DNA of 64,000 nucleotides, taken from positions 128,025 to 192,024 of the IMG/VR virus record IMGVR_UViG_3300031647_000750. One strand, 5' to 3'. The DNA is from a virus (lineage: Duplodnaviria > Heunggongvirae > Uroviricota > Caudoviricetes). The notes under the pieces are model-generated. The model was not told where the DNA came from. It saw nothing but the letters and a program-made list of their open reading frames with translations, and searched no databases. Of this stretch, positions 1-64,000 are shown in pieces. The first letter of the stretch is position 1, and every line of letters begins with the position of its first letter. The position numbers and the translations under genes are program-made.

Positions 1-21
1 TTATCATATACCATCAATGAT

Positions 22-2202
22 ATGTTACGACAAGAAGGCATTAGTGTAGACAAAGTTCACTATAGTTGGAAATATCTAAACGGTTGTTACAATACAACTG
101 ACCCTGAAACTGGACACGCAAAGGATTGGTGTACTGACAATATTGGCAACCGCGTTGATCTAGAAACTGGTGAAATACTTGATACTGAATATGCAGAACA
201 ATTTGATTATATAACAGTAACCGTTGAAATTACAAATGCAGCAGGTGAGGTAATTGAAACACGGGTATACGACTATGATACTTGGTATGATTGGAAAAAG
301 CCAAACTCATACAGTGAGAATGAAGAGTTTGATGCGGAAACTGGTGCATATTTTCAAGTAGAAGAAGATTTCATTCAGTTATATGATCATACTACGGGTG
401 TTGGTAGTATATACACACCAGACAGTCTTGGTAGTGCTAATTTTAGAGTAGCAACCAAGGACGGAGCTGCATGGGAAGGACATTATGGTCCGGTGTTCAA
501 AGACGGACAAATCTGGTTTACATATCGTGCTAACCCATGTGCGCAAACAGCATTATACGATCCAAGTTGTGATGGATACGCTGACGCATATGCAACCGCA
601 GAATATGATAATAACTGTAGTGCAGACGCATTATATGATCCTGGTTGTCCAGGATATCAAGCGGCGTACAATCAACAACAGTACGACAACGCTTGTGCAG
701 CAGATGCGACATACGATACAGGTTGTCCAGGATATGCCACAGCATATTATGACCAGCAATGCGAAGCAGATCCGTTGTACGATAGTGGATGCCCTGGATA
801 TGATAACGCACACTTTACTCAACAATGTGAGGCAGACCCATTATACGATAGTAGTTGCGATGGATATGCAAACGCATATTACAATCAACAATGTAGCGCA
901 GATCCTTTATATGATAGCGGCTGTGCTGGGTATGATACTGCATATTACAATCAACAATGTAGCGCAGATCCTTTATATGATAGCGGCTGTGCTGGGTATG
1001 ATACTGCATACTATAACTATCAATGTAATGCTGATCCTTTATATGACAGTGGATGTACGGGATATGATGCTGCATATTACAACTATCAATGCAATGCTGA
1101 TCCTTTATATGACAGTGGATGTACAGGATATGATGCTGCATATTACAACTATCAATGCAATGCTGATCCTTTATATGACAGTGGATGTACAGGATATGAT
1201 GCGGCTTATATGAGTCAGCAGTGTAGTGCTAATGCACTTTATGATAGCACATGTCCTGGTTACAATGCTGCATATTACAGTTATCAATGTAGTGCTGATC
1301 CGCTATATGATAGCGCATGTGATGGACATTTTGATGCACAATGTGATGCTAATACGTTATATAATGCACAATGTGTAGGATATGAAACAGCATACTTTAA
1401 TCAACAATGCTCATATAATCCTCAATACGATAATCAATGCTCTGGTTATATAGCGCCTGTTGTAGCAGATGTTATCACAATAGAAGAAATTATTGCGGCA
1501 CCGTTGCCACAGGCATTTATCATATTACCACAACCGTCGGCACCAGAACCCGCACCAGTTGAAATTATATCAGTGGTGGAAGTTGAAATAGAAATAATTC
1601 CTGAACTTGTTGAAGTAATAGAAGCGCAAGTTGAAGCAGAGATTGCGACTGAGATTGAAGCAGAATTAGAACCAGTGGAAGAAACAACAGAAGAAGTAAC
1701 AGAAGAAGTAACTGATGAAACAACAGAAGAGGTTACAGAAGAGGTTACAGAAGAGGTTACAGAAGAGGTTACAGAAGAGGTTACAGAAGAGGTTACAGAA
1801 GAGGTTACAGAAGAGGTTACAGAAGAGGTTACAGAAGAGGTAGTTGAAGAAATCAAGCCGATAGTTAAGGAGATCACCAAGGAAGAAAAGCAAAAAGCCA
1901 AAGTGAAGAAGATGAAAGAGATTATTAAAAACAAGTTAGCAAAACTAGCAATTGTAATGGGCCAAGCCCAATCATTGTCCGATCAGAAAGCATTACAAGC
2001 ACAAATAAGTGCATTGATTAACTTTGTCCCAGGCTTTAGTGCGTACGGACAACGAGTAATACCCGGCACTGATTTTTACACATCGGGTGGTATTTACAAA
2101 GATAAAAAAGTCCCTGAGAACCAAAGAGGATTATTAAATGGTCTTGCAAGTCAAATACTTCATGAGAAGATGGTAGATGAACAATATAAGGATATGAATT
2201 AA
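22..2202 (+). CDS. Large tandem-repeat protein with ~15-20 copies of a 20-aa Cys-containing repeat, an acidic (TEEV)n tract and a Lys-rich C-terminus. The ORF is open to the window start, so it may be 5'-truncated.
   Basis: Six-frame ORF. Repeats QCxADPLYDSGCxGYDxAYYN are visible in protein and DNA (60-bp units). No stop occurs between nt 1 and 22 in frame. Confidence 0.6.
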   Translation: MLRQEGISVDKVHYSWKYLNGCYNTTDPETGHAKDWCTDNIGNRVDLETGEILDTEYAEQFDYITVTVEITNAAGEVIETRVYDYDTWYDWKKPNSYSENEEFDAETGAYFQVEEDFIQLYDHTTGVGSIYTPDSLGSANFRVATKDGAAWEGHYGPVFKDGQIWFTYRANPCAQTALYDPSCDGYADAYATAEYDNNCSADALYDPGCPGYQAAYNQQQYDNACAADATYDTGCPGYATAYYDQQCEADPLYDSGCPGYDNAHFTQQCEADPLYDSSCDGYANAYYNQQCSADPLYDSGCAGYDTAYYNQQCSADPLYDSGCAGYDTAYYNYQCNADPLYDSGCTGYDAAYYNYQCNADPLYDSGCTGYDAAYYNYQCNADPLYDSGCTGYDAAYMSQQCSANALYDSTCPGYNAAYYSYQCSADPLYDSACDGHFDAQCDANTLYNAQCVGYETAYFNQQCSYNPQYDNQCSGYIAPVVADVITIEEIIAAPLPQAFIILPQPSAPEPAPVEIISVVEVEIEIIPELVEVIEAQVEAEIATEIEAELEPVEETTEEVTEEVTDETTEEVTEEVTEEVTEEVTEEVTEEVTEEVTEEVTEEVTEEVVEEIKPIVKEITKEEKQKAKVKKMKEIIKNKLAKLAIVMGQAQSLSDQKALQAQISALINFVPGFSAYGQRVIPGTDFYTSGGIYKDKKVPENQRGLLNGLASQILHEKMVDEQYKDMN
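540..1440 (+). repeat. Tandem ~60-bp coding repeats; several copies are near-identical, e.g. 896-955 = 956-1015 and 1016-1195 in three copies
   Basis: Direct reading of repeated caatgtagcgcagatcctttatatgatagcggctgtgctgggtatgatactgcatattacaat units. Confidence 0.8.
1684..1850 (+). repeat. 12-bp microsatellite-like repeat (gaagaggttaca)n encoding (TEEV)n
   Basis: About 10 perfect 12-bp tandem copies at 1733-1848. Confidence 0.85.
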
Positions 2203-2531
2203 TGTTTAGTACAATATGTGGCATAGTCTTAACATTGCATATGGGACTTAATGAAGAATATCAATATAATTCTTTTCATCCATATTGTAAAGCAAAAACA
2301 GAAAGTAATGTAATAGCAGGAGCATATTACAACAGTGTTGATAGGGTAAGTTTATTTGTAGGATATGAATATGATATTAACTATCACACATCAATAGAAC
2401 TAGGAGTAGCATCAGGATACGAATATGATGTTACACCAACAGTTAGGGTTAATTATAAAAACCTATTTTTAATGCCAGCACTGGACAACGGTAAAACAGG
2501 CTTGGCGATTGGCCTACAATATAATTTTTAA
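2202..2531 (+). CDS. Small protein with an outer-membrane beta-barrel-like C-terminus (alternating hydrophobic residues ending in ...GLQYNF with terminal Phe); hypothetical
   Basis: ORF with TAATG start overlap. The C-terminal aromatic signature is typical of OMP beta-strands. Confidence 0.35.
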   Translation: MFSTICGIVLTLHMGLNEEYQYNSFHPYCKAKTESNVIAGAYYNSVDRVSLFVGYEYDINYHTSIELGVASGYEYDVTPTVRVNYKNLFLMPALDNGKTGLAIGLQYNF

Positions 2532-2542
2532 GGAGAGTAACA

Positions 2543-3136
2543 ATGAGTGAGAAAACAACAGTAGAAGTAGGTGGAGTTAAGTTTACAGGTGGAAAGATAT
2601 TCCTGTTACTAACAGTATTAAGCACAATGGGTGGTGCAGCGTGGGGTGGATTTGAATTCTACAACGACTATAGAAATATGAAGGCTAAGATTGAAAGTTA
2701 TAAAGCACCCGATCTAAGTGGGTTTGACAAGGATTTAGCAGTACAGCGTGAAAGGTTCGCTATTGTTGATGCACACATGGAATTCGTCAGTAAAGAGATT
2801 GCATTATTTAAAGAAGAAATAGGCATGATCAAAGAAATTAATGATGAACATTATCAATCACTGAAGGATCTAAAACAAACTATGCGCGATGATATAAATC
2901 GTCAAGAAAAGATTATTGATAAAGTAGAAGATGAAGTGCAAAAAACCGAAGAAGATGTTCGTAAGTTAATCAGCATTGCAGATGGTAGATTTGAAAATAA
3001 ACGAAGTCAACTACAGTCAGACTATGAACAGAAAGCAGATAGCATTCGTAAAGATACTGAGCGAAAGTTAAAAGAACTTGAGGCTAGGCTAAACAAGCGG
3101 TTACAACGCGCATTAGATAATCCGTTAGCACAGTAA
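2543..3136 (+). CDS. Membrane-anchored coiled-coil protein (hypothetical)
   Basis: RBS ggagag upstream; N-terminal TM segment and a long charged heptad-like region. Confidence 0.5.
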   Translation: MSEKTTVEVGGVKFTGGKIFLLLTVLSTMGGAAWGGFEFYNDYRNMKAKIESYKAPDLSGFDKDLAVQRERFAIVDAHMEFVSKEIALFKEEIGMIKEINDEHYQSLKDLKQTMRDDINRQEKIIDKVEDEVQKTEEDVRKLISIADGRFENKRSQLQSDYEQKADSIRKDTERKLKELEARLNKRLQRALDNPLAQ

Positions 3137-3140
3137 GTGC

Positions 3141-3169
3141 TTGACATGTATAGATATTTAATGTATACT
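3141..3169 (+). promoter_or_regulatory. sigma70-like promoter (TTGACA-17-TATACT) upstream of dCMP deaminase
   Basis: Consensus -35 and -10 elements with 17-bp spacing. Confidence 0.5.
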
Positions 3170-3198
3170 AGATAGATGACGATAGAGAGTGATACGCA

Positions 3199-3705
3199 AT
3201 GAAGCAAAAGTTTAAAGAAGCATACATGGATACAGCGAAGCGATTCGCTGAATTGAGTCATGCGATAAGATTGAAAGTAGGATCAATCATTGTTAAAGAT
3301 GATAGAATCATATCAATCGGATTCAATGGAACTCCCAAGAACTGGGATAATAATTGTGAACACCGAGAATATCAGAGTGCATCCTCGCGTAATTGGTTAG
3401 ATGCAGAAGATAATATAGATCAGTGGCCATACGAAGATGATAAGGGTCGTTATCGTTTGACTACTAAGCAAGAGGTATTGCACGCAGAGATGAATGCGAT
3501 TTCAAAGATTGCAAAAACTACTGAATCAGCAGACGGTGCAACAATGTTTGTAACGCATCAACCATGTATTCATTGTGCTAAGATCATATATCAATCTGGT
3601 ATTACCGCAGTATATTATGGTGCTGAATATCGTGATCCAGCAGGTGTACGCTTTCTAGAAGAATGTGGTGTATTAGTCGAGAAAATTGAGGATAGTTCTT
3701 TATGA
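3199..3705 (+). CDS. cd: dCMP deaminase
   Basis: Zinc-binding motifs HAEMNAI and PCIHCAKII. The size and motifs match the cytidine/deoxycytidylate deaminase family. Confidence 0.8.
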   Translation: MKQKFKEAYMDTAKRFAELSHAIRLKVGSIIVKDDRIISIGFNGTPKNWDNNCEHREYQSASSRNWLDAEDNIDQWPYEDDKGRYRLTTKQEVLHAEMNAISKIAKTTESADGATMFVTHQPCIHCAKIIYQSGITAVYYGAEYRDPAGVRFLEECGVLVEKIEDSSL

Positions 3706-3927
3706 AGACAATAATTGTCGTAGGTCATGGTCATGGATTGGGATGAAATTAAACAAATAGGAAACAATATACATTGATGAATGAAATTACAATAGAGCAG
3801 ATAGAAGAATTTGATGAGATGTATGGCGATGAGTTACCAAGTTATACACATGAGCCAATTAAATTTAAGTATTACTGGGACATGTATTTACAAGTAAAAA
3901 ATAATGAATCAGAAATCAAATAAACTG

Positions 3928-3956
3928 TTGACAACGTATTAGATGTATAGTATAAT
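3928..3956 (+). promoter_or_regulatory. sigma70-like promoter TTGACA-17-TATAAT
   Basis: Consensus hexamers upstream of ORF 3989. Confidence 0.5.
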
Positions 3957-3988
3957 TAATACATAAGTTAATTTTATAGGTAAATGAT

Positions 3989-5266
3989 ATGTCTACAGCA
4001 GTAGCAGAGAAGTTAGAAGTATGTCCTAAGATGTCAGCGACTGTACGTGAGCGCATGACTAAATCACGTGTTCGATTTCTATTAACTAAACCGTTCTATG
4101 GAACACTTGCATCACGATTAGTTCTTACTGAGGCTAATTATATGCCTACGGCTGCAACCGACGGGCGTCGTTTGTTGTACAATGTTGAGTTTGTAAATAA
4201 ATTGTCAGATTCAGAACTTGACTTTTTGGTTGCTCACGAAGTATTACATTGTGTGTACGATCATATGGCGGCACGTGGTGATCGTAATCCTCAAGTATAT
4301 AATGCTGCATGTGATTACAATATAAACCTCACACTAGTTGATAACAAGATTGGTACTATTATTGGTTCTGATAAATTAGATGGTGGTGAACCTTGTTATG
4401 ATACTAAGTATCGTGATATGGGTAGTTATGAGATTTATGAAAAGTTGATGGAAGATTACGATGGAAAGAGTTACACTGTTAATGCAGACGGTACTATCAC
4501 TGATGAAGATGGCAATGTAGTTGGCAATATTAGTGGCATGGACGTTCATTTAGAGCCTTCACAAGGTGATGAAAATGGCAATGATGCTAACGGGAACCCA
4601 GTTGATGGTATGTCAGCAGATGAACGTAAGGCATTACAAGATGAAATCAAGCAAGCAGTGATCAATGCAGCACAATCAGCGGGCGACGAAGTACCTGATG
4701 ATATCAAGCGAATGATTGGTGAATTGACATCGCCTAAGATGGATTGGCGTGATGTGTTGCGCACTCAATTGGAAAGTTCATTGAAGCGTGATTTCACATT
4801 CATGCGTCCTAGTAAGCGTTCTGGTGAGGTTATCTTCCCAGGCATGTCACGAGATGAAGAATTGAAAGTGACAGTTGCTATCGATACATCTGGTAGTATT
4901 AGTACAGAGATGTTGCGTGACTTCGTAAGTGAAGTGCAAGGTATCATGGATCAGTATCAAGATTACGAGGTGACTATGATGCAGTTTGACACTGGTGTAT
5001 ATGGTGTTGAAGTATTTACCGCAGACGGCGGCGAGGATATCTCTGAGTATGATATTCGCGGTGGTGGTGGTACAGAATTCGATGCAGTATGGAATTACAT
5101 GAAAGAAAACGACATGGAGCCTGATCAGTTAATTATGTTCACTGATGGTTATCCATTTGGTTCATGGGGTGATGAAGATTATTGTGATACATTGTTTGTA
5201 ATTCACGGTGATACTGAGCATCGCATTGAATCACCATTTGGAGTTACAATTCATTATGATGCATAA
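3989..5266 (+). CDS. Putative metallopeptidase-like N-domain (HEVLH motif, DUF2201-like) fused to a VWA-like C-domain
   Basis: HExxH motif in the N-terminal third and Asp-rich VWA/MIDAS-like segments (DTSGS). Resembles the VWA proteins that pair with MoxR ATPases. Confidence 0.45.
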   Translation: MSTAVAEKLEVCPKMSATVRERMTKSRVRFLLTKPFYGTLASRLVLTEANYMPTAATDGRRLLYNVEFVNKLSDSELDFLVAHEVLHCVYDHMAARGDRNPQVYNAACDYNINLTLVDNKIGTIIGSDKLDGGEPCYDTKYRDMGSYEIYEKLMEDYDGKSYTVNADGTITDEDGNVVGNISGMDVHLEPSQGDENGNDANGNPVDGMSADERKALQDEIKQAVINAAQSAGDEVPDDIKRMIGELTSPKMDWRDVLRTQLESSLKRDFTFMRPSKRSGEVIFPGMSRDEELKVTVAIDTSGSISTEMLRDFVSEVQGIMDQYQDYEVTMMQFDTGVYGVEVFTADGGEDISEYDIRGGGGTEFDAVWNYMKENDMEPDQLIMFTDGYPFGSWGDEDYCDTLFVIHGDTEHRIESPFGVTIHYDA

Positions 5267-5555
5267 TGTAAAGATTATAAATAATGCAGGCAGTCTAAGT
5301 GAAAGTGACTTAGTACTGCTTGCAGGAACAGATATTATTCTGTCGATGTTGCGAAATCGTATACTTATTCTAGTTGAAAAGAAACAAGTATGTGATTGGA
5401 GCAGATTAACAGAAGATATGACGGGATTGTACTATATTAGAACAATCGATCACAATAGTAATTTATTTCAATTATGGTTTGAGACTCCAGTAGACTTGAC
5501 CCAGTTTGAAAAGAATTTAGCAATGGCGAAGATCGCCGGAAATGTTTACGAATAG
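5208..5555 (+). CDS. Hypothetical protein
   Basis: ORF only; start uncertain; overlaps the end of the previous gene. Confidence 0.3.
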   Translation: MILSIALNHHLELQFIMMHNVKIINNAGSLSESDLVLLAGTDIILSMLRNRILILVEKKQVCDWSRLTEDMTGLYYIRTIDHNSNLFQLWFETPVDLTQFEKNLAMAKIAGNVYE

Positions 5556-5622
5556 TAATCATCATTTATCTGTAATAATATAGATAAATAAACATAGTAG
5601 TTAATTAAATAAAGGAAGTAAA

Positions 5623-5832
5623 ATGACTGAAGCAACACAAGAAGTACCAACACTAACATTGCAGGACTTAACATTGACAGCGAATATTATCGATTTGTCA
5701 GTACAACGTGGCGCATTTAAAGGCGCAGAAGCAGAACAAGTTGGACAAATGTTCAATCGTTTAGTTGCGATTATCAAATCAATTGCACCACCAACTGACG
5801 AATCTGCTACGGAAACAGAAGGCGAGGTTTAA
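5623..5832 (+). CDS. Hypothetical small acidic protein
   Basis: ORF with RBS aaaggaag upstream. Confidence 0.45.
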   Translation: MTEATQEVPTLTLQDLTLTANIIDLSVQRGAFKGAEAEQVGQMFNRLVAIIKSIAPPTDESATETEGEV

Positions 5833-5836
5833 TCTC

Positions 5837-6433
5837 ATGTCTACAAATAATCTAAAACATGTAGGTCAATTGATCAACACACAACGTAGATGTGTTATCA
5901 TGTTTCGTGAAATTCCAGATGATGAAAGTAATTGTCTAGTAGTGGACACCGATGCATTGGTAGATTGGATGCACGATGATGTTATTAATGCAGTAGAATC
6001 TCCTGGCGCTCAAGCATCAGTGGATTTCTCTGAATTTGCACAGCGTAGAGTAATGACAGATGGCACTAACATGCTGCAATCATTGCACGCAAAAGGTTTT
6101 TTGCAAAAGCAAAAAGCGTCAAATGTGATGATGACACCAAATCGTGAAACTCAGATCCGTTTAGACGAATTGAATAAAATCATTCGCGAGCAGTCTGGAC
6201 AGGACACCATTCATAAGCAACCTGTTGAAACTCCTGAGTCACTGTCAACTCCGTCAACCGAGTCGACTGGCAATGAAGTTATCGATGATATTGCGATTGC
6301 ATCTAACATGATTGCACAAGCAAAGCAATTTGAAGAGGAAGCAGCAACATTGCGTGAAAATGCATATGCATTGTCTCCTGAACTGAAACCAAAACGTGGT
6401 CGACCGGCTGCTAAAAAGACAGCAACTGCGTAA
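5837..6433 (+). CDS. Hypothetical protein with a basic AT-hook-like C-terminus (KPKRGRPAAKK)
   Basis: In-frame ATG at 5837 immediately after the stop of the upstream gene. The track ORF from 5765 probably over-extends. Confidence 0.45.
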   Translation: MSTNNLKHVGQLINTQRRCVIMFREIPDDESNCLVVDTDALVDWMHDDVINAVESPGAQASVDFSEFAQRRVMTDGTNMLQSLHAKGFLQKQKASNVMMTPNRETQIRLDELNKIIREQSGQDTIHKQPVETPESLSTPSTESTGNEVIDDIAIASNMIAQAKQFEEEAATLRENAYALSPELKPKRGRPAAKKTATA

Positions 6434-6460
6434 ATTAGATTATGACTGGGAGTAATAATA

Positions 6461-7204
6461 ATGAACGATGAGCCTACCGCATTTATATTTGATGTAGATG
6501 GCACACTTACTCCCAGTCGTTCTTTAATTGACCCAGTATTCGAAGCATGGTTTGTGGATTTTTGTACTCATAATGATGTATATATTGTCACTGGAAGTGA
6601 TCGTACAAAAACATTAGAGCAAATACACGGTACATTATATGATCTTATAGTTAAAGTATATCAATGTAGTGGTAATAATGTGTGGATCAAAGATGTAGAA
6701 ATCGAATGCAATGAATGGGTACTTGGTGACGAAGAGAGAGAATTCCTAAACGCTAAATTAGAGGAATCTGAATTTAGTATTAAGACAGGAATGCATATTG
6801 AAGATCGTCCAGGAATGGCGAATTTCAGTATAGTGGGTAGAGGTGCAACAGTGGAAGATCGCGCAGCCTATGTAGAATATGAATTTGTACATAAAGAGCG
6901 TAAACTAATTGCTGAAGCGTTCAACTTTAAATTTAAAGAGTCTGGGATAACTGCACATGTTGCAGGTGAGACGGGTCTTGATATACTACCCAATGGGAAA
7001 GACAAAGGTCAGATCATTCATGATTTTGACGAACAAACTATTTATTTCTTTGGTGATAGGATGGAAGAAGGTGGCAATGATGCTCCTCTTAAACAAGCCA
7101 TCATTGGCAGAAGAAACACAAGTGATAAGTGCTTTACAGTAGAGGGATGGGAACATACATGGAATCTACTACAGGAACTATCTAAGCAAGGATTATGTTA
7201 TTAA
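6461..7204 (+). CDS. Phosphomannomutase, eukaryotic-type HAD-IIB family
   Basis: N-terminal FDVDGTLT HAD motif. The C-terminal KDKGQ...TIYFFGDRMEEGGNDAPL matches the eukaryotic PMM signature DGWDK...IYFFGDK..GGNDHEI. Confidence 0.65.
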   Translation: MNDEPTAFIFDVDGTLTPSRSLIDPVFEAWFVDFCTHNDVYIVTGSDRTKTLEQIHGTLYDLIVKVYQCSGNNVWIKDVEIECNEWVLGDEEREFLNAKLEESEFSIKTGMHIEDRPGMANFSIVGRGATVEDRAAYVEYEFVHKERKLIAEAFNFKFKESGITAHVAGETGLDILPNGKDKGQIIHDFDEQTIYFFGDRMEEGGNDAPLKQAIIGRRNTSDKCFTVEGWEHTWNLLQELSKQGLCY

Positions 7205-7263
7205 ATAGCATAAATATAATTAGAATACTTACAATTTACAAGTACACTTGGAATAAATAAATC

Positions 7264-7557
7264 ATGGCAATTGAACAAAACGATAGATCATTTAGTAAGA
7301 TTTTTGATGAGATCGACATACAAACTATACCTCCCAAATATATACAAGCAATCATCCTTACATTAGTAGGTGGTGAGAAGATAGAAATATCAGATGAAAT
7401 GCTAGATTCTATTACATCGGCAGAAGATGTATTCGCAGGAATCGAGCGAGAAGATGTCATGAACGTTGATATTGCTCTTGATTATGAAGCAATCGAATAT
7501 GATGTAAGCACCGATGTGAAGAGCGTGCTAGACGGTCTATTCGGCAATCATGACTGA
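7264..7557 (+). CDS. Hypothetical acidic protein
   Basis: ORF. Confidence 0.4.
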   Translation: MAIEQNDRSFSKIFDEIDIQTIPPKYIQAIILTLVGGEKIEISDEMLDSITSAEDVFAGIEREDVMNVDIALDYEAIEYDVSTDVKSVLDGLFGNHD

Positions 7558-8206
7558 TAGTGCAACCAGAATATGGATGTGCGGTATACCCGGATCTAAA
7601 TGGTCTGGAATAGATATGCATATGCGTCAAGTGTTACCATGTGATCAGACTGATGAATCAGATGAACGCACATGTTATCATAGAGCGTATTCACCAACCG
7701 ATACTAACAACGGACATCGTGGTAGTTATTGGGGACCAGGAATGGGATGTGGTGAAGATTGGATAGACTTCAATTTTATGGATAAATCAAAAATAATCAA
7801 CGACATAGATACAGTATTCACTGGTACTGGTTACAAAATAATAAAAGATCATTTCTTGGCTAGACAATTTAATCTAGATTACGTGTGGAATAATTTTTCT
7901 GGTGATTATATAGTTCTTGTATATAGAGAACCACAGAAATCATTTGCATGGTGGTCAGAAGTTATGGATTTTGGCGAGGGACATTATCCAGATTATGCGC
8001 CTGGATATACTGATTATAATACAATGAGAAAGTTGCTGTGGACTGAATCTGCAAAGATAACAGACTTCGCAGTTCGTAAAGATATGAATTTCTCACTATA
8101 TAACAATCAAGCATTCCAATCAATTGATGGATTTGCTTGGAAAACGGCTAATAAACTTGACATTATGACCAATGACACATATATATCTGTAAAGCGAATA
8201 CCATAA
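7550..8206 (+). CDS. Hypothetical protein. The N-terminal GIPGSKWSG is weakly reminiscent of a sulfotransferase PAPS-binding loop.
   Basis: ORF; the motif resemblance alone is not decisive. Confidence 0.35.
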   Translation: MTDSATRIWMCGIPGSKWSGIDMHMRQVLPCDQTDESDERTCYHRAYSPTDTNNGHRGSYWGPGMGCGEDWIDFNFMDKSKIINDIDTVFTGTGYKIIKDHFLARQFNLDYVWNNFSGDYIVLVYREPQKSFAWWSEVMDFGEGHYPDYAPGYTDYNTMRKLLWTESAKITDFAVRKDMNFSLYNNQAFQSIDGFAWKTANKLDIMTNDTYISVKRIP

Positions 8207-8910
8207 TGTCAAGTCCGTTTAAAACACCTTGGCACTTTGATAAATTTCGCACAGATGAAGAAGGTGAGTATGTTAAGATTGTTGGAATAGTCAATGGTGA
8301 CTGGACAACAGAGATAGATCATGCTCGTTCAAAAGACTTCAATGTTCAAAATTATAATGAACAGCGTTATGAACATGCTGCTAACAAAAAAAGTAAAAAC
8401 CATATAGAAGAAGATAAAGAGAATCCTGATGGTAAACCTGGATCTACTATGTTTCGTAAAATTAATTACGATAAGTTCCCTAGCGAGTTCCCAAAATTAA
8501 ATGCGATCACAGATTTATTACAACTTGATAAAGATGAAAAGTTAACATGTAAGTTCAATGAGCAGTTCCCTAACGATCAACTTATGTGGCATATTGATAA
8601 CTTGCCGGGAAACCCACGTAAAGAGCGTGTGATAGATAATCCCGAATTCAAGCATTCAAACGACAATAAAATACGCTTCTTGATCACATTAGAAGATTGG
8701 GAACCAGGACAAGTCTTTCAGTTTGGTAATAGAGTATACACCCAATGGAAAGCAGGTACTATATTTACATGGGAATGGAGTACATTGCCTCATTTAACAT
8801 GGAATGGTAGTTGGTCAAAGCGTCCTTGTTTACAGATCACAGGTACAGCAACACCATCAACATGGGATATTGTGCGTAACGGTAATGCAGATACCATCTA
8901 TAACATATAA
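8206..8910 (+). CDS. Hypothetical protein
   Basis: ORF translationally coupled to the upstream gene (ATAATG). Confidence 0.4.
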   Translation: MSSPFKTPWHFDKFRTDEEGEYVKIVGIVNGDWTTEIDHARSKDFNVQNYNEQRYEHAANKKSKNHIEEDKENPDGKPGSTMFRKINYDKFPSEFPKLNAITDLLQLDKDEKLTCKFNEQFPNDQLMWHIDNLPGNPRKERVIDNPEFKHSNDNKIRFLITLEDWEPGQVFQFGNRVYTQWKAGTIFTWEWSTLPHLTWNGSWSKRPCLQITGTATPSTWDIVRNGNADTIYNI

Positions 8911-8948
8911 ATAAAAGAGTGTCATAAATCGACACAAAGGAAACTAAA

Positions 8949-10382
8949 ATGACAGAAAAGAAATTACCATCAGATACGTTTTGTATTCTACCTTGGATAC
9001 ATTTGAGTACTCGCCCAGACGGCAGTATGAGAGTATGTTGTACAGCAAATGCAAGTAGTGTTGGTGCAACAAATGATAAAGTTCACGGTGGGCGAGTTGG
9101 CATTGTTAAGACAGATGATGGTAAGCCTGCAAACCTAAACAACAGTGACTTGTCTAGTGCATGGAACAATAGTTACATGCGTGGTGTACGTCAACAAATG
9201 CTTGCAGGAGAAAAGCCTGCTAGTTGTTTGAAATGTTACAAAGAAGAAGATGCAGGACATCGATCTAAGCGACAGTGGGAAACCCAGTACTGGATGCGTG
9301 ATGGAATTGATGTTGATGAACTTGTTAAAGAAACATATGAAGACGGTTCAACTGATTCAAAACTACGATACATTGATATCCGTATGGGTACTAAATGCCA
9401 ACTTGGTTGCGTTATGTGTAGTCCACACGATTCATCAGGATGGGTAAAAGATTGGAATAAGTTGTATCCACAGATTACCAATGAGTCACTAAAAGAAACA
9501 ATGTCTTGGGATGATAAAGGCAAGCAGTTTGGTGCTAATTATAACTGGCATAAAAACAACCCACAGTTTTGGGAACAATTTTATGCTCAAATTCCATTCA
9601 TGCGTCAACTATACTTTGCAGGCGGCGAATCGACGGTTATCGAAGAGCATTATGAAATCCTAGATAAAGTTATTGAAATGGGTTATGCATCTCAGATTGA
9701 GTTGCGTTACAACAGTAATGGCATTGAATTGCCTGATCGTCTACTAGAGCAATGGAAGCATTTCCAAAAGGTACGTTTCCATTATAGTATTGACAGTATT
9801 GGTGAAATGAATGATTATATTCGTTACCCAAGTGAATGGTCACATCAACTTGCAATGTTTGAGCGTCTTGATACACAGACTTCTAACAACGTAGAGATTA
9901 CAATCGCGTGTGCAGTTAACGCACTAAACATTCACTACATTCCAGACTTCCTTAAATGGAAACTGCAATCAGACTTGAAGAAGACAAACATGTGGCCCTT
10001 TGGCGCTGGTGGCATTAACTATCACTTTGTATACTGGCCAGGACATTTGAATGTCAAGGTATTGCCAGATGAGTTCTTAGACAAAACCGAAGCGAAGTAT
10101 GAAGAGTTCATTGCATGGTGGAAAGAGAATTGGGAACTAGGTGTTCCAAGTTGGCACAAGGGTAAAGTAGATTATCAGAAATGGGAAGATGCTGAATATG
10201 GCATCAAGCGTTTACGTGGTATGATTAGTTTTGCTCGTAGTGAAGATTGGAGTCAGCGATTACCAGAGTTTAGAGAATACATTAACAAACTAGACGAGAT
10301 GCGCGGCACCGATTTCAGAAAAACATTTGCAGACATGGCTTACTTATTAGACGAGCCTACAGAGGACAATGATAGTGACTGA
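8949..10382 (+). CDS. Radical SAM enzyme, long form (paralog A), with an N-terminal RxCC motif and a central CxxxCxxC motif
   Basis: KCQLGCVMC is a C-x3-C-x2-C motif; FAGGESTV is a GGE motif; the N-terminal LPWIH..DGSMRVCC is shared with paralog B. Confidence 0.7.
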   Translation: MTEKKLPSDTFCILPWIHLSTRPDGSMRVCCTANASSVGATNDKVHGGRVGIVKTDDGKPANLNNSDLSSAWNNSYMRGVRQQMLAGEKPASCLKCYKEEDAGHRSKRQWETQYWMRDGIDVDELVKETYEDGSTDSKLRYIDIRMGTKCQLGCVMCSPHDSSGWVKDWNKLYPQITNESLKETMSWDDKGKQFGANYNWHKNNPQFWEQFYAQIPFMRQLYFAGGESTVIEEHYEILDKVIEMGYASQIELRYNSNGIELPDRLLEQWKHFQKVRFHYSIDSIGEMNDYIRYPSEWSHQLAMFERLDTQTSNNVEITIACAVNALNIHYIPDFLKWKLQSDLKKTNMWPFGAGGINYHFVYWPGHLNVKVLPDEFLDKTEAKYEEFIAWWKENWELGVPSWHKGKVDYQKWEDAEYGIKRLRGMISFARSEDWSQRLPEFREYINKLDEMRGTDFRKTFADMAYLLDEPTEDNDSD

Positions 10383-10923
10383 TGTAATACCAGTATTAAT
10401 TGCGTTAGAAGTGGAATTGCCCTATGAATTACCGACACCATATGTTAAAATAGTAACAGGTGTCGGTAAGATCAAAGCGACAATGGCAGCAATGGAAGCA
10501 GTATTTAAGTACAATCCTCATACCATTATCAATATGGGTACTGCGGGCAGTTTAGATCCTGATTTAGCACTAGGTGTACATGAAGTTAGTACCGTAGGTC
10601 AACGAGATATGGATGCATCGCCTTTAGGTTGGAAAGTAGGACAGACTCCGTTCACTGGTGAATTATGGATAGATCTAAAACTTAGTGGTGTTTCATTGAC
10701 TAGTGGTGATAACTTTGTCACAAGTCAGCCACCATTGAGTAGTACACTGGTTGATATGGAAGCATATGGTATTGCAATGGTATGCAAAAAGTATAAAGTT
10801 ATCTTTGATTGCTATAAGTACGTATCAGACTTTGCAGATGAAGATTCAACTACAGACTGGGAACAGAATTGCTCCGATGGTGCAAATGAATTCATGAAAA
10901 TATTATCAAATCGTAGCGAGTAA
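10369..10923 (+). CDS. 5'-methylthioadenosine/S-adenosylhomocysteine/5'-deoxyadenosine nucleosidase (Pfs/MtnN, PNP_UDP_1 family)
   Basis: TGVGKIKATMAAMEAV...INMGTAGSL and MEAYGIAMVCKKY align with Pfs GIGKVNAA..INTGSAGGL and EMEAAAIAQV. Confidence 0.6.
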   Translation: MIVTDVIPVLIALEVELPYELPTPYVKIVTGVGKIKATMAAMEAVFKYNPHTIINMGTAGSLDPDLALGVHEVSTVGQRDMDASPLGWKVGQTPFTGELWIDLKLSGVSLTSGDNFVTSQPPLSSTLVDMEAYGIAMVCKKYKVIFDCYKYVSDFADEDSTTDWEQNCSDGANEFMKILSNRSE

Positions 10924-10926
10924 ATA

Positions 10927-12492
10927 ATGTTAGATGTTGTCATGTTGGCGTATGGTGAACCAAACGCTGATCAAAATTTCAAAAGAATACAGAAATTAGC
11001 ACCCAATGCGAAGAGGGTAGATAATGTCGTCGGGATTTTAGAGGCACATCAAGCAGCAGCAAAATTGGCAACTACTGATAATTTTTATGTAGTAGATGCT
11101 GACGCGGTGTTATCTGAGCATTTTAATTTCTCATTCACACCTGATATCATTAAAGAATCGTATCCGGGTGTGAATGAATCAAGTTGTGTATTCGTATGGC
11201 AGAGTGTTAATGCAGTCAATGGATTGATTTATGGTTATGGTGGAGTAAAGTTATTCCCTAGACATAAGTTATTGAATGCGAAATCATTTCAGATAGATAT
11301 GACCACAACAATAGATGCACCATTAGTAGTGAAGCAACAAATATCTAATATAACCGAATTCAATACAGATGAATTCAGTACATGGCGCAGTGCATTCCGT
11401 GAGTGTACAAAACTAGCATCTAACCCCACTCCAGATATGGATGATCGATACAGATTAGATGTATGGTGTACTCGTGGAGATAGCAGTGCCCATGGAAAAT
11501 ATGCTATAATGGGTGCTAGACAAGGACGAGAGTTCGGTGCATTTTACAAAAATGATAAGAAAACTCTAGATAAAATAAACGATTTCACTTGGTTAACCAC
11601 TACATTTGACAAGTCATCAGTGCATACAATAGATCAGCATCACCCAATTCATTTATCATGGTTTCATGGACTAGAAGAATATTTTACATTGTCATCCGTA
11701 GAATCATACTATGCAGTATTTATTAAACTAAAGAATGCACTGGTATACGGTGATAACTGGGGCATTCGCGATCTTATTTTAGAAGAAGTAAATATAGGTA
11801 AGAATGAAGACACTGAACTTTATGTTAATGTAATACTTCAATCATTATTAATAGATGATTATGTAATACCAGATCATCAAGTATTGGAATATATTAATCG
11901 CAATATTAATGATAATTTTATATATGGATTGATGAAATTGTCTGACCCATCGCATGGTAATATTGATCTAGTAGATTTTATCACACGTGATTCGATGATA
12001 GGCAAGTCTTGGATGATTGAAGAATTAAGTAAGACAACGTTGGAACCATCTGATGTTGTAATATTGGGTGGTAACATATGCACCCATTCATCTATGTTAA
12101 TTAATAATTATGAAACAATTGAATCTATACTTAGTGTGGATATAGATCATAAGACAACAGAGTATGCTCGTTTGTTAAATCATATAGCAGAATCTGACGA
12201 ATTATTCAGTGCACAAACCAATGATGTATCTGATATAATATGGGATGAATCATCTCTGCCTGATTTATTGATAAACACTAGTTGCGCACATATGGATGAT
12301 ACATGGTTTGACAATATACCAGATACTGATGATACTTTGATAGTAATACAGACAAATGATTTTTCAGATAATATGAACTGCGTTAAAGATCTGTCTACCG
12401 CCATGACTAAATACCAAATGAAAGAAGTATTATTTAGTGGTGAACAAAGCACACAGTTATATAATAGATTTATGATTATAGGAATCAAGTAA
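10927..12492 (+). CDS. Two-domain protein: N-terminal GT-A (family 2-like) glycosyltransferase-like domain fused to a conserved C-terminal Rossmann-like (methyltransferase-like) domain
   Basis: N-terminal VVMLAYGEP...VVDADA (DxD). The C-terminal 150 aa are paralogous to the C-terminus of ORF 33512 (VILGGNICTHS / NTSCAHMDD / RFMIIGIK). Confidence 0.5.
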   Translation: MLDVVMLAYGEPNADQNFKRIQKLAPNAKRVDNVVGILEAHQAAAKLATTDNFYVVDADAVLSEHFNFSFTPDIIKESYPGVNESSCVFVWQSVNAVNGLIYGYGGVKLFPRHKLLNAKSFQIDMTTTIDAPLVVKQQISNITEFNTDEFSTWRSAFRECTKLASNPTPDMDDRYRLDVWCTRGDSSAHGKYAIMGARQGREFGAFYKNDKKTLDKINDFTWLTTTFDKSSVHTIDQHHPIHLSWFHGLEEYFTLSSVESYYAVFIKLKNALVYGDNWGIRDLILEEVNIGKNEDTELYVNVILQSLLIDDYVIPDHQVLEYINRNINDNFIYGLMKLSDPSHGNIDLVDFITRDSMIGKSWMIEELSKTTLEPSDVVILGGNICTHSSMLINNYETIESILSVDIDHKTTEYARLLNHIAESDELFSAQTNDVSDIIWDESSLPDLLINTSCAHMDDTWFDNIPDTDDTLIVIQTNDFSDNMNCVKDLSTAMTKYQMKEVLFSGEQSTQLYNRFMIIGIK

Positions 12493-13805
12493 TGAACGAT
12501 GACGATATAAAGAACAATGACACAGATAATGGGTTTTGCGCACTGCCATTTGTACAATATAGTACATTCAATGGGGGTCGTTATCGATTATGTTGTATGG
12601 CAAAGGAACCTAGTGAACTTATTAATCAAGAAGAACTAGGCATAGATGGAACATGGAATCATGATTACATTCGTAGTGTTCGTGAGCGTATGGCTACGGG
12701 CGAATGGCTACCAGAGTGTATAGAATGTAAAAGATTAGAACGTAACGATATTATAAGTTCTCGTCAATGGGAAAACTATTCATGGAAAGATCAGGTTCCA
12801 GATATTGTAGCATTGGCAAGTGCAAATGATTGGAATATAGAACAGCCTCTACAATTTGATTTTAGATTAGGTAATTTGTGTAATCTACAATGTCAGATGT
12901 GTAACAAAGAAGCATCGCATTTAGTAAGTGTTGAGCGTGCCAATATGATTGCAACAGATTTGGGTCCCAAATCTCCTAACTTAGATAGATATGATTGGGA
13001 CAATAATATTGCTAATAAAAAGAAAGCGATAATTCAGCCTGGCATCGATTGGGATAGTTTTGATAAGATGCTGCCATATGCACAGACGATTAAAATGATT
13101 GGCGGCGAACCAACTGTTGTATCTGATATGTTCAAGTTGCTAGACAGAGCAACTGAATCCGGATACGCAAAAAATATTACATTATCGTTCTACACGAACA
13201 TCACCAATATGCAAGATAGATGGTTGAAGCAATTTAGTCAGTTTAAGCAAGTTGTTGTAAATTGCTCATTAGAGGGCATGGGTGATATGAATGATTATTT
13301 ACGTCCGCCATCGCAGTGGGATTCAGTATGGGAAAATTTTGATAAGTTAGTAAAGTATTCAAATACATCAGAAGGAAAGAACATTCGTGTACGTGTCACT
13401 ACGGTGAATCAAGTAACAAACGCGTTGCATTTGGTTCCATTCTGGAGATTTATGCACGATTATCAACAGACTAATGACCGTACCATCGGCATGAGTACGA
13501 ATCAATTGGTAGAACCTGAATATTACTCAATGGCGCATAGTCCCCAATGGTTGCGTGATGAACAGAAATCACAGATACTAGAATTTTTAGAAGAGATAAA
13601 AGATAGTCCTCATTATGAAGATTATTCACGTCCGTTAATGGAAGCATTGCATTTTGGCGAAGATCCAGAAACCAAGTATGATCGTGGATTTATGAGGGAT
13701 TATGTTCAAGTAACAGAAAACTATGATAAGCATCGCGGACATGATGTGATGTCAGTAGCACCTGAATTTAGCCGAATTAAATCAGATTTAGAACTTGACA
13801 AGTAA
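12492..13805 (+). CDS. Radical SAM enzyme, long form (paralog B)
   Basis: LGNLCNLQCQMC is a C-x3-C-x2-C motif; MIGGEPTV is present; the N-terminal LPFVQY..GGRYRLCC is shared with paralog A. Confidence 0.7.
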   Translation: MNDDDIKNNDTDNGFCALPFVQYSTFNGGRYRLCCMAKEPSELINQEELGIDGTWNHDYIRSVRERMATGEWLPECIECKRLERNDIISSRQWENYSWKDQVPDIVALASANDWNIEQPLQFDFRLGNLCNLQCQMCNKEASHLVSVERANMIATDLGPKSPNLDRYDWDNNIANKKKAIIQPGIDWDSFDKMLPYAQTIKMIGGEPTVVSDMFKLLDRATESGYAKNITLSFYTNITNMQDRWLKQFSQFKQVVVNCSLEGMGDMNDYLRPPSQWDSVWENFDKLVKYSNTSEGKNIRVRVTTVNQVTNALHLVPFWRFMHDYQQTNDRTIGMSTNQLVEPEYYSMAHSPQWLRDEQKSQILEFLEEIKDSPHYEDYSRPLMEALHFGEDPETKYDRGFMRDYVQVTENYDKHRGHDVMSVAPEFSRIKSDLELDK

Positions 13806-13813
13806 GGAAATAA

Positions 13814-14482
13814 ATGACATCAACTAATATGGAATATTTAACTGAGATAGATTTTGCATTAACCACATATTGTCAAGCACGATGTAGAAGTTGTGCTAGA
13901 ACGAATCAACATACTGGTGAAAAAGAAGATTGGTTAGAACTCAAGCATATGAATCTAGATGTGTTTAAACGAACTCTTGCAGCATCTACTAATATAAAGT
14001 ATAATCTAATTGAGTTTTGTGGCGAGTTGGGCGATCCCATGATGCATCCACAAGTTGACAAATTTATAGAAACTGCATTAGAATATGCACCATCAATATT
14101 AATATCAACAAATGGTGCGCTTAGAAATGCAAACTGGTATAAGACGATAGCAGAAAAATACACAGACGATGTCTTTATAAATTGGGCAATTGATGGAGCA
14201 ACACATGACACCAATTGGAAGTATAGAGAAGGTGTTGATTTTAATAAAGCTTTTGAAAATATGAAAACTCACACTCAATCAGGTGGGGATGGTGAATGGC
14301 GATATTTAATATTTGAGTGGAATTGGCATGAAATACCGCTAGCACGTCAAATGGCAAAAGAGATTGGAATTAAAATTATTTTTTGCTTCAATAATAGAGA
14401 TTTTGGATTAATAACACCAGATTCTAGATTGGATGCAGAAAAATTATTAATAGGAGTGAGTCCAGATGACATCAAAGGGTAA
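13814..14482 (+). CDS. Radical SAM enzyme, short form (paralog C), N-terminal catalytic part only
   Basis: TTYCQARCRSC is a C-x3-C-x2-C motif and EFCGELGDPMMHP is present. The product ends where paralogs D and E continue into a (W/Y)PCC domain. Confidence 0.6.
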   Translation: MTSTNMEYLTEIDFALTTYCQARCRSCARTNQHTGEKEDWLELKHMNLDVFKRTLAASTNIKYNLIEFCGELGDPMMHPQVDKFIETALEYAPSILISTNGALRNANWYKTIAEKYTDDVFINWAIDGATHDTNWKYREGVDFNKAFENMKTHTQSGGDGEWRYLIFEWNWHEIPLARQMAKEIGIKIIFCFNNRDFGLITPDSRLDAEKLLIGVSPDDIKG

Positions 14483-14876
14483 ATATAATATTGAATGTCA
14501 ATCATTCGAAGCTCTAAATGAATTTACTAACCTCCCTGTAAGAAAATGGGAAGTAACACCAGAAGGAAGAGTGTGGCCATGTTGTTATTTTGCAAATGCA
14601 TGGGATAGACGACATATGATGAGGGCAGATGAATTGGGTCCCGATGAAGATTCTAGTGAAGAAGATTTTCATAATGTAAATGGTGAATCAGCAGAATTAT
14701 TGAATGATGCTAGAATGATGACTATAATAAATGAAGATCCTGATTGGAATAGTTTAGAACATCACTCTATAGAAGAAATCATAGCGCACGAAGTATTCCA
14801 CAGTTACATCTGGACTGAAGGATGGAATAGCGATAATCCTGCGATATTGTGTGTTAATAATTGTAATAAGTGTTGA
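14466..14876 (+). CDS. C-terminal WPCC-motif domain homologous to the C-termini of radical SAM paralogs D and E, encoded as a separate ORF overlapping 13814..14482 by 17 nt
   Basis: TPEGRVWPCCYFANAWD aligns with DGKVYPCCMFYA (22211) and WGTVWPCCHISNHA (37417). Confidence 0.5.
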   Translation: MTSKGKYNIECQSFEALNEFTNLPVRKWEVTPEGRVWPCCYFANAWDRRHMMRADELGPDEDSSEEDFHNVNGESAELLNDARMMTIINEDPDWNSLEHHSIEEIIAHEVFHSYIWTEGWNSDNPAILCVNNCNKC

Positions 14877-14936
14877 CAAGTAAGCCGTATTGTTGTATAA
14901 TAGTTATATAAGTTAATAAAGCGCAAGGAAATGAAT
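14873..14936 (+). promoter_or_regulatory. Conserved promoter plus leader cassette (TTGACAAGTAAG-N-TATAAT-AGTTATATAAGTTAAT-AAAG-AAGGAA)
   Basis: One of at least 6 near-identical cassettes. Others are at 32614, 33280, 51083, 51671 and 59293. Confidence 0.6.
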
Positions 14937-15077
14937 ATGTTAAATTTTTTAGAGACTACTGTTTTGCCAATGACACGTGTTATTGAAGCGAGCGGCTATT
15001 TTGAAATATTGTTATTATGTTTATTGCCAATCATGCTGATTGGTAGTGCGGTATTATTTAAGAAAGGTGAATTATAA
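14937..15077 (+). CDS. Small hydrophobic protein (46 aa)
   Basis: ATG follows the AAGGAA RBS of the conserved leader; one predicted TM segment. Confidence 0.4.
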   Translation: MLNFLETTVLPMTRVIEASGYFEILLLCLLPIMLIGSAVLFKKGEL

Positions 15078-15247
15078 TGGCTAGATTTAGTGAGTTTAAG
15101 CATTGGGTACAATCCATGTGGTATGATCATAAGCGCGAAAAGATTGAGTGGGAAGGTAGTCCACCAGATTACGGTTTTCGTACGTGGGTTAACATGAACA
15201 AATGGTTCATCAAGCGTATGTGGAAAGCACGTAACGAAGAATCATAA
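15077..15247 (+). CDS. Small Trp-rich protein (56 aa)
   Basis: TAATG coupling to the upstream small ORF. Confidence 0.35.
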   Translation: MARFSEFKHWVQSMWYDHKREKIEWEGSPPDYGFRTWVNMNKWFIKRMWKARNEES

Positions 15248-15297
15248 GTTTATATTAGACAGAACTGTAACGTATATCTGACCTTGTTCTAGACAAA

Positions 15298-15421
15298 AGG
15301 GTTTGGGTTGTAGCGCAGTCTGGGAGAAGCGTCTATCCTCGGTGATGTAGCATTAGATTAATTACCTAATACCCTGCATTACATAGATAGAAGGTCGTGG
15401 GTTCGAATCCCTCCAACTCCG
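15298..15421 (+). ncRNA. tRNA-like element with D-arm-like TAGCGCAGTCTGGGAG and T-loop GGTTCGAATCC but ~50 nt of extra internal sequence; the structure is unresolved
   Basis: tRNA-like motifs present; could not be folded into a canonical cloverleaf by hand. Confidence 0.25.
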
Positions 15422-15472
15422 TTAGAGTTTTGTCTAATATAAATATAGTTTAACTAAGCGTAGGGAAAAGTA

Positions 15473-15676
15473 ATGATTGTAGCACTAGCACTAATTGGGG
15501 CATTGTTCACAGTAGACCATGCAGAGTTTTTAAATCAGGTAGAGAAGAATAAAGCAGATGGTATGTCGTGGCATTACATTGGGTCAACTGCACCAAATGC
15601 AAATGATCCGTACATTGCTGCAATTAACAAAGAAACGGGTGAAGAAACTGTTTACTTTAAGATGTTACAGGACTAA
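15473..15676 (+). CDS. Small membrane protein embedded in the tRNA cluster
   Basis: ORF with RBS gggaaaag; hydrophobic N-terminus. Confidence 0.45.
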   Translation: MIVALALIGALFTVDHAEFLNQVEKNKADGMSWHYIGSTAPNANDPYIAAINKETGEETVYFKMLQD

Positions 15677-15707
15677 ATGTAACTAAGTATTTAATTGAAA
15701 ATAAGTG

Positions 15708-15736
15708 TTGACAAGAACGAAATAGTCTGTTACACT
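15708..15736 (+). promoter_or_regulatory. Promoter ATAAGTGTTGACAAG-17-TACACT (tandem copy 1)
   Basis: Extended -35 motif AAGTGTTGACA is repeated at 15822, 18138, 14868, 24966 and 38475. Confidence 0.55.
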
Positions 15737-15821
15737 TATTACATAGGTTTGAGAAGCGTAACTAAGCATTTTGAACCGAAAAAGATAAATAGAATCATAA
15801 GAAATAAAGTTAAAATAAGTG

Positions 15822-15850
15822 TTGACAAGATAGAAATAGTCTGTTATACT
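15822..15850 (+). promoter_or_regulatory. Promoter ATAAGTGTTGACAAG-17-TATACT (tandem copy 2)
   Basis: Near-identical 45-bp repeat of the 15701-15745 segment. Confidence 0.55.
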
Positions 15851-16039
15851 TATAACATAAACAGTTAAAGATAACTGTAATAAACAAGAGAACGAAACGA
15901 TGTTAAACACATTCTGTAATTTACATAGTAAACTAGATAGTCAACGCTGGTATCAGCCGGAGATTATGAATGTGCCCGCGAGTTTCTTAGACGAGGATGA
16001 TGGATTATATTAAGCCATTAAATCCAATAAATTTCTAAG

Positions 16040-16074
16040 AAACCCGCCAAGCGAAAGCAAAGCGGGTTTTTTTA
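16040..16074 (+). terminator. Rho-independent terminator
   Basis: AAACCCGC-loop-GCGGGTTT stem followed by TTTTT. Confidence 0.7.
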
Positions 16075-16238
16075 TGACAGTGTAAAAGTAGAAGCGGAAC
16101 GAGGTCGCTGAGATTACACTTTAAATAATATCTCTAAAATGGCGTGTTGTAGGATTGAAAGTTCTAGTTAGAATGAGTAAAATTATGACAGTATATTTTT
16201 ATACTAAAAAGCATTCATAGAGTGTTTTTCAGTATAAT

Positions 16239-16312
16239 GCTCGGTTAGCTCAAAGGTAGAGCCATCGCTCGATAAGCGATAGACGAAGGATCGTTACCTT
16301 CACTGAGTACCA
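16239..16312 (+). tRNA. tRNA, anticodon GAT (Ile) with atypical C33 and atypical T-loop ATCGTTA
   Basis: Hand-folded cloverleaf: acceptor GCTCGGT/ACTGAGT with G-U pairs, D-stem GCTC/GAGC, anticodon stem ATCGC/GCGAT, encoded CCA. A -10 TATAAT lies immediately upstream. Confidence 0.45.
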
Positions 16313-16359
16313 TTTTAAAATTGGAGATTCACTGCCATAAGTGTGAACTATAAAATTAC

Positions 16360-16436
16360 GGATTGTTAGCATAGTGGCTTAATGCAGCACCTTCATACGG
16401 TGAAGATCAATGGTTCAAATCCATTACAATCCACCA
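16360..16436 (+). tRNA. tRNA-Met (CAT)
   Basis: Acceptor GGATTGT/ACAATCC, D-stem GCAT/ATGC, anticodon loop TTCATAC, T-arm AATGG-TTCAAAT-CCATT, CCA encoded. Confidence 0.7.
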
Positions 16437-16444
16437 CAAGTTTT

Positions 16445-16520
16445 ACAGGGTATAGCTGAGTTTGGTTTAGCACGGGCCTTGGATGCCTGAGACGAGGGTT
16501 CAAGTCCTTCTTCCCTGACC
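16445..16520 (+). tRNA. tRNA-Pro (TGG)
   Basis: Anticodon stem CGGGC/GCCTG with loop CTTGGAT; T-arm GAGGG-TTCAAGT-CCTTC; acceptor with one mismatch; CCA encoded; D-arm irregular. Confidence 0.5.
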
Positions 16521-16574
16521 ATTAGAGATAGTGTATATCTCGTGTCTTTTATTAGATATAAAAATACAATTTAA

Positions 16575-16648
16575 TACTCTTGCCAGTGGAACTGGCAGTT
16601 GGGTTTCGACCCCGACTTGCGAATGTTCGATTCATTCCAGGAGTGCCA
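16575..16648 (+). tRNA. tRNA, probable anticodon TCG (Arg)
   Basis: Acceptor ACTCTTG/CAGGAGT; T-arm GAATG-TTCGATT-CATTC; anticodon loop TTTCGAC; D region atypical. Confidence 0.4.
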
Positions 16649-16794
16649 AATTTACTATGCTGGCTGCCGTCTACGTTTCCGGAAACTGACGTTAAATATT
16701 GAGGTTCAACTCCTCGGATACATTAAGGAAGGCTTGGTGTATCGCGTTACAGGCAACGTAAGGGTTCGACTCCCAAATAGTAAACCGCTTTGAT

Positions 16795-16872
16795 GGTGAT
16801 CGTAGCATAACTGGCAAATGCCCAAGGTTGTGAACCTTGTAGATCCGGGATCATACCCCGGCGATCACACCA
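16795..16872 (+). tRNA. tRNA-His (GTG) with extra G at -1
   Basis: G-1 plus acceptor GTGATCG/CGATCAC; D-stem GCAT/ATGC; anticodon stem CAAGG/CCTTG with loop TTGTGAA; T-stem CCGGG/CCCGG with atypical loop ATCATAC; CCA encoded. Confidence 0.65.
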
Positions 16873-16882
16873 CTTATTTTAT

Positions 16883-16968
16883 GGAAGATGATCTAGTCTG
16901 GGACTAGGATGACTTGCTAAGTCAATCGGCTCGAAAGGGTTTGGGATCGTAACCTACTTCTTCCGCCA
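16883..16968 (+). tRNA. Class II tRNA, probable Ser (GCT)
   Basis: Acceptor GGAAGAT/TTCTTCC; D-stem CTAG/CTAG; anticodon loop TTGCTAA; 86-nt length with a long variable region; CCA encoded. Confidence 0.45.
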
Positions 16969-16974
16969 CTTTTA

Positions 16975-17051
16975 GCGCGGTTGCCAGAGTAGCCAACGGA
17001 GCGGCTTGCAAACCCGTACAACCATCGGTGCAAATCCGATACCGCGCTCCA
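16975..17051 (+). tRNA. tRNA (possibly Cys, GCA); anticodon arm not confidently folded
   Basis: Perfect acceptor GCGCGGT/ACCGCGC; T-arm ATCGG-TGCAAAT-CCGAT; CCA encoded. Confidence 0.45.
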
Positions 17052-17099
17052 ATTTTAAGTTCCGTTCGTCTATCGGTTAGGACATACGGGAAGAATTAC

Positions 17100-17176
17100 A
17101 TCCCCATAGATTACGTTGGTTAAATCACTAGACTTTCACTCTAGCGAACCGGGATCGTCGCCCGGTGGGGATACCA
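17100..17176 (+). tRNA. tRNA-Glu (TTC)
   Basis: Perfect acceptor ATCCCCA/TGGGGAT; D-stem GATT/AATC; anticodon stem CTAGA/TCTAG with loop CTTTCAC; T-stem CCGGG/CCCGG with atypical loop ATCGTCG; CCA encoded. Confidence 0.7.
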
Positions 17177-17181
17177 TTTTT

Positions 17182-17280
17182 GTCTTATAGTTTAATATGG
17201 CATTTGGGTATGACGATACTCAAGAATAGAATCTTGCAATCAGCGAGAGATACAGGTATTGCATAATCCTGTTAAGACAA
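17182..17280 (+). ncRNA. tRNA-like element (~99 nt) with perfect 7-bp terminal pairing TGTCTTA/TAAGACA and stem ACAGG/CCTGT; interior not canonical
   Basis: Terminal helices seen; no CCA. Confidence 0.2.
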
Positions 17281-17292
17281 ATTATTTTTAAT

Positions 17293-17367
17293 GCATCGGT
17301 AGTGTCAATGGAAACACGCGAGATTCCAAACTTCGTATTCTAGGTTCAAGTCCTAGTCGGTGTGCCA
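17293..17367 (+). tRNA. tRNA-Trp (CCA)
   Basis: T-arm CTAGG-TTCAAGT-CCTAG; anticodon loop TTCCAAA; D-stem GTGT/ACAC; acceptor pairs partly through G-U; CCA encoded. Confidence 0.55.
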
Positions 17368-17479
17368 CATTAAGGTAGTTAAGCAGTTGAGAACCATATC
17401 GTGAAACCTACGGGGGAGTTGGTATTGGAACAAATAGTTCGCTGCTCAAGAGGGTGTTGACCTCTACTGCCACCCTTTT

Positions 17480-17578
17480 TATCTTGTTGCTTAATTAAAG
17501 CAGTGGAATCCCTCATACATCGTCAATGCTATGAGAATGATGTTTCCATGCATGTAGGTGCAAATCCTACCAAGATAA
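17480..17578 (+). ncRNA. tRNA-like element (~99 nt) with acceptor-like TATCTTG/CAAGATA and canonical T-arm GTAGG-TGCAAAT-CCTAC but a long unresolved interior (possible intron or long variable arm)
   Basis: Terminal helix and T-arm seen; interior not folded. Confidence 0.25.
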
Positions 17579-17589
17579 ATTATTTTTAA

Positions 17590-17675
17590 GCAGGATACGA
17601 CTCATGGTGAGACAGCGGATTGTAAATCCGTAGCGTGTAATGCGCAAGTAGGTTCAATTCCTTCATCCTGCACCA
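17590..17675 (+). tRNA. tRNA-Tyr (GTA), class II
   Basis: Perfect acceptor GCAGGAT/ATCCTGC; anticodon stem GCGGA/TCCGT with loop TTGTAAA; variable stem-loop; CCA encoded. Confidence 0.6.
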
Positions 17676-17682
17676 CTTTTAA

Positions 17683-17760
17683 GCCGCAGTGACCCAAATA
17701 GGTAGAGGTGCTGGTTTTAGAAACCAGATGTTGTAGGTTCGATCCCTACTTGCGGTACCA
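17683..17760 (+). tRNA. tRNA with anticodon TAG (would read CUA, Leu) but short (class I-like) variable region
   Basis: Anticodon stem CTGGT/ACCAG with loop TTTAGAA; T-arm GTAGG-TTCGATC-CCTAC; acceptor GCCGCAG/TTGCGGT with terminal G-U pairs; CCA encoded. Confidence 0.45.
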
Positions 17761-17795
17761 ACATAAATACAACCATATATAGGAGAAACCATATA

Positions 17796-18119
17796 ATGGC
17801 AATTACATTATCTAAAGAAGCATCAGAGCGCATATCAGATTACATGATCAACAGAGGACCTACGTACGGTGTACGTGTAGGTGTAAGAACAACAGGTTGT
17901 TCTGGTCTTGCATACATAGTAGAGTTTGTCGATAATATTGACGAGAATGATACAGTCTTTGTATCAAATGAAATAAGTATTGTAGTAGATCCTAAAGGTT
18001 TAACATACCTTGACGGTACTGAGTTGGATTATGGACGTGATGGACTCAACGAAGGATTCAGATTTAATAATCCAAACGCAAAAGACGAATGCGGTTGTGG
18101 CGAAAGTTTCACTGTATAA
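17796..18119 (+). CDS. A-type Fe-S cluster carrier (IscA/ErpA/HesB family)
   Basis: 107 aa with the conserved Cys triad (C..GCSG ... C-G-C-G C-terminal motif ECGCGESF). Confidence 0.75.
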   Translation: MAITLSKEASERISDYMINRGPTYGVRVGVRTTGCSGLAYIVEFVDNIDENDTVFVSNEISIVVDPKGLTYLDGTELDYGRDGLNEGFRFNNPNAKDECGCGESFTV

Positions 18120-18137
18120 TATTTTATTAAATAAGTG

Positions 18138-18166
18138 TTGACAAGAGAAGTATAATGCGTTACAAT
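18138..18166 (+). promoter_or_regulatory. Promoter ATAAGTGTTGACAAG-17-TACAAT
   Basis: Third copy of the extended -35 family. Confidence 0.5.
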
Positions 18167-18277
18167 AGCACAACGTTTTGAGAAAGACATAAAGTTTTTT
18201 GATAAATAAATAAGAAGTTTATGCTGACGTATTTCAAGTCACTAATTTAGAAATAGTTTAAAATAGTTTAAAATAGT

Positions 18278-18310
18278 AGTTGACAATAGTTAATAAGTTT
18301 GATATAATAG
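18278..18310 (+). promoter_or_regulatory. Promoter TAGTTGACAATAG-N-GATATAAT driving small-RNA candidate 1
   Basis: Consensus hexamers; similar to the promoter at 18465. Confidence 0.45.
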
Positions 18311-18314
18311 TAGA

Positions 18315-18450
18315 ACAAGTTGAGAGATCAACACGCTCTTTAAAAATAGTTTGTTTTAATATGTATTATTGTTGATGAAAGTAGGGCTTGATGTTGGAAG
18401 TAGAACCATTAAGGTGTCTGACGATAGTTAACAATAATATATTTTAAAAT
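18315..18450 (+). ncRNA. Candidate small RNA 1 (diverged member of a repeat family). It ends in ...GACGATAGTTAAC followed by A/T-rich sequence.
   Basis: No ORF; follows a promoter; shares 3' motif CGATAGTTAA and an internal GGAAGTAG..AAGG core with units at 18556 and 18715. Confidence 0.3.
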
Positions 18451-18464
18451 GAATTAAAATAGTT

Positions 18465-18498
18465 ATTGACATTGTTATGAAACTTTGTTATACTATTA
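18465..18498 (+). promoter_or_regulatory. Promoter TTATTGACATTG-N-TTATACT driving small-RNA candidates 2a and 2b
   Basis: Consensus-like -35 and -10. Confidence 0.45.
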
Positions 18499-18555
18499 AA
18501 GTGTTCTTTTGTATACACATTAGGTAGATACTGATTTTAGTAGGTATGGTGATTC

Positions 18556-18646
18556 GTGCTGAACGTTGAAGGGAATCGCTAAATGACAAGGGACTTGCTG
18601 TGTGGGATTAATCATCCCTGTCGTAGACAAGCGGTTGTTAAATAAT
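18556..18646 (+). ncRNA. Candidate structured small RNA 2a (core GTGCTGAACGTTGAAGGGAATCGCTAAATGACAAGGG...GGGATTAATCATCCC hairpin)
   Basis: Non-coding; near-duplicate of 18715-18812 with compensatory-looking changes. Confidence 0.35.
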
Positions 18647-18714
18647 GTGTATGCAAAAGTGTATTTTAATATATGCTATTGGGTAGAGCCAGATCGTAGT
18701 AAGCATAAGGGTGC

Positions 18715-18812
18715 GTGCTGAAATTTGAAGGGAATCGCTGAACGACAATAGGTTTAATGTATACAGACTAATCCCTGTATATTGGAACCAACGATAGTTA
18801 AACGATAGTATA
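18715..18812 (+). ncRNA. Candidate structured small RNA 2b (core GTGCTGAAATTTGAAGGGAATCGCTGAACGACAATAGG...)
   Basis: Paralog of 18556-18646; ends CGATAGTTAAACGATAG plus A/T-rich sequence. Confidence 0.35.
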
Positions 18813-18842
18813 TTTTAAAGTTTATTTTAAATAAAGTTTAAT

Positions 18843-18918
18843 TCCTGAATAGCTCAGTTGGTAGAGCAGTAGACTGTTAATCTATTTGTCGTTGGTTCGA
18901 GCCCAACTTCAGGAGCCA
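18843..18918 (+). tRNA. tRNA-Asn (GTT)
   Basis: Canonical cloverleaf: acceptor TCCTGAA/TTCAGGA, D-stem GCTC/GAGC, anticodon loop CTGTTAA, T-arm GTTGG-TTCGAGC-CCAAC, CCA. Confidence 0.85.
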
Positions 18919-19018
18919 TTTTCATAGTTAGTTTATTCCTTCTTACAGGATATCCTGAGAAGATACGAAGAAAACTGATAGCATCACATCTGAAACAATG
19001 ACGATGTGGTGCGGTTGC

Positions 19019-19092
19019 GCCCGATTAGTTAAGTGGTATAACAATTGCCTTGTAAGCATTAGTTGGTGGTTCGATTCCATCATTGGGCACCA
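19019..19092 (+). tRNA. tRNA-Thr (TGT)
   Basis: Acceptor GCCCGAT/ATTGGGC; D-stem GTTA/TAAC; anticodon loop CTTGTAA; T-loop TTCGATT; CCA. Confidence 0.7.
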
Positions 19093-19235
19093 TTTTTTAA
19101 AGTAGTATTAAGTAGTTACCCTAGCGGCTCATAAGAGAGAGTCGGTTCATTGCATATAGTTACAGTTATGTGTAGTCAGCGAAATGTGCATCTGTAAGTG
19201 CATGTAGACTCGGCTAACTTCTTAATATTATTTTT

Positions 19236-19311
19236 GCTGACGTAGCTCACTCGGGAGAGCGCGACCCTGTCAAGGTCGAGGTAGTGGGATCGAAACCCAT
19301 CGTTGGCGCCA
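19236..19311 (+). tRNA. tRNA-Asp (GTC)
   Basis: D-stem GCTC/GAGC; anticodon stem CGACC/GGTCG with loop CTGTCAA; T-stem GTGGG/CCCAT with loop ATCGAAA; CCA. Confidence 0.8.
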
Positions 19312-19357
19312 CATTTAAGATCAAATTTCTTGACCAGAAGTTTGAAACAACGTTTTA

Positions 19358-19448
19358 TAGAGAGTTGGCAGAGTGGTCGAATGCACTGGTCTTGAAAACC
19401 AGCAAGGGTTCATAGCCCTTCGAGAGTTCGAACCTCTCACTCTCTGCC
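19358..19448 (+). tRNA. tRNA-Ser (TGA), class II
   Basis: Perfect acceptor AGAGAGT/ACTCTCT; 3-bp D-stem; anticodon stem CTGGT/ACCAG with loop CTTGAAA; variable hairpin AAGGG/CCCTT; T-arm GAGAG-TTCGAAC-CTCTC; CCA. Confidence 0.85.
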
Positions 19449-19516
19449 ATTTTAGATAGTGCTAAATAGATAGTTCGTCAGATGATGTAACTATTTTATA
19501 GGAATAAACCATGTAT

Positions 19517-19591
19517 AATATAATTTGTCCCATTAGCATAATGGATAGTGCAGTGGATTTCTACTCCATAGATCAGGGTTCGACTCCTTGA
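19517..19591 (+). tRNA. tRNA-Arg (TCT)
   Basis: Perfect acceptor GTCCCAT/ATGGGAC; anticodon loop TTTCTAC; T-arm CAGGG-TTCGACT-CCTTG; CCA; -10 TATAAT upstream. Confidence 0.8.
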
Positions 19592-19711
19592 TGGGACACC
19601 AATTTTAAAGAGCGTACAGTATCATCGCTTGTCAAGTAGATACTCAGGTAACATCAGGCATAGCCCCTCATGATGTTATTAGGTGAGGGGGTGAGACAAG
19701 CACATTTTTAT

Positions 19712-19781
19712 ATCATCATTTGCCAATTGGTAAGGTTAGGCGAAGTAGTCGTTACTGGTTCGATTCCAGTTGGTGATACCA
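19712..19781 (+). ncRNA. tRNA-like element (70 nt) with a good acceptor and T-arm (ACTGG-TTCGATT-CCAGT) and CCA but a compressed, unresolved D/anticodon region
   Basis: Partial fold only. Confidence 0.3.
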
Positions 19782-19789
19782 ATTTTAAT

Positions 19790-19861
19790 GCGGGATGCTA
19801 AGGTATGCACTCCGGGCTCATAACCCGCGAGGTTGAGTTTCGATTACTCTTTCCGCTACCA
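19790..19861 (+). ncRNA. tRNA-like element with a CAT anticodon loop (CTCATAA) but an imperfect acceptor and T-stem
   Basis: Anticodon hairpin CCGGG/CCCGC is recognisable; other arms weak. Confidence 0.3.
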
Positions 19862-19866
19862 CATTA

Positions 19867-19944
19867 GGGCCTATAGCTTAGTTGGTTTAAAGCAGACGAC
19901 TCATAATCGTAAGATCCTTGGTTCAAGTCCAAGTAGGCCCACCA
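19867..19944 (+). tRNA. tRNA with CAT anticodon (elongator Met or Ile2-lysidine type)
   Basis: Perfect acceptor GGGCCTA/TAGGCCC; D-stem GCTT/AAGC; anticodon loop CTCATAA; T-arm CTTGG-TTCAAGT-CCAAG; CCA. Confidence 0.8.
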
Positions 19945-20081
19945 CTATAATTTATTTTTGTATAAGATTTGTCTTATACATTTACAGAAATCGCTTCTGT
20001 TATCGTGACATACAACGACAACGATAGCGTTACACTCGTAACAAATACATGTTAATTATGCGAGTTGACGATAACAGAGGC

Positions 20082-20156
20082 GGCGCTATTCGCGAGTATC
20101 GTATAATGGTTATTACGGGAGGTTTCCAACCTTTTGATGTCAGTTCGATTCTGACT
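20082..20156 (+). tRNA. tRNA-Gly (TCC)
   Basis: Perfect acceptor GCGAGTA/TACTCGC; anticodon loop TTTCCAA; T-arm GTCAG-TTCGATT-CTGAC; CCA. Confidence 0.85.
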
Positions 20157-20178
20157 ACTCGCTCCAATATGTAAGAAG

Positions 20179-20264
20179 TAAAGAACATGCCTTGGTGGTG
20201 GAATTAGGTATACACATCAGATTTAAAATCTGACGACTTCGGTCATGCGGGTTCAAGTCCCGCT
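20179..20264 (+). tRNA. tRNA-Leu (TAA), class II
   Basis: Anticodon stem TCAGA/TCTGA with loop TTTAAAA; variable hairpin GAC-TTCG-GTC; T-arm GCGGG-TTCAAGT-CCCGC; CCA. Confidence 0.85.
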
Positions 20265-20296
20265 CAAGGCACCAAAATTAAAATAGAAGATGTAAT

Positions 20297-21028
20297 ATGA
20301 ATAGTTTGTTTGAATACACAGAAGCAGTAGAAGAGTGCAAAGGTTCGTTAGAAGGTGATGGTGATAATAAGTTATTTACCGAAGCAGAGCGTGTTCTATC
20401 TACTGAAATAAACAACGAAGAAAAGATATTAAAGCATCCGATATTACATGAAGCGTTTGATCGCATCGTAGAGCAACATGTACCAAATCAATCAACTGCA
20501 TTTTTATCATTATGCACTGCTACTCGTCCTTATAACAAGAGCAAGAAGTGGAAAGGATTCATCAACAAGTTTGGTGGTAAGGTAGATATGATAGTTGTAT
20601 CTAATGGTGGTATGATGCCACAACAGTTTTGGAAAAGTTGGCCCTATTTGAATTACGATGGGGGTGATCATTATGATGTTAAAATGTATCAAGATATTAT
20701 GCATGAACGATTATTGAAGTTTTTTAGGAAGCACAATTACAGTAATGTTATTGCAAACTTTAGACCTAATTTAATCAATCATCAACCAGCACATGATGCG
20801 CTTTCTATTCTGAAAGAAGAAGGTAGCATTGGTGATTATATTGTAATGCCTAATCAGGAGTTGTATGATAAGGCACAGTCATTAGGTTGGCGACCACCAC
20901 AAGGTCAAGGTGATATGTTCCCTGATTTAACCAATACGATACTGAGTGCATTAACTGCTCAAGTGGAAGAATTCGGGTATGATGAAGATTTATTTACTGT
21001 TCATGAAAAATTAAAGTACAATAAGTAG
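20297..21028 (+). CDS. Hypothetical protein
   Basis: ORF; start immediately downstream of the tRNA cluster. Confidence 0.45.
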   Translation: MNSLFEYTEAVEECKGSLEGDGDNKLFTEAERVLSTEINNEEKILKHPILHEAFDRIVEQHVPNQSTAFLSLCTATRPYNKSKKWKGFINKFGGKVDMIVVSNGGMMPQQFWKSWPYLNYDGGDHYDVKMYQDIMHERLLKFFRKHNYSNVIANFRPNLINHQPAHDALSILKEEGSIGDYIVMPNQELYDKAQSLGWRPPQGQGDMFPDLTNTILSALTAQVEEFGYDEDLFTVHEKLKYNK

Positions 21029-21073
21029 GTTATTTTTATAGTATAAATAATACTATAGACAGGGAGAAAGATA

Positions 21074-21748
21074 TTGTTCAAGGGAATATATAATCTTTTT
21101 AAGCAGAAAGAAGAGCCTATAGCAGAGATGATTGAAATCCCTGTTAAAAACCCAGAATTACCTCATATTGTGTTTATACACGGTGCTGGATGTAGTCATC
21201 GCAGTTGGAATTATATATTAGCAAAACTTAACCCTACCCGTTACACTATGTTAGAGTATTCGGTAGATGATAAGTTTTATACTAATCTAAATAAACTGTC
21301 GACTATTGTTGGTCAAATACATGATAGGGATTTATTTATAATATCTCATTCTATGGGTGGTATATATGCATTGCATTTATGTCAGAGTTTTAGTCATAGA
21401 GTAATTGGTTCAATATCTATCGCGACTCCGTTTGCGGGATCGAGAACAGCAGATTTTGTAAAATATGTATATCCATCGTATATATTGTTTCGAGATGTTG
21501 GAGTAAGAAGTGCGCCTATTATGAGGTGTCATGATATTACAATCAATGTACCTTGGACACAGATAGTTACGACAGATGGGCATGTACCGTGGCATAAGGG
21601 TGAGAACGATGGTGTTGTGACGGTAGAAAGTCAGCGTCATCGTAAAGATATAGATTATGTAGAAATACATGTAACCCACCATGAAGCGTTGGTGAGTGAT
21701 GAAGCATTAGATATTATAAAAGAAAAATTAGATATCAAAAACGCTTGA
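21074..21748 (+). CDS. Alpha/beta-hydrolase fold protein (GxSxG: SHSMGG)
   Basis: HGAG..SW oxyanion-type motif plus nucleophile elbow ISHSMGGIYALHL. TTG start after RBS GGGAGAAAG; an alternative ATG exists at 21128. Confidence 0.5.
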   Translation: MFKGIYNLFKQKEEPIAEMIEIPVKNPELPHIVFIHGAGCSHRSWNYILAKLNPTRYTMLEYSVDDKFYTNLNKLSTIVGQIHDRDLFIISHSMGGIYALHLCQSFSHRVIGSISIATPFAGSRTADFVKYVYPSYILFRDVGVRSAPIMRCHDITINVPWTQIVTTDGHVPWHKGENDGVVTVESQRHRKDIDYVEIHVTHHEALVSDEALDIIKEKLDIKNA

Positions 21749-21822
21749 CAGAACACGTTACATAGTGTATAATAATTTATTAGATAAATAAAGTAGTAAG
21801 TATGAAGTGGTTACATAATCGT

Positions 21823-21898
21823 GGGGATATAGCTCAGTTGGGAGAGCGACTGCCTTGCACGCAGTAGGTCGTAGGTTCGATCCCTATTATCTCCACCA
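21823..21898 (+). tRNA. tRNA-Ala (TGC), copy 1
   Basis: GGGGATATAGCTCAGTTGGGAGAGC...CTTGCAC...GGTTCGATCC...TATCTCCACCA canonical. Confidence 0.9.
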
Positions 21899-21947
21899 TT
21901 ATGTGACTATTAGTCTAATAAATAAAGTAGCAAGTATGAAGTACAAT

Positions 21948-22023
21948 GGGGATATAGCTCAGTTGGGAGAGCGACTGCCTTGCACGCAGTAGGTCGTAGG
22001 TTCGATCCCTATTATCTCCACCA
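21948..22023 (+). tRNA. tRNA-Ala (TGC), copy 2, identical to copy 1 and part of a ~120-bp segmental duplication
   Basis: Identical sequence; the upstream flank AAATAAAGTAG(T/C)AAGTATGAAGT is also duplicated. Confidence 0.9.
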
Positions 22024-22058
22024 TTTTAAAATTAAAGAGATATCAAATTTCTTTAAAA

Positions 22059-22134
<76 letters not shown>

Positions 22135-22142
22135 AATAATCA

Positions 22143-22167
22143 GACTCCCTTCGGGGAGTTTTTTGTT
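22143..22167 (+). terminator. Rho-independent terminator ending the tRNA cluster
   Basis: GACTCCC-TTCG-GGGAGT followed by TTTTTTG. Confidence 0.75.
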
Positions 22168-22210
22168 TCTGCAATAAATACAATTATGAAAATTTATAAG
22201 AATAATCCGA

Positions 22211-23236
22211 ATGTATGACATTAAAACAATAGAATTGGAATTAGCAACTGTGTGCAATGCATATTGTCCCGTATGTATTCGCTATGATGCAAGAGACGAA
22301 GGTTTATTTTTAAACCCCAAAGCCAATCTTAATCAATTGATAGATCTAGATACTATCGACAAATGTTTTAAATCAGACAAAATACCCGATGACGTAGAAG
22401 TGAGTCTAGTTGGTACTTCTGGCGATCCACTTGCTCATCCTAAAATTTTAGATATTATCAAATTGATATTACATCATAAGTCGCATGCAACATTTAATAT
22501 CCATACTAATGGTGGACTTAGATCAACAAAATTATTCGCTGAACTTGCACATATATTAGGAGATGGCGATAGGTTTTGTTTTAGTTTAGATGGGTTAGCA
22601 GATACCAACCATATATATCGAATAGGGGTTGACTTCAAGAAAGTAATATCTAATATGACTGCATTCATTGAAGCGGGCGGCACACCAATTTGGCAATTTG
22701 TGATATTTGATTGGAACAAACATCAGATAGAAGAATGTAGAAAATATGCATTTGATTTAGGCTGTAGAGCATTTGAGTCTCGCGAAAATGTCAATCCCGG
22801 GCTTATAGATGTCGCCATCGCATCTGCAAATAAGCAGATAGTTAATGCTGTATCTCCATCGTTTTATTCTGATAGTATGGTCGAGTCTGATGATTATGAT
22901 TACATAGACGATGCGTGTATTCAAGAACAAGGAATATTCATGGCACCAGATGGTAAAGTATATCCTTGTTGTATGTTCTATGCGGAACGTGCGGGTCCAG
23001 GTTCTACATTGGTGTACGATACCATGTATAAGAAGTTTGGATATGATTGGAATGATTTAACTATATATTCACTAGATCAGATTCTAGATCATGCTTGGTG
23101 GGATGAACTACATACCAGCATAGTTAAAAGTCCATGTGTTACATGCATCAATAACTGTGGTGCTGTTCGTGATGAACGTAGTAATTCTGACATAAACGAA
23201 AAGGCATATCAAAATATTTCAAGGACATTAATATGA
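22211..23236 (+). CDS. Radical SAM enzyme, short form (paralog D), with a C-terminal YPCC domain
   Basis: ATVCNAYCPVC is a C-x3-C-x2-C motif; LVGTSGDPLAHP is present; C-terminal DGKVYPCCMFY plus CVTCINNC. Confidence 0.7.
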   Translation: MYDIKTIELELATVCNAYCPVCIRYDARDEGLFLNPKANLNQLIDLDTIDKCFKSDKIPDDVEVSLVGTSGDPLAHPKILDIIKLILHHKSHATFNIHTNGGLRSTKLFAELAHILGDGDRFCFSLDGLADTNHIYRIGVDFKKVISNMTAFIEAGGTPIWQFVIFDWNKHQIEECRKYAFDLGCRAFESRENVNPGLIDVAIASANKQIVNAVSPSFYSDSMVESDDYDYIDDACIQEQGIFMAPDGKVYPCCMFYAERAGPGSTLVYDTMYKKFGYDWNDLTIYSLDQILDHAWWDELHTSIVKSPCVTCINNCGAVRDERSNSDINEKAYQNISRTLI

Positions 23237-23583
23237 CAGTACCATTATTCAATAAGACATTCAAATTATTTGTATTTAAGGGTGATAACGAAGTAAGTAT
23301 ATCACTTAGAATCACCGATAAATGTTGTAGATCATTCATGATGCCATTAGAAGATTTCACGTATATCATTAACAATTGGCGCACAGGTGTTGATGGTAGA
23401 AACATAGATGGTAATCGTTGGTGGTGGGAATACAGAGATTGTGGTCCGAGACCAGAAATAGCCCCAGCAGATTTTGTATCTATTAGTGTACATGGATGGA
23501 ACTGGCGCGTTACGGTAGCAGAGATGGAAGAGTTAGAAAGTGCATTTAATTTTCAGTTAATCAATAAAAATCATTGGGATTAA
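23233..23583 (+). CDS. Hypothetical protein (Trp-rich)
   Basis: ORF coupled to the upstream gene (ATGA overlap). Confidence 0.4.
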   Translation: MTVPLFNKTFKLFVFKGDNEVSISLRITDKCCRSFMMPLEDFTYIINNWRTGVDGRNIDGNRWWWEYRDCGPRPEIAPADFVSISVHGWNWRVTVAEMEELESAFNFQLINKNHWD

Positions 23584-23595
23584 CTAAATAAGTGT

Positions 23596-24087
23596 ATGGG
23601 AAAAATAATAAAATCAATTAGTCTAACACAACTCGTATTTACGTTGATATTTTTATCTATGTTTACGGCTATTGGCTTAAATATATATCTATATGTGAAG
23701 TTACATCAAGCATGGCCATTAGAACATTTCAATGGTAATATAGAAACTCCTGTTGATATATCGGTTGATAAAACGATTGTTGCATCTGGTACATTTAATC
23801 GTCGTGTGGCATGTGAAATGTATAATTTCAGTTTGCAGTTACGAAATGTAGACACGAGAGATATAATTATATTAAATCCCGAACATTTAGCAACGGCACC
23901 TACCACTACGATGTCACCAGCGAAAGATATAGATGTTAATTTTTCGCTACATATTCCAAGTAATCTATATGTTGGATTTTGGACACCTACATTCACTGGG
24001 CACTATATCTGTAAAAGCGGTATGTTCACACAAAATAAGACTCAGCGCATCGTCGTTGATTCATTCGAAGTAATCAAATCTAAATAA
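23596..24087 (+). CDS. Hypothetical membrane-anchored protein
   Basis: N-terminal TM helix. Confidence 0.4.
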   Translation: MGKIIKSISLTQLVFTLIFLSMFTAIGLNIYLYVKLHQAWPLEHFNGNIETPVDISVDKTIVASGTFNRRVACEMYNFSLQLRNVDTRDIIILNPEHLATAPTTTMSPAKDIDVNFSLHIPSNLYVGFWTPTFTGHYICKSGMFTQNKTQRIVVDSFEVIKSK

Positions 24088-24104
24088 TCAAAAATAGGTA
24101 ATAT

Positions 24105-24968
24105 ATGAACTTATTAAAAAATATTGAATTGAAAGAAATTCAATCTACTGGTAGACCAGTGATTTTTAAGCACCCATCATTAATCGCCAACTTTCCTGAC
24201 AGACTAGACAAAGCAAAAACACTATTTGATCAGATGACAGTACCAATGTGTGAAAAATATAATAAATTTGATTTTGAAGATGAACATTTCAGAACAGATC
24301 ATTGGGAAGACGAAGAAGTACCTGATAAGATCTACGCACATCGCTATGGTGGTCCTGCATTCAGTTATGACATAGATACTATGGTAGGTCCTCAAGATTG
24401 GGAAGGTGATGGCGATGCTACCAAAGTAGGCGATCATGTGCTAAGACGTAAGATTTATCTGTATGATTGGACACGCGAGCGTATGAAAGATGGCAACATA
24501 CAACCAACCGCAGAAATGGAATATTTCTTGGACTTGCTTGATGTAGTTAAACCTATATTAGAACATTATAACAAAGAATGTTTATCAGATCAAACAGATA
24601 AAGTTAAGTTTTATCTTATTAAGATGATGTTGATCGAGTATAGCACACCGTGTGCGACAGATGATAATGTAGTAGAGCATAGGAAATTTAACACTGATCG
24701 TTTCGGTCCGTCTCATTGCGATGAAGCATTGTTGGGATTGCACGTTGGTGAGAGTATTAAAGAAATACAGACACGAAACCATGTTACTGGTGAATGGACT
24801 TATTTACCAGATAATGAGACATCACTTCTATTGTTTGGCGAAGATGCTGCAAAGAGTGACTGGGACCCGACCTATCATCGTATGATTCACAATCCAAATG
24901 GTGGGTCATCAGATTCACGTTATGTGATTCTAATAGATTATCAAGCACGTTACAAAAATAATGATTAA
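24105..24968 (+). CDS. Hypothetical protein, possibly of the 2OG-Fe(II) oxygenase fold (H-x-D...H pattern PSHCDE...YHRMIH)
   Basis: Motif-level resemblance only. Confidence 0.3.
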   Translation: MNLLKNIELKEIQSTGRPVIFKHPSLIANFPDRLDKAKTLFDQMTVPMCEKYNKFDFEDEHFRTDHWEDEEVPDKIYAHRYGGPAFSYDIDTMVGPQDWEGDGDATKVGDHVLRRKIYLYDWTRERMKDGNIQPTAEMEYFLDLLDVVKPILEHYNKECLSDQTDKVKFYLIKMMLIEYSTPCATDDNVVEHRKFNTDRFGPSHCDEALLGLHVGESIKEIQTRNHVTGEWTYLPDNETSLLLFGEDAAKSDWDPTYHRMIHNPNGGSSDSRYVILIDYQARYKNND

Positions 24969-24971
24969 GTG

Positions 24972-25000
24972 TTGACAAACAGCCACTTAGTTGATATAAT
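24972..25000 (+). promoter_or_regulatory. Promoter AAGTGTTGACAAAC-17-TATAAT upstream of clpP
   Basis: Consensus hexamers; member of the AAGTGTTGACA family. Confidence 0.55.
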
Positions 25001-25032
25001 AGTTCATAACCTAAATCGGAGTAGTAAATAAT

Positions 25033-25647
25033 ATGTTAGTACCAACAGTAGTAGAATCAACAGGACGTGGAGAACGCGCTTATGATATTTATAGTCGCTT
25101 GCTTCGTGATCGGATTATTATGCTCAATGGAGAAGTAAACGATCACACCGCAAACCTAATCGTAGCACAGATGTTATTTTTGGAATCAGAAAATCCATCA
25201 GAAGACATCAATTTTTACATCAATAGTGGCGGTGGTTCTGTCACCGCTGGACTTAGTATCTATGATACTATGCAGTATATCAATTCACCAGTGTCTACCA
25301 TCGTAATGGGACAAGCGTGTTCAATGGGATCATTGTTATCGCAAGCGGGCGCTCCAGGAAAGCGATTTGTTTTACCTAACAGTCGTACTATGATTCATCG
25401 TGTTAGTTCGGGCACTCAGGGTACACGTGGTAGTATTCATGTACAAGAACTTGAGTTTGAAGATGCAAAGCGACATATGGATGAGTCAGTTAATTTGAAC
25501 AATCGTCTTACGCAGTTGTATGTAGATCATAGCAGCAAAGGAAAATCATTTGATGAGTTTTATGCTACTATGAAGCACGACACTTTCATGTCAGCACCAG
25601 AAGCAGTTGAATTTGGTCTTGCTGATAAAGTGATTGCTAAGATCTAG
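25033..25647 (+). CDS. clpP: ATP-dependent Clp protease proteolytic subunit ClpP
   Basis: Full-length ClpP homology: YINSPGGSVTAG, catalytic [12 protein letters not shown](V) His. Confidence 0.85.
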
Positions 25648-25753
25648 ATTGATCAGAAGTTGGACAGTCAGTTCAACTTCATTTAGTCCCGCCAATGATA
25701 AATATGTATATCAGTCATATTATTGTGACATTAATATAAAAGGAATTTAATCA

Positions 25754-26602
25754 ATGACGTACAGACACGACAACAAAGATCCCAATATGAGTGGATCACA
25801 AAAAGCATTAAAATATGACGTAGATGGTGAACCATCATTGCGCGTAAGCATTAAGGAGACTTCTAATTTGGTTACGCCTGTTGGCTCAAACAAGCCATAC
25901 TTGCTAGAAGTAGCACAGGGATTAATTCCAGGATACGGTTGCAACCACAAGTTTGGTGCAGTGCCCTCTATGAGTAATAACACCCAAGGTAGTGTATGGG
26001 ATGTTTCTGACACAGTATACCCATTTAACGCATTTGGTGCTGGTAGTGTTATCAACGTTGAACGTACTAATGCAGCAGATGTAGGTAGTGTAATTAGAAT
26101 GCAAGGCTTAGATGTAAACTTTAATTTCATCGAAGAAGACATCCCACTTAATGCGAGTGACCAAGTAGGCACACTGGTATTCATTAGATTAAACAGAGCG
26201 TTCATGGTTACTGATGGTGGATCAAACATTGGCGACATTAATTTTGAAATTGGGGTACCAGGCGGTGTAACGATTGCTCGTATAACAGAAGGTTATGGAC
26301 AGACGCTTATGGCAGTGTACACAGTGCCTGCAGGCGTAACAGCATATTTACTTAATATTTCTGCTACTGCATCAGATGACGCAGATGCCACAATCTCACT
26401 ATTAAAACGTGAGGCTTCTAGTGACGTTTTTAGAATAATGACAACATTTGAATTACAAAAACGTGGCGGCGGATTTACACAAGAGTTCCCTTGTGCACTA
26501 ACGATCGCAGAAATGACAGACATTGATTTGAGAGTTATTTCACGTGCACGTGACAAGCGTTTCACGGGAACATTTGATATGCTATTAGTAGATAATGTAT
26601 AA
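25754..26602 (+). CDS. Hypothetical protein
   Basis: ORF with RBS aaaggaat upstream. Confidence 0.4.
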   Translation: MTYRHDNKDPNMSGSQKALKYDVDGEPSLRVSIKETSNLVTPVGSNKPYLLEVAQGLIPGYGCNHKFGAVPSMSNNTQGSVWDVSDTVYPFNAFGAGSVINVERTNAADVGSVIRMQGLDVNFNFIEEDIPLNASDQVGTLVFIRLNRAFMVTDGGSNIGDINFEIGVPGGVTIARITEGYGQTLMAVYTVPAGVTAYLLNISATASDDADATISLLKREASSDVFRIMTTFELQKRGGGFTQEFPCALTIAEMTDIDLRVISRARDKRFTGTFDMLLVDNV

Positions 26603-26610
26603 ATAAGTAT

Positions 26611-27297
26611 ATGAGATTACATAATTTATTTGAAAACAACAAACCAATATTAGATGAGGGTCCAAAAGATCCTCATATCTTTAAATCAGTATTTCTTGCG
26701 GGCGGACCAGGTTCTGGTAAAAGTTTTGTAGCAGGTAAATTACTTAAAGGCGGCGGTCTTAAAGTAGTTAATTCTGATGATATTTACGAATACTTAATGA
26801 AACAGCAGAACTTAGAAATGGACCCAGAGACTATTTTTAGTCCTCAAGGTCAAGCAATTCGTGATAAAGCGAAAGGTCTAACAGGCATCCGTCAAGGCGG
26901 ATTTCTAGATGGTCGTTTAGGTCTTGTTGTAGACGGAACTGGTAAAGATACTGGTAAAGTAAAAAAGGAAAGTGATAAACTACGTGATTTAGGTTATGAT
27001 ACGATGATGGTATTCGTTAATACTAGTTTAGAAGTAGCACAAGCGCGAAATCAAGCACGATCTAGAAAACTTGCACCAGAAGTAGTTGAGGCGATGTGGA
27101 ATAAAGTTCAACAGAACATAATGAAATTCCAGCAAATCTTTGGCTCGGCGAACTTCCATGTTATTGATAATTCTGGTGGATTAGAAGACCCAGATAGAGC
27201 AGAGAATTTCGATACCGTATATAAAGAAATACAAAAGTTTATTAATACACCACCATCAAGTCATATTGCTAAAAAATGGCTAGATAATAATAAATAA
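26611..27297 (+). CDS. P-loop NTPase, putative nucleotide or nucleoside kinase
   Basis: Walker A GGPGSGKSF near the N-terminus; size typical of small kinases. Confidence 0.45.
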   Translation: MRLHNLFENNKPILDEGPKDPHIFKSVFLAGGPGSGKSFVAGKLLKGGGLKVVNSDDIYEYLMKQQNLEMDPETIFSPQGQAIRDKAKGLTGIRQGGFLDGRLGLVVDGTGKDTGKVKKESDKLRDLGYDTMMVFVNTSLEVAQARNQARSRKLAPEVVEAMWNKVQQNIMKFQQIFGSANFHVIDNSGGLEDPDRAENFDTVYKEIQKFINTPPSSHIAKKWLDNNK

Positions 27298-27401
27298 TTC
27301 TATAACATATTAAACCATCTTATAACTAAGAACTCATGTATTGCTAAATATAGATATATGGGTTTTTTTATGCCTGTAACATAATAAGAGGAACACATAT
27401 C

Positions 27402-27746
27402 ATGTATACATATCGTGTTAAATTAGTAAGAGTAATAGACGGTGACACCATTGATGCAGAAATCGATCTAGGCTTCAATGTGGTGATGAGACAGCGAATT
27501 AGATTGTACGGTATAGCGACACCAGCGACTCACACAAAAGATTTAGAAGAAAAAGAGCGTGGTCTAGCATCAAAGCAGCGCCTGACCGAACTATTACCAA
27601 AAGAGTTTACTGTTGAAACAATATTAAACAAGCGTGGAAAGATTGGTAGAATAATGGGCATCGTGTATGTAGAAGAATATGATACGTCTATCAATATCAA
27701 TGATGTAATGGTTGAAGAAGGTCACGCAATTAGGTATAATAAGTAG
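27402..27746 (+). CDS. SNase (thermonuclease)-fold protein with substituted catalytic residues
   Basis: VIDGDTID and IRLYGIATPATH resemble the SNase DGDT and R-x-x-G-(I/V)-D-(A/T)-P-E motifs, but the Asp/Glu are replaced (A-T-P-A). Confidence 0.45.
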   Translation: MYTYRVKLVRVIDGDTIDAEIDLGFNVVMRQRIRLYGIATPATHTKDLEEKERGLASKQRLTELLPKEFTVETILNKRGKIGRIMGIVYVEEYDTSININDVMVEEGHAIRYNK

Positions 27747-27756
27747 AGGATAAATT

Positions 27757-29313
27757 ATGAGATATTTTGGTATTTGGACAGTTTTTGTAGCATTAACTAT
27801 TAGCGTAGTAGCAGCGTATTATTCAATCATTGGACTAGTTGCTATATTCGCCGCATCAATGGTTCCTGTCATAATCATGGGCAGTGTATTAGAAGTAGGC
27901 AAAATAACAACCGCAGTATGGTTACATAAGTACTGGGATAAAGCAACATTCTTGATGAAATCTTATTTAACTATTGCTGTACTGTTACTCATGTTTATTA
28001 CTAGTATGGGTATTTTTGGTTTCCTATCTAAAGCACATATTGAACAGACAGCAATGGCTGGTGAAGGTGTAGCACAATTGGAACGTGTGGAAGCAGATAT
28101 TGCACGAAATCAATCAGTTATCGCTCGTGCAGATGATAAGATGATCAAACTAGAATCATCAGATGAAACAATAGATACCAATATTCAAACAAAGATTGCG
28201 ACAGAAGAAAATCGTATCACAGGGAAGTCACAGAGATTACAAACAGCAATAGCAGAACAAACAGCAGCGATAGAGTTAGCAGTTGCACCGTATATGACAC
28301 AGCAACAAGCAGCAGACAATGCACTCGCATTAATGAATGGGTTTGTTCAGAATAATGAAATTAAGAAGATACAAGGATTAATTGGCGAAGTACAAGATGG
28401 TTCATATGGAACAAAGACTGCCAATGGAGTGAAGGAATATAGAAATAACCTACTTGATGAACGTGCGACAGCATTGTCTATTGTCAATGAATTACGAGCA
28501 GATACCAGAACTGAAATCGCTAGACTACGTGCAAATTTTGAACAACAGGTAGAATCATCGAATGCACTGATTAGTCGAATGACAACTGAACTTAGCGTAG
28601 TTGAACGTGTAGACACAGAAGCAGACATAACTGCATTGCAATTGAAAATTAAGAATTCAGAAGAATCACTTGACAAACTCTATGAAACAAAGTATACTAT
28701 AGAGACTAAAAGCAGAAAGTTAGAAGCCGAAGTAGGACCTGTTAAATACATAGCAGCATTAATATATGGTGATGATCCTACTAAAGACACATTGGAAGAT
28801 GCTGTACGATGGATTATTATGATACTTGTAGTTGTGTTTGATCCGTTAGCCGTTGTATTAGTAATTGCGGGCATTTCTATTCTTGAGCAAAAGAAAGTGA
28901 ACGTAGTACGCGATGATCAGGCTGAATACGATAGAGCAAGAGTACAGCGTATGGTTGATAATACACCTCATAAAGAAGTGGTGGTTGAGCCAATTGAAGT
29001 TGCTGAAAAAGAAACTTCAAAAGTAGAAACAGAATTAGAGCGTGAGATTCGTGAATTAAATGAACAACGTGAATTAAATGAATCAAGTCGTAGCATACAA
29101 AAAGAAGCAAATCAGCAAGCATTATTGCTTGTTAAAGATATATCAAATCGCATGATTCAAAGCGGAAGCAATATCACATGTATCAGTGATGTAATAGCAT
29201 CAGACGATACAGGAACCCTGAAGCAGTTATTAGAGGGTGCTGATAAAGACACATTGAATGATGTACAAACTATTATAGCAAACACAATTAATCAAATACA
29301 GGAAAGTAAATGA
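27757..29313 (+). CDS. Polytopic membrane protein (about 4 N-terminal TM helices) with a long coiled-coil domain
   Basis: Hydrophobic segments at the N-terminus and around residue 350; extensive heptad-like Q/E/A-rich region. Confidence 0.45.
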   Translation: MRYFGIWTVFVALTISVVAAYYSIIGLVAIFAASMVPVIIMGSVLEVGKITTAVWLHKYWDKATFLMKSYLTIAVLLLMFITSMGIFGFLSKAHIEQTAMAGEGVAQLERVEADIARNQSVIARADDKMIKLESSDETIDTNIQTKIATEENRITGKSQRLQTAIAEQTAAIELAVAPYMTQQQAADNALALMNGFVQNNEIKKIQGLIGEVQDGSYGTKTANGVKEYRNNLLDERATALSIVNELRADTRTEIARLRANFEQQVESSNALISRMTTELSVVERVDTEADITALQLKIKNSEESLDKLYETKYTIETKSRKLEAEVGPVKYIAALIYGDDPTKDTLEDAVRWIIMILVVVFDPLAVVLVIAGISILEQKKVNVVRDDQAEYDRARVQRMVDNTPHKEVVVEPIEVAEKETSKVETELEREIRELNEQRELNESSRSIQKEANQQALLLVKDISNRMIQSGSNITCISDVIASDDTGTLKQLLEGADKDTLNDVQTIIANTINQIQESK

Positions 29314-29753
29314 AGCAAGACAACAGTAGTTATACAATAACAAATCCTGATCTATTTTTAACAAATGATGGGATTTCTGTATTAATCACGAGTACTAACA
29401 AAGAATTCATTGACGAAGTAAAATTAATAGTAGAGCATCACATTGAACATAGTATTGTGTTTAATGTGCAGCCTTCTAGCACCACCGAAACAGGTGTTCC
29501 CTGGATGTGGTATGTGAGTCGTGCAGTTGACATTATGTTTGTTGATTTAGACACATGTGCTTGGGTAGACATTTGTACTGCATTGACAAAAGAACAGGAT
29601 GATAATCATGTTGTTGTGTTTTTTAGTGACAGGAACAAAAAACGCGATGCTATTAAATTGATAAATGCAACGAGTAAGTATATTATACTGAAAGATATTA
29701 AAGAGATCAGTGCATACATGGAAACACATGTTCAACTGTCTGCTCCTTTATGA
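29310..29753 (+). CDS. Hypothetical protein
   Basis: ORF with ATGA coupling on both sides. Confidence 0.4.
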   Translation: MKQDNSSYTITNPDLFLTNDGISVLITSTNKEFIDEVKLIVEHHIEHSIVFNVQPSSTTETGVPWMWYVSRAVDIMFVDLDTCAWVDICTALTKEQDDNHVVVFFSDRNKKRDAIKLINATSKYIILKDIKEISAYMETHVQLSAPL

Positions 29754-30979
29754 CAGAAATGTTAAAATGCGCATTTTGTCATAAGACACAAAAGCAAGTT
29801 TCTAAGTTACTTGCTGGCATAGACGAGCACATTTATATTTGTAATAAATGTGTTCATTTGTCGCACAGCATTTTAGAGAAAGAAGATAAAACAAAAACAC
29901 TCAAAGATAAGAAACGTAAGTTACGTGATATTTTTGATACTGTCCCACCTAAACAAGTCCATGAATATTTAAACGAACATGTGATTGGTCAAGAAAAAGT
30001 TAAGAAAGGAATTAGTGTAGCAATATACAATCATTGTAAGCGAATCTTTAATGACACCACTGTAAAAGTACAAAAATCAAATGTATTACTATTGGGTCCT
30101 ACAGGTGTTGGTAAAACACTTATTGCACAAACGCTAGCAAGTTCAATGGATGTGCCATTCGTCATTACAGATGCAACTACGATTACTGAAAGTGGTTATG
30201 CTGGAGATGATGCAGAAGTATTGATACATAAGTTATTCCAAAATTCTGATTATGATATTGCACGAACCGAGATTGGTATCATCTACGTAGATGAGATAGA
30301 CAAGAAAGCCAAGCGTAATGACATGGTAAGTTTAAGTCGTGATGTATCAGGCGAAGGTGTTCAACAAAGTTTACTGAAACTCATGGAAGGCACCACCATC
30401 GCAGTACCTAATAAACATGATAGATCTCCTGAAAAAATAGATATAAATACAGAGAACATCTTATTCATTGTGGGCGGTGCTTTTATTGGATTAGAGAAAG
30501 TAGTTGAGCAGCGTCTAGGTAAATCAAAAATAGGATTTACTGGAAAAATGGCAAGCAAAGATTATAATTGGGAAGATGAACTTGAAACGAGTGATCTAGT
30601 TCAATATGGTCTAATACCAGAATTCTTAGGAAGATTACCATCAGTTAATGTATTACATGAATTATCTAAAGATGATTTGGTGCGTGTGTTGACTGAACCG
30701 AAAAATAGTATTGTAAAGCAATATCAAGCATTATTTGAATTAGATAATGTTAGTTTAGAATTTAAGCCATCTGCATTAAGAGCAATCGCAGAGACTTCTA
30801 TTAAGCAAGATCTAGGTGCAAGGGGATTACGCAAAATAATCGACAATGCACTCATTGATACACAATATGAATTACCCGATCTTGTAAGACAGGGCGTTCA
30901 GAAGATTATTATTAGTGAAGAAACTATAACTAGAGGAACAACACCACACATGATCAAAGGATCCATAAGTGAAAAATAA
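29750..30979 (+). CDS. clpX: ATP-dependent Clp protease ATP-binding subunit ClpX
   Basis: N-terminal C4 zinc-binding domain (CAFCHK...CNKC), Walker A LLLGPTGVGKT, Walker B IIYVDEIDK, GYVG-like pore region. Confidence 0.85.
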   Translation: MTEMLKCAFCHKTQKQVSKLLAGIDEHIYICNKCVHLSHSILEKEDKTKTLKDKKRKLRDIFDTVPPKQVHEYLNEHVIGQEKVKKGISVAIYNHCKRIFNDTTVKVQKSNVLLLGPTGVGKTLIAQTLASSMDVPFVITDATTITESGYAGDDAEVLIHKLFQNSDYDIARTEIGIIYVDEIDKKAKRNDMVSLSRDVSGEGVQQSLLKLMEGTTIAVPNKHDRSPEKIDINTENILFIVGGAFIGLEKVVEQRLGKSKIGFTGKMASKDYNWEDELETSDLVQYGLIPEFLGRLPSVNVLHELSKDDLVRVLTEPKNSIVKQYQALFELDNVSLEFKPSALRAIAETSIKQDLGARGLRKIIDNALIDTQYELPDLVRQGVQKIIISEETITRGTTPHMIKGSISEK

Positions 30980-31475
30980 AAAACCAATGTTGATGTTTAA
31001 TCAATTCATAACATTTCGTGAAGTACGTGTCAATTTTGAAGACGGCGAAAGTAAAGTACTAAATACAGTAGAGGCATTATCTATCGCAGAAGGTAGAGGA
31101 CTGGATTTGATTGTTATCAATGAAATTGCAGTTCCACCAGTATGTAAGATTGCTGATAAAAATAAGTTTTTGTATGAACAGAAACAAAAACAAAAAGACA
31201 CTGCAAAAAAGGCAAGAGCCAGTACAGTAGAACATAAAGAAATCCGTATGGGTTTGAATATCGAAGAAAATGATATTACTGTTAAATCTAATAAGATTAA
31301 AACATTATTGGAAAAGAAATGCAGAGTTACTATTACCGTGACCTTGAAGGGTCGTGAACGAAGTAAGCAACATATAGCACGTGAACTAATCCAATCTATT
31401 GCAGATCGATTAGGTGTTGAGTTGGAATTATTCGGTGCAAGTGGTAATAGAGTTAGTGCGAAAATAAAAGGTTAA
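30969..31475 (+). CDS. infC: Translation initiation factor IF-3; start codon uncertain (GTG at 30969, ATG at 30987 or 30993), overlapping the clpX stop
   Basis: REVRVNFEDGE...LDLIVINEIAVPPVCKIADKNKFLYEQKQ and the C-terminal domain align along their length with bacterial IF3. Confidence 0.75.
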   Translation: MKNKKPMLMFNQFITFREVRVNFEDGESKVLNTVEALSIAEGRGLDLIVINEIAVPPVCKIADKNKFLYEQKQKQKDTAKKARASTVEHKEIRMGLNIEENDITVKSNKIKTLLEKKCRVTITVTLKGRERSKQHIARELIQSIADRLGVELELFGASGNRVSAKIKG

Positions 31476-31477
31476 GA

Positions 31478-31720
31478 ATGGCATATAATAGAAATGAGCG
31501 TCAAGGTTTGACGGTTGCAGTATACAATGATAACATCGAACAAGCGTTGCGTAAATTTAAGAAGAAGATGACCACAGACGGTAAACTTCAAGAAGTAAAG
31601 GATCGTGCAGAATTTACACCAAAATTTGAAAAGCGTAAAGCATCACAAGCAGCAGCAAAGGCACGATTGCGCAAGCAATTGGCACAAGAGAATAATGTTA
31701 CTAAAAAGCGTTTATTCTAA
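31478..31720 (+). CDS. rpsU: 30S ribosomal protein bS21
   Basis: 80 aa, basic, with the MAYNRNERQGLTVAVYNDNIEQALRKFKKK...RLF pattern characteristic of S21. Confidence 0.75.
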   Translation: MAYNRNERQGLTVAVYNDNIEQALRKFKKKMTTDGKLQEVKDRAEFTPKFEKRKASQAAAKARLRKQLAQENNVTKKRLF

Positions 31721-31747
31721 ATAGACAACTGGTAACTTTACACTAAC

Positions 31748-31773
31748 AAAGGAGCATTAAATGCTCCTTTTTG
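31748..31773 (+). terminator. Rho-independent terminator after rpsU
   Basis: AAAGGAGCAT-TAA-ATGCTCCTTT followed by TTG. Confidence 0.7.
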
Positions 31774-31830
31774 CTTGCTTTATTATTAATTCCGTAGTAT
31801 AATATATGTTAACCAATAAAGGAAATACCA

Positions 31831-32139
31831 ATGACACAATCATCAGCATCAACATCATCCGAACTAACACACACACGACTACGTGGCCCATCAAAGTATA
31901 ATGTTATCTTTTTAAATGATGACGCAACCTCTATGGAATTTGTTATTTCGGTACTAACTGCTATCTTTCATAAAGATGCAACAGAAGCACAAGAAGTAGC
32001 AACACACATTCACGAGAAAGGGAAAGCAATCGCTGGAACCTATATCTACGAAGTTGCAGAACAAAAAGTAACCGAGACTGTATCTAATGCCCGAACCGCA
32101 GGGTTTCCACTGTCATTGACATTGGAAGAAGTTGAATAA
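31831..32139 (+). CDS. clpS: ClpS adaptor protein (N-degron recognition)
   Basis: YNVIFLNDDATSMEFVISVL...HEKGKAIAGTYIYEVAE matches the ClpS core [20 protein letters not shown]...HYQGKAICGVFTAEVAE. Confidence 0.75.
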   Translation: MTQSSASTSSELTHTRLRGPSKYNVIFLNDDATSMEFVISVLTAIFHKDATEAQEVATHIHEKGKAIAGTYIYEVAEQKVTETVSNARTAGFPLSLTLEEVE

Positions 32140-32164
32140 AAGAATAATACAATAGGAAACAATC

Positions 32165-32623
32165 ATGACCACTATGACTTCGATCTCTGAAATTGTCTCA
32201 TTTTATAATATACTAATAGGACCTGTGACAACGTTTGAAGGGTTGCAAGGACGCATGTTATCAAAAATTGAACAGTCTGATGATGAAATTAAATTTTACT
32301 TAACTGACACTAATTATGTGCGTATGTACCACCAGCAAGATTGCTGTGAGTCAGTATATATCGAGGATATCGTAGGTGACTTAGACGACTTGGTAGGCAC
32401 TCAATTATTGTTAGTTGAGGAAGTGCAAAACTATGAACCATCTAATGAAACAACGTATGACTCAACCGAAGATCATTATGAACCAGAGAGTGAAACTTGG
32501 ACATATTACCGTTTTAACACTGAAAAAGGTGATGTATCTATTCGTTGGTGTGGAAGCAGTAATGGTTATTACTCAGAAAGTGTAGATATTGAAGTTATCG
32601 ACGAAAAAACACTTGACAAGTAA
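32165..32623 (+). CDS. Hypothetical acidic protein
   Basis: ORF. Confidence 0.4.
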   Translation: MTTMTSISEIVSFYNILIGPVTTFEGLQGRMLSKIEQSDDEIKFYLTDTNYVRMYHQQDCCESVYIEDIVGDLDDLVGTQLLLVEEVQNYEPSNETTYDSTEDHYEPESETWTYYRFNTEKGDVSIRWCGSSNGYYSESVDIEVIDEKTLDK

Positions 32624-32675
32624 GAAGCCTTGGTATATAATAGTTATATAAGTTAATTAAAGCAAGGAAGTTATT
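32614..32675 (+). promoter_or_regulatory. Conserved promoter plus leader cassette (TTGACAAGTAAG...TATAAT AGTTATATAAGTTAATTAAAGCAAGGAAG)
   Basis: Near-identical to the cassettes at 14873, 51083 and 51671. Confidence 0.6.
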
Positions 32676-33041
32676 ATGGGTATGTTAGTCAGTGTTTATC
32701 GTAGTAATAAATTAGTCGATTGTACAAATGGCGGAGTATCTGCTAAGTTAGACCGATTCATCGTAGCGAATGTTGAAGGACCGTTTATGTCAGAACCGAC
32801 TGCAACAGATGTGTTGGTTCTTGTACAAGGTCCGTTAGATAGTGCACGTTTAATTCCAGCAGTATATAATGACTCAACTGATGCGTGGGAACCTATTAAT
32901 AAGGCACTAGGTGAATGGGTAATGTTTGGTGGCAATTACGCTGGTACATCTGATTCACGATTCTGTGAGGCTACTAGTTTTCTCACTGGTGGTACACGAC
33001 TTGATATTGTTAAAGTATTTGATAGGATTGAGGCTTTTTAA
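32676..33041 (+). CDS. Hypothetical protein
   Basis: ORF downstream of the conserved leader. Confidence 0.45.
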   Translation: MGMLVSVYRSNKLVDCTNGGVSAKLDRFIVANVEGPFMSEPTATDVLVLVQGPLDSARLIPAVYNDSTDAWEPINKALGEWVMFGGNYAGTSDSRFCEATSFLTGGTRLDIVKVFDRIEAF

Positions 33042-33262
33042 TGGAACAATCATTTAAGAAAGCAGTATGTTATGCATTTCATGGCGAATCTGATGACGCT
33101 ATTCTTGAAAGCGGATTCGTTGGCGATTTGATAGAAGTACATGAGTACGCACTAATGCTTGCTGAAAAACTTTATGAAACAGATTATGATTTGCTTGAAG
33201 TATACGACTTTGTATATGCATGGTCTAAAAACGACGACATTAAATTTCCTTGGGAAACGTAA
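33041..33262 (+). CDS. Hypothetical protein
   Basis: ORF with TAATG coupling. Confidence 0.4.
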   Translation: MEQSFKKAVCYAFHGESDDAILESGFVGDLIEVHEYALMLAEKLYETDYDLLEVYDFVYAWSKNDDIKFPWET

Positions 33263-33279
33263 TCAATTACATTAAACCC

Positions 33280-33339
33280 TTGACAAGTAAGGCTTATTGT
33301 TATATAATATTTATATAATTTAATCAAAAGGAAGTTATC
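33280..33339 (+). promoter_or_regulatory. Conserved promoter plus leader cassette variant (TTGACAAGTAAGG-17-TATAAT ...AAAAGGAAG)
   Basis: Family member. Confidence 0.55.
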
Positions 33340-33483
33340 ATGGAATTATCAAACGCAGATCTTTTATCATATGTAATGGTTTCAGCAATTCTTACGTATG
33401 CACTGTTTTGGATGCCTTATGTTATCATCAAGTCGATGTCGGCAAAGTGGAAACAAATCACTCAAGGAAAAGTAACAGAATAA
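33340..33483 (+). CDS. Small membrane protein (47 aa)
   Basis: ATG after the leader RBS; single TM segment. Confidence 0.35.
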   Translation: MELSNADLLSYVMVSAILTYALFWMPYVIIKSMSAKWKQITQGKVTE

Positions 33484-33511
33484 TGTACATTTTAACTCAA
33501 GGAATCATTTA

Positions 33512-34762
33512 ATGCAACCGTTTGAACTATTGGATAGGTTTGAACTGATGTACCCTAACAACAGTAAGTTATCAGATCTGCGTAGGGCATACATTGACAA
33601 AGATCTAAGTAGTATCTTTCGATTACTACCAGCAGGACATAACGACTTACGTAAGGCAGTGATAGAACAAAACTTACATAGTATCTTTCGATTACTACCA
33701 GAAAAACATGAAGACTTACGTAAGGCGGTGATAGAACAAAACTTACATAGTATCTTTCGTTTGCTACCAGCAGAGCATGAAGAACTAGGCAGAGCAGTGA
33801 TAGAACAAAACTTGCATAGTATCTTTCGATTACTACCAAATGTTAGTAATGATGATCTTGAAGACTTACGTAAGGCAGTGATAGAACAAAACTTGCATAG
33901 TATCTTTCGTTTGCTACCAGACGAGCATGAAGAACTAGGTAGAGCAGCAATAGAACAAAACTTACATAGTATCTTTAGACTAGTAGACGATGAAGACTTG
34001 CGTAGAGCAGTGATAGAACAAAACTTGCATAGTATCTTTAGACTAGTAGATGATGAAGAATTACGCAAACTACTATTAGAAGATAATATTTGGAAGTTAT
34101 GGCCTGTACTATCTAGATACACTGATACACAGTTCGTTGAAGCATTCAAAAACTTCTTTGTCAATGATACTGAGATATGGGATGATTGTTTCGCAAGAGG
34201 ACAGTTAGAAAGTAAACTATGGTTAGTGCGTGAATTGCAACAATGTAATATACCACTAGGCACTGTGTTTATTTGTGCGGGCTGGTATGCAACTATCGCT
34301 ACTATGTTGTTTGAGAGCGACATGGAAATAGATAAGATTCGCAGTTTTGATATTGATACTACTTGTGCAGAAATCGCAGAAGTGTTTAATAAGCCTTGGG
34401 TAGTAGATGGATGGAAGTTTAAAGCGGCTTACAAAGATATACACGATATTGATTTCACAGGAAAAACACCCTATAGTGTTTATAAATCAAATGGCGAAGA
34501 GCAATTGTTATGTGATAGTCCAGACACTGTTATAAACACAAGTTGTGAGCATATTGATAACTTTGAAGCATGGTATTCCAAGATACCAGATGGTAAATTG
34601 GTGATATTACAAAGTAATAACTTCTATGAAGTGGATGAACACGTAAATTGTGTTGCAGATGTTGATGAATTTATTGACACTGCGCCTATGAGTACTGTAT
34701 TGTACAGTGGAGAATTAGAGTTGCCTAAGTATACTAGGTTTATGATAATTGGATATAAGTAA
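33512..34762 (+). CDS. Two-domain protein: an N-terminal array of about 8 tandem 19/20-aa helical repeats (DLRKAVIEQNLHSIFRLLP) fused to the conserved C-terminal Rossmann-like domain shared with ORF 10927
   Basis: Protein and DNA repeats visible. The C-terminal VFICAGWYATIA / VINTSCEHIDN / RFMIIGYK is collinear with the ORF 10927 C-terminus. Confidence 0.5.
   Translation: MQPFELLDRFELMYPNNSKLSDLRRAYIDKDLSSIFRLLPAGHNDLRKAVIEQNLHSIFRLLPEKHEDLRKAVIEQNLHSIFRLLPAEHEELGRAVIEQNLHSIFRLLPNVSNDDLEDLRKAVIEQNLHSIFRLLPDEHEELGRAAIEQNLHSIFRLVDDEDLRRAVIEQNLHSIFRLVDDEELRKLLLEDNIWKLWPVLSRYTDTQFVEAFKNFFVNDTEIWDDCFARGQLESKLWLVRELQQCNIPLGTVFICAGWYATIATMLFESDMEIDKIRSFDIDTTCAEIAEVFNKPWVVDGWKFKAAYKDIHDIDFTGKTPYSVYKSNGEEQLLCDSPDTVINTSCEHIDNFEAWYSKIPDGKLVILQSNNFYEVDEHVNCVADVDEFIDTAPMSTVLYSGELELPKYTRFMIIGYK
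33590..34080 (+). repeat. Tandem 57-63-bp coding repeats (about 8 units)
   Basis: Repeated gtgatagaacaaaacttacatagtatctttcgattactacca units. Confidence 0.8.
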
Positions 34763-34788
34763 ATTAATCAATAATATTGGAGAGTAAC

Positions 34789-34905
34789 ATGGATGACAAA
34801 CATTTAATATGGGGTACTATTGTACTGTTTATTGCATTTTGGGGTGAGCCTGACTTGCTTGATAGTGCGATTTCTTATTTAACCTATGCATCTGGCGGTA
34901 GGTAG
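34789..34905 (+). CDS. Small membrane protein (38 aa)
   Basis: RBS ggagag; hydrophobic core. Confidence 0.3.
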   Translation: MDDKHLIWGTIVLFIAFWGEPDLLDSAISYLTYASGGR

Positions 34906-34906
34906 T

Positions 34907-35227
34907 ATGGACGAGTTAAAGAATGCAGGTGATGTGGTAGAGAGAGCATTATTACATGCATACCAGCAGTCGAGTCATAACATGGAGTCTACTATGCAAA
35001 TAGACGCAATGTACCCACAAACTATTTATAATAGTGATGGTGTATCAGTTCAAAGATATACTGTCGTGGCTTCTACATTATCTGCATCTGGTAATACCAC
35101 AGTGGTATGCTTTGGTATGGTTTTACAGTATGTTATTACAACTCCTAATACCAAATTTTATGAAGACTTAAAAGATAATATATTGGTGCTGGATCAAGAT
35201 GTTGCAGGATGGTTATATAATGATTGA
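34907..35227 (+). CDS. Hypothetical protein
   Basis: In-frame ATG right after the upstream stop (track ORF 34886). Confidence 0.35.
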   Translation: MDELKNAGDVVERALLHAYQQSSHNMESTMQIDAMYPQTIYNSDGVSVQRYTVVASTLSASGNTTVVCFGMVLQYVITTPNTKFYEDLKDNILVLDQDVAGWLYND

Positions 35228-35504
35228 TCTAATGCAAGCGAATCCGCGATTAACTATTGTTTTACTTGCTACAATTGTATATGCATTGGCTTACTGGATG
35301 GGACGAAATTCTTGTCAAAGTATGATTGACGATGCGGTGCAAGCATCTGTTGCAGTCTCAATAAAAATAACAACAGAAACGGTAGTCAATGAACTTATTG
35401 ATGCTGGTTATATTTGCTGTCGTGAGGAAGAAGAAGATGGTGAGATTGTATCTTACATGATTACATATGAAGAATATATTGCTTCAAATCCTCAAACTAA
35501 ATAA
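35199..35504 (+). CDS. Hypothetical protein with an N-terminal TM segment
   Basis: ORF. Confidence 0.35.
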   Translation: MLQDGYIMIDLMQANPRLTIVLLATIVYALAYWMGRNSCQSMIDDAVQASVAVSIKITTETVVNELIDAGYICCREEEEDGEIVSYMITYEEYIASNPQTK

Positions 35505-35508
35505 TACT

Positions 35509-36345
35509 ATGACAAGACTAGCAAAAGATAGTGTCGCACAAGATGACATTAAAGTAACCATTTTCAATCCAACCGATATTACTGAAATAGCAGATACAGA
35601 CGAATTATATAATGCGTTTGAATCTGGTTGGCCCGTGGTCATATCTGGATTAAAGATCCCTGGCATTGATTACGATTATTATAACGATTTGCCAGATTGG
35701 GTAATCGAAGATAATAAATGGATTGCACCTTGGTATCCAAGTGATATTCGTAAACGAGATAGGTTACGCAACGAGCGAGATTGGTCAGAAGAACAGATTG
35801 ATGAATTCGCACAGCAACACAAAGAATCAAATAAAGCATGGAATAATTTCTTTGCTGAGTTGATGCCTCGTTATGCAAATGCAACGGGTAAAAGTGTTAG
35901 TCACCGATACAATATGTTAGTTGAAAACAATTTACACTTCGACGAACTAGACCAAGAGCATACTGGACAAGAACAACAGATTCGTGTATTGACTAACATG
36001 GATAAACAACGCTGTCGTATTACTGCGGTAGGTCCTAACATAGAACAATTGTATAATAAATACTATGATGAATTTAAGTTATGGGAATTAGATAAAGAAG
36101 ACCCGCACGCATTCATTACAGAAATGCGCAATCGTTGTATTTGGAACGATAAAAATTGGTCACATTTCCACCACCCATTGCATTATATAACATGTGATCC
36201 AGGTGATATTTGGTTACTCAATGCACAGTGGGTATCACATCAAATTGTATTCGGAGCAAAGTTACAAGTATTCGAAGCAGATATTCAGAAAGAACACATG
36301 CTAAACCCAGAGTTGGTTATGGCAGAACGTATTAAAAATTTATAA
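35509..36345 (+). CDS. Hypothetical protein
   Basis: ATG at 35509 after the upstream stop; the track ORF from 35467 overlaps the previous gene. Confidence 0.4.
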   Translation: MTRLAKDSVAQDDIKVTIFNPTDITEIADTDELYNAFESGWPVVISGLKIPGIDYDYYNDLPDWVIEDNKWIAPWYPSDIRKRDRLRNERDWSEEQIDEFAQQHKESNKAWNNFFAELMPRYANATGKSVSHRYNMLVENNLHFDELDQEHTGQEQQIRVLTNMDKQRCRITAVGPNIEQLYNKYYDEFKLWELDKEDPHAFITEMRNRCIWNDKNWSHFHHPLHYITCDPGDIWLLNAQWVSHQIVFGAKLQVFEADIQKEHMLNPELVMAERIKNL

Positions 36346-36355
36346 GGAATAACAT

Positions 36356-37420
36356 ATGAACGCAGTTAACGCTTGGACAGAGTTTCAACCATTGAAGAAA
36401 GTAGTATTGGGTGCACCATTCCCAGAAACTGCATTTGATTGGCACGAAGATGAAGAGACACGAGACACTATGCGACAAATCTTCCGTGAAACAGCCGAAG
36501 ATATTGAAGTATTAGCACAACTATTAGAAGCACGTGGAATTGAAGTGGTACGTCCCAAGAACATCTTTACAATCACTGGTGAAGAACAGATTCAATTACC
36601 GTGGGCTCATTGTGCGTTTCCGAACCATCCATTAATGCCGCGCGATACGTTGATGCCATATGGTCATTCAATTTTTGAATGCTTTACAGGCGGTGACAAT
36701 CGTTACTTTGAAAACCTAGCATACTATGATCACGTAGTAGAATGGTTTAAACAAGGTGCTGATTGGATTTCAATGCCTGGCTGCATGGTAGAAACTGGTA
36801 AAGGATATGATGAATACGTAGCAGAGCAGCGTGTACTGTATCATGCTGCAAATATGATCAAGTGTGGTGATACTATCTTATTCAGTCAACCATACGAAGG
36901 TGACAACAAGCGTGGACGTGGTACGAATTTGGGCAAGGAATGGATGCAAAGAGAAATCAAACAGCGTTATCCTGATACTAAATTTATTGATATTCCAATT
37001 GGTGGTCACATAGATGGTAAGATTGCATTATTGAAGCCGGGTGTTCTTATGACGTGGAACAAAGCATGGGTCCCAGAAGAATTCAAGAATTGGACAATCA
37101 TTGAAGTAGAAGATGATTTTGACATGCCAGCAGATTTTCAAAATACACGTAAGCGTAGATACTATAAAGAGTATGTACAGAAGTGGTTAAGTCATTGGGT
37201 AGGTTATGCAGACGAGTCTGTATTTGATGTTAATGTATTATCATTGGATGAAAAGACGGTAATCTGTACAGGTAAAAACGATGCAGCATTTGCTGAAATG
37301 GAAGCAAACGGAATTGAACCAATTGTTTGGCGATTCCGTCATCAGTATTTTTGGGATGGTGGTATCCATTGCTTGACTAGTGATATCGTACGTGAAGGTA
37401 ATTGTGAGAATTATTTATGA
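36356..37420 (+). CDS. Amidinotransferase-fold (pentein superfamily) enzyme, agmatine/arginine deiminase-like
   Basis: C-terminal WDGGIHCLTSD matches the catalytic-Cys signature GG(N/G)IHC(I/M)T of agmatine and peptidylarginine deiminases; upstream Asp/His-rich segments. Confidence 0.45.
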   Translation: MNAVNAWTEFQPLKKVVLGAPFPETAFDWHEDEETRDTMRQIFRETAEDIEVLAQLLEARGIEVVRPKNIFTITGEEQIQLPWAHCAFPNHPLMPRDTLMPYGHSIFECFTGGDNRYFENLAYYDHVVEWFKQGADWISMPGCMVETGKGYDEYVAEQRVLYHAANMIKCGDTILFSQPYEGDNKRGRGTNLGKEWMQREIKQRYPDTKFIDIPIGGHIDGKIALLKPGVLMTWNKAWVPEEFKNWTIIEVEDDFDMPADFQNTRKRRYYKEYVQKWLSHWVGYADESVFDVNVLSLDEKTVICTGKNDAAFAEMEANGIEPIVWRFRHQYFWDGGIHCLTSDIVREGNCENYL

Positions 37421-38475
37421 GTATGCTATGGCGTGATAATATACAAAGCCTACAAGTAGATGTTACTAGTTATTGTAATGCTAAGTGTGGTGGATGCGCT
37501 AGAAATGACGACGGTCATGAAACAAGACCGGGTCTTATTCTTGAAAACTTTGATGTTGATGTATGGAATCGTATGGCAGAGCATGATACCAAAGATATTT
37601 TTATTAATGAACTGGTATTAAACGGGAATTGGGGTGACTCTATGATGCATCCTAAAATTAAAGATATGGTTACAACATTTGCAAAATTTCATCCAGAAGC
37701 GAGTTTATATATTCATACCAATGGCAGTATGCGCACGACCAAATTCTGGGCTTCTTTTGCCAAAGTTTGTCGTCAATTCTCAAATCATCGTGTAGTTTTT
37801 GCAGTAGACGGTCTAGAAGATACACATGCGATATATCGTCGTAATACCGACTTTCTTAAAATTATGGAGAATATTAAAGCATTCACCGATGCGAATGGAC
37901 GAGCGAGTGTAACCATGACCCTATTTGAACACAATAAACATCAAGTAGAAGAAGTTAAAAAATTAGCACAATCGCTTAATGCAGATTTTGCCTTACGTTA
38001 CAGTCATGGAGATGAACTAGAAGTAATTGCGCCTGGCGAAAATTATATGATATATGCATGTGATGAATTGCCCGAAGAGGAGGTAGAAGTAGAAGTAGAG
38101 CATGATAATGAAGTAGAGCATGATAATTATAGATTAAGTGATTTACCAAATTATATGGATAATCTAATTATATCAGATGCAATAGAACCTGTCGCATCAA
38201 CATGTCCGTGGTTAGCAGATCGTCAAGTGCAAATTGATCCATGGGGTACGGTGTGGCCATGTTGTCATATTAGTAATCATGCAAATTCCTTTTCATCAGA
38301 GTATACTGGGATCGCCGCAACTGATGATAATTTCGATGAAGGTAAACTAGCAAATAACCTGAAGCATACGCCGTTATATGATATCCTTAGTAATCGGTGG
38401 TATGCGGATGTGTTACCTGATGCGGTAAAACATGAAAAATGGCTAGTTTGTCGTGATTCATGCTTTAGTGATTAA
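37417..38475 (+). CDS. Radical SAM enzyme, short form (paralog E), with a C-terminal WPCC domain and an acidic (EVEVEHDN)2 insert
   Basis: VTSYCNAKCGGC is a C-x3-C-x2-C motif; LNGNWGDSMMHP is present; C-terminal WGTVWPCCHISNHA...CRDSC. Confidence 0.7.
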   Translation: MSMLWRDNIQSLQVDVTSYCNAKCGGCARNDDGHETRPGLILENFDVDVWNRMAEHDTKDIFINELVLNGNWGDSMMHPKIKDMVTTFAKFHPEASLYIHTNGSMRTTKFWASFAKVCRQFSNHRVVFAVDGLEDTHAIYRRNTDFLKIMENIKAFTDANGRASVTMTLFEHNKHQVEEVKKLAQSLNADFALRYSHGDELEVIAPGENYMIYACDELPEEEVEVEVEHDNEVEHDNYRLSDLPNYMDNLIISDAIEPVASTCPWLADRQVQIDPWGTVWPCCHISNHANSFSSEYTGIAATDDNFDEGKLANNLKHTPLYDILSNRWYADVLPDAVKHEKWLVCRDSCFSD

Positions 38476-38479
38476 AGTG

Positions 38480-38508
38480 TTGACATACACCACCAATTGC
38501 TGTATAAT
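38480..38508 (+). promoter_or_regulatory. Promoter AAGTGTTGACATAC-17-TATAAT
   Basis: Consensus hexamers. Confidence 0.5.
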
Positions 38509-38538
38509 ATGTATATACATTAATAACTTGAGAGAAAT

Positions 38539-38892
38539 ATGAAGAATTATATAATAATTAACACTGTATTTGCACTCGCAATCTACTTAGGATTATACAG
38601 TGGACTTGACAATGTGTTATCAAGTCTTGCGATTGGATACGCATATGCAACCGCATGGATCGCCATTGTGCTTGGTTTGCTTGTTGGTTGGTTTTTGTAT
38701 GATGAAATGGTTGAACAAATACAAAATTCCGATGGTTGGAAACCACCTCTTTATTTTGATACATTATTCGACATAGCAGTTATCATAGCCTTTGCATATG
38801 TGGAATCTTATGTTACTGCGGTATTATATACGGCGCATTTACTTATGTGGAACGATATGCACAATACTGCAAGAAAATTAAATCTTAAATAG
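38539..38892 (+). CDS. Small polytopic membrane protein
   Basis: 3-4 hydrophobic segments. Confidence 0.4.
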   Translation: MKNYIIINTVFALAIYLGLYSGLDNVLSSLAIGYAYATAWIAIVLGLLVGWFLYDEMVEQIQNSDGWKPPLYFDTLFDIAVIIAFAYVESYVTAVLYTAHLLMWNDMHNTARKLNLK

Positions 38893-38956
38893 TATGTTAT
38901 TAACTTGACATAATATATAAATAATAGTATAATAACTTCTACGATAGGAATTACGA

Positions 38957-39403
38957 ATGGCATATTTTTCAAAAAAACACTATGGTCATAGCATTGGGTT
39001 ATCCTCAGTATTCAGGCAGCCGAATGCAGATCATTCACATTGTCACCTACTACATGGGTATAGTTTAGCATTTACATTTACATTCGGTTGTACCGAACTA
39101 GATGATAAGAACTGGGCTGTTGACTTCGGTGGATTAAAACCATTGAAGAAATGGCTTGAAGACAACTTTGATCATAAGACTGCAATTGACAAAGATGATC
39201 CGTTCTTAGCAAAGTTTATGGAACTTGAAGAATTAGGATTAGCAGAGATTGTAGTAATGAATGGTGTTGGTACAGAGAAGTTTGCTGAACATGCATTTAA
39301 CTTTGCAGATGATCTTGTTCGCAAGATGACTAGTGATCGTTGTTATTGTGTACGGGTAGAATGTGCAGAACATGACTCAAATTCAGCAGTATACGAACGA
39401 TAG
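38957..39403 (+). CDS. 6-pyruvoyl-tetrahydropterin synthase / QueD-like (6-carboxytetrahydropterin synthase family)
   Basis: HCHLLHGY aligns with QueD C-x3-H-G-H, and AVDFGGLK with IDFAELK. The third His is replaced by Tyr. Confidence 0.55.
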   Translation: MAYFSKKHYGHSIGLSSVFRQPNADHSHCHLLHGYSLAFTFTFGCTELDDKNWAVDFGGLKPLKKWLEDNFDHKTAIDKDDPFLAKFMELEELGLAEIVVMNGVGTEKFAEHAFNFADDLVRKMTSDRCYCVRVECAEHDSNSAVYER

Positions 39404-39437
39404 AAGTATTAATTAATAATATATTAGGAGAAGTAAA

Positions 39438-39659
39438 ATGTTACAAGCAATTTTAAAATGGTTAGGATTCCCATCAGCAAATACAATGAATAAGGTTGAA
39501 CCTACATTCACATCATTACACACAGAAGATAGTTTATCTGGACTAACAAAGTCAAAATTAAAGACACTGGGTGAGACTAAATTTGATGTTGAATTCAAAT
39601 CAAGTGATCGTAAAGTTGAAATGATTATGCGTATCTTAGCAGCACAATCGGAAAAATAA
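39438..39659 (+). CDS. Hypothetical protein
   Basis: ORF with RBS aggagaag. Confidence 0.4.
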   Translation: MLQAILKWLGFPSANTMNKVEPTFTSLHTEDSLSGLTKSKLKTLGETKFDVEFKSSDRKVEMIMRILAAQSEK

Positions 39660-40025
39660 ATGACATATATCGTAGATGATTCTTGCATTAAATGTAAGTA
39701 CACGGACTGCGTAAGTGTGTGTCCCGTTGATTGCTTTTATGAAGGTGAAAACACTCTTGTAATTAATCCAGACGAATGTATCGACTGTGGTGTATGTGAA
39801 CCCGAATGTCCAGCAGGTGCAATTCATCCTGATACTAACTTAGATCCCACGGGACCTGATTGGGTGGAGATTAATCGTAAGTATAGCGAAGATCATAACT
39901 GGCCTGTTCTAACCGTACAGAAAGATGCATTACCAGATGCTGATTTGTTTAATCCAAAGAAAGGATACACGGGTCCAAGTAAGTTGATTGATTTAATTGA
40001 AATGGCTGGTCCTGGAGATCAGTAA
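39660..40025 (+). CDS. fdxA: 7Fe ferredoxin (FdxA, Azotobacter-type [3Fe-4S][4Fe-4S])
   Basis: [28 protein letters not shown]...[14 protein letters not shown] is nearly collinear with the FdxA consensus. Confidence 0.8.
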
Positions 40026-40546
40026 TGAAATATAGTAACTTTATTAGAACAGTACCAAATTATCCAATTGATGGTGTTAATTTCTATGATGTGAATAGTC
40101 TATTCGCTGATAACAAACTGTTCAGTGTGATGATAGATGATATGGCAGATAAGTTATCACTTGTTGATGATAAGTACCCAACGCATATCGCAGGATTAGA
40201 AAGTCGTGGTTTTGTAATAGGTGCTGCATTGGCATACAAAATGGGATTACCATTCGTAATGATTCGAAAGAAAGGTGCGAAATATCCTGGCGATCTATTA
40301 GAACAAAGTTATGGTACAGAATATTCAACAGATACCATTGTATTACAAGAAGGGTTGCTAAGTCACACTGATCGTGTTATACTAGCAGATGATCTAATCG
40401 CAACAGGCGGTAGTATGATGGCAGCACGCTCACTGGTTGAATCAACTGGCGCTAAAGTAGTAGGCATTGGTGTAATCATTGATCTATTTTATGTGCATTG
40501 CAAAGAATATGACTTATTAAATGTCATAGCATTAGACACTGTATAA
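40025..40546 (+). CDS. apt: Adenine phosphoribosyltransferase
   Basis: IAGLESRGFVIGAALA and VILADDLIATGGS (PRPP-binding motif) match Apt. Confidence 0.75.
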   Translation: MKYSNFIRTVPNYPIDGVNFYDVNSLFADNKLFSVMIDDMADKLSLVDDKYPTHIAGLESRGFVIGAALAYKMGLPFVMIRKKGAKYPGDLLEQSYGTEYSTDTIVLQEGLLSHTDRVILADDLIATGGSMMAARSLVESTGAKVVGIGVIIDLFYVHCKEYDLLNVIALDTV

Positions 40547-40581
40547 GGAAGACAGTGAGTAGTATATAAGGGAGAACGATC

Positions 40582-40983
40582 ATGATTGAAATAACAAAAA
40601 AAGCACAAGAGTATATGACCACTATCGCGACAGGTGACAATGAAATAGTTAAACTTGCGCTTGAAGGTGGTGGTTGTTCTGGATTCCAATATTCGTGGAA
40701 CATCATCGATAAAGATGGTATCGATGAAATGAGCGATGAGGTTATGACGTTTGAAGATGGTGGTGGACTAATCATAGACGGTATGAGTCTGATGTATTTG
40801 TTCGGTAGTGAAATTTCATTAGAATCAAATCTAATGGGTACAAAACTAATCATAAGCAATCCACAAGTAACCAGTTCATGTGGTTGTGGCGATAGCGTCA
40901 ACATAGATACTGGAGCAGCATCTTGTCCCAAAGAAGAACCAGCAGCATATAATGCGGATATGTTTTACGATCCCTCAGAGTAG
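40582..40983 (+). CDS. A-type Fe-S cluster carrier (IscA/HesB family), second copy with a C-terminal extension
   Basis: C-S-G...S-S-C-G-C-G cysteine triad. Confidence 0.65.
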   Translation: MIEITKKAQEYMTTIATGDNEIVKLALEGGGCSGFQYSWNIIDKDGIDEMSDEVMTFEDGGGLIIDGMSLMYLFGSEISLESNLMGTKLIISNPQVTSSCGCGDSVNIDTGAASCPKEEPAAYNADMFYDPSE

Positions 40984-40989
40984 TAAAAA

Positions 40990-41751
40990 ATGAAGAAAAT
41001 AGCAATTATCGGTTGCTCACATAGTTATTATCTCGAATGTGATAAGAACTGGACAACTATGTTTCCAGAAGATTACATTATTCACAACTATTCAGCGGCT
41101 GGTCATGGCGTTCAATATTTTGATTTTGTACTAAAGTATATTGTTGCAAATAAACTAGATTACGATTGCGTAATCATTCAACTGACAAGTAGTACACGTT
41201 GGCAATTTCCTATTACAGGACATACCTCAGATAAGTTACGAACAGATGAGATATCTGATAGATATATAAATTATTCATTTAACTATGCACATGTACTCGC
41301 ACATGAATCAATGGATTTTGAAGATTTATACGAAAATCATGAACTATCATTTCTCGATGACATTTCAATAATTAATGACAGCATGATACAACCATGTGAT
41401 AATATAGAAGATACCAATTTTAAAGAGTTCCCGATTAATAGGTCTACTAGCGACACATGGACCTCTGAATATTATAATTTATTCACACAAACATTGCATA
41501 TGTATGAACATCATTTTCCTAATGTATTTTGGTGGAGATTTGCAAATGAATCTATTAATAATATTGGTCATGATACCACCGCATTAGAAACAGTAATAAA
41601 ACATGAAGAATTATATGGTGATTTGAATGATATCATTGATGATACATTACATTTAACACCACTAGGATATCGTATTCTATTTGATGAATACATAATGAAG
41701 AGTAAAATTGGCGATTACGTAAGGAGTAATACAAATGACAAATCCATTTAA
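40990..41751 (+). CDS. Hypothetical protein, paralog of ORF 43515 (shared N-terminal IAIIGCSHS/ILIVGTSHS and C-terminal L(T/N)P(L/E)G(Y/H) motifs)
   Basis: Pairwise similarity visible by eye at both termini. Confidence 0.4.
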   Translation: MKKIAIIGCSHSYYLECDKNWTTMFPEDYIIHNYSAAGHGVQYFDFVLKYIVANKLDYDCVIIQLTSSTRWQFPITGHTSDKLRTDEISDRYINYSFNYAHVLAHESMDFEDLYENHELSFLDDISIINDSMIQPCDNIEDTNFKEFPINRSTSDTWTSEYYNLFTQTLHMYEHHFPNVFWWRFANESINNIGHDTTALETVIKHEELYGDLNDIIDDTLHLTPLGYRILFDEYIMKSKIGDYVRSNTNDKSI

Positions 41752-42091
41752 CGATGTAGACATGTTCCAAGAAGCATGTGATCAAGCACCAAGTGAAGCA
41801 AACTATAAAATGTATCTTGGTTTGATTGAAGAAGAAGTTGGTGAACTAAATGATGCGGTAGCAGATGATGATACTGTAGAACAATTAGATGCATTAGTAG
41901 ACATTTTGGTCGTTACCATGGGCGCTATACGTGCCGCAGGGTGGGATGGCGAAGGTGCGTGGAAAGAAGTAATGAACACTAACTTTGCGAAGGTAGATCC
42001 TACAACTGGTAAAGTTATTAAACGTGAAGACGGTAAAGTACTAAAACCAGAAGGCTGGTTAGCACCTCAACTTGCAAAATTTGTATACTAA
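41735..42091 (+). CDS. mazG: MazG-like nucleoside triphosphate pyrophosphohydrolase
   Basis: EEEVGELNDA ... LDALVDILVV pattern (EExxE/D...D) typical of the all-alpha NTP-PPase family. Confidence 0.55.
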   Translation: MTNPFNDVDMFQEACDQAPSEANYKMYLGLIEEEVGELNDAVADDDTVEQLDALVDILVVTMGAIRAAGWDGEGAWKEVMNTNFAKVDPTTGKVIKREDGKVLKPEGWLAPQLAKFVY

Positions 42092-42100
42092 TACTAGATT

Positions 42101-42307
42101 ATGAAATTACTATCAGAGTATTATAGAGAAGATGGTGCAAGTGCAGAAGTACTTGCAATTGATGGTTTTTATGCTATAATGTACTATAACGATGAAAACA
42201 TGTTATGTGAACTATTAGAATTTAAAAACAGTTCATTGGTGCAAGTTGAAGAAGTCGCAGAAGATTGGGCTTTGGGAATTAATAAGGAACCTATAGTACT
42301 ATGTTAG
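42101..42307 (+). CDS. Hypothetical protein
   Basis: ORF. Confidence 0.35.
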   Translation: MKLLSEYYREDGASAEVLAIDGFYAIMYYNDENMLCELLEFKNSSLVQVEEVAEDWALGINKEPIVLC

Positions 42308-42570
42308 AATATGAAGGTAAGTCACTTGATACATTATCATTAGAAGACACAATCGAGTTTGAGAAAGTTTTATTGAAACGATTGCGTAGTGCTGGTATGA
42401 TGAGTGAGCAAGTTCAAGATCAACTACAAATGTATGTTGAAGAAATTAGAATTCATAAGTCAGAGATGATTGCTCATTTACAATTTGATAATGCTACTAC
42501 TAAAGATAAAGTAGAGACTACACTGAACATTGGCGATATCGATGGTGAATTCGATGATGATGAACAGTAA
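42301..42570 (+). CDS. Hypothetical protein
   Basis: ORF. Confidence 0.35.
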   Translation: MLEYEGKSLDTLSLEDTIEFEKVLLKRLRSAGMMSEQVQDQLQMYVEEIRIHKSEMIAHLQFDNATTKDKVETTLNIGDIDGEFDDDEQ

Positions 42571-43060
42571 TCAACAAATGGTATTGACAGAGCGCGATGT
42601 AATTAGATCTTGGCTCTCAGATATACGCATCAACAAGGCACAGTTTGAAGATATTGAACCAATTAATATCTATAATGAATGGTGTGTCGAGTATGAAATA
42701 GGAAATCCTATTGATGCTACCATAGCAGATGATTCAGATGGTTACGTTGAGAAATGCATTAACAATTGGCATATGCCCGATGAGTATCATCAATATAACA
42801 TTCGCAATCATTTAGAGAATCTATGTAAAACAAAAGAAGAATTAACACGTGTTCGATATGAATTAGAATTGTATGAAGATCGTGGATTGATAATTGCTCT
42901 TAATTTTCTAAGATATCTTGAACGAGTATGTGATGATAATGATATTGTATTGGGCGTAGGTCGTGGTAGTAGTGTATCTAGTTATTGTCTATATCTTCTA
43001 GGAATTCATAGAGTAAATAGTATTAAGTACGAACTAGACATAAAGGAGTTTTTAAAATGA
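42530..43060 (+). CDS. Hypothetical protein
   Basis: ORF. Confidence 0.4.
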   Translation: MAISMVNSMMMNSNQQMVLTERDVIRSWLSDIRINKAQFEDIEPINIYNEWCVEYEIGNPIDATIADDSDGYVEKCINNWHMPDEYHQYNIRNHLENLCKTKEELTRVRYELELYEDRGLIIALNFLRYLERVCDDNDIVLGVGRGSSVSSYCLYLLGIHRVNSIKYELDIKEFLK

Positions 43061-43515
43061 AAAGTGCAAAAACAGCGTTAGGTAGAACGATCAACATGGC
43101 AGCGTTAGCCTCTAAAAATGAAACAACTCGTGCAGTGAGTAATATCCCTGTAAATGCGAGGGGTGATATTATTGATAATCGTGGTAATGTTAAAATATCA
43201 AAAGAAACAATTGCTAAAGAATTCAATAAAGATGTTCTTACTGGTGTAGAAGAGAACATTAGCATCAAAGATGAAAATTCAACTACCACACCTAAACAGA
43301 AAAAAACAGAATCCGCTATTGACACGGATGTGCTTGACGTGTATAATGATGATAGACTAAGTACACCAACTGATATAAGTAATTTATCACTTGATGAAAC
43401 AGTTATCGAAGTGAATCGTACGCTACGTACACGTGAAGATGGTGCATCATATCATGAAATCGAATACTCAGATGGTAGCATGACAGAAGAGTTCTACACA
43501 GACGGTCCCATTTAA
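43057..43515 (+). CDS. Hypothetical protein
   Basis: ORF. Confidence 0.4.
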   Translation: MKSAKTALGRTINMAALASKNETTRAVSNIPVNARGDIIDNRGNVKISKETIAKEFNKDVLTGVEENISIKDENSTTTPKQKKTESAIDTDVLDVYNDDRLSTPTDISNLSLDETVIEVNRTLRTREDGASYHEIEYSDGSMTEEFYTDGPI

Positions 43516-44285
43516 TGACAAAGCGAATACTAATCGTTGGCACAAGTCATAGCATGGGTTGTTGTGAGGGGTATCGGTCTGACACTGAATACCTTAAACA
43601 TGATGAGAGATGGCATGATTACTTTAAATCAGAGTTCGGATATGAAGTAGTAAATATTAGTATGAGTGGCTGTACTGTTCAACAACAAGTACTAGCAGTA
43701 TACGCATATTTTCAAGATAATCCAACTGCTCATTTTGACTTAGCAATAGTTGAAGGTCGTGGAATTGAAGGAACTGTATCAGACCCTATGCATTTTTTGG
43801 GCGGACCCCCATATGATATATTAAATCATCCGTCTGACGATGTATATGAGTTTGAAACGTATTATGCAAAGTGGTTAGATTCATCAGTAGAAAACTTCTA
43901 CTCTCCAACCACTGCATTGCCACCAGATCATGCTTATGATTATCAAAAGCGATACATGGCTTGGTATATTGAATATGTTTATAGCATGAATCATGCAGTT
44001 GATACATGGAGTGCAAATGTAACATTATGTAACTATATATCAAAATATAGCGATATAGTTAAATGGTTTACTTGGTCATACTCAATAGATGAAGTGAGTG
44101 ATCTAAAATTATCATTAGGTAAAGATTTATTATCCGAATATGCCATTGACTGGCCCATATTAGATAAAATGGAAGATATTGGAACATATGATGTATCATG
44201 TGACTGTGGTCATTTCAATCCCGAAGGACATAAGATGGTTTGGGAACAAATTAAAGATAAACTAGAGAGAAGTAATATATTATGA
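43515..44285 (+). CDS. Hypothetical protein, paralog of ORF 40990
   Basis: Shared terminal motifs. Confidence 0.4.
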   Translation: MTKRILIVGTSHSMGCCEGYRSDTEYLKHDERWHDYFKSEFGYEVVNISMSGCTVQQQVLAVYAYFQDNPTAHFDLAIVEGRGIEGTVSDPMHFLGGPPYDILNHPSDDVYEFETYYAKWLDSSVENFYSPTTALPPDHAYDYQKRYMAWYIEYVYSMNHAVDTWSANVTLCNYISKYSDIVKWFTWSYSIDEVSDLKLSLGKDLLSEYAIDWPILDKMEDIGTYDVSCDCGHFNPEGHKMVWEQIKDKLERSNIL

Positions 44286-44614
44286 AAGCAAAAGCAGTAG
44301 GTAATTGTGTGTTAGCGTCAATGGTTAAGGTAACTGGCGGACATAGAGTATTAGCAAGCGGTATTTTATTAGCAGATAAAGACATGACAGAATCGGGTAT
44401 TCGTCCACGATGGTTTAAAGTAGAATCAGTTGGACCCAATGTGACATTCGTTGAGGAAGGACAGTTTGTATATGTTGAACACGGTCGTTGGAGTAACGAG
44501 ATCAAGATTCAACAGGGCAACGGTAACGAATCTACTAGCGTATGGTTATTAGATAATGAGAAGTGTCTGTTAGTATCAGATGATGACCCAGTAAACAGCG
44601 GATATGAGATGTAA
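44282..44614 (+). CDS. GroES-like co-chaperonin (T4 gp31-like)
   Basis: Length ~110 aa. GIRPRWFKVESVGP and VEEGQFVYVE segments parallel the GroES mobile-loop/roof pattern; sits beside the clamp-loader region as in T4-like phages. Confidence 0.45.
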   Translation: MKAKAVGNCVLASMVKVTGGHRVLASGILLADKDMTESGIRPRWFKVESVGPNVTFVEEGQFVYVEHGRWSNEIKIQQGNGNESTSVWLLDNEKCLLVSDDDPVNSGYEM

Positions 44615-44616
44615 AT

Positions 44617-45297
44617 ATGCTATTTAATAAAGATGAAAAGAAGAAAAAGAAGTCACCAAAAAAAGAGATTCCTTCAGTAATTCCAGTACCCAAACAAGAA
44701 CCAATGATGCCACCGCAGCCTGCTATGCCGATGCCTCCTGGACCTCCAAAGCAGCCGGGTGAACATTTACGCGATAATGGTGTATTGTTCATGGATAAAG
44801 AATTCAATCAAGATAACTGTATGCCATTGGTAAAGATGATCATGGAATACAATCTCATGCCAGCAGATAAAGCACCACAAGTTATTCACTTATATATCAA
44901 TTCGCCTGGCGGGTATGTAGATTCGTGTATGCATCTGATTGATGTTGTAAAGCAATCCCGCATCCCTGTATATACATACGGCATGGGTTCTATCGCTAGT
45001 TGTGGTGTAATGCTGATGATGTCTGGCGTTAAAGGACATCGTTATCTAACCCATAATACAGCAGTCATGTCACATGAATTTAGTGGTGGCACTCGTGGTC
45101 AATATCACGATATGGTTGACAGTCAAAAACATATGGATTGGACAAATAAAAAATTGCTAGAACATTACAAGAAATGCACTGGTAAGAATGAAAAATATAT
45201 CCGTGAGTTTACACTAGCACCTAAGACAGATCATTGGTTAACACCAGAGCAAGCAGTAAAGCATGGTATCGCAGATCATGTGATCGCAACATACTAA
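44617..45297 (+). CDS. ClpP-family serine peptidase, second paralog, with a Pro-rich N-terminal extension
   Basis: IHLYINSPGGYV, GMGSIASCG (Ser) and MSHEFSGG (His) align with ClpP catalytic regions. Confidence 0.6.
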   Translation: MLFNKDEKKKKKSPKKEIPSVIPVPKQEPMMPPQPAMPMPPGPPKQPGEHLRDNGVLFMDKEFNQDNCMPLVKMIMEYNLMPADKAPQVIHLYINSPGGYVDSCMHLIDVVKQSRIPVYTYGMGSIASCGVMLMMSGVKGHRYLTHNTAVMSHEFSGGTRGQYHDMVDSQKHMDWTNKKLLEHYKKCTGKNEKYIREFTLAPKTDHWLTPEQAVKHGIADHVIATY

Positions 45298-45307
45298 AGG
45301 TAGAATA

Positions 45308-45685
45308 ATGTTAAATAAAATATACAGCGTCATTGGTAACTTTTTTCTGAAACGTACTGATGAATATTGGCAAGAACGTGATTACGGCGAATGTGACGAT
45401 GTTCCATTTAGTACTAGTAGGTTTGGGCGTAACGTTGGTGCTGGTGCCACTACTACGAAGTTGAAGAATCAAAGTCACCATCAACTCACACCTGACACAG
45501 ACCCATCATTCAATATCCGTATATATTCTGCAAAAGGTGGTCGCGTAGTTGAATGTCATACAACTACTAATCACGCTAATCAGCAATTCCAAGGTAGTAG
45601 TACAGACTTATATGTAATACCAGATGGTACTGATTTAGTTGATGAACTTGGTAAAATCTTAATGATGCACTCCTTGACAAAGTAG
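45308..45685 (+). CDS. Hypothetical protein
   Basis: ORF. Confidence 0.4.
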   Translation: MLNKIYSVIGNFFLKRTDEYWQERDYGECDDVPFSTSRFGRNVGAGATTTKLKNQSHHQLTPDTDPSFNIRIYSAKGGRVVECHTTTNHANQQFQGSSTDLYVIPDGTDLVDELGKILMMHSLTK

Positions 45686-45702
45686 TAAAACTAGTGTATA
45701 AT
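45674..45702 (+). promoter_or_regulatory. Promoter TTGACAAAG-17-TATAAT upstream of the clamp loader gene
   Basis: Consensus hexamers. Confidence 0.5.
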
Positions 45703-45734
45703 ATCTTATTAACAACTTAAATTAGGAATAGCAT

Positions 45735-46658
45735 ATGGCTAAGGAATTATGGGTAGAAAAGTATCGTCCCAATACAGTAAAAGAATACGTATTCAAAGAT
45801 AATACCCAACGTAAACAGGTACAGAACTGGATCAATGATGGTGGTATTCCACACTTATTGTTCAGTGGTAGTCCGGGAACTGGTAAGACGACAATTGCAA
45901 AAGTGCTTATCAATGAACTTTCTATTCAAGATGCTGATGTACTATATATTAACGCTAGTCGTGATAACGGTGTTGAAATGATTCGTAAGAAGATCACCGC
46001 ATTCAGTGAGACTATGCCTTGGGGTGATTTCAAGGTTATCTTATTAGATGAGGCTGATCATATTTCACCAGAAGGTCAAGCAGCATTGCGTGGCGTTATG
46101 GAACAATATCATGCGAGTGTTCGGTTTATCTTAACATGTAACTATCCTAACATGATTATTCCAGCATTGCATAGTCGTTGTCAAGGTTTCCATATTGAGA
46201 AACTAGATCAAACAGATTTCACAGTGCGTGTTGCAGAGATTTTAGCAGACAATAATATTGAATTTGATATTGATACATTAGATGCAATGGTTCGTGCGAA
46301 TTATCCCGACTTGCGTAAAACGATTAATACGGTACAGATGAGTATCGCAGACAATCTATTACAGAAGCCTGTTGATGATAGTGGTGCTAGTGCAGTCTGG
46401 CGTATGGAAATGATTGATCTATTCAAATCTGGTGACATCAAAAAAGCGCGTAAATTGATTGTGTCTAAAGCGCGTGCAGATGAGTATAATGAAATTTATA
46501 CTTGGCTATATCGCAATATTGATTTGTATACATCAAATGATGACCAGTATGATGCGTGTGTTCTTGCAATCCGTAATGGTTTAGTAAAGCATACTCAAGT
46601 GGCTGATGTAGAGATTAATTTATCTGCGACAATGATTGAACTAGCACGCGCATTATAA
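45735..46658 (+). CDS. 44: Sliding clamp loader large subunit (T4 gp44-like, RFC small-subunit family AAA+)
   Basis: LWVEKYRP, Walker A SGSPGTGKTT, Walker B LLDEAD, SRC motif (SRCQ). Confidence 0.85.
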   Translation: MAKELWVEKYRPNTVKEYVFKDNTQRKQVQNWINDGGIPHLLFSGSPGTGKTTIAKVLINELSIQDADVLYINASRDNGVEMIRKKITAFSETMPWGDFKVILLDEADHISPEGQAALRGVMEQYHASVRFILTCNYPNMIIPALHSRCQGFHIEKLDQTDFTVRVAEILADNNIEFDIDTLDAMVRANYPDLRKTINTVQMSIADNLLQKPVDDSGASAVWRMEMIDLFKSGDIKKARKLIVSKARADEYNEIYTWLYRNIDLYTSNDDQYDACVLAIRNGLVKHTQVADVEINLSATMIELARAL

Positions 46659-46660
46659 TA

Positions 46661-47161
46661 ATGAAGTATGTAGATATCGTTAAATCTTTCATTAGCAATC
46701 ATACATTAAATGTGATCGCAATCACCATGATGTTTATTTCTTTATGTATGATTGATGATAATAAAACTATTGTGTCATTATGGGACGGGTTTGCATTTTT
46801 TATGTATATGCTAGGTATTATACTTATGATTAGCCCACTTCATTATAAATCATATAGAATATTATACAATATCTACAGTAGATTTCCAACTTGGTTACAG
46901 ATTCATTCACCATCTATACCGATACATTTGCGTAGAACTTATCAGACTGGCATACCTGATGCGTGGAGTACAGTTGTACTACCAGAAAGAAATATACATG
47001 ATGATTACATCTCGTACGCTGATTGGTGTGCTGAAAACGTGATAGGTAGATATTATGTGGGACAGTGTTATCTCAATCCAGATAATGCAAGATTACATGG
47101 ATTTAAGGTTTATTTTGAATGTGAAAAAGAAGCATTCATGTTTAGAATGGCAAATACATAA
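46661..47161 (+). CDS. Hypothetical membrane protein; its C-terminal ...EKEAFMFRMANT is shared with ORF 53539
   Basis: ORF; 2 TM segments; conserved C-terminal motif. Confidence 0.4.
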   Translation: MKYVDIVKSFISNHTLNVIAITMMFISLCMIDDNKTIVSLWDGFAFFMYMLGIILMISPLHYKSYRILYNIYSRFPTWLQIHSPSIPIHLRRTYQTGIPDAWSTVVLPERNIHDDYISYADWCAENVIGRYYVGQCYLNPDNARLHGFKVYFECEKEAFMFRMANT

Positions 47162-47162
47162 C

Positions 47163-47187
47163 AAGGCTCCTACGGGAGTTTTTTTGC
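47163..47187 (+). terminator. Putative rho-independent terminator
   Basis: GGCTCCTACGGGAG hairpin followed by TTTTTTT. Confidence 0.5.
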
Positions 47188-47225
47188 GTCTTAAACATAA
47201 ATACTATTAACGGGAGAATATTGCA

Positions 47226-47663
47226 GTGACAAAAGATTTTTTATTATGGTGGTTGATTTTTGTAATTCAATTGCTTGCACTTGGTACGGCATACTATTAT
47301 GATTTACATATATATGCATTTGAAAATGACCAAACATATATAACTTTTGTATTGTTGGCACTATGGTTTTTAACAAGTTTGAAAATTGGTCATAGAATCT
47401 ATAAAAATTCTACCACATCAGATGAAACATATTGGTTCATCGCAGAAACATGTATGTCTATTGGTATGATGGGCACAGTTCTTGGATTCATCCTCATGTT
47501 AGATGGTAGCGAATTAGGTTCGTTAGATCCATCAAATATTCAAGCAATGAAAGGCGTAATCGGACAATTGGCGAATGGCATGGCAACAGCATTGTTGACT
47601 ACATTGGTTGGATTGATCGTGTCTGTTTCATTGCGATCTCAACTTATCTTACAGGATAGATAA
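47226..47663 (+). CDS. MotA/TolQ/ExbB-family proton-channel-like membrane protein
   Basis: C-terminal GMMGTVLGFILM...MATALLTTLVGLIVSV matches the conserved ExbB/TolQ/MotA TM2-TM3 signature; GTG start after a GGGAGAA RBS. Confidence 0.45.
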   Translation: MTKDFLLWWLIFVIQLLALGTAYYYDLHIYAFENDQTYITFVLLALWFLTSLKIGHRIYKNSTTSDETYWFIAETCMSIGMMGTVLGFILMLDGSELGSLDPSNIQAMKGVIGQLANGMATALLTTLVGLIVSVSLRSQLILQDR

Positions 47664-47665
47664 AA

Positions 47666-48289
47666 ATGAGAGAAAGATATAGTTCTAATCTCGCATTCAA
47701 TGATATATTATTCAATGCATTGTTAGGCTTTGTAACTTTATTCATTCTAGTACTAGTTCTAGTAAATCCTATTTCAAAACAAAATGATATACCTGCATAT
47801 GCAGAAATAATGATAATACTTGAATGGGATGGTGAAGTGGTCGATGATCTAGATATATGGGTCATAGGTCCTGGCATGGAATTCCCATTGAGTTTCCAAA
47901 ATAAAACTAGTGGCTTCATGCATCTTGATAGAGATGATTTGGGAACCTCATCTGATACAGTACTGATTGACGGTGTTACACAGATAATAAAAATTAATAG
48001 AGAAGTAGTTAACATGCGTGGTATAATGCCAGGCGACTATTTTGTTAATGTACATGTATACAGTAGACCGACTACAACAGAACCAACATCATTCACAGTA
48101 TCGTTAATAGATATTAATCCATATAAAGAAGCAATTCATGTACAGCATCATGTAACCATGCGTAACGAAGTATTCAAAATACCAGCGTTTACAGTAGACG
48201 CTGAAGGTAATATATCAGATATTTTTATTAGTGATAGGTTGATACCACGACTAAGTGCTGCAATTGAGTCTTCAAATGGAAGGGGATAA
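47666..48289 (+). CDS. ExbD/TolR-like N-terminal TM protein with a larger C-terminal domain
   Basis: N-terminal NDILFNALLGFVTLFILVLVLV resembles ExbD/TolR DVMLVLLIIFMV; immediately follows the MotA/ExbB-like gene. Confidence 0.35.
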   Translation: MRERYSSNLAFNDILFNALLGFVTLFILVLVLVNPISKQNDIPAYAEIMIILEWDGEVVDDLDIWVIGPGMEFPLSFQNKTSGFMHLDRDDLGTSSDTVLIDGVTQIIKINREVVNMRGIMPGDYFVNVHVYSRPTTTEPTSFTVSLIDINPYKEAIHVQHHVTMRNEVFKIPAFTVDAEGNISDIFISDRLIPRLSAAIESSNGRG

Positions 48290-48291
48290 TT

Positions 48292-48810
48292 ATGTATAAT
48301 ATAATAGACACAATGAATATAGATACCATGATCATGTTGTATGTAATTGGCTTGTTTTTATTAGTAGTAATATGTGTATATGCATTAATACAGAGCAAAG
48401 CAAATAGATTATACACATTTATCATTATACCAGCATCACTGGTAATGTCACTATATAGTTGGCAAGCGATTACCGCGTTACAAGGACTCCCAATATACGG
48501 ATTGCCATATGATAAAGAGATACAGATATTATATACATATGACGAAAAGCCTTGGATATACATCCTATTGTCAGAACCAAATAAAGGACCTATATTATAT
48601 AAAACAGATTGGAGTAAAGCCAATTTGCAGAAGTTAAATGAATTATCAGGAGACAATGGTCAATCACAGGCTCAAGGTAAATTCAACAAAGGGTTAAATG
48701 GTGAAGCAGTATCATTTGAAATGTCAAACATATTGCCTAATGGTCAGAGCGCACTTAAACGACCACCCAAACCCCGTAGTATAACAATAAACGAAGGAGG
48801 AGGTCTATAA
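48292..48810 (+). CDS. Hypothetical membrane protein
   Basis: 2 TM segments. Confidence 0.4.
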   Translation: MYNIIDTMNIDTMIMLYVIGLFLLVVICVYALIQSKANRLYTFIIIPASLVMSLYSWQAITALQGLPIYGLPYDKEIQILYTYDEKPWIYILLSEPNKGPILYKTDWSKANLQKLNELSGDNGQSQAQGKFNKGLNGEAVSFEMSNILPNGQSALKRPPKPRSITINEGGGL

Positions 48811-49061
48811 TGGATGCACCACAAGCAGTATTATTAGTAGCACATTATGTAGTATCATTATTCGGAATGCAATTAGGCGGACCAGTAATGAAATCATATC
48901 CATATCCAACAATGGAAATTTGCGAAATATATAAAAAAGAGATGGAAGGTGATTTTAAACTTGACATGGAATATAGCCTAATCACACGAACAGATTGTGT
49001 TACTATAGCAAAATTCAAAGAGATAACCGCGCCTAAGAAACAGGAGACTACTGATGAATAA
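48810..49061 (+). CDS. Hypothetical protein
   Basis: ORF. Confidence 0.35.
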   Translation: MDAPQAVLLVAHYVVSLFGMQLGGPVMKSYPYPTMEICEIYKKEMEGDFKLDMEYSLITRTDCVTIAKFKEITAPKKQETTDE

Positions 49062-49938
49062 AATAATGAACGTATTCAAGATTGTGCTTGGATACATTAA
49101 ACATATACCATTGGTTACATTGATAATCAGGTTATACAATAAAATATCACATAGTGTACCATTAGTAATAATGGCGATAATCATATTATTATTCTCTGCT
49201 AATCAAATACATACATGGTATTCCCATTACATGGTTCTTTATATTGAAGCAAATAAAGATAAAGAATCAGAAGAATCTAAGAAAGAACCTGGACTTGTAT
49301 TCACTCAAATAGATGATAACTTATATACATTGACAGGCGCAGTGGGTGAAGGAGATTGCGAACGCATTGTTCCTGACTTACCACAATCATTTACTGTTAT
49401 TTTAGAAAGCCCAGGCGGTAGTCTATCAGAAGGTTCATGTCTTGCTGCACATTTTAAGTTACGTGATGTAGTTACAGTAGTACGTGGAACAGAAGTATTT
49501 AATGAAAATGGCAAAGTAATATACACGCCAGGCACAGTGAATTTAAACAGTGAAAATACAAAAGATAGCAACAAAGATAAGTCAATGTGTGCATCTGCAT
49601 GTGGTCTTTTATTTCTAGCAGGCGATAAACGATACTTAATAGGTGATGTCTTGTTCGGCATACACGGTCCACGCACACCATTAGAATCTATTACTAAAAT
49701 GCATCCAGCAGCACTAGAAGCATCTGCATATCGTACAGCGGCAGCATTAATAAAACTATTAGAAAGACTAGGAGTTGATGAAGCATTAAGATTGCTATTC
49801 ATACAAATTCCATCCGCGTCAATGTATTGGTTACATCCAAGAGATTTTAACGCAAAACCAGAATTAGTTACAATTGCAACTAATTACAAAAACTTCTGGA
49901 GTTATTCAGCATCAAACTCAGAAGCAGCCCTAAAATAG
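49054..49938 (+). CDS. Membrane-anchored ClpP/SppA-like (S14/S49 clan SK) serine peptidase
   Basis: N-terminal TM helices; VILESPGGSLSEG and MCASACGLLFLAGDKRY correspond to the ClpP NSPGG and GxAASMG regions. Confidence 0.45.
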   Translation: MNKIMNVFKIVLGYIKHIPLVTLIIRLYNKISHSVPLVIMAIIILLFSANQIHTWYSHYMVLYIEANKDKESEESKKEPGLVFTQIDDNLYTLTGAVGEGDCERIVPDLPQSFTVILESPGGSLSEGSCLAAHFKLRDVVTVVRGTEVFNENGKVIYTPGTVNLNSENTKDSNKDKSMCASACGLLFLAGDKRYLIGDVLFGIHGPRTPLESITKMHPAALEASAYRTAAALIKLLERLGVDEALRLLFIQIPSASMYWLHPRDFNAKPELVTIATNYKNFWSYSASNSEAALK

Positions 49939-49949
49939 GAGAAGATTAA

Positions 49950-51017
49950 ATGTTAAAAAGTTTCTTTGGAACTAAAGAAAGCGCAGTATATGCATGGGTA
50001 ATGCTTGCATTCTTGTTAGTTATTACTTGGTACAATGTACAAATATTAGTAGCATACAACTTGTGGAACAAAGAGTTCTATGATTCAATTCAAACTCTTC
50101 AACAAGAAAGATTTTGGCAACTACTATGGGGATTTGATATGATCAGATTTACCGAGTTGCTAACATTAAAAGAAGACACCGTACCATCATTCTTGGAAAT
50201 TATAATCCTATATACACCAATGGCTACATACGTTATATGGCAGACACAGAGATATACATTCAGATGGCGTGAAGCGAATACACATCACTATCTTAAACGA
50301 TGGGAGAAATCTACCGCTAAGATAGAAGGTGGTTCACAGCGTATTCAAGAAGATTTAATGGTATTCGGTAAAACATTACAAGGTCTATTCACTGGATTCT
50401 TTAGTGCAATACTTGTATTATTTGCATTCTTACCTATCTTATGGGAATTATCAGAAGGTCTACCAGTTTGGAATGGTCAAATCATTCCAGGATTCTTAGT
50501 GTGGGTAGCACTGACTATCTCAATCGGTGGCACATTGATCTCATTCATATTGGGTATGAAATTGCCTGGACTAGAATACAATAACCAAGTGGTAGAAGCA
50601 AAATTCAGAAAGAAATTAGTTCATTCAGAAGATGATATAACGCAGCGTGTAACTGATGATTTATTTCCAATGTTCGCAGCAGTCAAGAAAAACTATTATC
50701 GCTTATTTAACTGGTATATGGGTTTTGGTGTGTGGTCAACTGCATTCGGTTTAGCAGCAGGAAACATAGCAATCATCGTATTAGCACCAAGTTACTTTGA
50801 ACAGTTAATCACATTAGGTGTTCTATTCCAAGTACTTAACGCATTTGGTAGAGTAGAAGGTTCAATGACATTCTTCATTGATAGATGGACAACCATTGTT
50901 GACTTCCAATCAGTGATTAAGCGTCTACGTGAATTCAATAAGGTGTTAGATGAAGCAGAACTAATTGAAGCAGCAGCACCAGTAAAGAAGAAACGAGCAT
51001 ATCGTAAGAAGACATAA
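49950..51017 (+). CDS. Polytopic membrane protein (hypothetical)
   Basis: At least 6 hydrophobic segments. Confidence 0.45.
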   Translation: MLKSFFGTKESAVYAWVMLAFLLVITWYNVQILVAYNLWNKEFYDSIQTLQQERFWQLLWGFDMIRFTELLTLKEDTVPSFLEIIILYTPMATYVIWQTQRYTFRWREANTHHYLKRWEKSTAKIEGGSQRIQEDLMVFGKTLQGLFTGFFSAILVLFAFLPILWELSEGLPVWNGQIIPGFLVWVALTISIGGTLISFILGMKLPGLEYNNQVVEAKFRKKLVHSEDDITQRVTDDLFPMFAAVKKNYYRLFNWYMGFGVWSTAFGLAAGNIAIIVLAPSYFEQLITLGVLFQVLNAFGRVEGSMTFFIDRWTTIVDFQSVIKRLREFNKVLDEAELIEAAAPVKKKRAYRKKT

Positions 51018-51034
51018 TACAACTTATGTAAAAA

Positions 51035-51057
51035 AAGACGCTAAATGCGTCTTTTTT
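51035..51057 (+). terminator. Rho-independent terminator
   Basis: AAGACGC-TAAAT-GCGTCTT followed by TTTTT. Confidence 0.75.
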
Positions 51058-51082
51058 ATTGCATTTATTTTACAAAAAGACT

Positions 51083-51145
51083 TGACAACCAAGGCTCCTT
51101 ACGATATAATAGTTATATAAGTTAATCAAGAGAAGGAAGTAATCA
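51083..51145 (+). promoter_or_regulatory. Conserved promoter plus leader cassette
   Basis: TTGACAACC-16-TATAAT AGTTATATAAGTTAATCAAG..AAGGAAG. Confidence 0.6.
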
Positions 51146-51667
51146 ATGAAAAAGTTTATATTAGCCGCTGCTGCTGTCTTAACATTATCTGGATGTCAGA
51201 CAACTCCAGCCATCACTCAGTATGACTCATTTGATAACGTAACTGAAATAAAGTCTCCAGAGGGGTGTTCATATAGTATAAAGCGTACTCTAGATAGTCT
51301 ATGTATTAGAATGTCAATGAAACTTAAAGGCAATACTACGATTGATCAATTAAAAGGTATGTCAAAGAGTCAAGGTGAAAAATTCATAGAAGGCAGATAT
51401 GTAGAATGGCGATATAGTAGCGACAACTGGTTGTTTGTTGAAAATATTGTTATTAAAGTCGATGGTATTAAATATGATGCATTCGGTGCATTAGACAACC
51501 GTGAAGTAAGATATGGTGGTAATATCACTGAGTGGAAGAAAGTAAAACTTGTTAACAACAGTAGGCTGCATCAGTTCTATCGTGATGTCGCCAACGGTAA
51601 ATTCGCAGGAAAAAAAGTTACAGCGAGAGTATATGGTAAAAATTATTATACTGATTTTAACCTTTAG
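51146..51667 (+). CDS. Lipoprotein (signal peptide with lipobox LSGC)
   Basis: MKKFILAAAAVLTLSGCQ. Confidence 0.55.
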   Translation: MKKFILAAAAVLTLSGCQTTPAITQYDSFDNVTEIKSPEGCSYSIKRTLDSLCIRMSMKLKGNTTIDQLKGMSKSQGEKFIEGRYVEWRYSSDNWLFVENIVIKVDGIKYDAFGALDNREVRYGGNITEWKKVKLVNNSRLHQFYRDVANGKFAGKKVTARVYGKNYYTDFNL

Positions 51668-51670
51668 TAC

Positions 51671-51732
51671 TTGACTACCAAGGCTTCTTGTTGTATAATG
51701 GTTATATAAGTTAATTAAAGCGAGAAAGATTC
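51671..51732 (+). promoter_or_regulatory. Conserved promoter plus leader cassette
   Basis: TTGACTACC-17-TATAAT GGTTATATAAGTTAATTAAAGCGAGAAAG. Confidence 0.6.
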
Positions 51733-52044
51733 ATGAAAGCAGTAGTTCGTATTGAAGTTTCAAAAGCCCATCCAACTGCAAAGTTTTTAACTGTTCGTGA
51801 TTACCCTGTGCTAGTTGCAAATATCAAAGGCAAAGGTAAGGATGACATTCAGCGTAAAGTAGATCGTTTAACAGATAAAGTTCGTCGTGAAGAAGGTGTT
51901 CAGTATATGGGTTCTACTACTCTGTTCAACAAAGAAATGTCTGGGCTTGGCTTTATTAAGTACAGTAACAAAAACGGATTTACTGGTAACTGGAGTAAGT
52001 GCAAAAAAGATTTGGAAATGTTTTCCACACTAAGGAGAGCATAA
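51733..52044 (+). CDS. Hypothetical basic protein
   Basis: ORF after the leader. Confidence 0.45.
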   Translation: MKAVVRIEVSKAHPTAKFLTVRDYPVLVANIKGKGKDDIQRKVDRLTDKVRREEGVQYMGSTTLFNKEMSGLGFIKYSNKNGFTGNWSKCKKDLEMFSTLRRA

Positions 52045-52928
52045 TGATAACAAATATTAATTCTAAAGACGATATCGCTAATCATAAAGATTACATACTT
52101 GAACAAGAACATTGGCTTGCTGATTTAAAAGATCCCGTCATACAACAACATATGGCAAAAAACTTTCAAAGTGCCGCAGTCTTTGACGAAGCATTCACCA
52201 AAGAAGAAATAGAGTGGATTTATGGCTTCGCTTTCAGTCGTTGTACCACAGTAAGACATAATGATAACGGTACTATGTTTATCAGTGGTAACTTACAAGG
52301 TGTTTATGAAAAGTTTGCTGATAGAATTAATCAAATGATTCCTGGAGCAGAAAACTCACCATGTGTAGGAGGTAACTTTTTCATTACTCCTAGTCAGTAT
52401 GGTTTACACAATGATAGCACACGTGAAAGCGATTGGGTTCAAAGTTTAGAAAGAACACCTCGCGATAGCGATAGACGTAAATGGATTCCGTGGCGCAACA
52501 TGATCATTCCACTATTTACTGCACCTAGTGGCATTGATAGTCATGCTACATTCTTTGATCAACGACATGCTGATTTTGCACACGTATATCATCATGGTAA
52601 GAAAGCAAATCAAACAGTTGCTACCACATATCCCATAGCAGATGATCACGGTAAACTAGATTTCCGCTTATTGGATGGTACAGTGCAATCAACAGAAGAT
52701 AATCTACGTAAGTATAATGTTGAACACCATGAAGAGTATCTATATTATACCCCTTACAGGAGATTGACAGGACTTACACCAGAGTTAACATGCGAATGGA
52801 AACCAGCAAGTCCTATTGTATTTGATGCTGTACAATTACATGCAACCAATAAAGGATTCAAAGATCAAACTCATTGGACTACTAAAATGGGATTGTTACT
52901 TACATTTATGAAAGAAGTACCACAATAA
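52044..52928 (+). CDS. Hypothetical protein
   Basis: ATG overlapping the upstream stop (ATAATGA) with a strong RBS TAAGGAGAG; the track ORF from 51999 is over-extended. Confidence 0.5.
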   Translation: MITNINSKDDIANHKDYILEQEHWLADLKDPVIQQHMAKNFQSAAVFDEAFTKEEIEWIYGFAFSRCTTVRHNDNGTMFISGNLQGVYEKFADRINQMIPGAENSPCVGGNFFITPSQYGLHNDSTRESDWVQSLERTPRDSDRRKWIPWRNMIIPLFTAPSGIDSHATFFDQRHADFAHVYHHGKKANQTVATTYPIADDHGKLDFRLLDGTVQSTEDNLRKYNVEHHEEYLYYTPYRRLTGLTPELTCEWKPASPIVFDAVQLHATNKGFKDQTHWTTKMGLLLTFMKEVPQ

Positions 52929-52946
52929 ATTAAAGAGAGCATTATT

Positions 52947-53186
52947 ATGACTGAATTTATATTATTAATTTTTTTGACAGTGTCGTCCGAAGGGCATGAT
53001 ACCGCTTTAAACAAACTATATCCTCGTACGTTCGTGTCAAGAGAAGAATGTATCGCAATGACAGTCGATACTACCGCAAGAACACACCTTTATCGTTATT
53101 TGACAGAACAAATTATTGGTACTCAAACTATTGTTGATATGCGATTCAGTTGTCTACCAGTAACGAAGAAATCAGCCAATGGCTAG
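52947..53186 (+). CDS. Hypothetical small protein with an N-terminal TM segment
   Basis: ORF. Confidence 0.35.
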   Translation: MTEFILLIFLTVSSEGHDTALNKLYPRTFVSREECIAMTVDTTARTHLYRYLTEQIIGTQTIVDMRFSCLPVTKKSANG

Positions 53187-53542
53187 ATCTCCAAAAACTG
53201 ATAAAAAGTTTTCAGTGTGTCGCACTATGGAAGAAGCACGTGGATAACATTAGAACACAATATATATGCAGACTATTCCCGAACGGTGTAATTAGAGAAG
53301 AGCAATGGGGATATGATCCGATAAATGCCGAGAATCATCGTGGAGACTATGAATACATAGTTAGGTGGCATCGCCTAGATGGACCGGCACATATCGTGTA
53401 TAATAAGTTGGGTTATATCACGCGATATAAATGGTGGGTCAATGGTGAACTAATAACTAGTGACGTATTAGAAAAATACTTTGTGGATGCACTAAACCCA
53501 ACAGACGAAGAGATATTTATATTTAAAATGGCTAAAGTATGA
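53150..53542 (+). CDS. Hypothetical protein
   Basis: ORF. Confidence 0.35.
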   Translation: MSTSNEEISQWLDLQKLIKSFQCVALWKKHVDNIRTQYICRLFPNGVIREEQWGYDPINAENHRGDYEYIVRWHRLDGPAHIVYNKLGYITRYKWWVNGELITSDVLEKYFVDALNPTDEEIFIFKMAKV

Positions 53543-53736
53543 TTAAAAATAAAATAAATCCTAGATGGTTTCGTGTAACACGACCTATTGGTAGTTTGAT
53601 AAGTCGTTCGGCAGATGTAGATGAGCATTGGTGCGAAAAAAATTGCATCGGTAAATTCACAAACTCTCCGATGGGATCGAACTTCTGGTTTGAGAAAGAA
53701 GAAGATGCAATGATGTTTAAAATGGCAAACAGTTAA
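53539..53736 (+). CDS. Hypothetical small protein; its C-terminal FEKEEDAMMFKMANS is shared with ORF 46661
   Basis: ORF plus conserved motif. Confidence 0.35.
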   Translation: MIKNKINPRWFRVTRPIGSLISRSADVDEHWCEKNCIGKFTNSPMGSNFWFEKEEDAMMFKMANS

Positions 53737-53742
53737 AACTAG

Positions 53743-53771
53743 TTGACAAGTAACACTCGTCATGCTATAAT
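53743..53771 (+). promoter_or_regulatory. Promoter TTGACAAGTAAC-17-TATAAT upstream of prs
   Basis: Consensus hexamers. Confidence 0.55.
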
Positions 53772-53804
53772 AACTGACATCATGAATATAAAGGATTTAA
53801 TAAA

Positions 53805-54776
53805 ATGAAAATTATTGCAGGTAACAGTAACAAAAAAATGGCACTTGCCATTGCAGAAAGGTGCTTTGCGTCACTCGTATCCGCAGATATCAAAACATTT
53901 GCAGATGGTGAATCAAGTGTACAGTTTAACGAGAACATTCGTGGCGAAGATGTTTTCATCATTCAATCAACGTCTACTCCTGTTAATGACAATCTTATGG
54001 AATTGTTGGTTATGATTGACGCTGCAAAACGTAGCAGTGCAACTCGCATTACCGCAGTAATGCCATACTTTGGATATGCACGCCAAGATCGTAAGAGTGC
54101 ATCCCGTACTCCCATCACAGCAAAACTAGTAGCAGACTTACTAACAACAGCGGGCGCAGACAGAATCCTTACAATGGACTTACACGCAGGACAAATACAG
54201 GGATTCTTTGATATTCCAGTCGATGATCTAACATCCCGTATTGCGTTTGCTAAAGATATTAAGAAGCAATTCTTCAAAGAAGGTGCTGACGTAACCGAGA
54301 TTGAAACTGTATTTGTAAGCCCAGATGCAGGCGGTACAGTTCGTGCACGTAAGTTTGCTGACATGTTTGGTGGTGATATTGCCATTGTAGACAAGCGCAG
54401 ACCACGTGCTGGTGAAAGTGAAGTTATGGGATTAATTGGCGATGTCAAAGGACAACACGCTATTCTAGTAGACGACATTATTGACTCAGGTGGTACATTA
54501 TGTAATGCTGCTCAAGCAATCATGGATGCTGGTGCACTTAGTGTTAGGGCATATATTACACATGGTGTACTTAGTGGTACTGCTTGTCAACAAGTTGAAA
54601 AGAGTGTACTCACTGAACTAGTAATCACTGACAGCATTGAATTTAATTGTCCAGCAGATCATACAAAAACTAGAACAGTAAGTGTAAGTCAAATGTTTGG
54701 TGAAGCAATTCGTCGTGTCACTAACGAAGAAAGTGTCAGTAGTTTATTCACCCAACTAGTAAGACCTATAGTATGA
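53805..54776 (+). CDS. prs: Ribose-phosphate pyrophosphokinase (PRPP synthetase)
   Basis: Full-length homology, including the [11 protein letters not shown] and PRPP-binding [10 protein letters not shown] motifs. Confidence 0.85.
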
Positions 54777-55516
54777 AGATTAAGTATATGAGCGATCTTC
54801 ATTTGGAGTTCGGTCAACTAAATGAAGAACCAACTGATAATGCAGATGTATTAATATTAGCAGGCGATATTAATATTAAGGGAAGAGTAGGTTGGATTAA
54901 TGAACAAATTGAAAAATATAAGCACGTTATCTATGTTACTGGCAACCACGAATATTATAACTCTAATATTTCTCATCTCGATAGTAGATTAGAAGAAAAT
55001 TTAGATCCACGTATACATTTCCTACAAAATAAATCAGTGAAGATAGAAGACACTATGTTTCATGGTTCTACTCTTTGGACTGATATGACATTAGCTGATG
55101 AATACTTCATTAATAGAGGTATGTCGGATTTTAACGTCATTAGTATTAATAATGATGATGTAATTAATAATGGTTTTCGTAAATTCAGAACACATGACTC
55201 TAAAGTAGAACATTATGCTGCTATGGAATATCTAAAAGCGAATGTAAAGAAAGGTGATGTAGTGATTACTCACCATGCTCCATCATTCAAATCGTCGTTG
55301 GATTGCTTTATAGGAAGCACATTAAATCCTGCTTTCGCAACTGATTTATCAGCATTCATTATGGACTACAGGCCTAAGTTCTGGATTCATGGTCATATGC
55401 ATAATACATCAGATTATATGATTAGTGGCACTCGTATATTGTGTAATCCTAGAGGGTACATTCATGAAGAAAATCATGAATTTGATGTTAACAAAACATT
55501 TGAAATAGGAGAATAG
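54773..55516 (+). CDS. Calcineurin-like metallophosphoesterase
   Basis: DLHLEF, LAGDIN, GNHEYY, ITHHAP and GHMH motifs. Confidence 0.65.
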
Positions 55517-55517
55517 T

Positions 55518-55733
55518 ATGATAACAATTTTTGAATTTTTAGCATTTGGTGTAGTTAGTGTTATGTGGTTTATGGTGGTTACATCATTAAGCACCATAAT
55601 ATATGGTAATAGGCCCACAGATAAACAAGTTCTTATTATATCAGTATTTGCAGGTCCATTTGCGTGGGCAATATTCGCCTCAATATACGCATATGAATAT
55701 TATGATAAGATAGTATCAAAACTAGGTGAATAA
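55518..55733 (+). CDS. Small membrane protein
   Basis: 2 TM segments. Confidence 0.4.
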   Translation: MITIFEFLAFGVVSVMWFMVVTSLSTIIYGNRPTDKQVLIISVFAGPFAWAIFASIYAYEYYDKIVSKLGE

Positions 55734-55971
55734 TCGTAGTAAAGCACGCAGTAAGAAACAAGAAAAACTACGTATTGAGCGAGAATATCCAATCATCATG
55801 GAAATTAATGTTGGTCAACATAGATCGATTGATTGGCGAGCAATTGATAAAGTAGTTGATTGTGTCTTTATATCTTATGCATCTACTCGCATGCAGGCAT
55901 CTTATCTACCATATGGTGTAATACGATTTAAAACAATACAAGATATGTTTCTAGTAAAACTAATATTATGA
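55726..55971 (+). CDS. Hypothetical small basic protein
   Basis: ORF. Confidence 0.35.
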   Translation: MNNRSKARSKKQEKLRIEREYPIIMEINVGQHRSIDWRAIDKVVDCVFISYASTRMQASYLPYGVIRFKTIQDMFLVKLIL

Positions 55972-55989
55972 AAAAAGAGATATAATTTA

Positions 55990-56451
55990 ATGCACGATAA
56001 GATGTTTGACCACGTAGTTGCTAGTACTATACTTGCTGATTTATGTGATGAAAGTTATTATGATGTATGTCCGTGTACGATGACTGCTCCATTGATTAAT
56101 ACTAATGAGTGCCCATTATGTAATGGACATGGTGTGTTGATTATGACTGACTACGATGTCATATTAGCAGATACTTATTTTACCAAAAAATCACTCACGC
56201 CAATTAACAAAGTGAGTCGCGCAGAAGTTGGTAGGTTTGATACGGTCACAATTGATGGTGTAGAACATGAATTTCATAAGCCTATAACGCAAAACGAACA
56301 AACGGTTCGACTGCGCATAGAGGTCAGACACGATGAATTGGAAGACAAGTATGAAGATCTATTGAACGAAGGTAACAAATTAATGTTAGCAGAAAACGCA
56401 TATAAGGATTTACTAGAAAAATGTGAATTACTTGAGAAATTAAAAAACTAG
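55990..56451 (+). CDS. Hypothetical protein
   Basis: ORF. Confidence 0.4.
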   Translation: MHDKMFDHVVASTILADLCDESYYDVCPCTMTAPLINTNECPLCNGHGVLIMTDYDVILADTYFTKKSLTPINKVSRAEVGRFDTVTIDGVEHEFHKPITQNEQTVRLRIEVRHDELEDKYEDLLNEGNKLMLAENAYKDLLEKCELLEKLKN

Positions 56452-56524
56452 ACTTGACTTATCTTAAAGTCTTTGCTATACTACTACATAAGCAATATCG
56501 CTTATTAAAACTAAGGAATTAAAA

Positions 56525-57436
56525 ATGAACGAAACAACTCGAACACGTAGGTCCCCAGGAGCCAAAATCGCCATTGGTGCATTCGCCGCAATCGTTGCAA
56601 TTGTTGTGCTTATAGTCGCATTCAATGCATGGACAATTGTAGGTGTAGGTAAAGAGAAAGTAGGTGCTACTTTTGGTAAAGTGCACGAGTCTGCACTAGG
56701 ATCAGGCTTCTATATTGTTAACCCACTTGCAGACTTTGAACGTTACGACTTGCAAGAAGTTACGTATACATGGGAAGACTTGGGTGTACCAGCACAAGAT
56801 AATCTAAAAACATCAATGGACGTTGCTATTACTGGTCATTTTATATCTGGTATGACAGCAAATGTACGTGAAAATATTGGTTCTAGCGATGGATTTATGG
56901 CATCACAAGTAAATCGCAGGGTGCCTGCTATGATTGTTGAAGTAGGTAAAGAACTTGCTGTTGTTTCACAAGACTTTTATGGTGAAACTACTCTTGCACG
57001 TATGGAAACTGAAATCAAGTTCCGACTTAATAAAGAACTACAGCAACGTGGATATCAAATTACTACTGTGAAGTTCTCAGATATCAACTTACCACAAGTA
57101 GTAACAGCAGCAATCGTAAAAACTAAGCAACGTCAACAAGAAGTTAACGAGCAGTTGGCTAAGTTGAAAATCGCTGACTTGCAAGCACAAGAGAAGACAG
57201 CAGAAGCACAGGCTGCATCTAAGTCTGCCGCATTTAATGCAACAGCAGCAGAGTTAACAGCAGATGCAGAATTATATCGCATTCAACGGGTCGCAGAAGG
57301 TAACTTAGCACTATCAGCGTCAGTTACAGACAAATTGATTGAATTGAAAGAAGCAGAGGCAGGTCTATTGTGGAATGGTGTTATGCCAACTACCATGCTA
57401 GGTGCAACTCCAAATGTATTAATGAATCTTAAATAA
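56525..57436 (+). CDS. SPFH/band-7 (stomatin/prohibitin/HflKC-like) membrane protein
   Basis: N-terminal TM helix, SPFH-like core and Ala/Gln-rich coiled-coil tail. Confidence 0.5.
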   Translation: MNETTRTRRSPGAKIAIGAFAAIVAIVVLIVAFNAWTIVGVGKEKVGATFGKVHESALGSGFYIVNPLADFERYDLQEVTYTWEDLGVPAQDNLKTSMDVAITGHFISGMTANVRENIGSSDGFMASQVNRRVPAMIVEVGKELAVVSQDFYGETTLARMETEIKFRLNKELQQRGYQITTVKFSDINLPQVVTAAIVKTKQRQQEVNEQLAKLKIADLQAQEKTAEAQAASKSAAFNATAAELTADAELYRIQRVAEGNLALSASVTDKLIELKEAEAGLLWNGVMPTTMLGATPNVLMNLK

Positions 57437-57450
57437 AAAGGAACTGTAAC

Positions 57451-57825
57451 ATGACAGAAGAGAATACCGAAGTTAAGTCAGTAGGTGAAATGATTAAAGA
57501 GGGTTCAATGAATCCTCGCGATATTCACTCAGAATGGGAAAATAACAAAGATGCACTCATTACAAAACTACAAGAAAGTATTGTAGAAGTTACATTCCTA
57601 AAAGTGAATGGTGACGAACGAGTTATGACGTGTACACTGCGCAACGATATTAAGCCTGCTGCAACTAAAAAAGATCCATTGTCACAAGAAAAAGTTCGTA
57701 AGATTAGCGAAGAAGTTCTTAGTGTATGGGATGTTAAAGCAGAAGGTTGGCGATCATTTCGCTGGGGTTTAATTCGCGCTGTAAATGAAGCATCTAACGT
57801 AATTGTAGAAAAGGAACTAGTATAA
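57451..57825 (+). CDS. Hypothetical protein
   Basis: ORF. Confidence 0.4.
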   Translation: MTEENTEVKSVGEMIKEGSMNPRDIHSEWENNKDALITKLQESIVEVTFLKVNGDERVMTCTLRNDIKPAATKKDPLSQEKVRKISEEVLSVWDVKAEGWRSFRWGLIRAVNEASNVIVEKELV

Positions 57826-58070
57826 TGGGTAAAGTATTTACTATCATGAGTGAACAGAATCAGAATCCAGTGGCTACACAATGTATTGACACTGATGATT
57901 CTACTAAATCTTGGACAGAAGCAGGTCAACAACGTACACGAAATGCACGTGACAAAATTCGTCTTGCACTAATTCAATCTAGGAAAGACGGCGAAGCAGG
58001 TAACGAAGCGAAGGTATTAGAAGCAGCAGAATTGCGATTGCAACTAGTGGCATTTGATGCTGGTAAGTAA
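57825..58070 (+). CDS. Hypothetical protein
   Basis: ORF. Confidence 0.35.
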   Translation: MGKVFTIMSEQNQNPVATQCIDTDDSTKSWTEAGQQRTRNARDKIRLALIQSRKDGEAGNEAKVLEAAELRLQLVAFDAGK

Positions 58071-58130
58071 CCGTAACACATAAATTCGCAAAGAATTGCG
58101 ATGTAATTAAATTAAAAAAGGTAGAATACA

Positions 58131-58310
58131 ATGAACGAAATTCATCAACAAATCGTAGAAGCATATGAAGCATACTTAACAGAACATGCATCATGGGAAG
58201 ATAAAGGCGTTAAGGCAGCAGCAGCGCGTGCACGTAAAGCACTTGGCGATCTTGGTAAACTTACCAAATCTCGACGCAGCGAAATACAAGACAAAAAGAA
58301 CGCAATGTAA
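58131..58310 (+). CDS. Small basic Ala/Lys-rich protein (59 aa)
   Basis: ATG with RBS aaggtag; not in the track because it is under 60 aa. Confidence 0.35.
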   Translation: MNEIHQQIVEAYEAYLTEHASWEDKGVKAAAARARKALGDLGKLTKSRRSEIQDKKNAM

Positions 58311-58586
58311 TTTACAGCAAATGATAAATATGAGGGTCAGTAATATGATCCTTATACAATCAAATTGCAACTCGACACATTCGAGTGAAGGATCACTGAT
58401 AATATAGTGAGGTTGAATTTAAAAAAGGTTATGAATTTTTTAGAAGTGGCATTTCTGGTGTCTGGTTGTGGTGGAGTTATAGCATTACATGAGTATGTAA
58501 TATATAGAGAAGATATCGATGAACACGATCGATATGATGAAGAAGATCAATACGAAGATTGATAAATAATTATATAGGTATATAAT

Positions 58587-59048
58587 ATGAAATTAAGTAA
58601 AAATTTCACAGTAAGTGAATACACAAAATCATCAACTGCAACTCGTAGATGCATTGATAATTCAATGACTCCAGAACATCTAGTAAGTGCTAAAGCCTTA
58701 TTTGAAAATGTAGTTCAACCAGTAAGAGATCACTTTGGTCCTACTGTTATTACATCTGGATACCGATCAGATGCATTAAATGATGCAATTGGCGGTGCAC
58801 GTGGTTCTCAGCATTCAAAAGCAGAAGCCGCAGATTTTGAAACAAAATATTCTACAGTAGAAACTGCACAATGGATTGCAGATACTTTAGACTTTGATCA
58901 ACTAATCTTGGAATTTTATGTTCCCGGTGACCCTAACTCAGGTTGGACTCATTGTAGTTATAAATCAAAGGCGGAAAATAGAAACCAAATCTTAACCGCA
59001 GTCAAGGAAGATGGTAAAACCGTTTATAAACATGGAATCGTAACATAA
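58587..59048 (+). CDS. Peptidase M15 family (L-Ala-D-Glu / D-Ala-D-Ala peptidase-like) cell-wall hydrolase
   Basis: SGYRS...SQHSKAEAADF...WTHCSY corresponds to the M15 zinc ligands H-x6-D and H. Confidence 0.55.
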   Translation: MKLSKNFTVSEYTKSSTATRRCIDNSMTPEHLVSAKALFENVVQPVRDHFGPTVITSGYRSDALNDAIGGARGSQHSKAEAADFETKYSTVETAQWIADTLDFDQLILEFYVPGDPNSGWTHCSYKSKAENRNQILTAVKEDGKTVYKHGIVT

Positions 59049-59082
59049 TTAGAATTGGTATAATAACCCAAGGAAATAAAAT

Positions 59083-59289
59083 ATGAGTACATTAGATAGT
59101 TTAACACACCATAAAGAAGTACTAGAACAACGTCATCGTTTATTAGATAAGGTCATTGCTGACATGTATAAACAAAATTCAGATGATGTATTACTACATA
59201 CTATGAAAAAAGAAAAGTTACAACTACGTGACGAAATTGAAGTAATGAATATTCAATTGGAACAAAATAAATCAAAAACTTTCAATTAA
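59083..59289 (+). CDS. Hypothetical small coiled-coil protein
   Basis: ORF. Confidence 0.4.
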   Translation: MSTLDSLTHHKEVLEQRHRLLDKVIADMYKQNSDDVLLHTMKKEKLQLRDEIEVMNIQLEQNKSKTFN

Positions 59290-59292
59290 CAC

Positions 59293-59346
59293 TTGACAAG
59301 TAACTCATATTGTTATATAATATCTATATTAAATAAGGAAGTAATT
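59293..59346 (+). promoter_or_regulatory. Conserved promoter plus leader cassette variant
   Basis: TTGACAAGTAAC-17-TATAAT ... AAGGAAG. Confidence 0.55.
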
Positions 59347-59439
59347 ATGTTTTGGTTATTACACGCAGCAGCATTAATCGTTATGCCTCTTGCATTATTT
59401 GTGACTATACCACTACATCTCATTTCTAATCAACTATAG
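59347..59439 (+). CDS. Very small membrane protein (30 aa)
   Basis: ATG after the leader RBS; hydrophobic. Confidence 0.3.
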   Translation: MFWLLHAAALIVMPLALFVTIPLHLISNQL

Positions 59440-59455
59440 TTAAGGAATTAACAAT

Positions 59456-60109
59456 ATGAAATTTTTACTTGTATGTTCATTTTTGACGTTATTAGGTGCA
59501 GCGGCTTACGGTGAATTTGGAATGGCATCAGGAAAATTGCTCGTACCTGCAAAGATTGATTTATCAGAAGATGAGTCTTGGATAAAGATTCAAGGTCGTT
59601 CTGATAGAAAATTCTTTCTGACTAATCCAGAGAAGCATCCCCAAATCTTTTGCCTTGCAAAGAATATATATTTTGAAGCAGGTATTGATAGTCGCGCTGG
59701 CATGTACGCTGTGGCAGATGTAACATTAAATCGTGTAACAGACTCACGATGGGGTAATACAGTATGTGATGTTGTTCATCATGGAGCAAAAAAAGAGAGT
59801 TGGAAAACAAAGCAAGATCCTACTCTTCCTGATTCATTACGAATATATTATCCTGTTAAGAACAAGTGTGCATTTTCATGGTATTGTGACGGCAAGCCAG
59901 ACACCATCCCTTATGGAAGCACCAACTGGATTAAATCACAACACATAGCATGGGATATTTACATGAATGGTAATTATAGTGGAATCACAGAAGGATCTAC
60001 CCACTACCATGCATCGTATGCTACATTCGGACAAGGTGATTGGCGCAAAGATCGTGGCATGCAATTCATAAGTCTTATAGGACAGCACATCTTTTATCGG
60101 TGGAACTAA
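59456..60109 (+). CDS. Secreted cell-wall hydrolase of the SleB / Hydrolase_2 family
   Basis: Signal peptide MKFLLVCSFLTLLGAAAYG; NIYFEAGIDSRAGMYAVADVTLNRV and CAFSWYCDG match the SleB C-terminal domain signature. Confidence 0.65.
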   Translation: MKFLLVCSFLTLLGAAAYGEFGMASGKLLVPAKIDLSEDESWIKIQGRSDRKFFLTNPEKHPQIFCLAKNIYFEAGIDSRAGMYAVADVTLNRVTDSRWGNTVCDVVHHGAKKESWKTKQDPTLPDSLRIYYPVKNKCAFSWYCDGKPDTIPYGSTNWIKSQHIAWDIYMNGNYSGITEGSTHYHASYATFGQGDWRKDRGMQFISLIGQHIFYRWN

Positions 60110-60285
60110 TGAGTATTGAAAATAGTGACGACGAAGCAGTAACCACAATTAATAAAGTGATCAAGTTAGTATATGCACGATGGGACAATGGTCACATTGA
60201 CGCAATGCAACGAGACATCTTAATAAATCAATTAAAAAATACATTATATGCCTTAACAGGCAGTGATGATGATAAATATTACTAA
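60109..60285 (+). CDS. Hypothetical small protein
   Basis: TAATG-coupled ATG; the track ORF from 60040 overlaps the upstream gene. Confidence 0.35.
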   Translation: MSIENSDDEAVTTINKVIKLVYARWDNGHIDAMQRDILINQLKNTLYALTGSDDDKYY

Positions 60286-60318
60286 ATACAACAGTATTAC
60301 AATTTAAAGGAGAAACTT

Positions 60319-60636
60319 ATGTTTACTACAACAACAACTTATGAAAACAACGCAGGATGGGATACCATAGAAGAAGCACTCACTGAAATTAATGAACTAA
60401 TGACTGCAACAAAAACTGAACAGGATCAGATTAAACTCGATGAGTTAGAGTCTACTAATGATTTGATCTGGGGTGTACCTACGCTAAGCAGTGATGGAGT
60501 CACATATACATCGGTGATAACTGCAAGTCAACATGCACTGGATGTAATGGAAAGCATGTCTGCTGATTCTGGAGCAACCACTATGTATGATACAATTCAA
60601 AAATTTCAGTCTGACTGGACACCAGTGGTCGAATAA
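60319..60636 (+). CDS. Hypothetical acidic protein
   Basis: ORF with RBS aaggagaa. Confidence 0.45.
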   Translation: MFTTTTTYENNAGWDTIEEALTEINELMTATKTEQDQIKLDELESTNDLIWGVPTLSSDGVTYTSVITASQHALDVMESMSADSGATTMYDTIQKFQSDWTPVVE

Positions 60637-60971
60637 TGACTCAATGGCATGGCGGCAAAGGTGATTTAAGACGCGCTTCTACCTACGGTTCTAAATTTGG
60701 TGATAATTATGACAAAATTTGGGGCAAAAAAGAAGCGACATTTGAGAAGACGAAGTCATCAGTGTCAGATGATGACTTACGTCCAATCGATGGAAGACTT
60801 GTCGAAGCAGATGAATGTGTGTGTCATAAATGTATTACGGACAATAAATTAATTGATTCTAGTGGATTCTTAATAAGCGTCTCTGGTAGGGTAGTATGCC
60901 CAGAGTGCAAATCAACACGATGTACTCACGCACAAGATCATAATAACAAATGTGGTGGTTGGTCACTGTAA
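60636..60971 (+). CDS. Cys-rich (zinc-ribbon-like) protein
   Basis: CVCHKC ... CPECKSTRCTH ... CGGW. Confidence 0.45.
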   Translation: MTQWHGGKGDLRRASTYGSKFGDNYDKIWGKKEATFEKTKSSVSDDDLRPIDGRLVEADECVCHKCITDNKLIDSSGFLISVSGRVVCPECKSTRCTHAQDHNNKCGGWSL

Positions 60972-61016
60972 TAGGTACCGTGACAGTACACCATGTATGA
61001 ATAATGGGAAATTAGT

Positions 61017-61580
61017 ATGCAAGGAAGAACAGAATACACGCACGACAAATTACATGAGACAATTCGATGCCAACGAAATTGGGATTGGGATAATCAAGTA
61101 ACACCAGAGCATTTAGCAATTCTTGATGAATATGTAGCAAAGCCTGCGCAACAACAAGGTGAACGAATGTTTAGTGTTGCACGAATTCATAATGATATGG
61201 AAAAAATATCTGACATACATGACAATTTAAACAAAAGTAATACTCAAGTACTGGCCCCTTTGGTGTATATTTGGTTTCCACTTGACGAACACGTCTGGGA
61301 TCACCACCTTCAAGCAGGGTTTCATGCAGGAATTATATCTAAATTAGCAAACGAGTTGGGGTATGCTACTGGGTTTTGTGGTTGTGGAGCAAGTGAAAAT
61401 AGTGAATGGTCTAGTATTACAGAAAAATATAACCTAACACCAGTAGAAGATTATAAAGATCCTATTTTTATATTAAGTATAGGACACGGAAAACCTGATA
61501 CTCCATACAACAAAGACCATCTTGAAAATTTTATTCATACGCACCATCGATATGATCACGCACCAGTAAAAACAGTATAA
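61017..61580 (+). CDS. Hypothetical protein, possibly nitroreductase-like; flanked by a 31-bp perfect direct repeat
   Basis: ORF; weak fold-level resemblance only. Confidence 0.35.
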   Translation: MQGRTEYTHDKLHETIRCQRNWDWDNQVTPEHLAILDEYVAKPAQQQGERMFSVARIHNDMEKISDIHDNLNKSNTQVLAPLVYIWFPLDEHVWDHHLQAGFHAGIISKLANELGYATGFCGCGASENSEWSSITEKYNLTPVEDYKDPIFILSIGHGKPDTPYNKDHLENFIHTHHRYDHAPVKTV

Positions 61581-61699
61581 TTTAATATAGGCATATGCTA
61601 CGTGACACTAGTATATCATAATAACAAATGTGGTGGTTGGTCACTTTAAGATAAGTGGTCGACGATTCACAAAATTCGCAGTTACTAATGGAGATTAAA

Positions 61700-62914
61700 A
61701 TGTCGAATCCAACATATATGGATTATTCATCAACGACCCCAGTTGATCCACGGGTCGCCAAAAAAATGGCAGATTGTTTAACAATGGAAGGCAACTTTGG
61801 CAATCCTGCATCACGTTCACATACGTACGGATGGGAAGCAGAAGCAGCCGTTGATAAAGCACGCAAACAAGTGGCAGATTTGATTGGAGCAGATACACGA
61901 GAGATTGTATGGACATCAGGCGCAACTGAATCAAACAATCTAGCACTTAAAGGCATTGCTCAGTTTTATGCAAAACGTGGTAAGCATATTATTACGTTAC
62001 GAACAGAACATAAAGCAATACTAGATACTTGTCGTCAACTTGAGCGTGAGGGATTTGAAGTAACTTACTTAGACCCAATGCCCAACGGTTTACTAGACAT
62101 TGAAGTGTTTAAAAATACAATCAGAGAAGACACCATTTTAGCATCATTTATGCATGTTAATAATGAGATTGGTGTTATACAAGACTTACACGCCATTGGT
62201 GATATCTGTAGAGAACATAAAGTATTCTTCCATGTTGACGCTGCTCAATCAGTAGGCAAAATGCCAATTGACTTAGCAACGCTCCCAGTAGATTTAATGA
62301 GTTTTTCCGCACATAAGATATACGGACCTAAAGGCATGGGTGCATTGTATGTATCACGTAAACCTAGAGTTCGTCTTGAAGCACAAATGCATGGTGGTGG
62401 TCATGAACGCGGTATGCGTTCTGGTACATTAGCAACACATCAAATTGTTGGCATGGGCGAAGCATTTGCTATCGCACAAGAAATGATGGCAGAAGAAGAA
62501 GTTAGAACACGCGCACTTAGAGATAGGTTATACGCAGGCTTTTCAGATATGGAAGAAGTAGTAGTTAATGGTGATTTTGAACAGCGTATTGGCAGCAACT
62601 TAAATATCAGTTTCAATTACGTAGAGGGTGAATCTCTATTAATGGCAATCTCTAATATTGCAGTATCTTCTGGTTCTGCATGTACATCTGCAAGTCTTGA
62701 ACCATCATACGTTCTTAGAGCGTTAGGACTTAGTGACGAATTAGCACACAGTTCAATTCGATTTAGTGTTGGTCGTTATACAACAGAAAAAGATGTAGAT
62801 GATGCAATTATTCTAGTACGACAGAAAGTAGAAAAATTAAGAGACTTATCACCATTATGGGACATGTACAAAGATGGTGTTGATTTAAGTACGGTACAAT
62901 GGGCTGCTCACTAA
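61700..62914 (+). CDS. iscS: Cysteine desulfurase IscS
   Basis: 404 aa from the ATG at 61700 (RBS GGAG). [19 protein letters not shown]-Lys [11 protein letters not shown] and active-site SSGSACTS match IscS. Confidence 0.9.
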
Positions 62915-62959
62915 TAAGCAACCCTAAATAATAGTAAATTAACTAAGGAATATAATTAT

Positions 62960-63343
62960 ATGAGTTACAGTAAGGCAGTATTAGATCATTACGAAAACCC
63001 ACGCAACGTAGGTAAGATGGATGAATCTGATGAAAATGTAGGTACAGGAATGGTAGGTGCACCAGCATGTGGTGACGTAATGCGTCTACAAATCAAGGTT
63101 AGCGATGAAGGCATCATTGAAGATGCTAAGTTCAAAACCTATGGGTGTGGTTCTGCAATTGCATCAAGTTCATTGGTGACAGAAATATTAAAAGGTATGG
63201 ATTTAGACGAAGCAGTTTCTATTTCTAATAGTGAAATTGCACAAGAACTTGCATTACCACCTGTTAAAATTCACTGTTCTGTATTAGCAGAAGACGCTAT
63301 CAAAGCAGCAGTCGCAGATTATAAAGAAAAGCACGCCATCTAA
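62960..63343 (+). CDS. iscU: Fe-S cluster scaffold IscU
   Basis: About 75% identical by eye to enterobacterial IscU over 127 aa (GAPACGDVM, YGCGSAIASSS, PPVKIHCS). Confidence 0.9.
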   Translation: MSYSKAVLDHYENPRNVGKMDESDENVGTGMVGAPACGDVMRLQIKVSDEGIIEDAKFKTYGCGSAIASSSLVTEILKGMDLDEAVSISNSEIAQELALPPVKIHCSVLAEDAIKAAVADYKEKHAI

Positions 63344-63639
63344 TGTGGGACATCATACAAAGCATGTCATCAGATAGACTCTGGATATGGACTGCATTGG
63401 CTGGTAGTATTTTCGGTGCATTGTTTATAGCATGGATTACTGATACTCGTGTCGCTCTATGGACTTATGGTAAATGGTCTACATTACTAAATTATCTAGT
63501 AACTAAATGGGGTTGGACATGGTTTCAAGAAGATCCCAATGCATGGAAAAAACTAAACCCTAATCTATCTAATAAGATAGTTGATCTAGAATCTCGCATT
63601 ATCGAACTAGAAAACAAAAAAACATTAGAGGACAAGTAA
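63343..63639 (+). CDS. Hypothetical Trp-rich membrane protein
   Basis: ORF with ATGTG overlap with iscU. Confidence 0.4.
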   Translation: MWDIIQSMSSDRLWIWTALAGSIFGALFIAWITDTRVALWTYGKWSTLLNYLVTKWGWTWFQEDPNAWKKLNPNLSNKIVDLESRIIELENKKTLEDK

Positions 63640-64000
63640 TTGGCAACCACATATGAAACTGTGTTAGAAGTAATTCATTACACAGACGAATTATTTTATT
63701 TCAAAACAACACGTAATCCAGGATTCAGATTTAAAGATGGTGAATTCGTTATGATGGGTTTAGATCATTTCTCAGAAAAACTTCAAAAGAATAAACCTAT
63801 ATTGAGAGCATACAGTATTGCTTCTCCATCGTACGCTGAATACTTAGAATTCTATAGTATCAAAGTACAAGATGGTCCGTTAACAAGTAAATTACAGCAT
63901 GTTAAAGTAGGTGACAAAATCCTAGTAGGTACTAAACCAACTGGTACATTAGTCCCAGATAATGTCAAGCCAGGTCGTAATCTATATATGTTAAGTTCGG
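63640..64000 (+). CDS. fpr: Ferredoxin/flavodoxin-NADP+ reductase (Fpr-like), 3'-truncated by the window end; probable TTG start
   Basis: TYETVLEVIHYTDELFYFKTTR...RAYSIAS...LEFYSIKVQDGPLTS parallels E. coli Fpr VTKVQNWTDALFSLTV...RAYSYVN...LEFYLVTVPDGKLSP. Confidence 0.6.
   Translation, partial: MATTYETVLEVIHYTDELFYFKTTRNPGFRFKDGEFVMMGLDHFSEKLQKNKPILRAYSIASPSYAEYLEFYSIKVQDGPLTSKLQHVKVGDKILVGTKPTGTLVPDNVKPGRNLYMLSS

Follow-up and report, generated by a model that had tools for sequence, protein, structure and literature searches.

Introduction

Fe-S auxiliary metabolic genes (AMGs) are among the commonest metabolic genes in ocean viromes, and the published examples are, to our knowledge, scaffolds and carriers only. 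The environmental genomes of marine T4-like viruses in Nishimura et al. (2017, mSphere; PMC5332604) carry IscU of the gammaproteobacterial type, A-type carriers, up to 12 radical SAM genes, ClpP and Grx, and neither a cysteine desulfurase nor a reductase is reported for them; the same paper cites Sharon 2011 and Hurwitz 2013 for Fe-S AMGs in ocean viromes. The cysteine desulfurase gene iscS has itself been assigned to 'sulfur relay' as a viral AMG, by VIBRANT (PMC7288430) and in lake phages (PMC11041744), at the level of annotation in gut and lake viromes and without operon context, donor analysis or a link to IscU or Fpr. Among phage records, C48C1 (Kyanoviridae, OQ984149) encodes a NifU-like Fe-S assembly protein, with no IscS or Fpr nearby. 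In bacteria, iscS immediately precedes iscU in the ISC operon (iscR-iscS-iscU-iscA-hscB-hscA-fdx; E. coli, Pseudothioglobus sp. nBUS_23), a short spacer lying between the two.

Here, we analyse a 64-kb stretch of DNA (the window, meaning the whole stretch) that is probably part of a large marine jumbo-type myovirus, with Pseudomonas phage PA5oct as its nearest cultured backbone, and that carries a patchwork of auxiliary Fe-S biogenesis genes. Like the genomes of Nishimura et al., it combines a viral scaffold and carrier with many putative viral Fe-S client enzymes, whereas its backbone is PA5oct-like rather than T4-like, IscS and Fpr are added, and FdxA is present. Since Fe-S helper genes in phage are already published (IscU, A-type carriers, radical SAM sets; PMC5332604), what is new here is IscS, Fpr and the mosaic origin of the set, a modest extension.

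Results

Viral context of the window

All genes of the window lie on a single strand, with at least 18 tRNAs, Glu-UUC among them. The clamp loader hits phrog_168; its best cultured match, at 53% amino acid identity, is that of the Pseudomonas jumbo phage PA5oct (~287 kb). There is also a gp31-like PHROG match, endolysin-type genes lie upstream, and IMG/VR holds related contigs. Related contigs reach 270-318 kb, ERZ1699354 c_000000000002 being an example. No capsid or terminase gene was found in the 64-kb window, and viral identity is based on replication and lysis genes, PHROG matches, IMG/VR membership and gene architecture. A megablast of 58000-64000 against GenBank phages gave zero matches. 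Upstream, a 726-aa ORF used for extension has no recorded match, and contigs with a 197-aa ORF begin only ~4 kb upstream.

The gene order iscS-iscU-TM98-fpr recurs in at least six independent marine metagenome assemblies (JGI and ENA samples), on contigs of up to 318 kb, so that the contig of the window is not a chimera, and the order is also kept in diverged relatives from Tara/ENA data whose IscS is 94-96% identical. Phage-type genes flank iscS-iscU on both sides in several independent assemblies, as expected of a viral AMG, and GC and GC3 of the module equal the phage values. The placement of these genes on a phage, as proposed in the sequence-only reading, thus stands. Matches of IscS, IscU and Fpr in GenBank phage records (tblastn) were discarded as signs of phage carriage, almost all being mislabelled bacterial contigs; the exception is the IscU of Phage C48C1, 79% identical to that of the window. 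PA5oct-type records are absent among the matches listed for the three proteins (30 of 59 records in one search).

Gene identities and integrity

The locus contains the following features, with one promoter located further upstream.

53742-53771, + strand: nearest upstream perfect sigma70-type promoter (GTTGACA-N17-TATAAT), ~8 kb from the module
60937-60971, + strand: 35-nt direct repeat, left copy, within the 111-aa gene at its 3' end
61017-61580, + strand: 187-aa ORF, confined to this lineage, that separates the 111-aa gene from iscS
61615-61649, + strand: 35-nt direct repeat, right copy, located in the spacer that precedes iscS
61700-62914, + strand: iscS, IscS-subfamily cysteine desulfurase, 404 aa (Pfam Aminotran_5, 4e-84; NCBIfam models)
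62960-63343, + strand: iscU, Fe-S scaffold, 127 aa (Pfam NifU_N, 5e-53; TIGR01999)
63343-63639, + strand: TM98, 98-aa ORF with a single predicted membrane helix, a segment rich in Trp and a tail of coiled-coil type
63640-64000 (window end), + strand: fpr, ferredoxin-NADP reductase, first 120 of 260 codons (weak FAD_binding_6 match on the fragment)

The initial gene assignments, namely IscS of 404 aa, IscU of 127 aa, a truncated fpr at 63640, two A-type carriers and a 7Fe ferredoxin, are all confirmed. The iscS ATG is preceded by a GGAG ribosome-binding site; a longer GTG ORF from 61655 was rejected as the start, as it is unused by gene callers in six metagenomes. IscS exceeds the cutoffs of TIGR02006 (721.2 vs 643.2) and NF010611 (735.7 vs 548) and aligns without gaps over its full length with E. 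coli IscS (1P3W). In E. coli numbering, IscS retains the PLP-binding K206, the persulfide C328 loop SSGSACTS, H104, D180, Q183 and R354, and its partner patch (R220/R223/R225/R237/M239/R340/W45) is intact too. IscU likewise passes TIGR01999 (221.7 vs 192.4) and retains the cluster ligands C37, C63 and C106, together with D39, H105 and LPPVK at 99-103. The Cys loop of IscS and the Cys triad of IscU, described earlier as intact, are therefore borne out, with all catalytic and partner-binding residues present.

The fpr gene starts with TTG immediately after the TM98 stop codon and is found at full length in L001 (11941-12723). Full-length homology (residues 5-259, E 7e-71 to 2e-78) links Fpr to the PDB entries 1A8P (Azotobacter), 2QDX (Pseudomonas), 2BGI and 6RR3, and the alignment displays RAYSIAS and GTGVAPF, which we take to be the FAD and NADP motifs. 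Fpr falls below the E. coli-type NF008178 cutoff (104 vs 390) and shares 48-50% identity with the Fpr of Pseudomonas and of Acinetobacter.

TM98 has no Pfam, PHROG, NCBIfam or PDB sequence match. Its position between iscU and fpr is constant throughout the phage clade, it is 80-84% conserved in L087, L090 and L107, and homologues adjoin DnaJ-iscS (L100) and iscU (L117-120), while some stand alone. TM98 may thus be a member of the Fe-S module.

Architecture upstream of iscS

The 187-aa ORF drew no sequence match in Pfam, NCBIfam, PHROG or PDB and is absent from L087, L090 and L107; in these three, iscS or iscU comes directly after the 111-aa gene. The repeat search found the two 35-nt copies to be 34/35 identical, and the copy at 61615-61649 is the scar of a cassette insertion. 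An inverted-looking GGTCACTT...AAGTGGTC upstream of iscS was considered as an IscR-type operator and dismissed, as it proved to be a duplicate of the 111-aa gene's 3' end.

Perfect GTTGACA-N17-TAWAAT sites number six in the window (0.2 expected). The suggestion that the flanking genes use this phage promoter style did not hold beside the module: the nearest perfect upstream site is the one at 53742, and a promoter and terminator scan of 60000-64000 found nothing above shuffle expectation. The 53742 promoter may drive a long plus-strand unit containing iscSU.

In one close syntenic relative, L107, iscS is missing at exactly this site. The basal position of L107 in the IscU tree suggests that iscS was gained, whereas flank nucleotide identity nests L107 beside L090 and suggests that iscS was lost in L107; the two lines of evidence conflict.

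Probable separate origins of iscS, iscU and fpr

Near-identity to enterobacterial proteins and a recent capture, both put forward from the sequence alone, do not survive comparison. IscS is ~70% identical to E. coli IscS, no closer than to other gammaproteobacteria (71-75%), and IscU ~78% identical to E. coli IscU; an Enterobacteriaceae-labelled MAG reaches 72% (full-length IscS) and 79% (IscU). Phage IscS is instead 86-89% identical to Pseudothioglobus and Ca. Thioglobus sp. NP1. In neighbour-joining trees of 35 taxa, phage and Pseudothioglobus IscS form a clade in 199/200 bootstraps, and phage IscS is monophyletic in just 135/200; of the signature columns, phage IscS matches 6/6 for Thioglobaceae and 10/20 for Pseudothioglobus. 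The predicted donor lineage of iscS is therefore Pseudothioglobus (Thioglobaceae, SUP05 family), not an enterobacterium. Compositional attraction between AT-rich phage and AT-rich Thioglobaceae was rejected as the cause of this grouping: IscU is not pulled, and the more AT-rich clam symbionts are more distant. Phage and Pseudothioglobus iscS share 75% nucleotide identity with saturated synonymous sites (pS 0.78-0.80), and GC3 is 0.24 in the phage gene vs 0.32-0.40 in the host; saturation and a codon usage shifted to that of the phage point to an old capture.

For IscU, a search of 5.8e9 proteins gave Amphritea, Pontibacterium and Neptuniibacter as the best named matches (83-87%; Amphritea 86-87%), so that its nearest relatives are Oceanospirillales, whereas Pseudothioglobus IscU is merely 75-76% identical. 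IscU groups with Thioglobaceae in 0/200 bootstraps (neighbour-joining, 35 taxa; 125 columns) and matches 7/7 Oceanospirillales-versus-Thioglobaceae columns. Between the window and L093, iscS has a dS of 0.64 and iscU is saturated. The incongruent nearest relatives of IscS and IscU argue that the two genes were not captured as one module, contrary to what had been supposed; we propose that iscU may be part of a widespread viral and Oceanospirillales-like pool. The nearest non-phage Fpr homologues are 59-63% identical, with no bacterial relative above ~63%, and fpr has a predicted third origin, separate from those of iscS and iscU.

Among phage copies, dN/dS is 0.04-0.08 for iscS and 0.09-0.12 for iscU, as expected of viral AMGs under purifying selection. 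In the relatives, IscS is conserved at 94-96% vs ~83% for its flanks.

Carriers, ferredoxin, putative clients and missing parts

Elsewhere in the window lie further genes related to Fe-S proteins.

8949-10382, + strand: Radical SAM/SPASM protein, putative Fe-S client (Pfam Radical_SAM and SPASM; CxxxCxxC at residue 150)
12492-13805, + strand: radical SAM protein, paralogue of 8949, putative client (CxxxCxxC)
13814-14876, + strand: putative client split over two overlapping ORFs, a radical SAM core (13814-14482) and a SPASM part (14466-14876)
17796-18119, + strand: iscA, A-type carrier, 107 aa, inside the tRNA array (Pfam Fe-S_biosyn, 2e-19)
22211-23236, + strand: Radical SAM/SPASM protein, putative client (CxxxCxxC)
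37417-38475, + strand: Radical SAM/SPASM protein, putative client (CxxxCxxC)
39660-40025, + strand: fdxA, 7Fe (3Fe-4S + 4Fe-4S) ferredoxin (Fer4 and DUF3470)
40582-40983, + strand: ErpA-like protein, the second carrier of the A type, 133 aa including a C-terminal tail (Pfam Fe-S_biosyn, 3e-14)

The count of five radical SAM paralogues holds, each with CxxxCxxC, and one further radical SAM protein lies downstream, in L001. IscA passes TIGR02011 marginally (155.0 vs 150.6), is below NF007049 (152.5 vs 181) and has the Cys-X63-Cys-Gly-Cys pattern (C35/C99/C101); many gammaproteobacterial IscA proteins are 58-64% identical, with no clear donor. The second carrier exceeds the cutoff of the generic A-type model TIGR00049 alone (68.2 vs 58.8), is below the ErpA model NF010147 (77.2 vs 117) and has its three Cys (C32/C100/C102). 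FdxA exceeds the cutoff of NF045490 FdxA_Protbact (150.8 vs 135) and matches Azotobacter FdI at 1.5e-33, with the 3Fe-4S and 4Fe-4S Cys pattern conserved and a DUF3470 tail. FdxA and Fpr are full-length homologues of Azotobacter vinelandii ferredoxin I and NADPH:ferredoxin reductase (1A8P), a cognate redox couple; the phage genes lie 24 kb apart, and their products are putative partners.

HscB, HscA, 2Fe-2S Fdx, IscR, CyaY, IscX and Grx were not found in the window (Pfam) or in 10 kb downstream, where neither hscBA nor fdx follows fpr, whereas hscB, hscA, isc-type fdx and iscR are present in the operon of Pseudothioglobus sp. nBUS_23 (L008). The complete Fe-S supply chain claimed at first is thus reduced to a partial set, which lacks HscBA, isc-type Fdx, IscR and CyaY. 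Compared with the bacterial ISC operon, phage IscS, IscU and IscA pass equivalog models and keep catalytic and partner residues, but iscA lies 44 kb away in the tRNA array, and iscS and iscU, which come from different lineages, are followed by the small membrane ORF and an Azotobacter-type fpr.

iscS and iscU in other phage lineages

L095, L100 and L102 carry iscS without adjacent iscU. Together with the absence of iscS from L107, this argues that iscS is dispensable and makes other sulfur-transfer roles possible. In L097, a CGFS monothiol Grx follows iscU and fpr is nearby. In L102, FdxA (55% identical to that of the window, 0.7 kb upstream of iscS) and an ErpA-like carrier (42% identical to ORF 40582, 1.5 kb from iscS) surround iscS. 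The neighbours of iscS in four phage contexts are thus Fe-S trafficking proteins (IscU, CGFS Grx, ErpA-like carrier, FdxA, Fpr), and these Fe-S neighbours of iscS and iscU support an Fe-S function. Among the best 80 IMG/VR IscU loci, 78/80 have IscU without IscS, mostly as IscU-IscA pairs.

Discussion

How might such a patchwork act during infection? The genes would be expressed and active in the infected cell, where phage IscS would draw sulfur from cysteine via PLP-Lys206 and the Cys328 persulfide and hand it to phage IscU as the site where [2Fe-2S] and [4Fe-4S] clusters would form; the two A-type carriers would deliver these clusters. FdxA and Fpr may provide NADPH-derived electrons for cluster assembly, for reduction of the radical SAM clusters, or for both. 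The main clients would be the phage radical SAM/SPASM enzymes and FdxA itself. An increased Fe-S capacity for radical SAM enzymes, as suggested in the sequence-only reading, is thus plausible, and it has already been proposed for marine T4-like viral genomes (PMC5332604). The set would not be autonomous, as HscBA, the isc ferredoxin, CyaY/IscX and IscR are missing from it, and it would presumably depend on host HscBA. The HscA-binding motif LPPVK of IscU and the Arg patch of IscS (Fdx, CyaY, IscX, TusA) are kept, so the phage proteins should be able to work with the rest of the ISC machinery of the host.

IscS of E. coli supplies the sulfur for the tRNA thiolation, thiamine, Moco and DNA phosphorothioation pathways. 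Phage IscS could likewise be mainly a general sulfur donor for thio-modification, acting on phage tRNAs (s2U34 on tRNA-Glu(UUC), s4U8, ms2i6A), in thiamine or Moco synthesis or in DNA phosphorothioation, with IscU a separate and older AMG. The phage tRNAs, at least 18 with Glu-UUC among them, the iscS genes that stand without adjacent iscU, and the retention of W45, R220, R237, M239 and R340, which we take to be the TusA/ThiI contacts, fit such a role. Metagenomic surveys also class iscS under sulfur relay (PMC11041744). We nevertheless consider it unlikely that sulfur donation is the main role, because TusA, ThiI, MnmA, MiaB-like proteins and DndCDE were not found by Pfam in nearly all window ORFs, IscS scores below the DndA cutoff (TIGR03235; 430.6 vs 480) with no dnd genes found, and the neighbours of iscS in the four phage contexts belong to Fe-S trafficking. 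Sulfur donation and Fe-S assembly by IscS are not exclusive.

That a host iscS-iscU operon was captured recently and en bloc from an enterobacterial-like host seemed attractive given the order and short spacer of the two genes and the gapless alignment with E. coli IscS. The low identities to E. coli, the saturated synonymous sites relative to the closest bacteria, the GC3 shifted to that of the phage, the incongruent relatives of IscS and IscU and their unequal divergence from L093 refute it, as does the lack of linkage of iscR, iscA, hscB, hscA and fdx of the host operon to phage iscSU, leaving it a very low probability. It is even harder to credit that the two genes are decaying passengers with no role in infection. 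The absence of iscS from L107 and the nature of the locus as an insertion/deletion hot spot would allow this, but a dN/dS of 0.04-0.12, the intact catalytic residues and a conservation of IscS above that of its flanks speak against it. Host contamination does account for most iscS and iscU matches in GenBank 'phage' records, yet an artefactual join of bacterial isc DNA to a phage contig has a negligible chance here, with identical junctions on both sides in six independent assemblies and in the diverged Tara/ENA relatives, phage-like GC and GC3, and no iscR, iscA or hscBA context.

The Fe-S reading thus retained, the origin of the locus can be considered further. In the evolutionary scenario that we favour, iscS would have come long ago from the Pseudothioglobus lineage and then moved among several phage lineages, beside iscU of other origin. 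A bolder version, which we offer tentatively and which may well be wrong, is that several large marine phage lineages independently rebuilt iscS-iscU by placing one mobile Pseudothioglobus-derived iscS beside unrelated iscU of at least two types and adding Fe-S partners (CGFS Grx, ErpA-like carrier, FdxA, Fpr, a DnaJ-type J protein and possibly TM98). If this repeated rebuilding is true, the sulfur donor would be a host-specific bottleneck that needs to be matched to the host, and the radical SAM chemistry of these phages would draw on an almost autonomous supply of Fe-S clusters and electrons.

The mosaic Fe-S set opens no new category and leaves long-standing questions unaffected. Its adjacent genes of incongruent origin illustrate cleanly how an operon can be re-assembled on a viral genome. 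The origin of iscS in the Pseudothioglobus lineage hints, from this one AMG, at that lineage as the host group, while IscU points to a different bacterial order; a host in the Pseudothioglobus / Arctic96BD-19 group, which is poor in uncultured viruses, would thereby be predicted for a jumbo phage family that is widespread in Tara and other marine metagenomes. With a sulfur donor and an electron source linked to NADPH also encoded, this phage clade may provide a concrete, testable case of viral takeover of cofactor biogenesis.

Results

A phage-encoded Fe–S gene set

The window (G+C 36–37%, tightly packed, nearly all ORFs on the plus strand) carries the following Fe–S genes, all of them real and lying where a sequence-only reading had placed them.

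Fe–S genes and the associated membrane ORF
61700-62914, +, iscS, 404 aa; ATG start with GGAG upstream
62960-63343, +, iscU, 127 aa; 45-nt spacer after iscS
63343-63639, +, TM98, 98-aa ORF with a single hydrophobic helix
63640-64000, +, fpr, ferredoxin-NADP reductase; TTG start immediately past the TM98 stop codon, cut by the window end
17796-18119, iscA, A-type carrier, inside the tRNA array
39660, fdxA, 7Fe ferredoxin
40582, second A-type carrier

The complete Fpr (260 aa) is found on metagenome contigs identical over the region (L001, 11941-12723). Five radical SAM/SPASM proteins, equally part of that reading, form two paralogue groups (8949/12492 and 13814/22211/37417), with CxxxCxxC in 5/5. 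The overlapping ORFs at 13814-14482 (radical SAM core) and 14466-14876 (SPASM domain) look like a single gene, split or frameshifted.

IscS aligns residue for residue with E. coli IscS, with no gaps, and retains K206, C328, H104, D180, Q183 and R354, as well as surface residues R220, R223, R225, R237, M239, R340 and W45, which we take to be the Fdx/CyaY/IscX/TusA contact patch. IscU keeps C37, D39, C63, H105, C106 and the LPPVK motif, so that both the IscS active site and the IscU cysteine ligands are intact, as had been proposed. Both A-type carriers keep their three cysteines, and the FdxA cysteine pattern is that of Azotobacter FdI. IscS, IscU and FdxA score above their NCBIfam equivalog cutoffs and IscA does so marginally; the second A-type carrier clears that of a generic model only. 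Fpr falls below the cutoff of the E. coli Fpr model and matches FPR structures from Azotobacter, Pseudomonas, Acinetobacter and Rhodobacter with E-values of 1e-71 to 1e-78. Among phage copies, dN/dS is 0.04–0.08 for iscS and 0.09–0.12 for iscU, and IscS is 94–96% conserved versus an average of ~83% for flanking proteins. Sulfur donor, scaffold, two carriers, ferredoxin and reductase type are intact, selected homologues beside at least five radical SAM/SPASM enzymes.

TM98 combines its membrane helix with a Trp-rich stretch and a coiled-coil tail, and stands between iscU and fpr in every case; homologues at other loci lie near a DnaJ–iscS pair (L100), near iscU (L117-L120) or alone (L108-L116).

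The locus belongs to a phage

The clamp loader at 45735-46658 matches phrog_168, with PA5oct-type Pseudomonas jumbo phages as top cultured matches (53%), and the window also encodes a gp31/GroES-like PHROG protein, an M15 peptidase and a SleB-type hydrolase; capsid and terminase genes are absent from the 64 kb. An identical IscS protein occurs on 18 contigs, and the gene neighbours on both sides are the same at six places, which come from separate samples in JGI and ENA. Relatives with 94–96% identical IscS (Tara and other assemblies; contigs of 148–270 kb, 318 kb on record) share the order iscS–iscU–TM98–(0–3 inserted genes)–fpr–lipase(−)–HD_4, and IMG/VR holds related contigs. With the same junctions in independent assemblies and diverged relatives, the locus is no chimera, in agreement with the sequence-only reading.

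Further features of the window include a tRNA array at 16239-22134 (18 genes by ARAGORN and one, 17590-17672, by Rfam), a host-like proteostasis and translation set at 25033-32139 and 44617-45297 (two ClpP genes, ClpX, ClpS, IF-3 and ribosomal protein S21), a full-length inner-membrane transporter of the SbmA/BacA family (49950-51017; Pfam 3.5e-80) and a MotA/ExbB-like protein (47226-47663). Six perfect GTTGACA-N17-TAWAAT sites (3927, 14872, 18279, 24971, 38479 and 53742, plus strand; 0.2 expected by chance) probably mark host-sigma70 early transcription units. Since terminator-like sites are absent between the module genes and the nearest strong promoter lies 8 kb upstream, the iscSU module probably belongs to a long transcription unit.

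iscS and iscU differ in origin

IscS and IscU had been read as very close to enterobacterial sequences and, as a module, recently captured from a gammaproteobacterial host. Their identity to E. coli proteins is however only ~70% and ~78%, the same as to any gammaproteobacterium. Among 5.8 billion proteins searched, the first named bacterium to match IscS is Candidatus Thioglobus sp. NP1 (89%). In GTDB (one genome per species, contigs), the best matches are Pseudothioglobus and SUP05-cluster genomes (86–88%), followed by other Thioglobaceae (82–84%), clam symbionts (77–81%) and all others (71–75%). Phage and Pseudothioglobus IscS form a clade in 199/200 neighbour-joining bootstraps, and the phage protein agrees with the Thioglobaceae signature at 6/6 columns and with that of Pseudothioglobus at 10/20. 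Pseudothioglobus is thus identified as the iscS donor. The transfer is old rather than recent: nucleotide identity to Pseudothioglobus iscS is 75%, pS is saturated (0.78–0.80) and GC3 has dropped to 0.24, versus 0.32–0.40 in Pseudothioglobus.

IscU points elsewhere: it is 74–76% identical to Pseudothioglobus IscU, whereas identity reaches 82–87% with Amphritea, Pontibacterium, Neptuniibacter and Motiliproteus. Of 200 bootstraps, 0 place it with Thioglobaceae. It shows 0/2 Thioglobaceae and 1/5 Pseudothioglobus signatures, and is Oceanospirillales-like at 7/7 columns that tell this IscU type from that of Thioglobaceae. On these comparisons the adjoining iscS and iscU are of different origin and not one captured module. 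Non-phage relatives of Fpr are all at most 63% identical, the sole named match being Ca. Endolissoclinum (60%), and IscA is 58–64% identical to many gammaproteobacterial IscA proteins without preference.

A cassette hot spot upstream of iscS

In L107 (IMGVR_UViG_3300027833_000025; 97.8 kb), a syntenic relative from IMG/VR, a 111-aa gene is followed by iscU (91%), TM98 and fpr (92%), and iscS is absent at the exact junction. At this junction (4530-4600), TGGTTGGTCACTTT is duplicated in tandem. The 111-aa gene and iscS have similar 3′ ends (GGTTGGTCACTTTAA versus GGGCTGCTCACTAA), a resemblance that suggests gain or loss via microhomology. Flank nucleotide identity nests L107 beside the relative L090, suggesting a loss, whereas the basal position of L107 in the IscU tree, itself weak, suggests a gain. 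The window itself bears a further trace:

60937-60971 and 61615-61649, copies of a 35-nt direct repeat that agree at 34/35 positions; the repeated unit is the 3′ end of the 111-aa gene, duplicated upstream of iscS
61017-61580, 187-aa ORF bracketed by the repeat, between the 111-aa gene and iscS

For this ORF, Pfam, NCBIfam, PHROGs and PDB give no detectable homologue, and the relatives L087, L090 and L107 lack it; together with its flanking repeat it looks like the scar of a cassette insertion. The junction where the 111-aa gene meets iscS is a hot spot at which cassettes are gained and lost.

iscS in other phage lineages

IscS proteins 84–93% identical to the window copy occur in at least four further phage-type contexts.

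L093: UvsX/RecA ... DEAD helicase ... iscS–iscU
L097, L101, L103: nrdB–grx ... iscS–iscU–CGFS monothiol Grx ... SNase ... fpr
L095 (4213-6224), L096, L100 (2211-4203): 263-aa DnaJ-type J protein overlapping the iscS start codon, then peptide deformylase and ClpB; no iscU near DnaJ–iscS
L102 (IMGVR_UViG_3300027668_001405, 1966-6059): FdxA homologue (55%) upstream of iscS, ErpA-like carrier (42%) downstream; no iscU near iscS

The glutaredoxin after iscS–iscU in L097 (6242-6996) is of the Grx4/GrxD Fe–S carrier type, and the J protein of the L095/L096/L100 lineage, also marine, may be an HscB stand-in. Phage IscS proteins form one clade, sister to Pseudothioglobus (phage monophyly 135/200), and the IscU proteins that accompany them fall into at least two types. 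When the window lineage is compared with L093, dS is 0.64 for iscS and saturated for iscU; iscS has thus spread among phage lineages after their iscU genes diverged. At least 600 stretches with IscU are on record in IMG/VR; 78 of the best 80 are without IscS, mostly IscU–IscA pairs, the arrangement described by Nishimura et al (2017).

Discussion

What might this gene set do in the infected cell? Phage IscS and IscU could raise or maintain cluster synthesis, the A-type carriers would hand clusters on, and electrons from NADPH could pass via Fpr to FdxA for assembly, radical SAM clusters or both. The HscBA chaperone step, the isc ferredoxin, frataxin/IscX and regulation would be the host's part, as the LPPVK motif and arginine patch are kept while genes for these steps are absent from the window (by Pfam) and from the 10 kb downstream; the chain is hence not complete, contrary to the sequence-only reading. 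In the main rival reading, IscS would act above all as a sulfur relay in the thiolation of tRNA or other targets, a view favoured by the tRNA array and the iscS contexts that lack iscU. However, Pfam finds no relay partner genes across nearly all ORFs of the window, and Fe–S trafficking genes consistently surround iscS. The Fe–S and sulfur-relay roles could also coexist.

The window further encodes a DUF5591 protein (20297-21028), presumably with an ArcS/archaeosine-synthase-type domain, and a PTPS-family protein (38957-39403), a family that includes QueD. Together they would be a hint that the phage has a pathway for 7-deazaguanine modification; if so, its radical SAM steps would be Fe–S clients.

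That the phage boosts Fe–S capacity, as the sequence-only reading proposed, is a reasonable idea, already published in outline. Nishimura et al (2017; PMC5332604) described iscU and sufA/iscA as Fe–S assembly AMGs in ocean viromes, reported T4-like viral genomes in which Fe–S AMGs accompany Grx, ClpP and as many as 12 radical SAM genes, and proposed the same logic of supply and demand. At annotation level, iscS is listed as an AMG by VIBRANT (PMC7288430) and in a lake virome study (PMC11041744). PHROGs has families matching IscS, IscU, IscA and FdxA and none for Fpr. The iscS matches listed in phage records are either bacterial contigs with a wrong label or metagenome fragments that lack annotation, with no cultured phage genome among them. 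What is new here is the clustering of IscS, IscU and Fpr on a marine jumbo phage of the PA5oct-like kind, in which neighbouring genes differ in origin, Pseudothioglobus is identified as the source of iscS, and the presence of iscS varies among close relatives.
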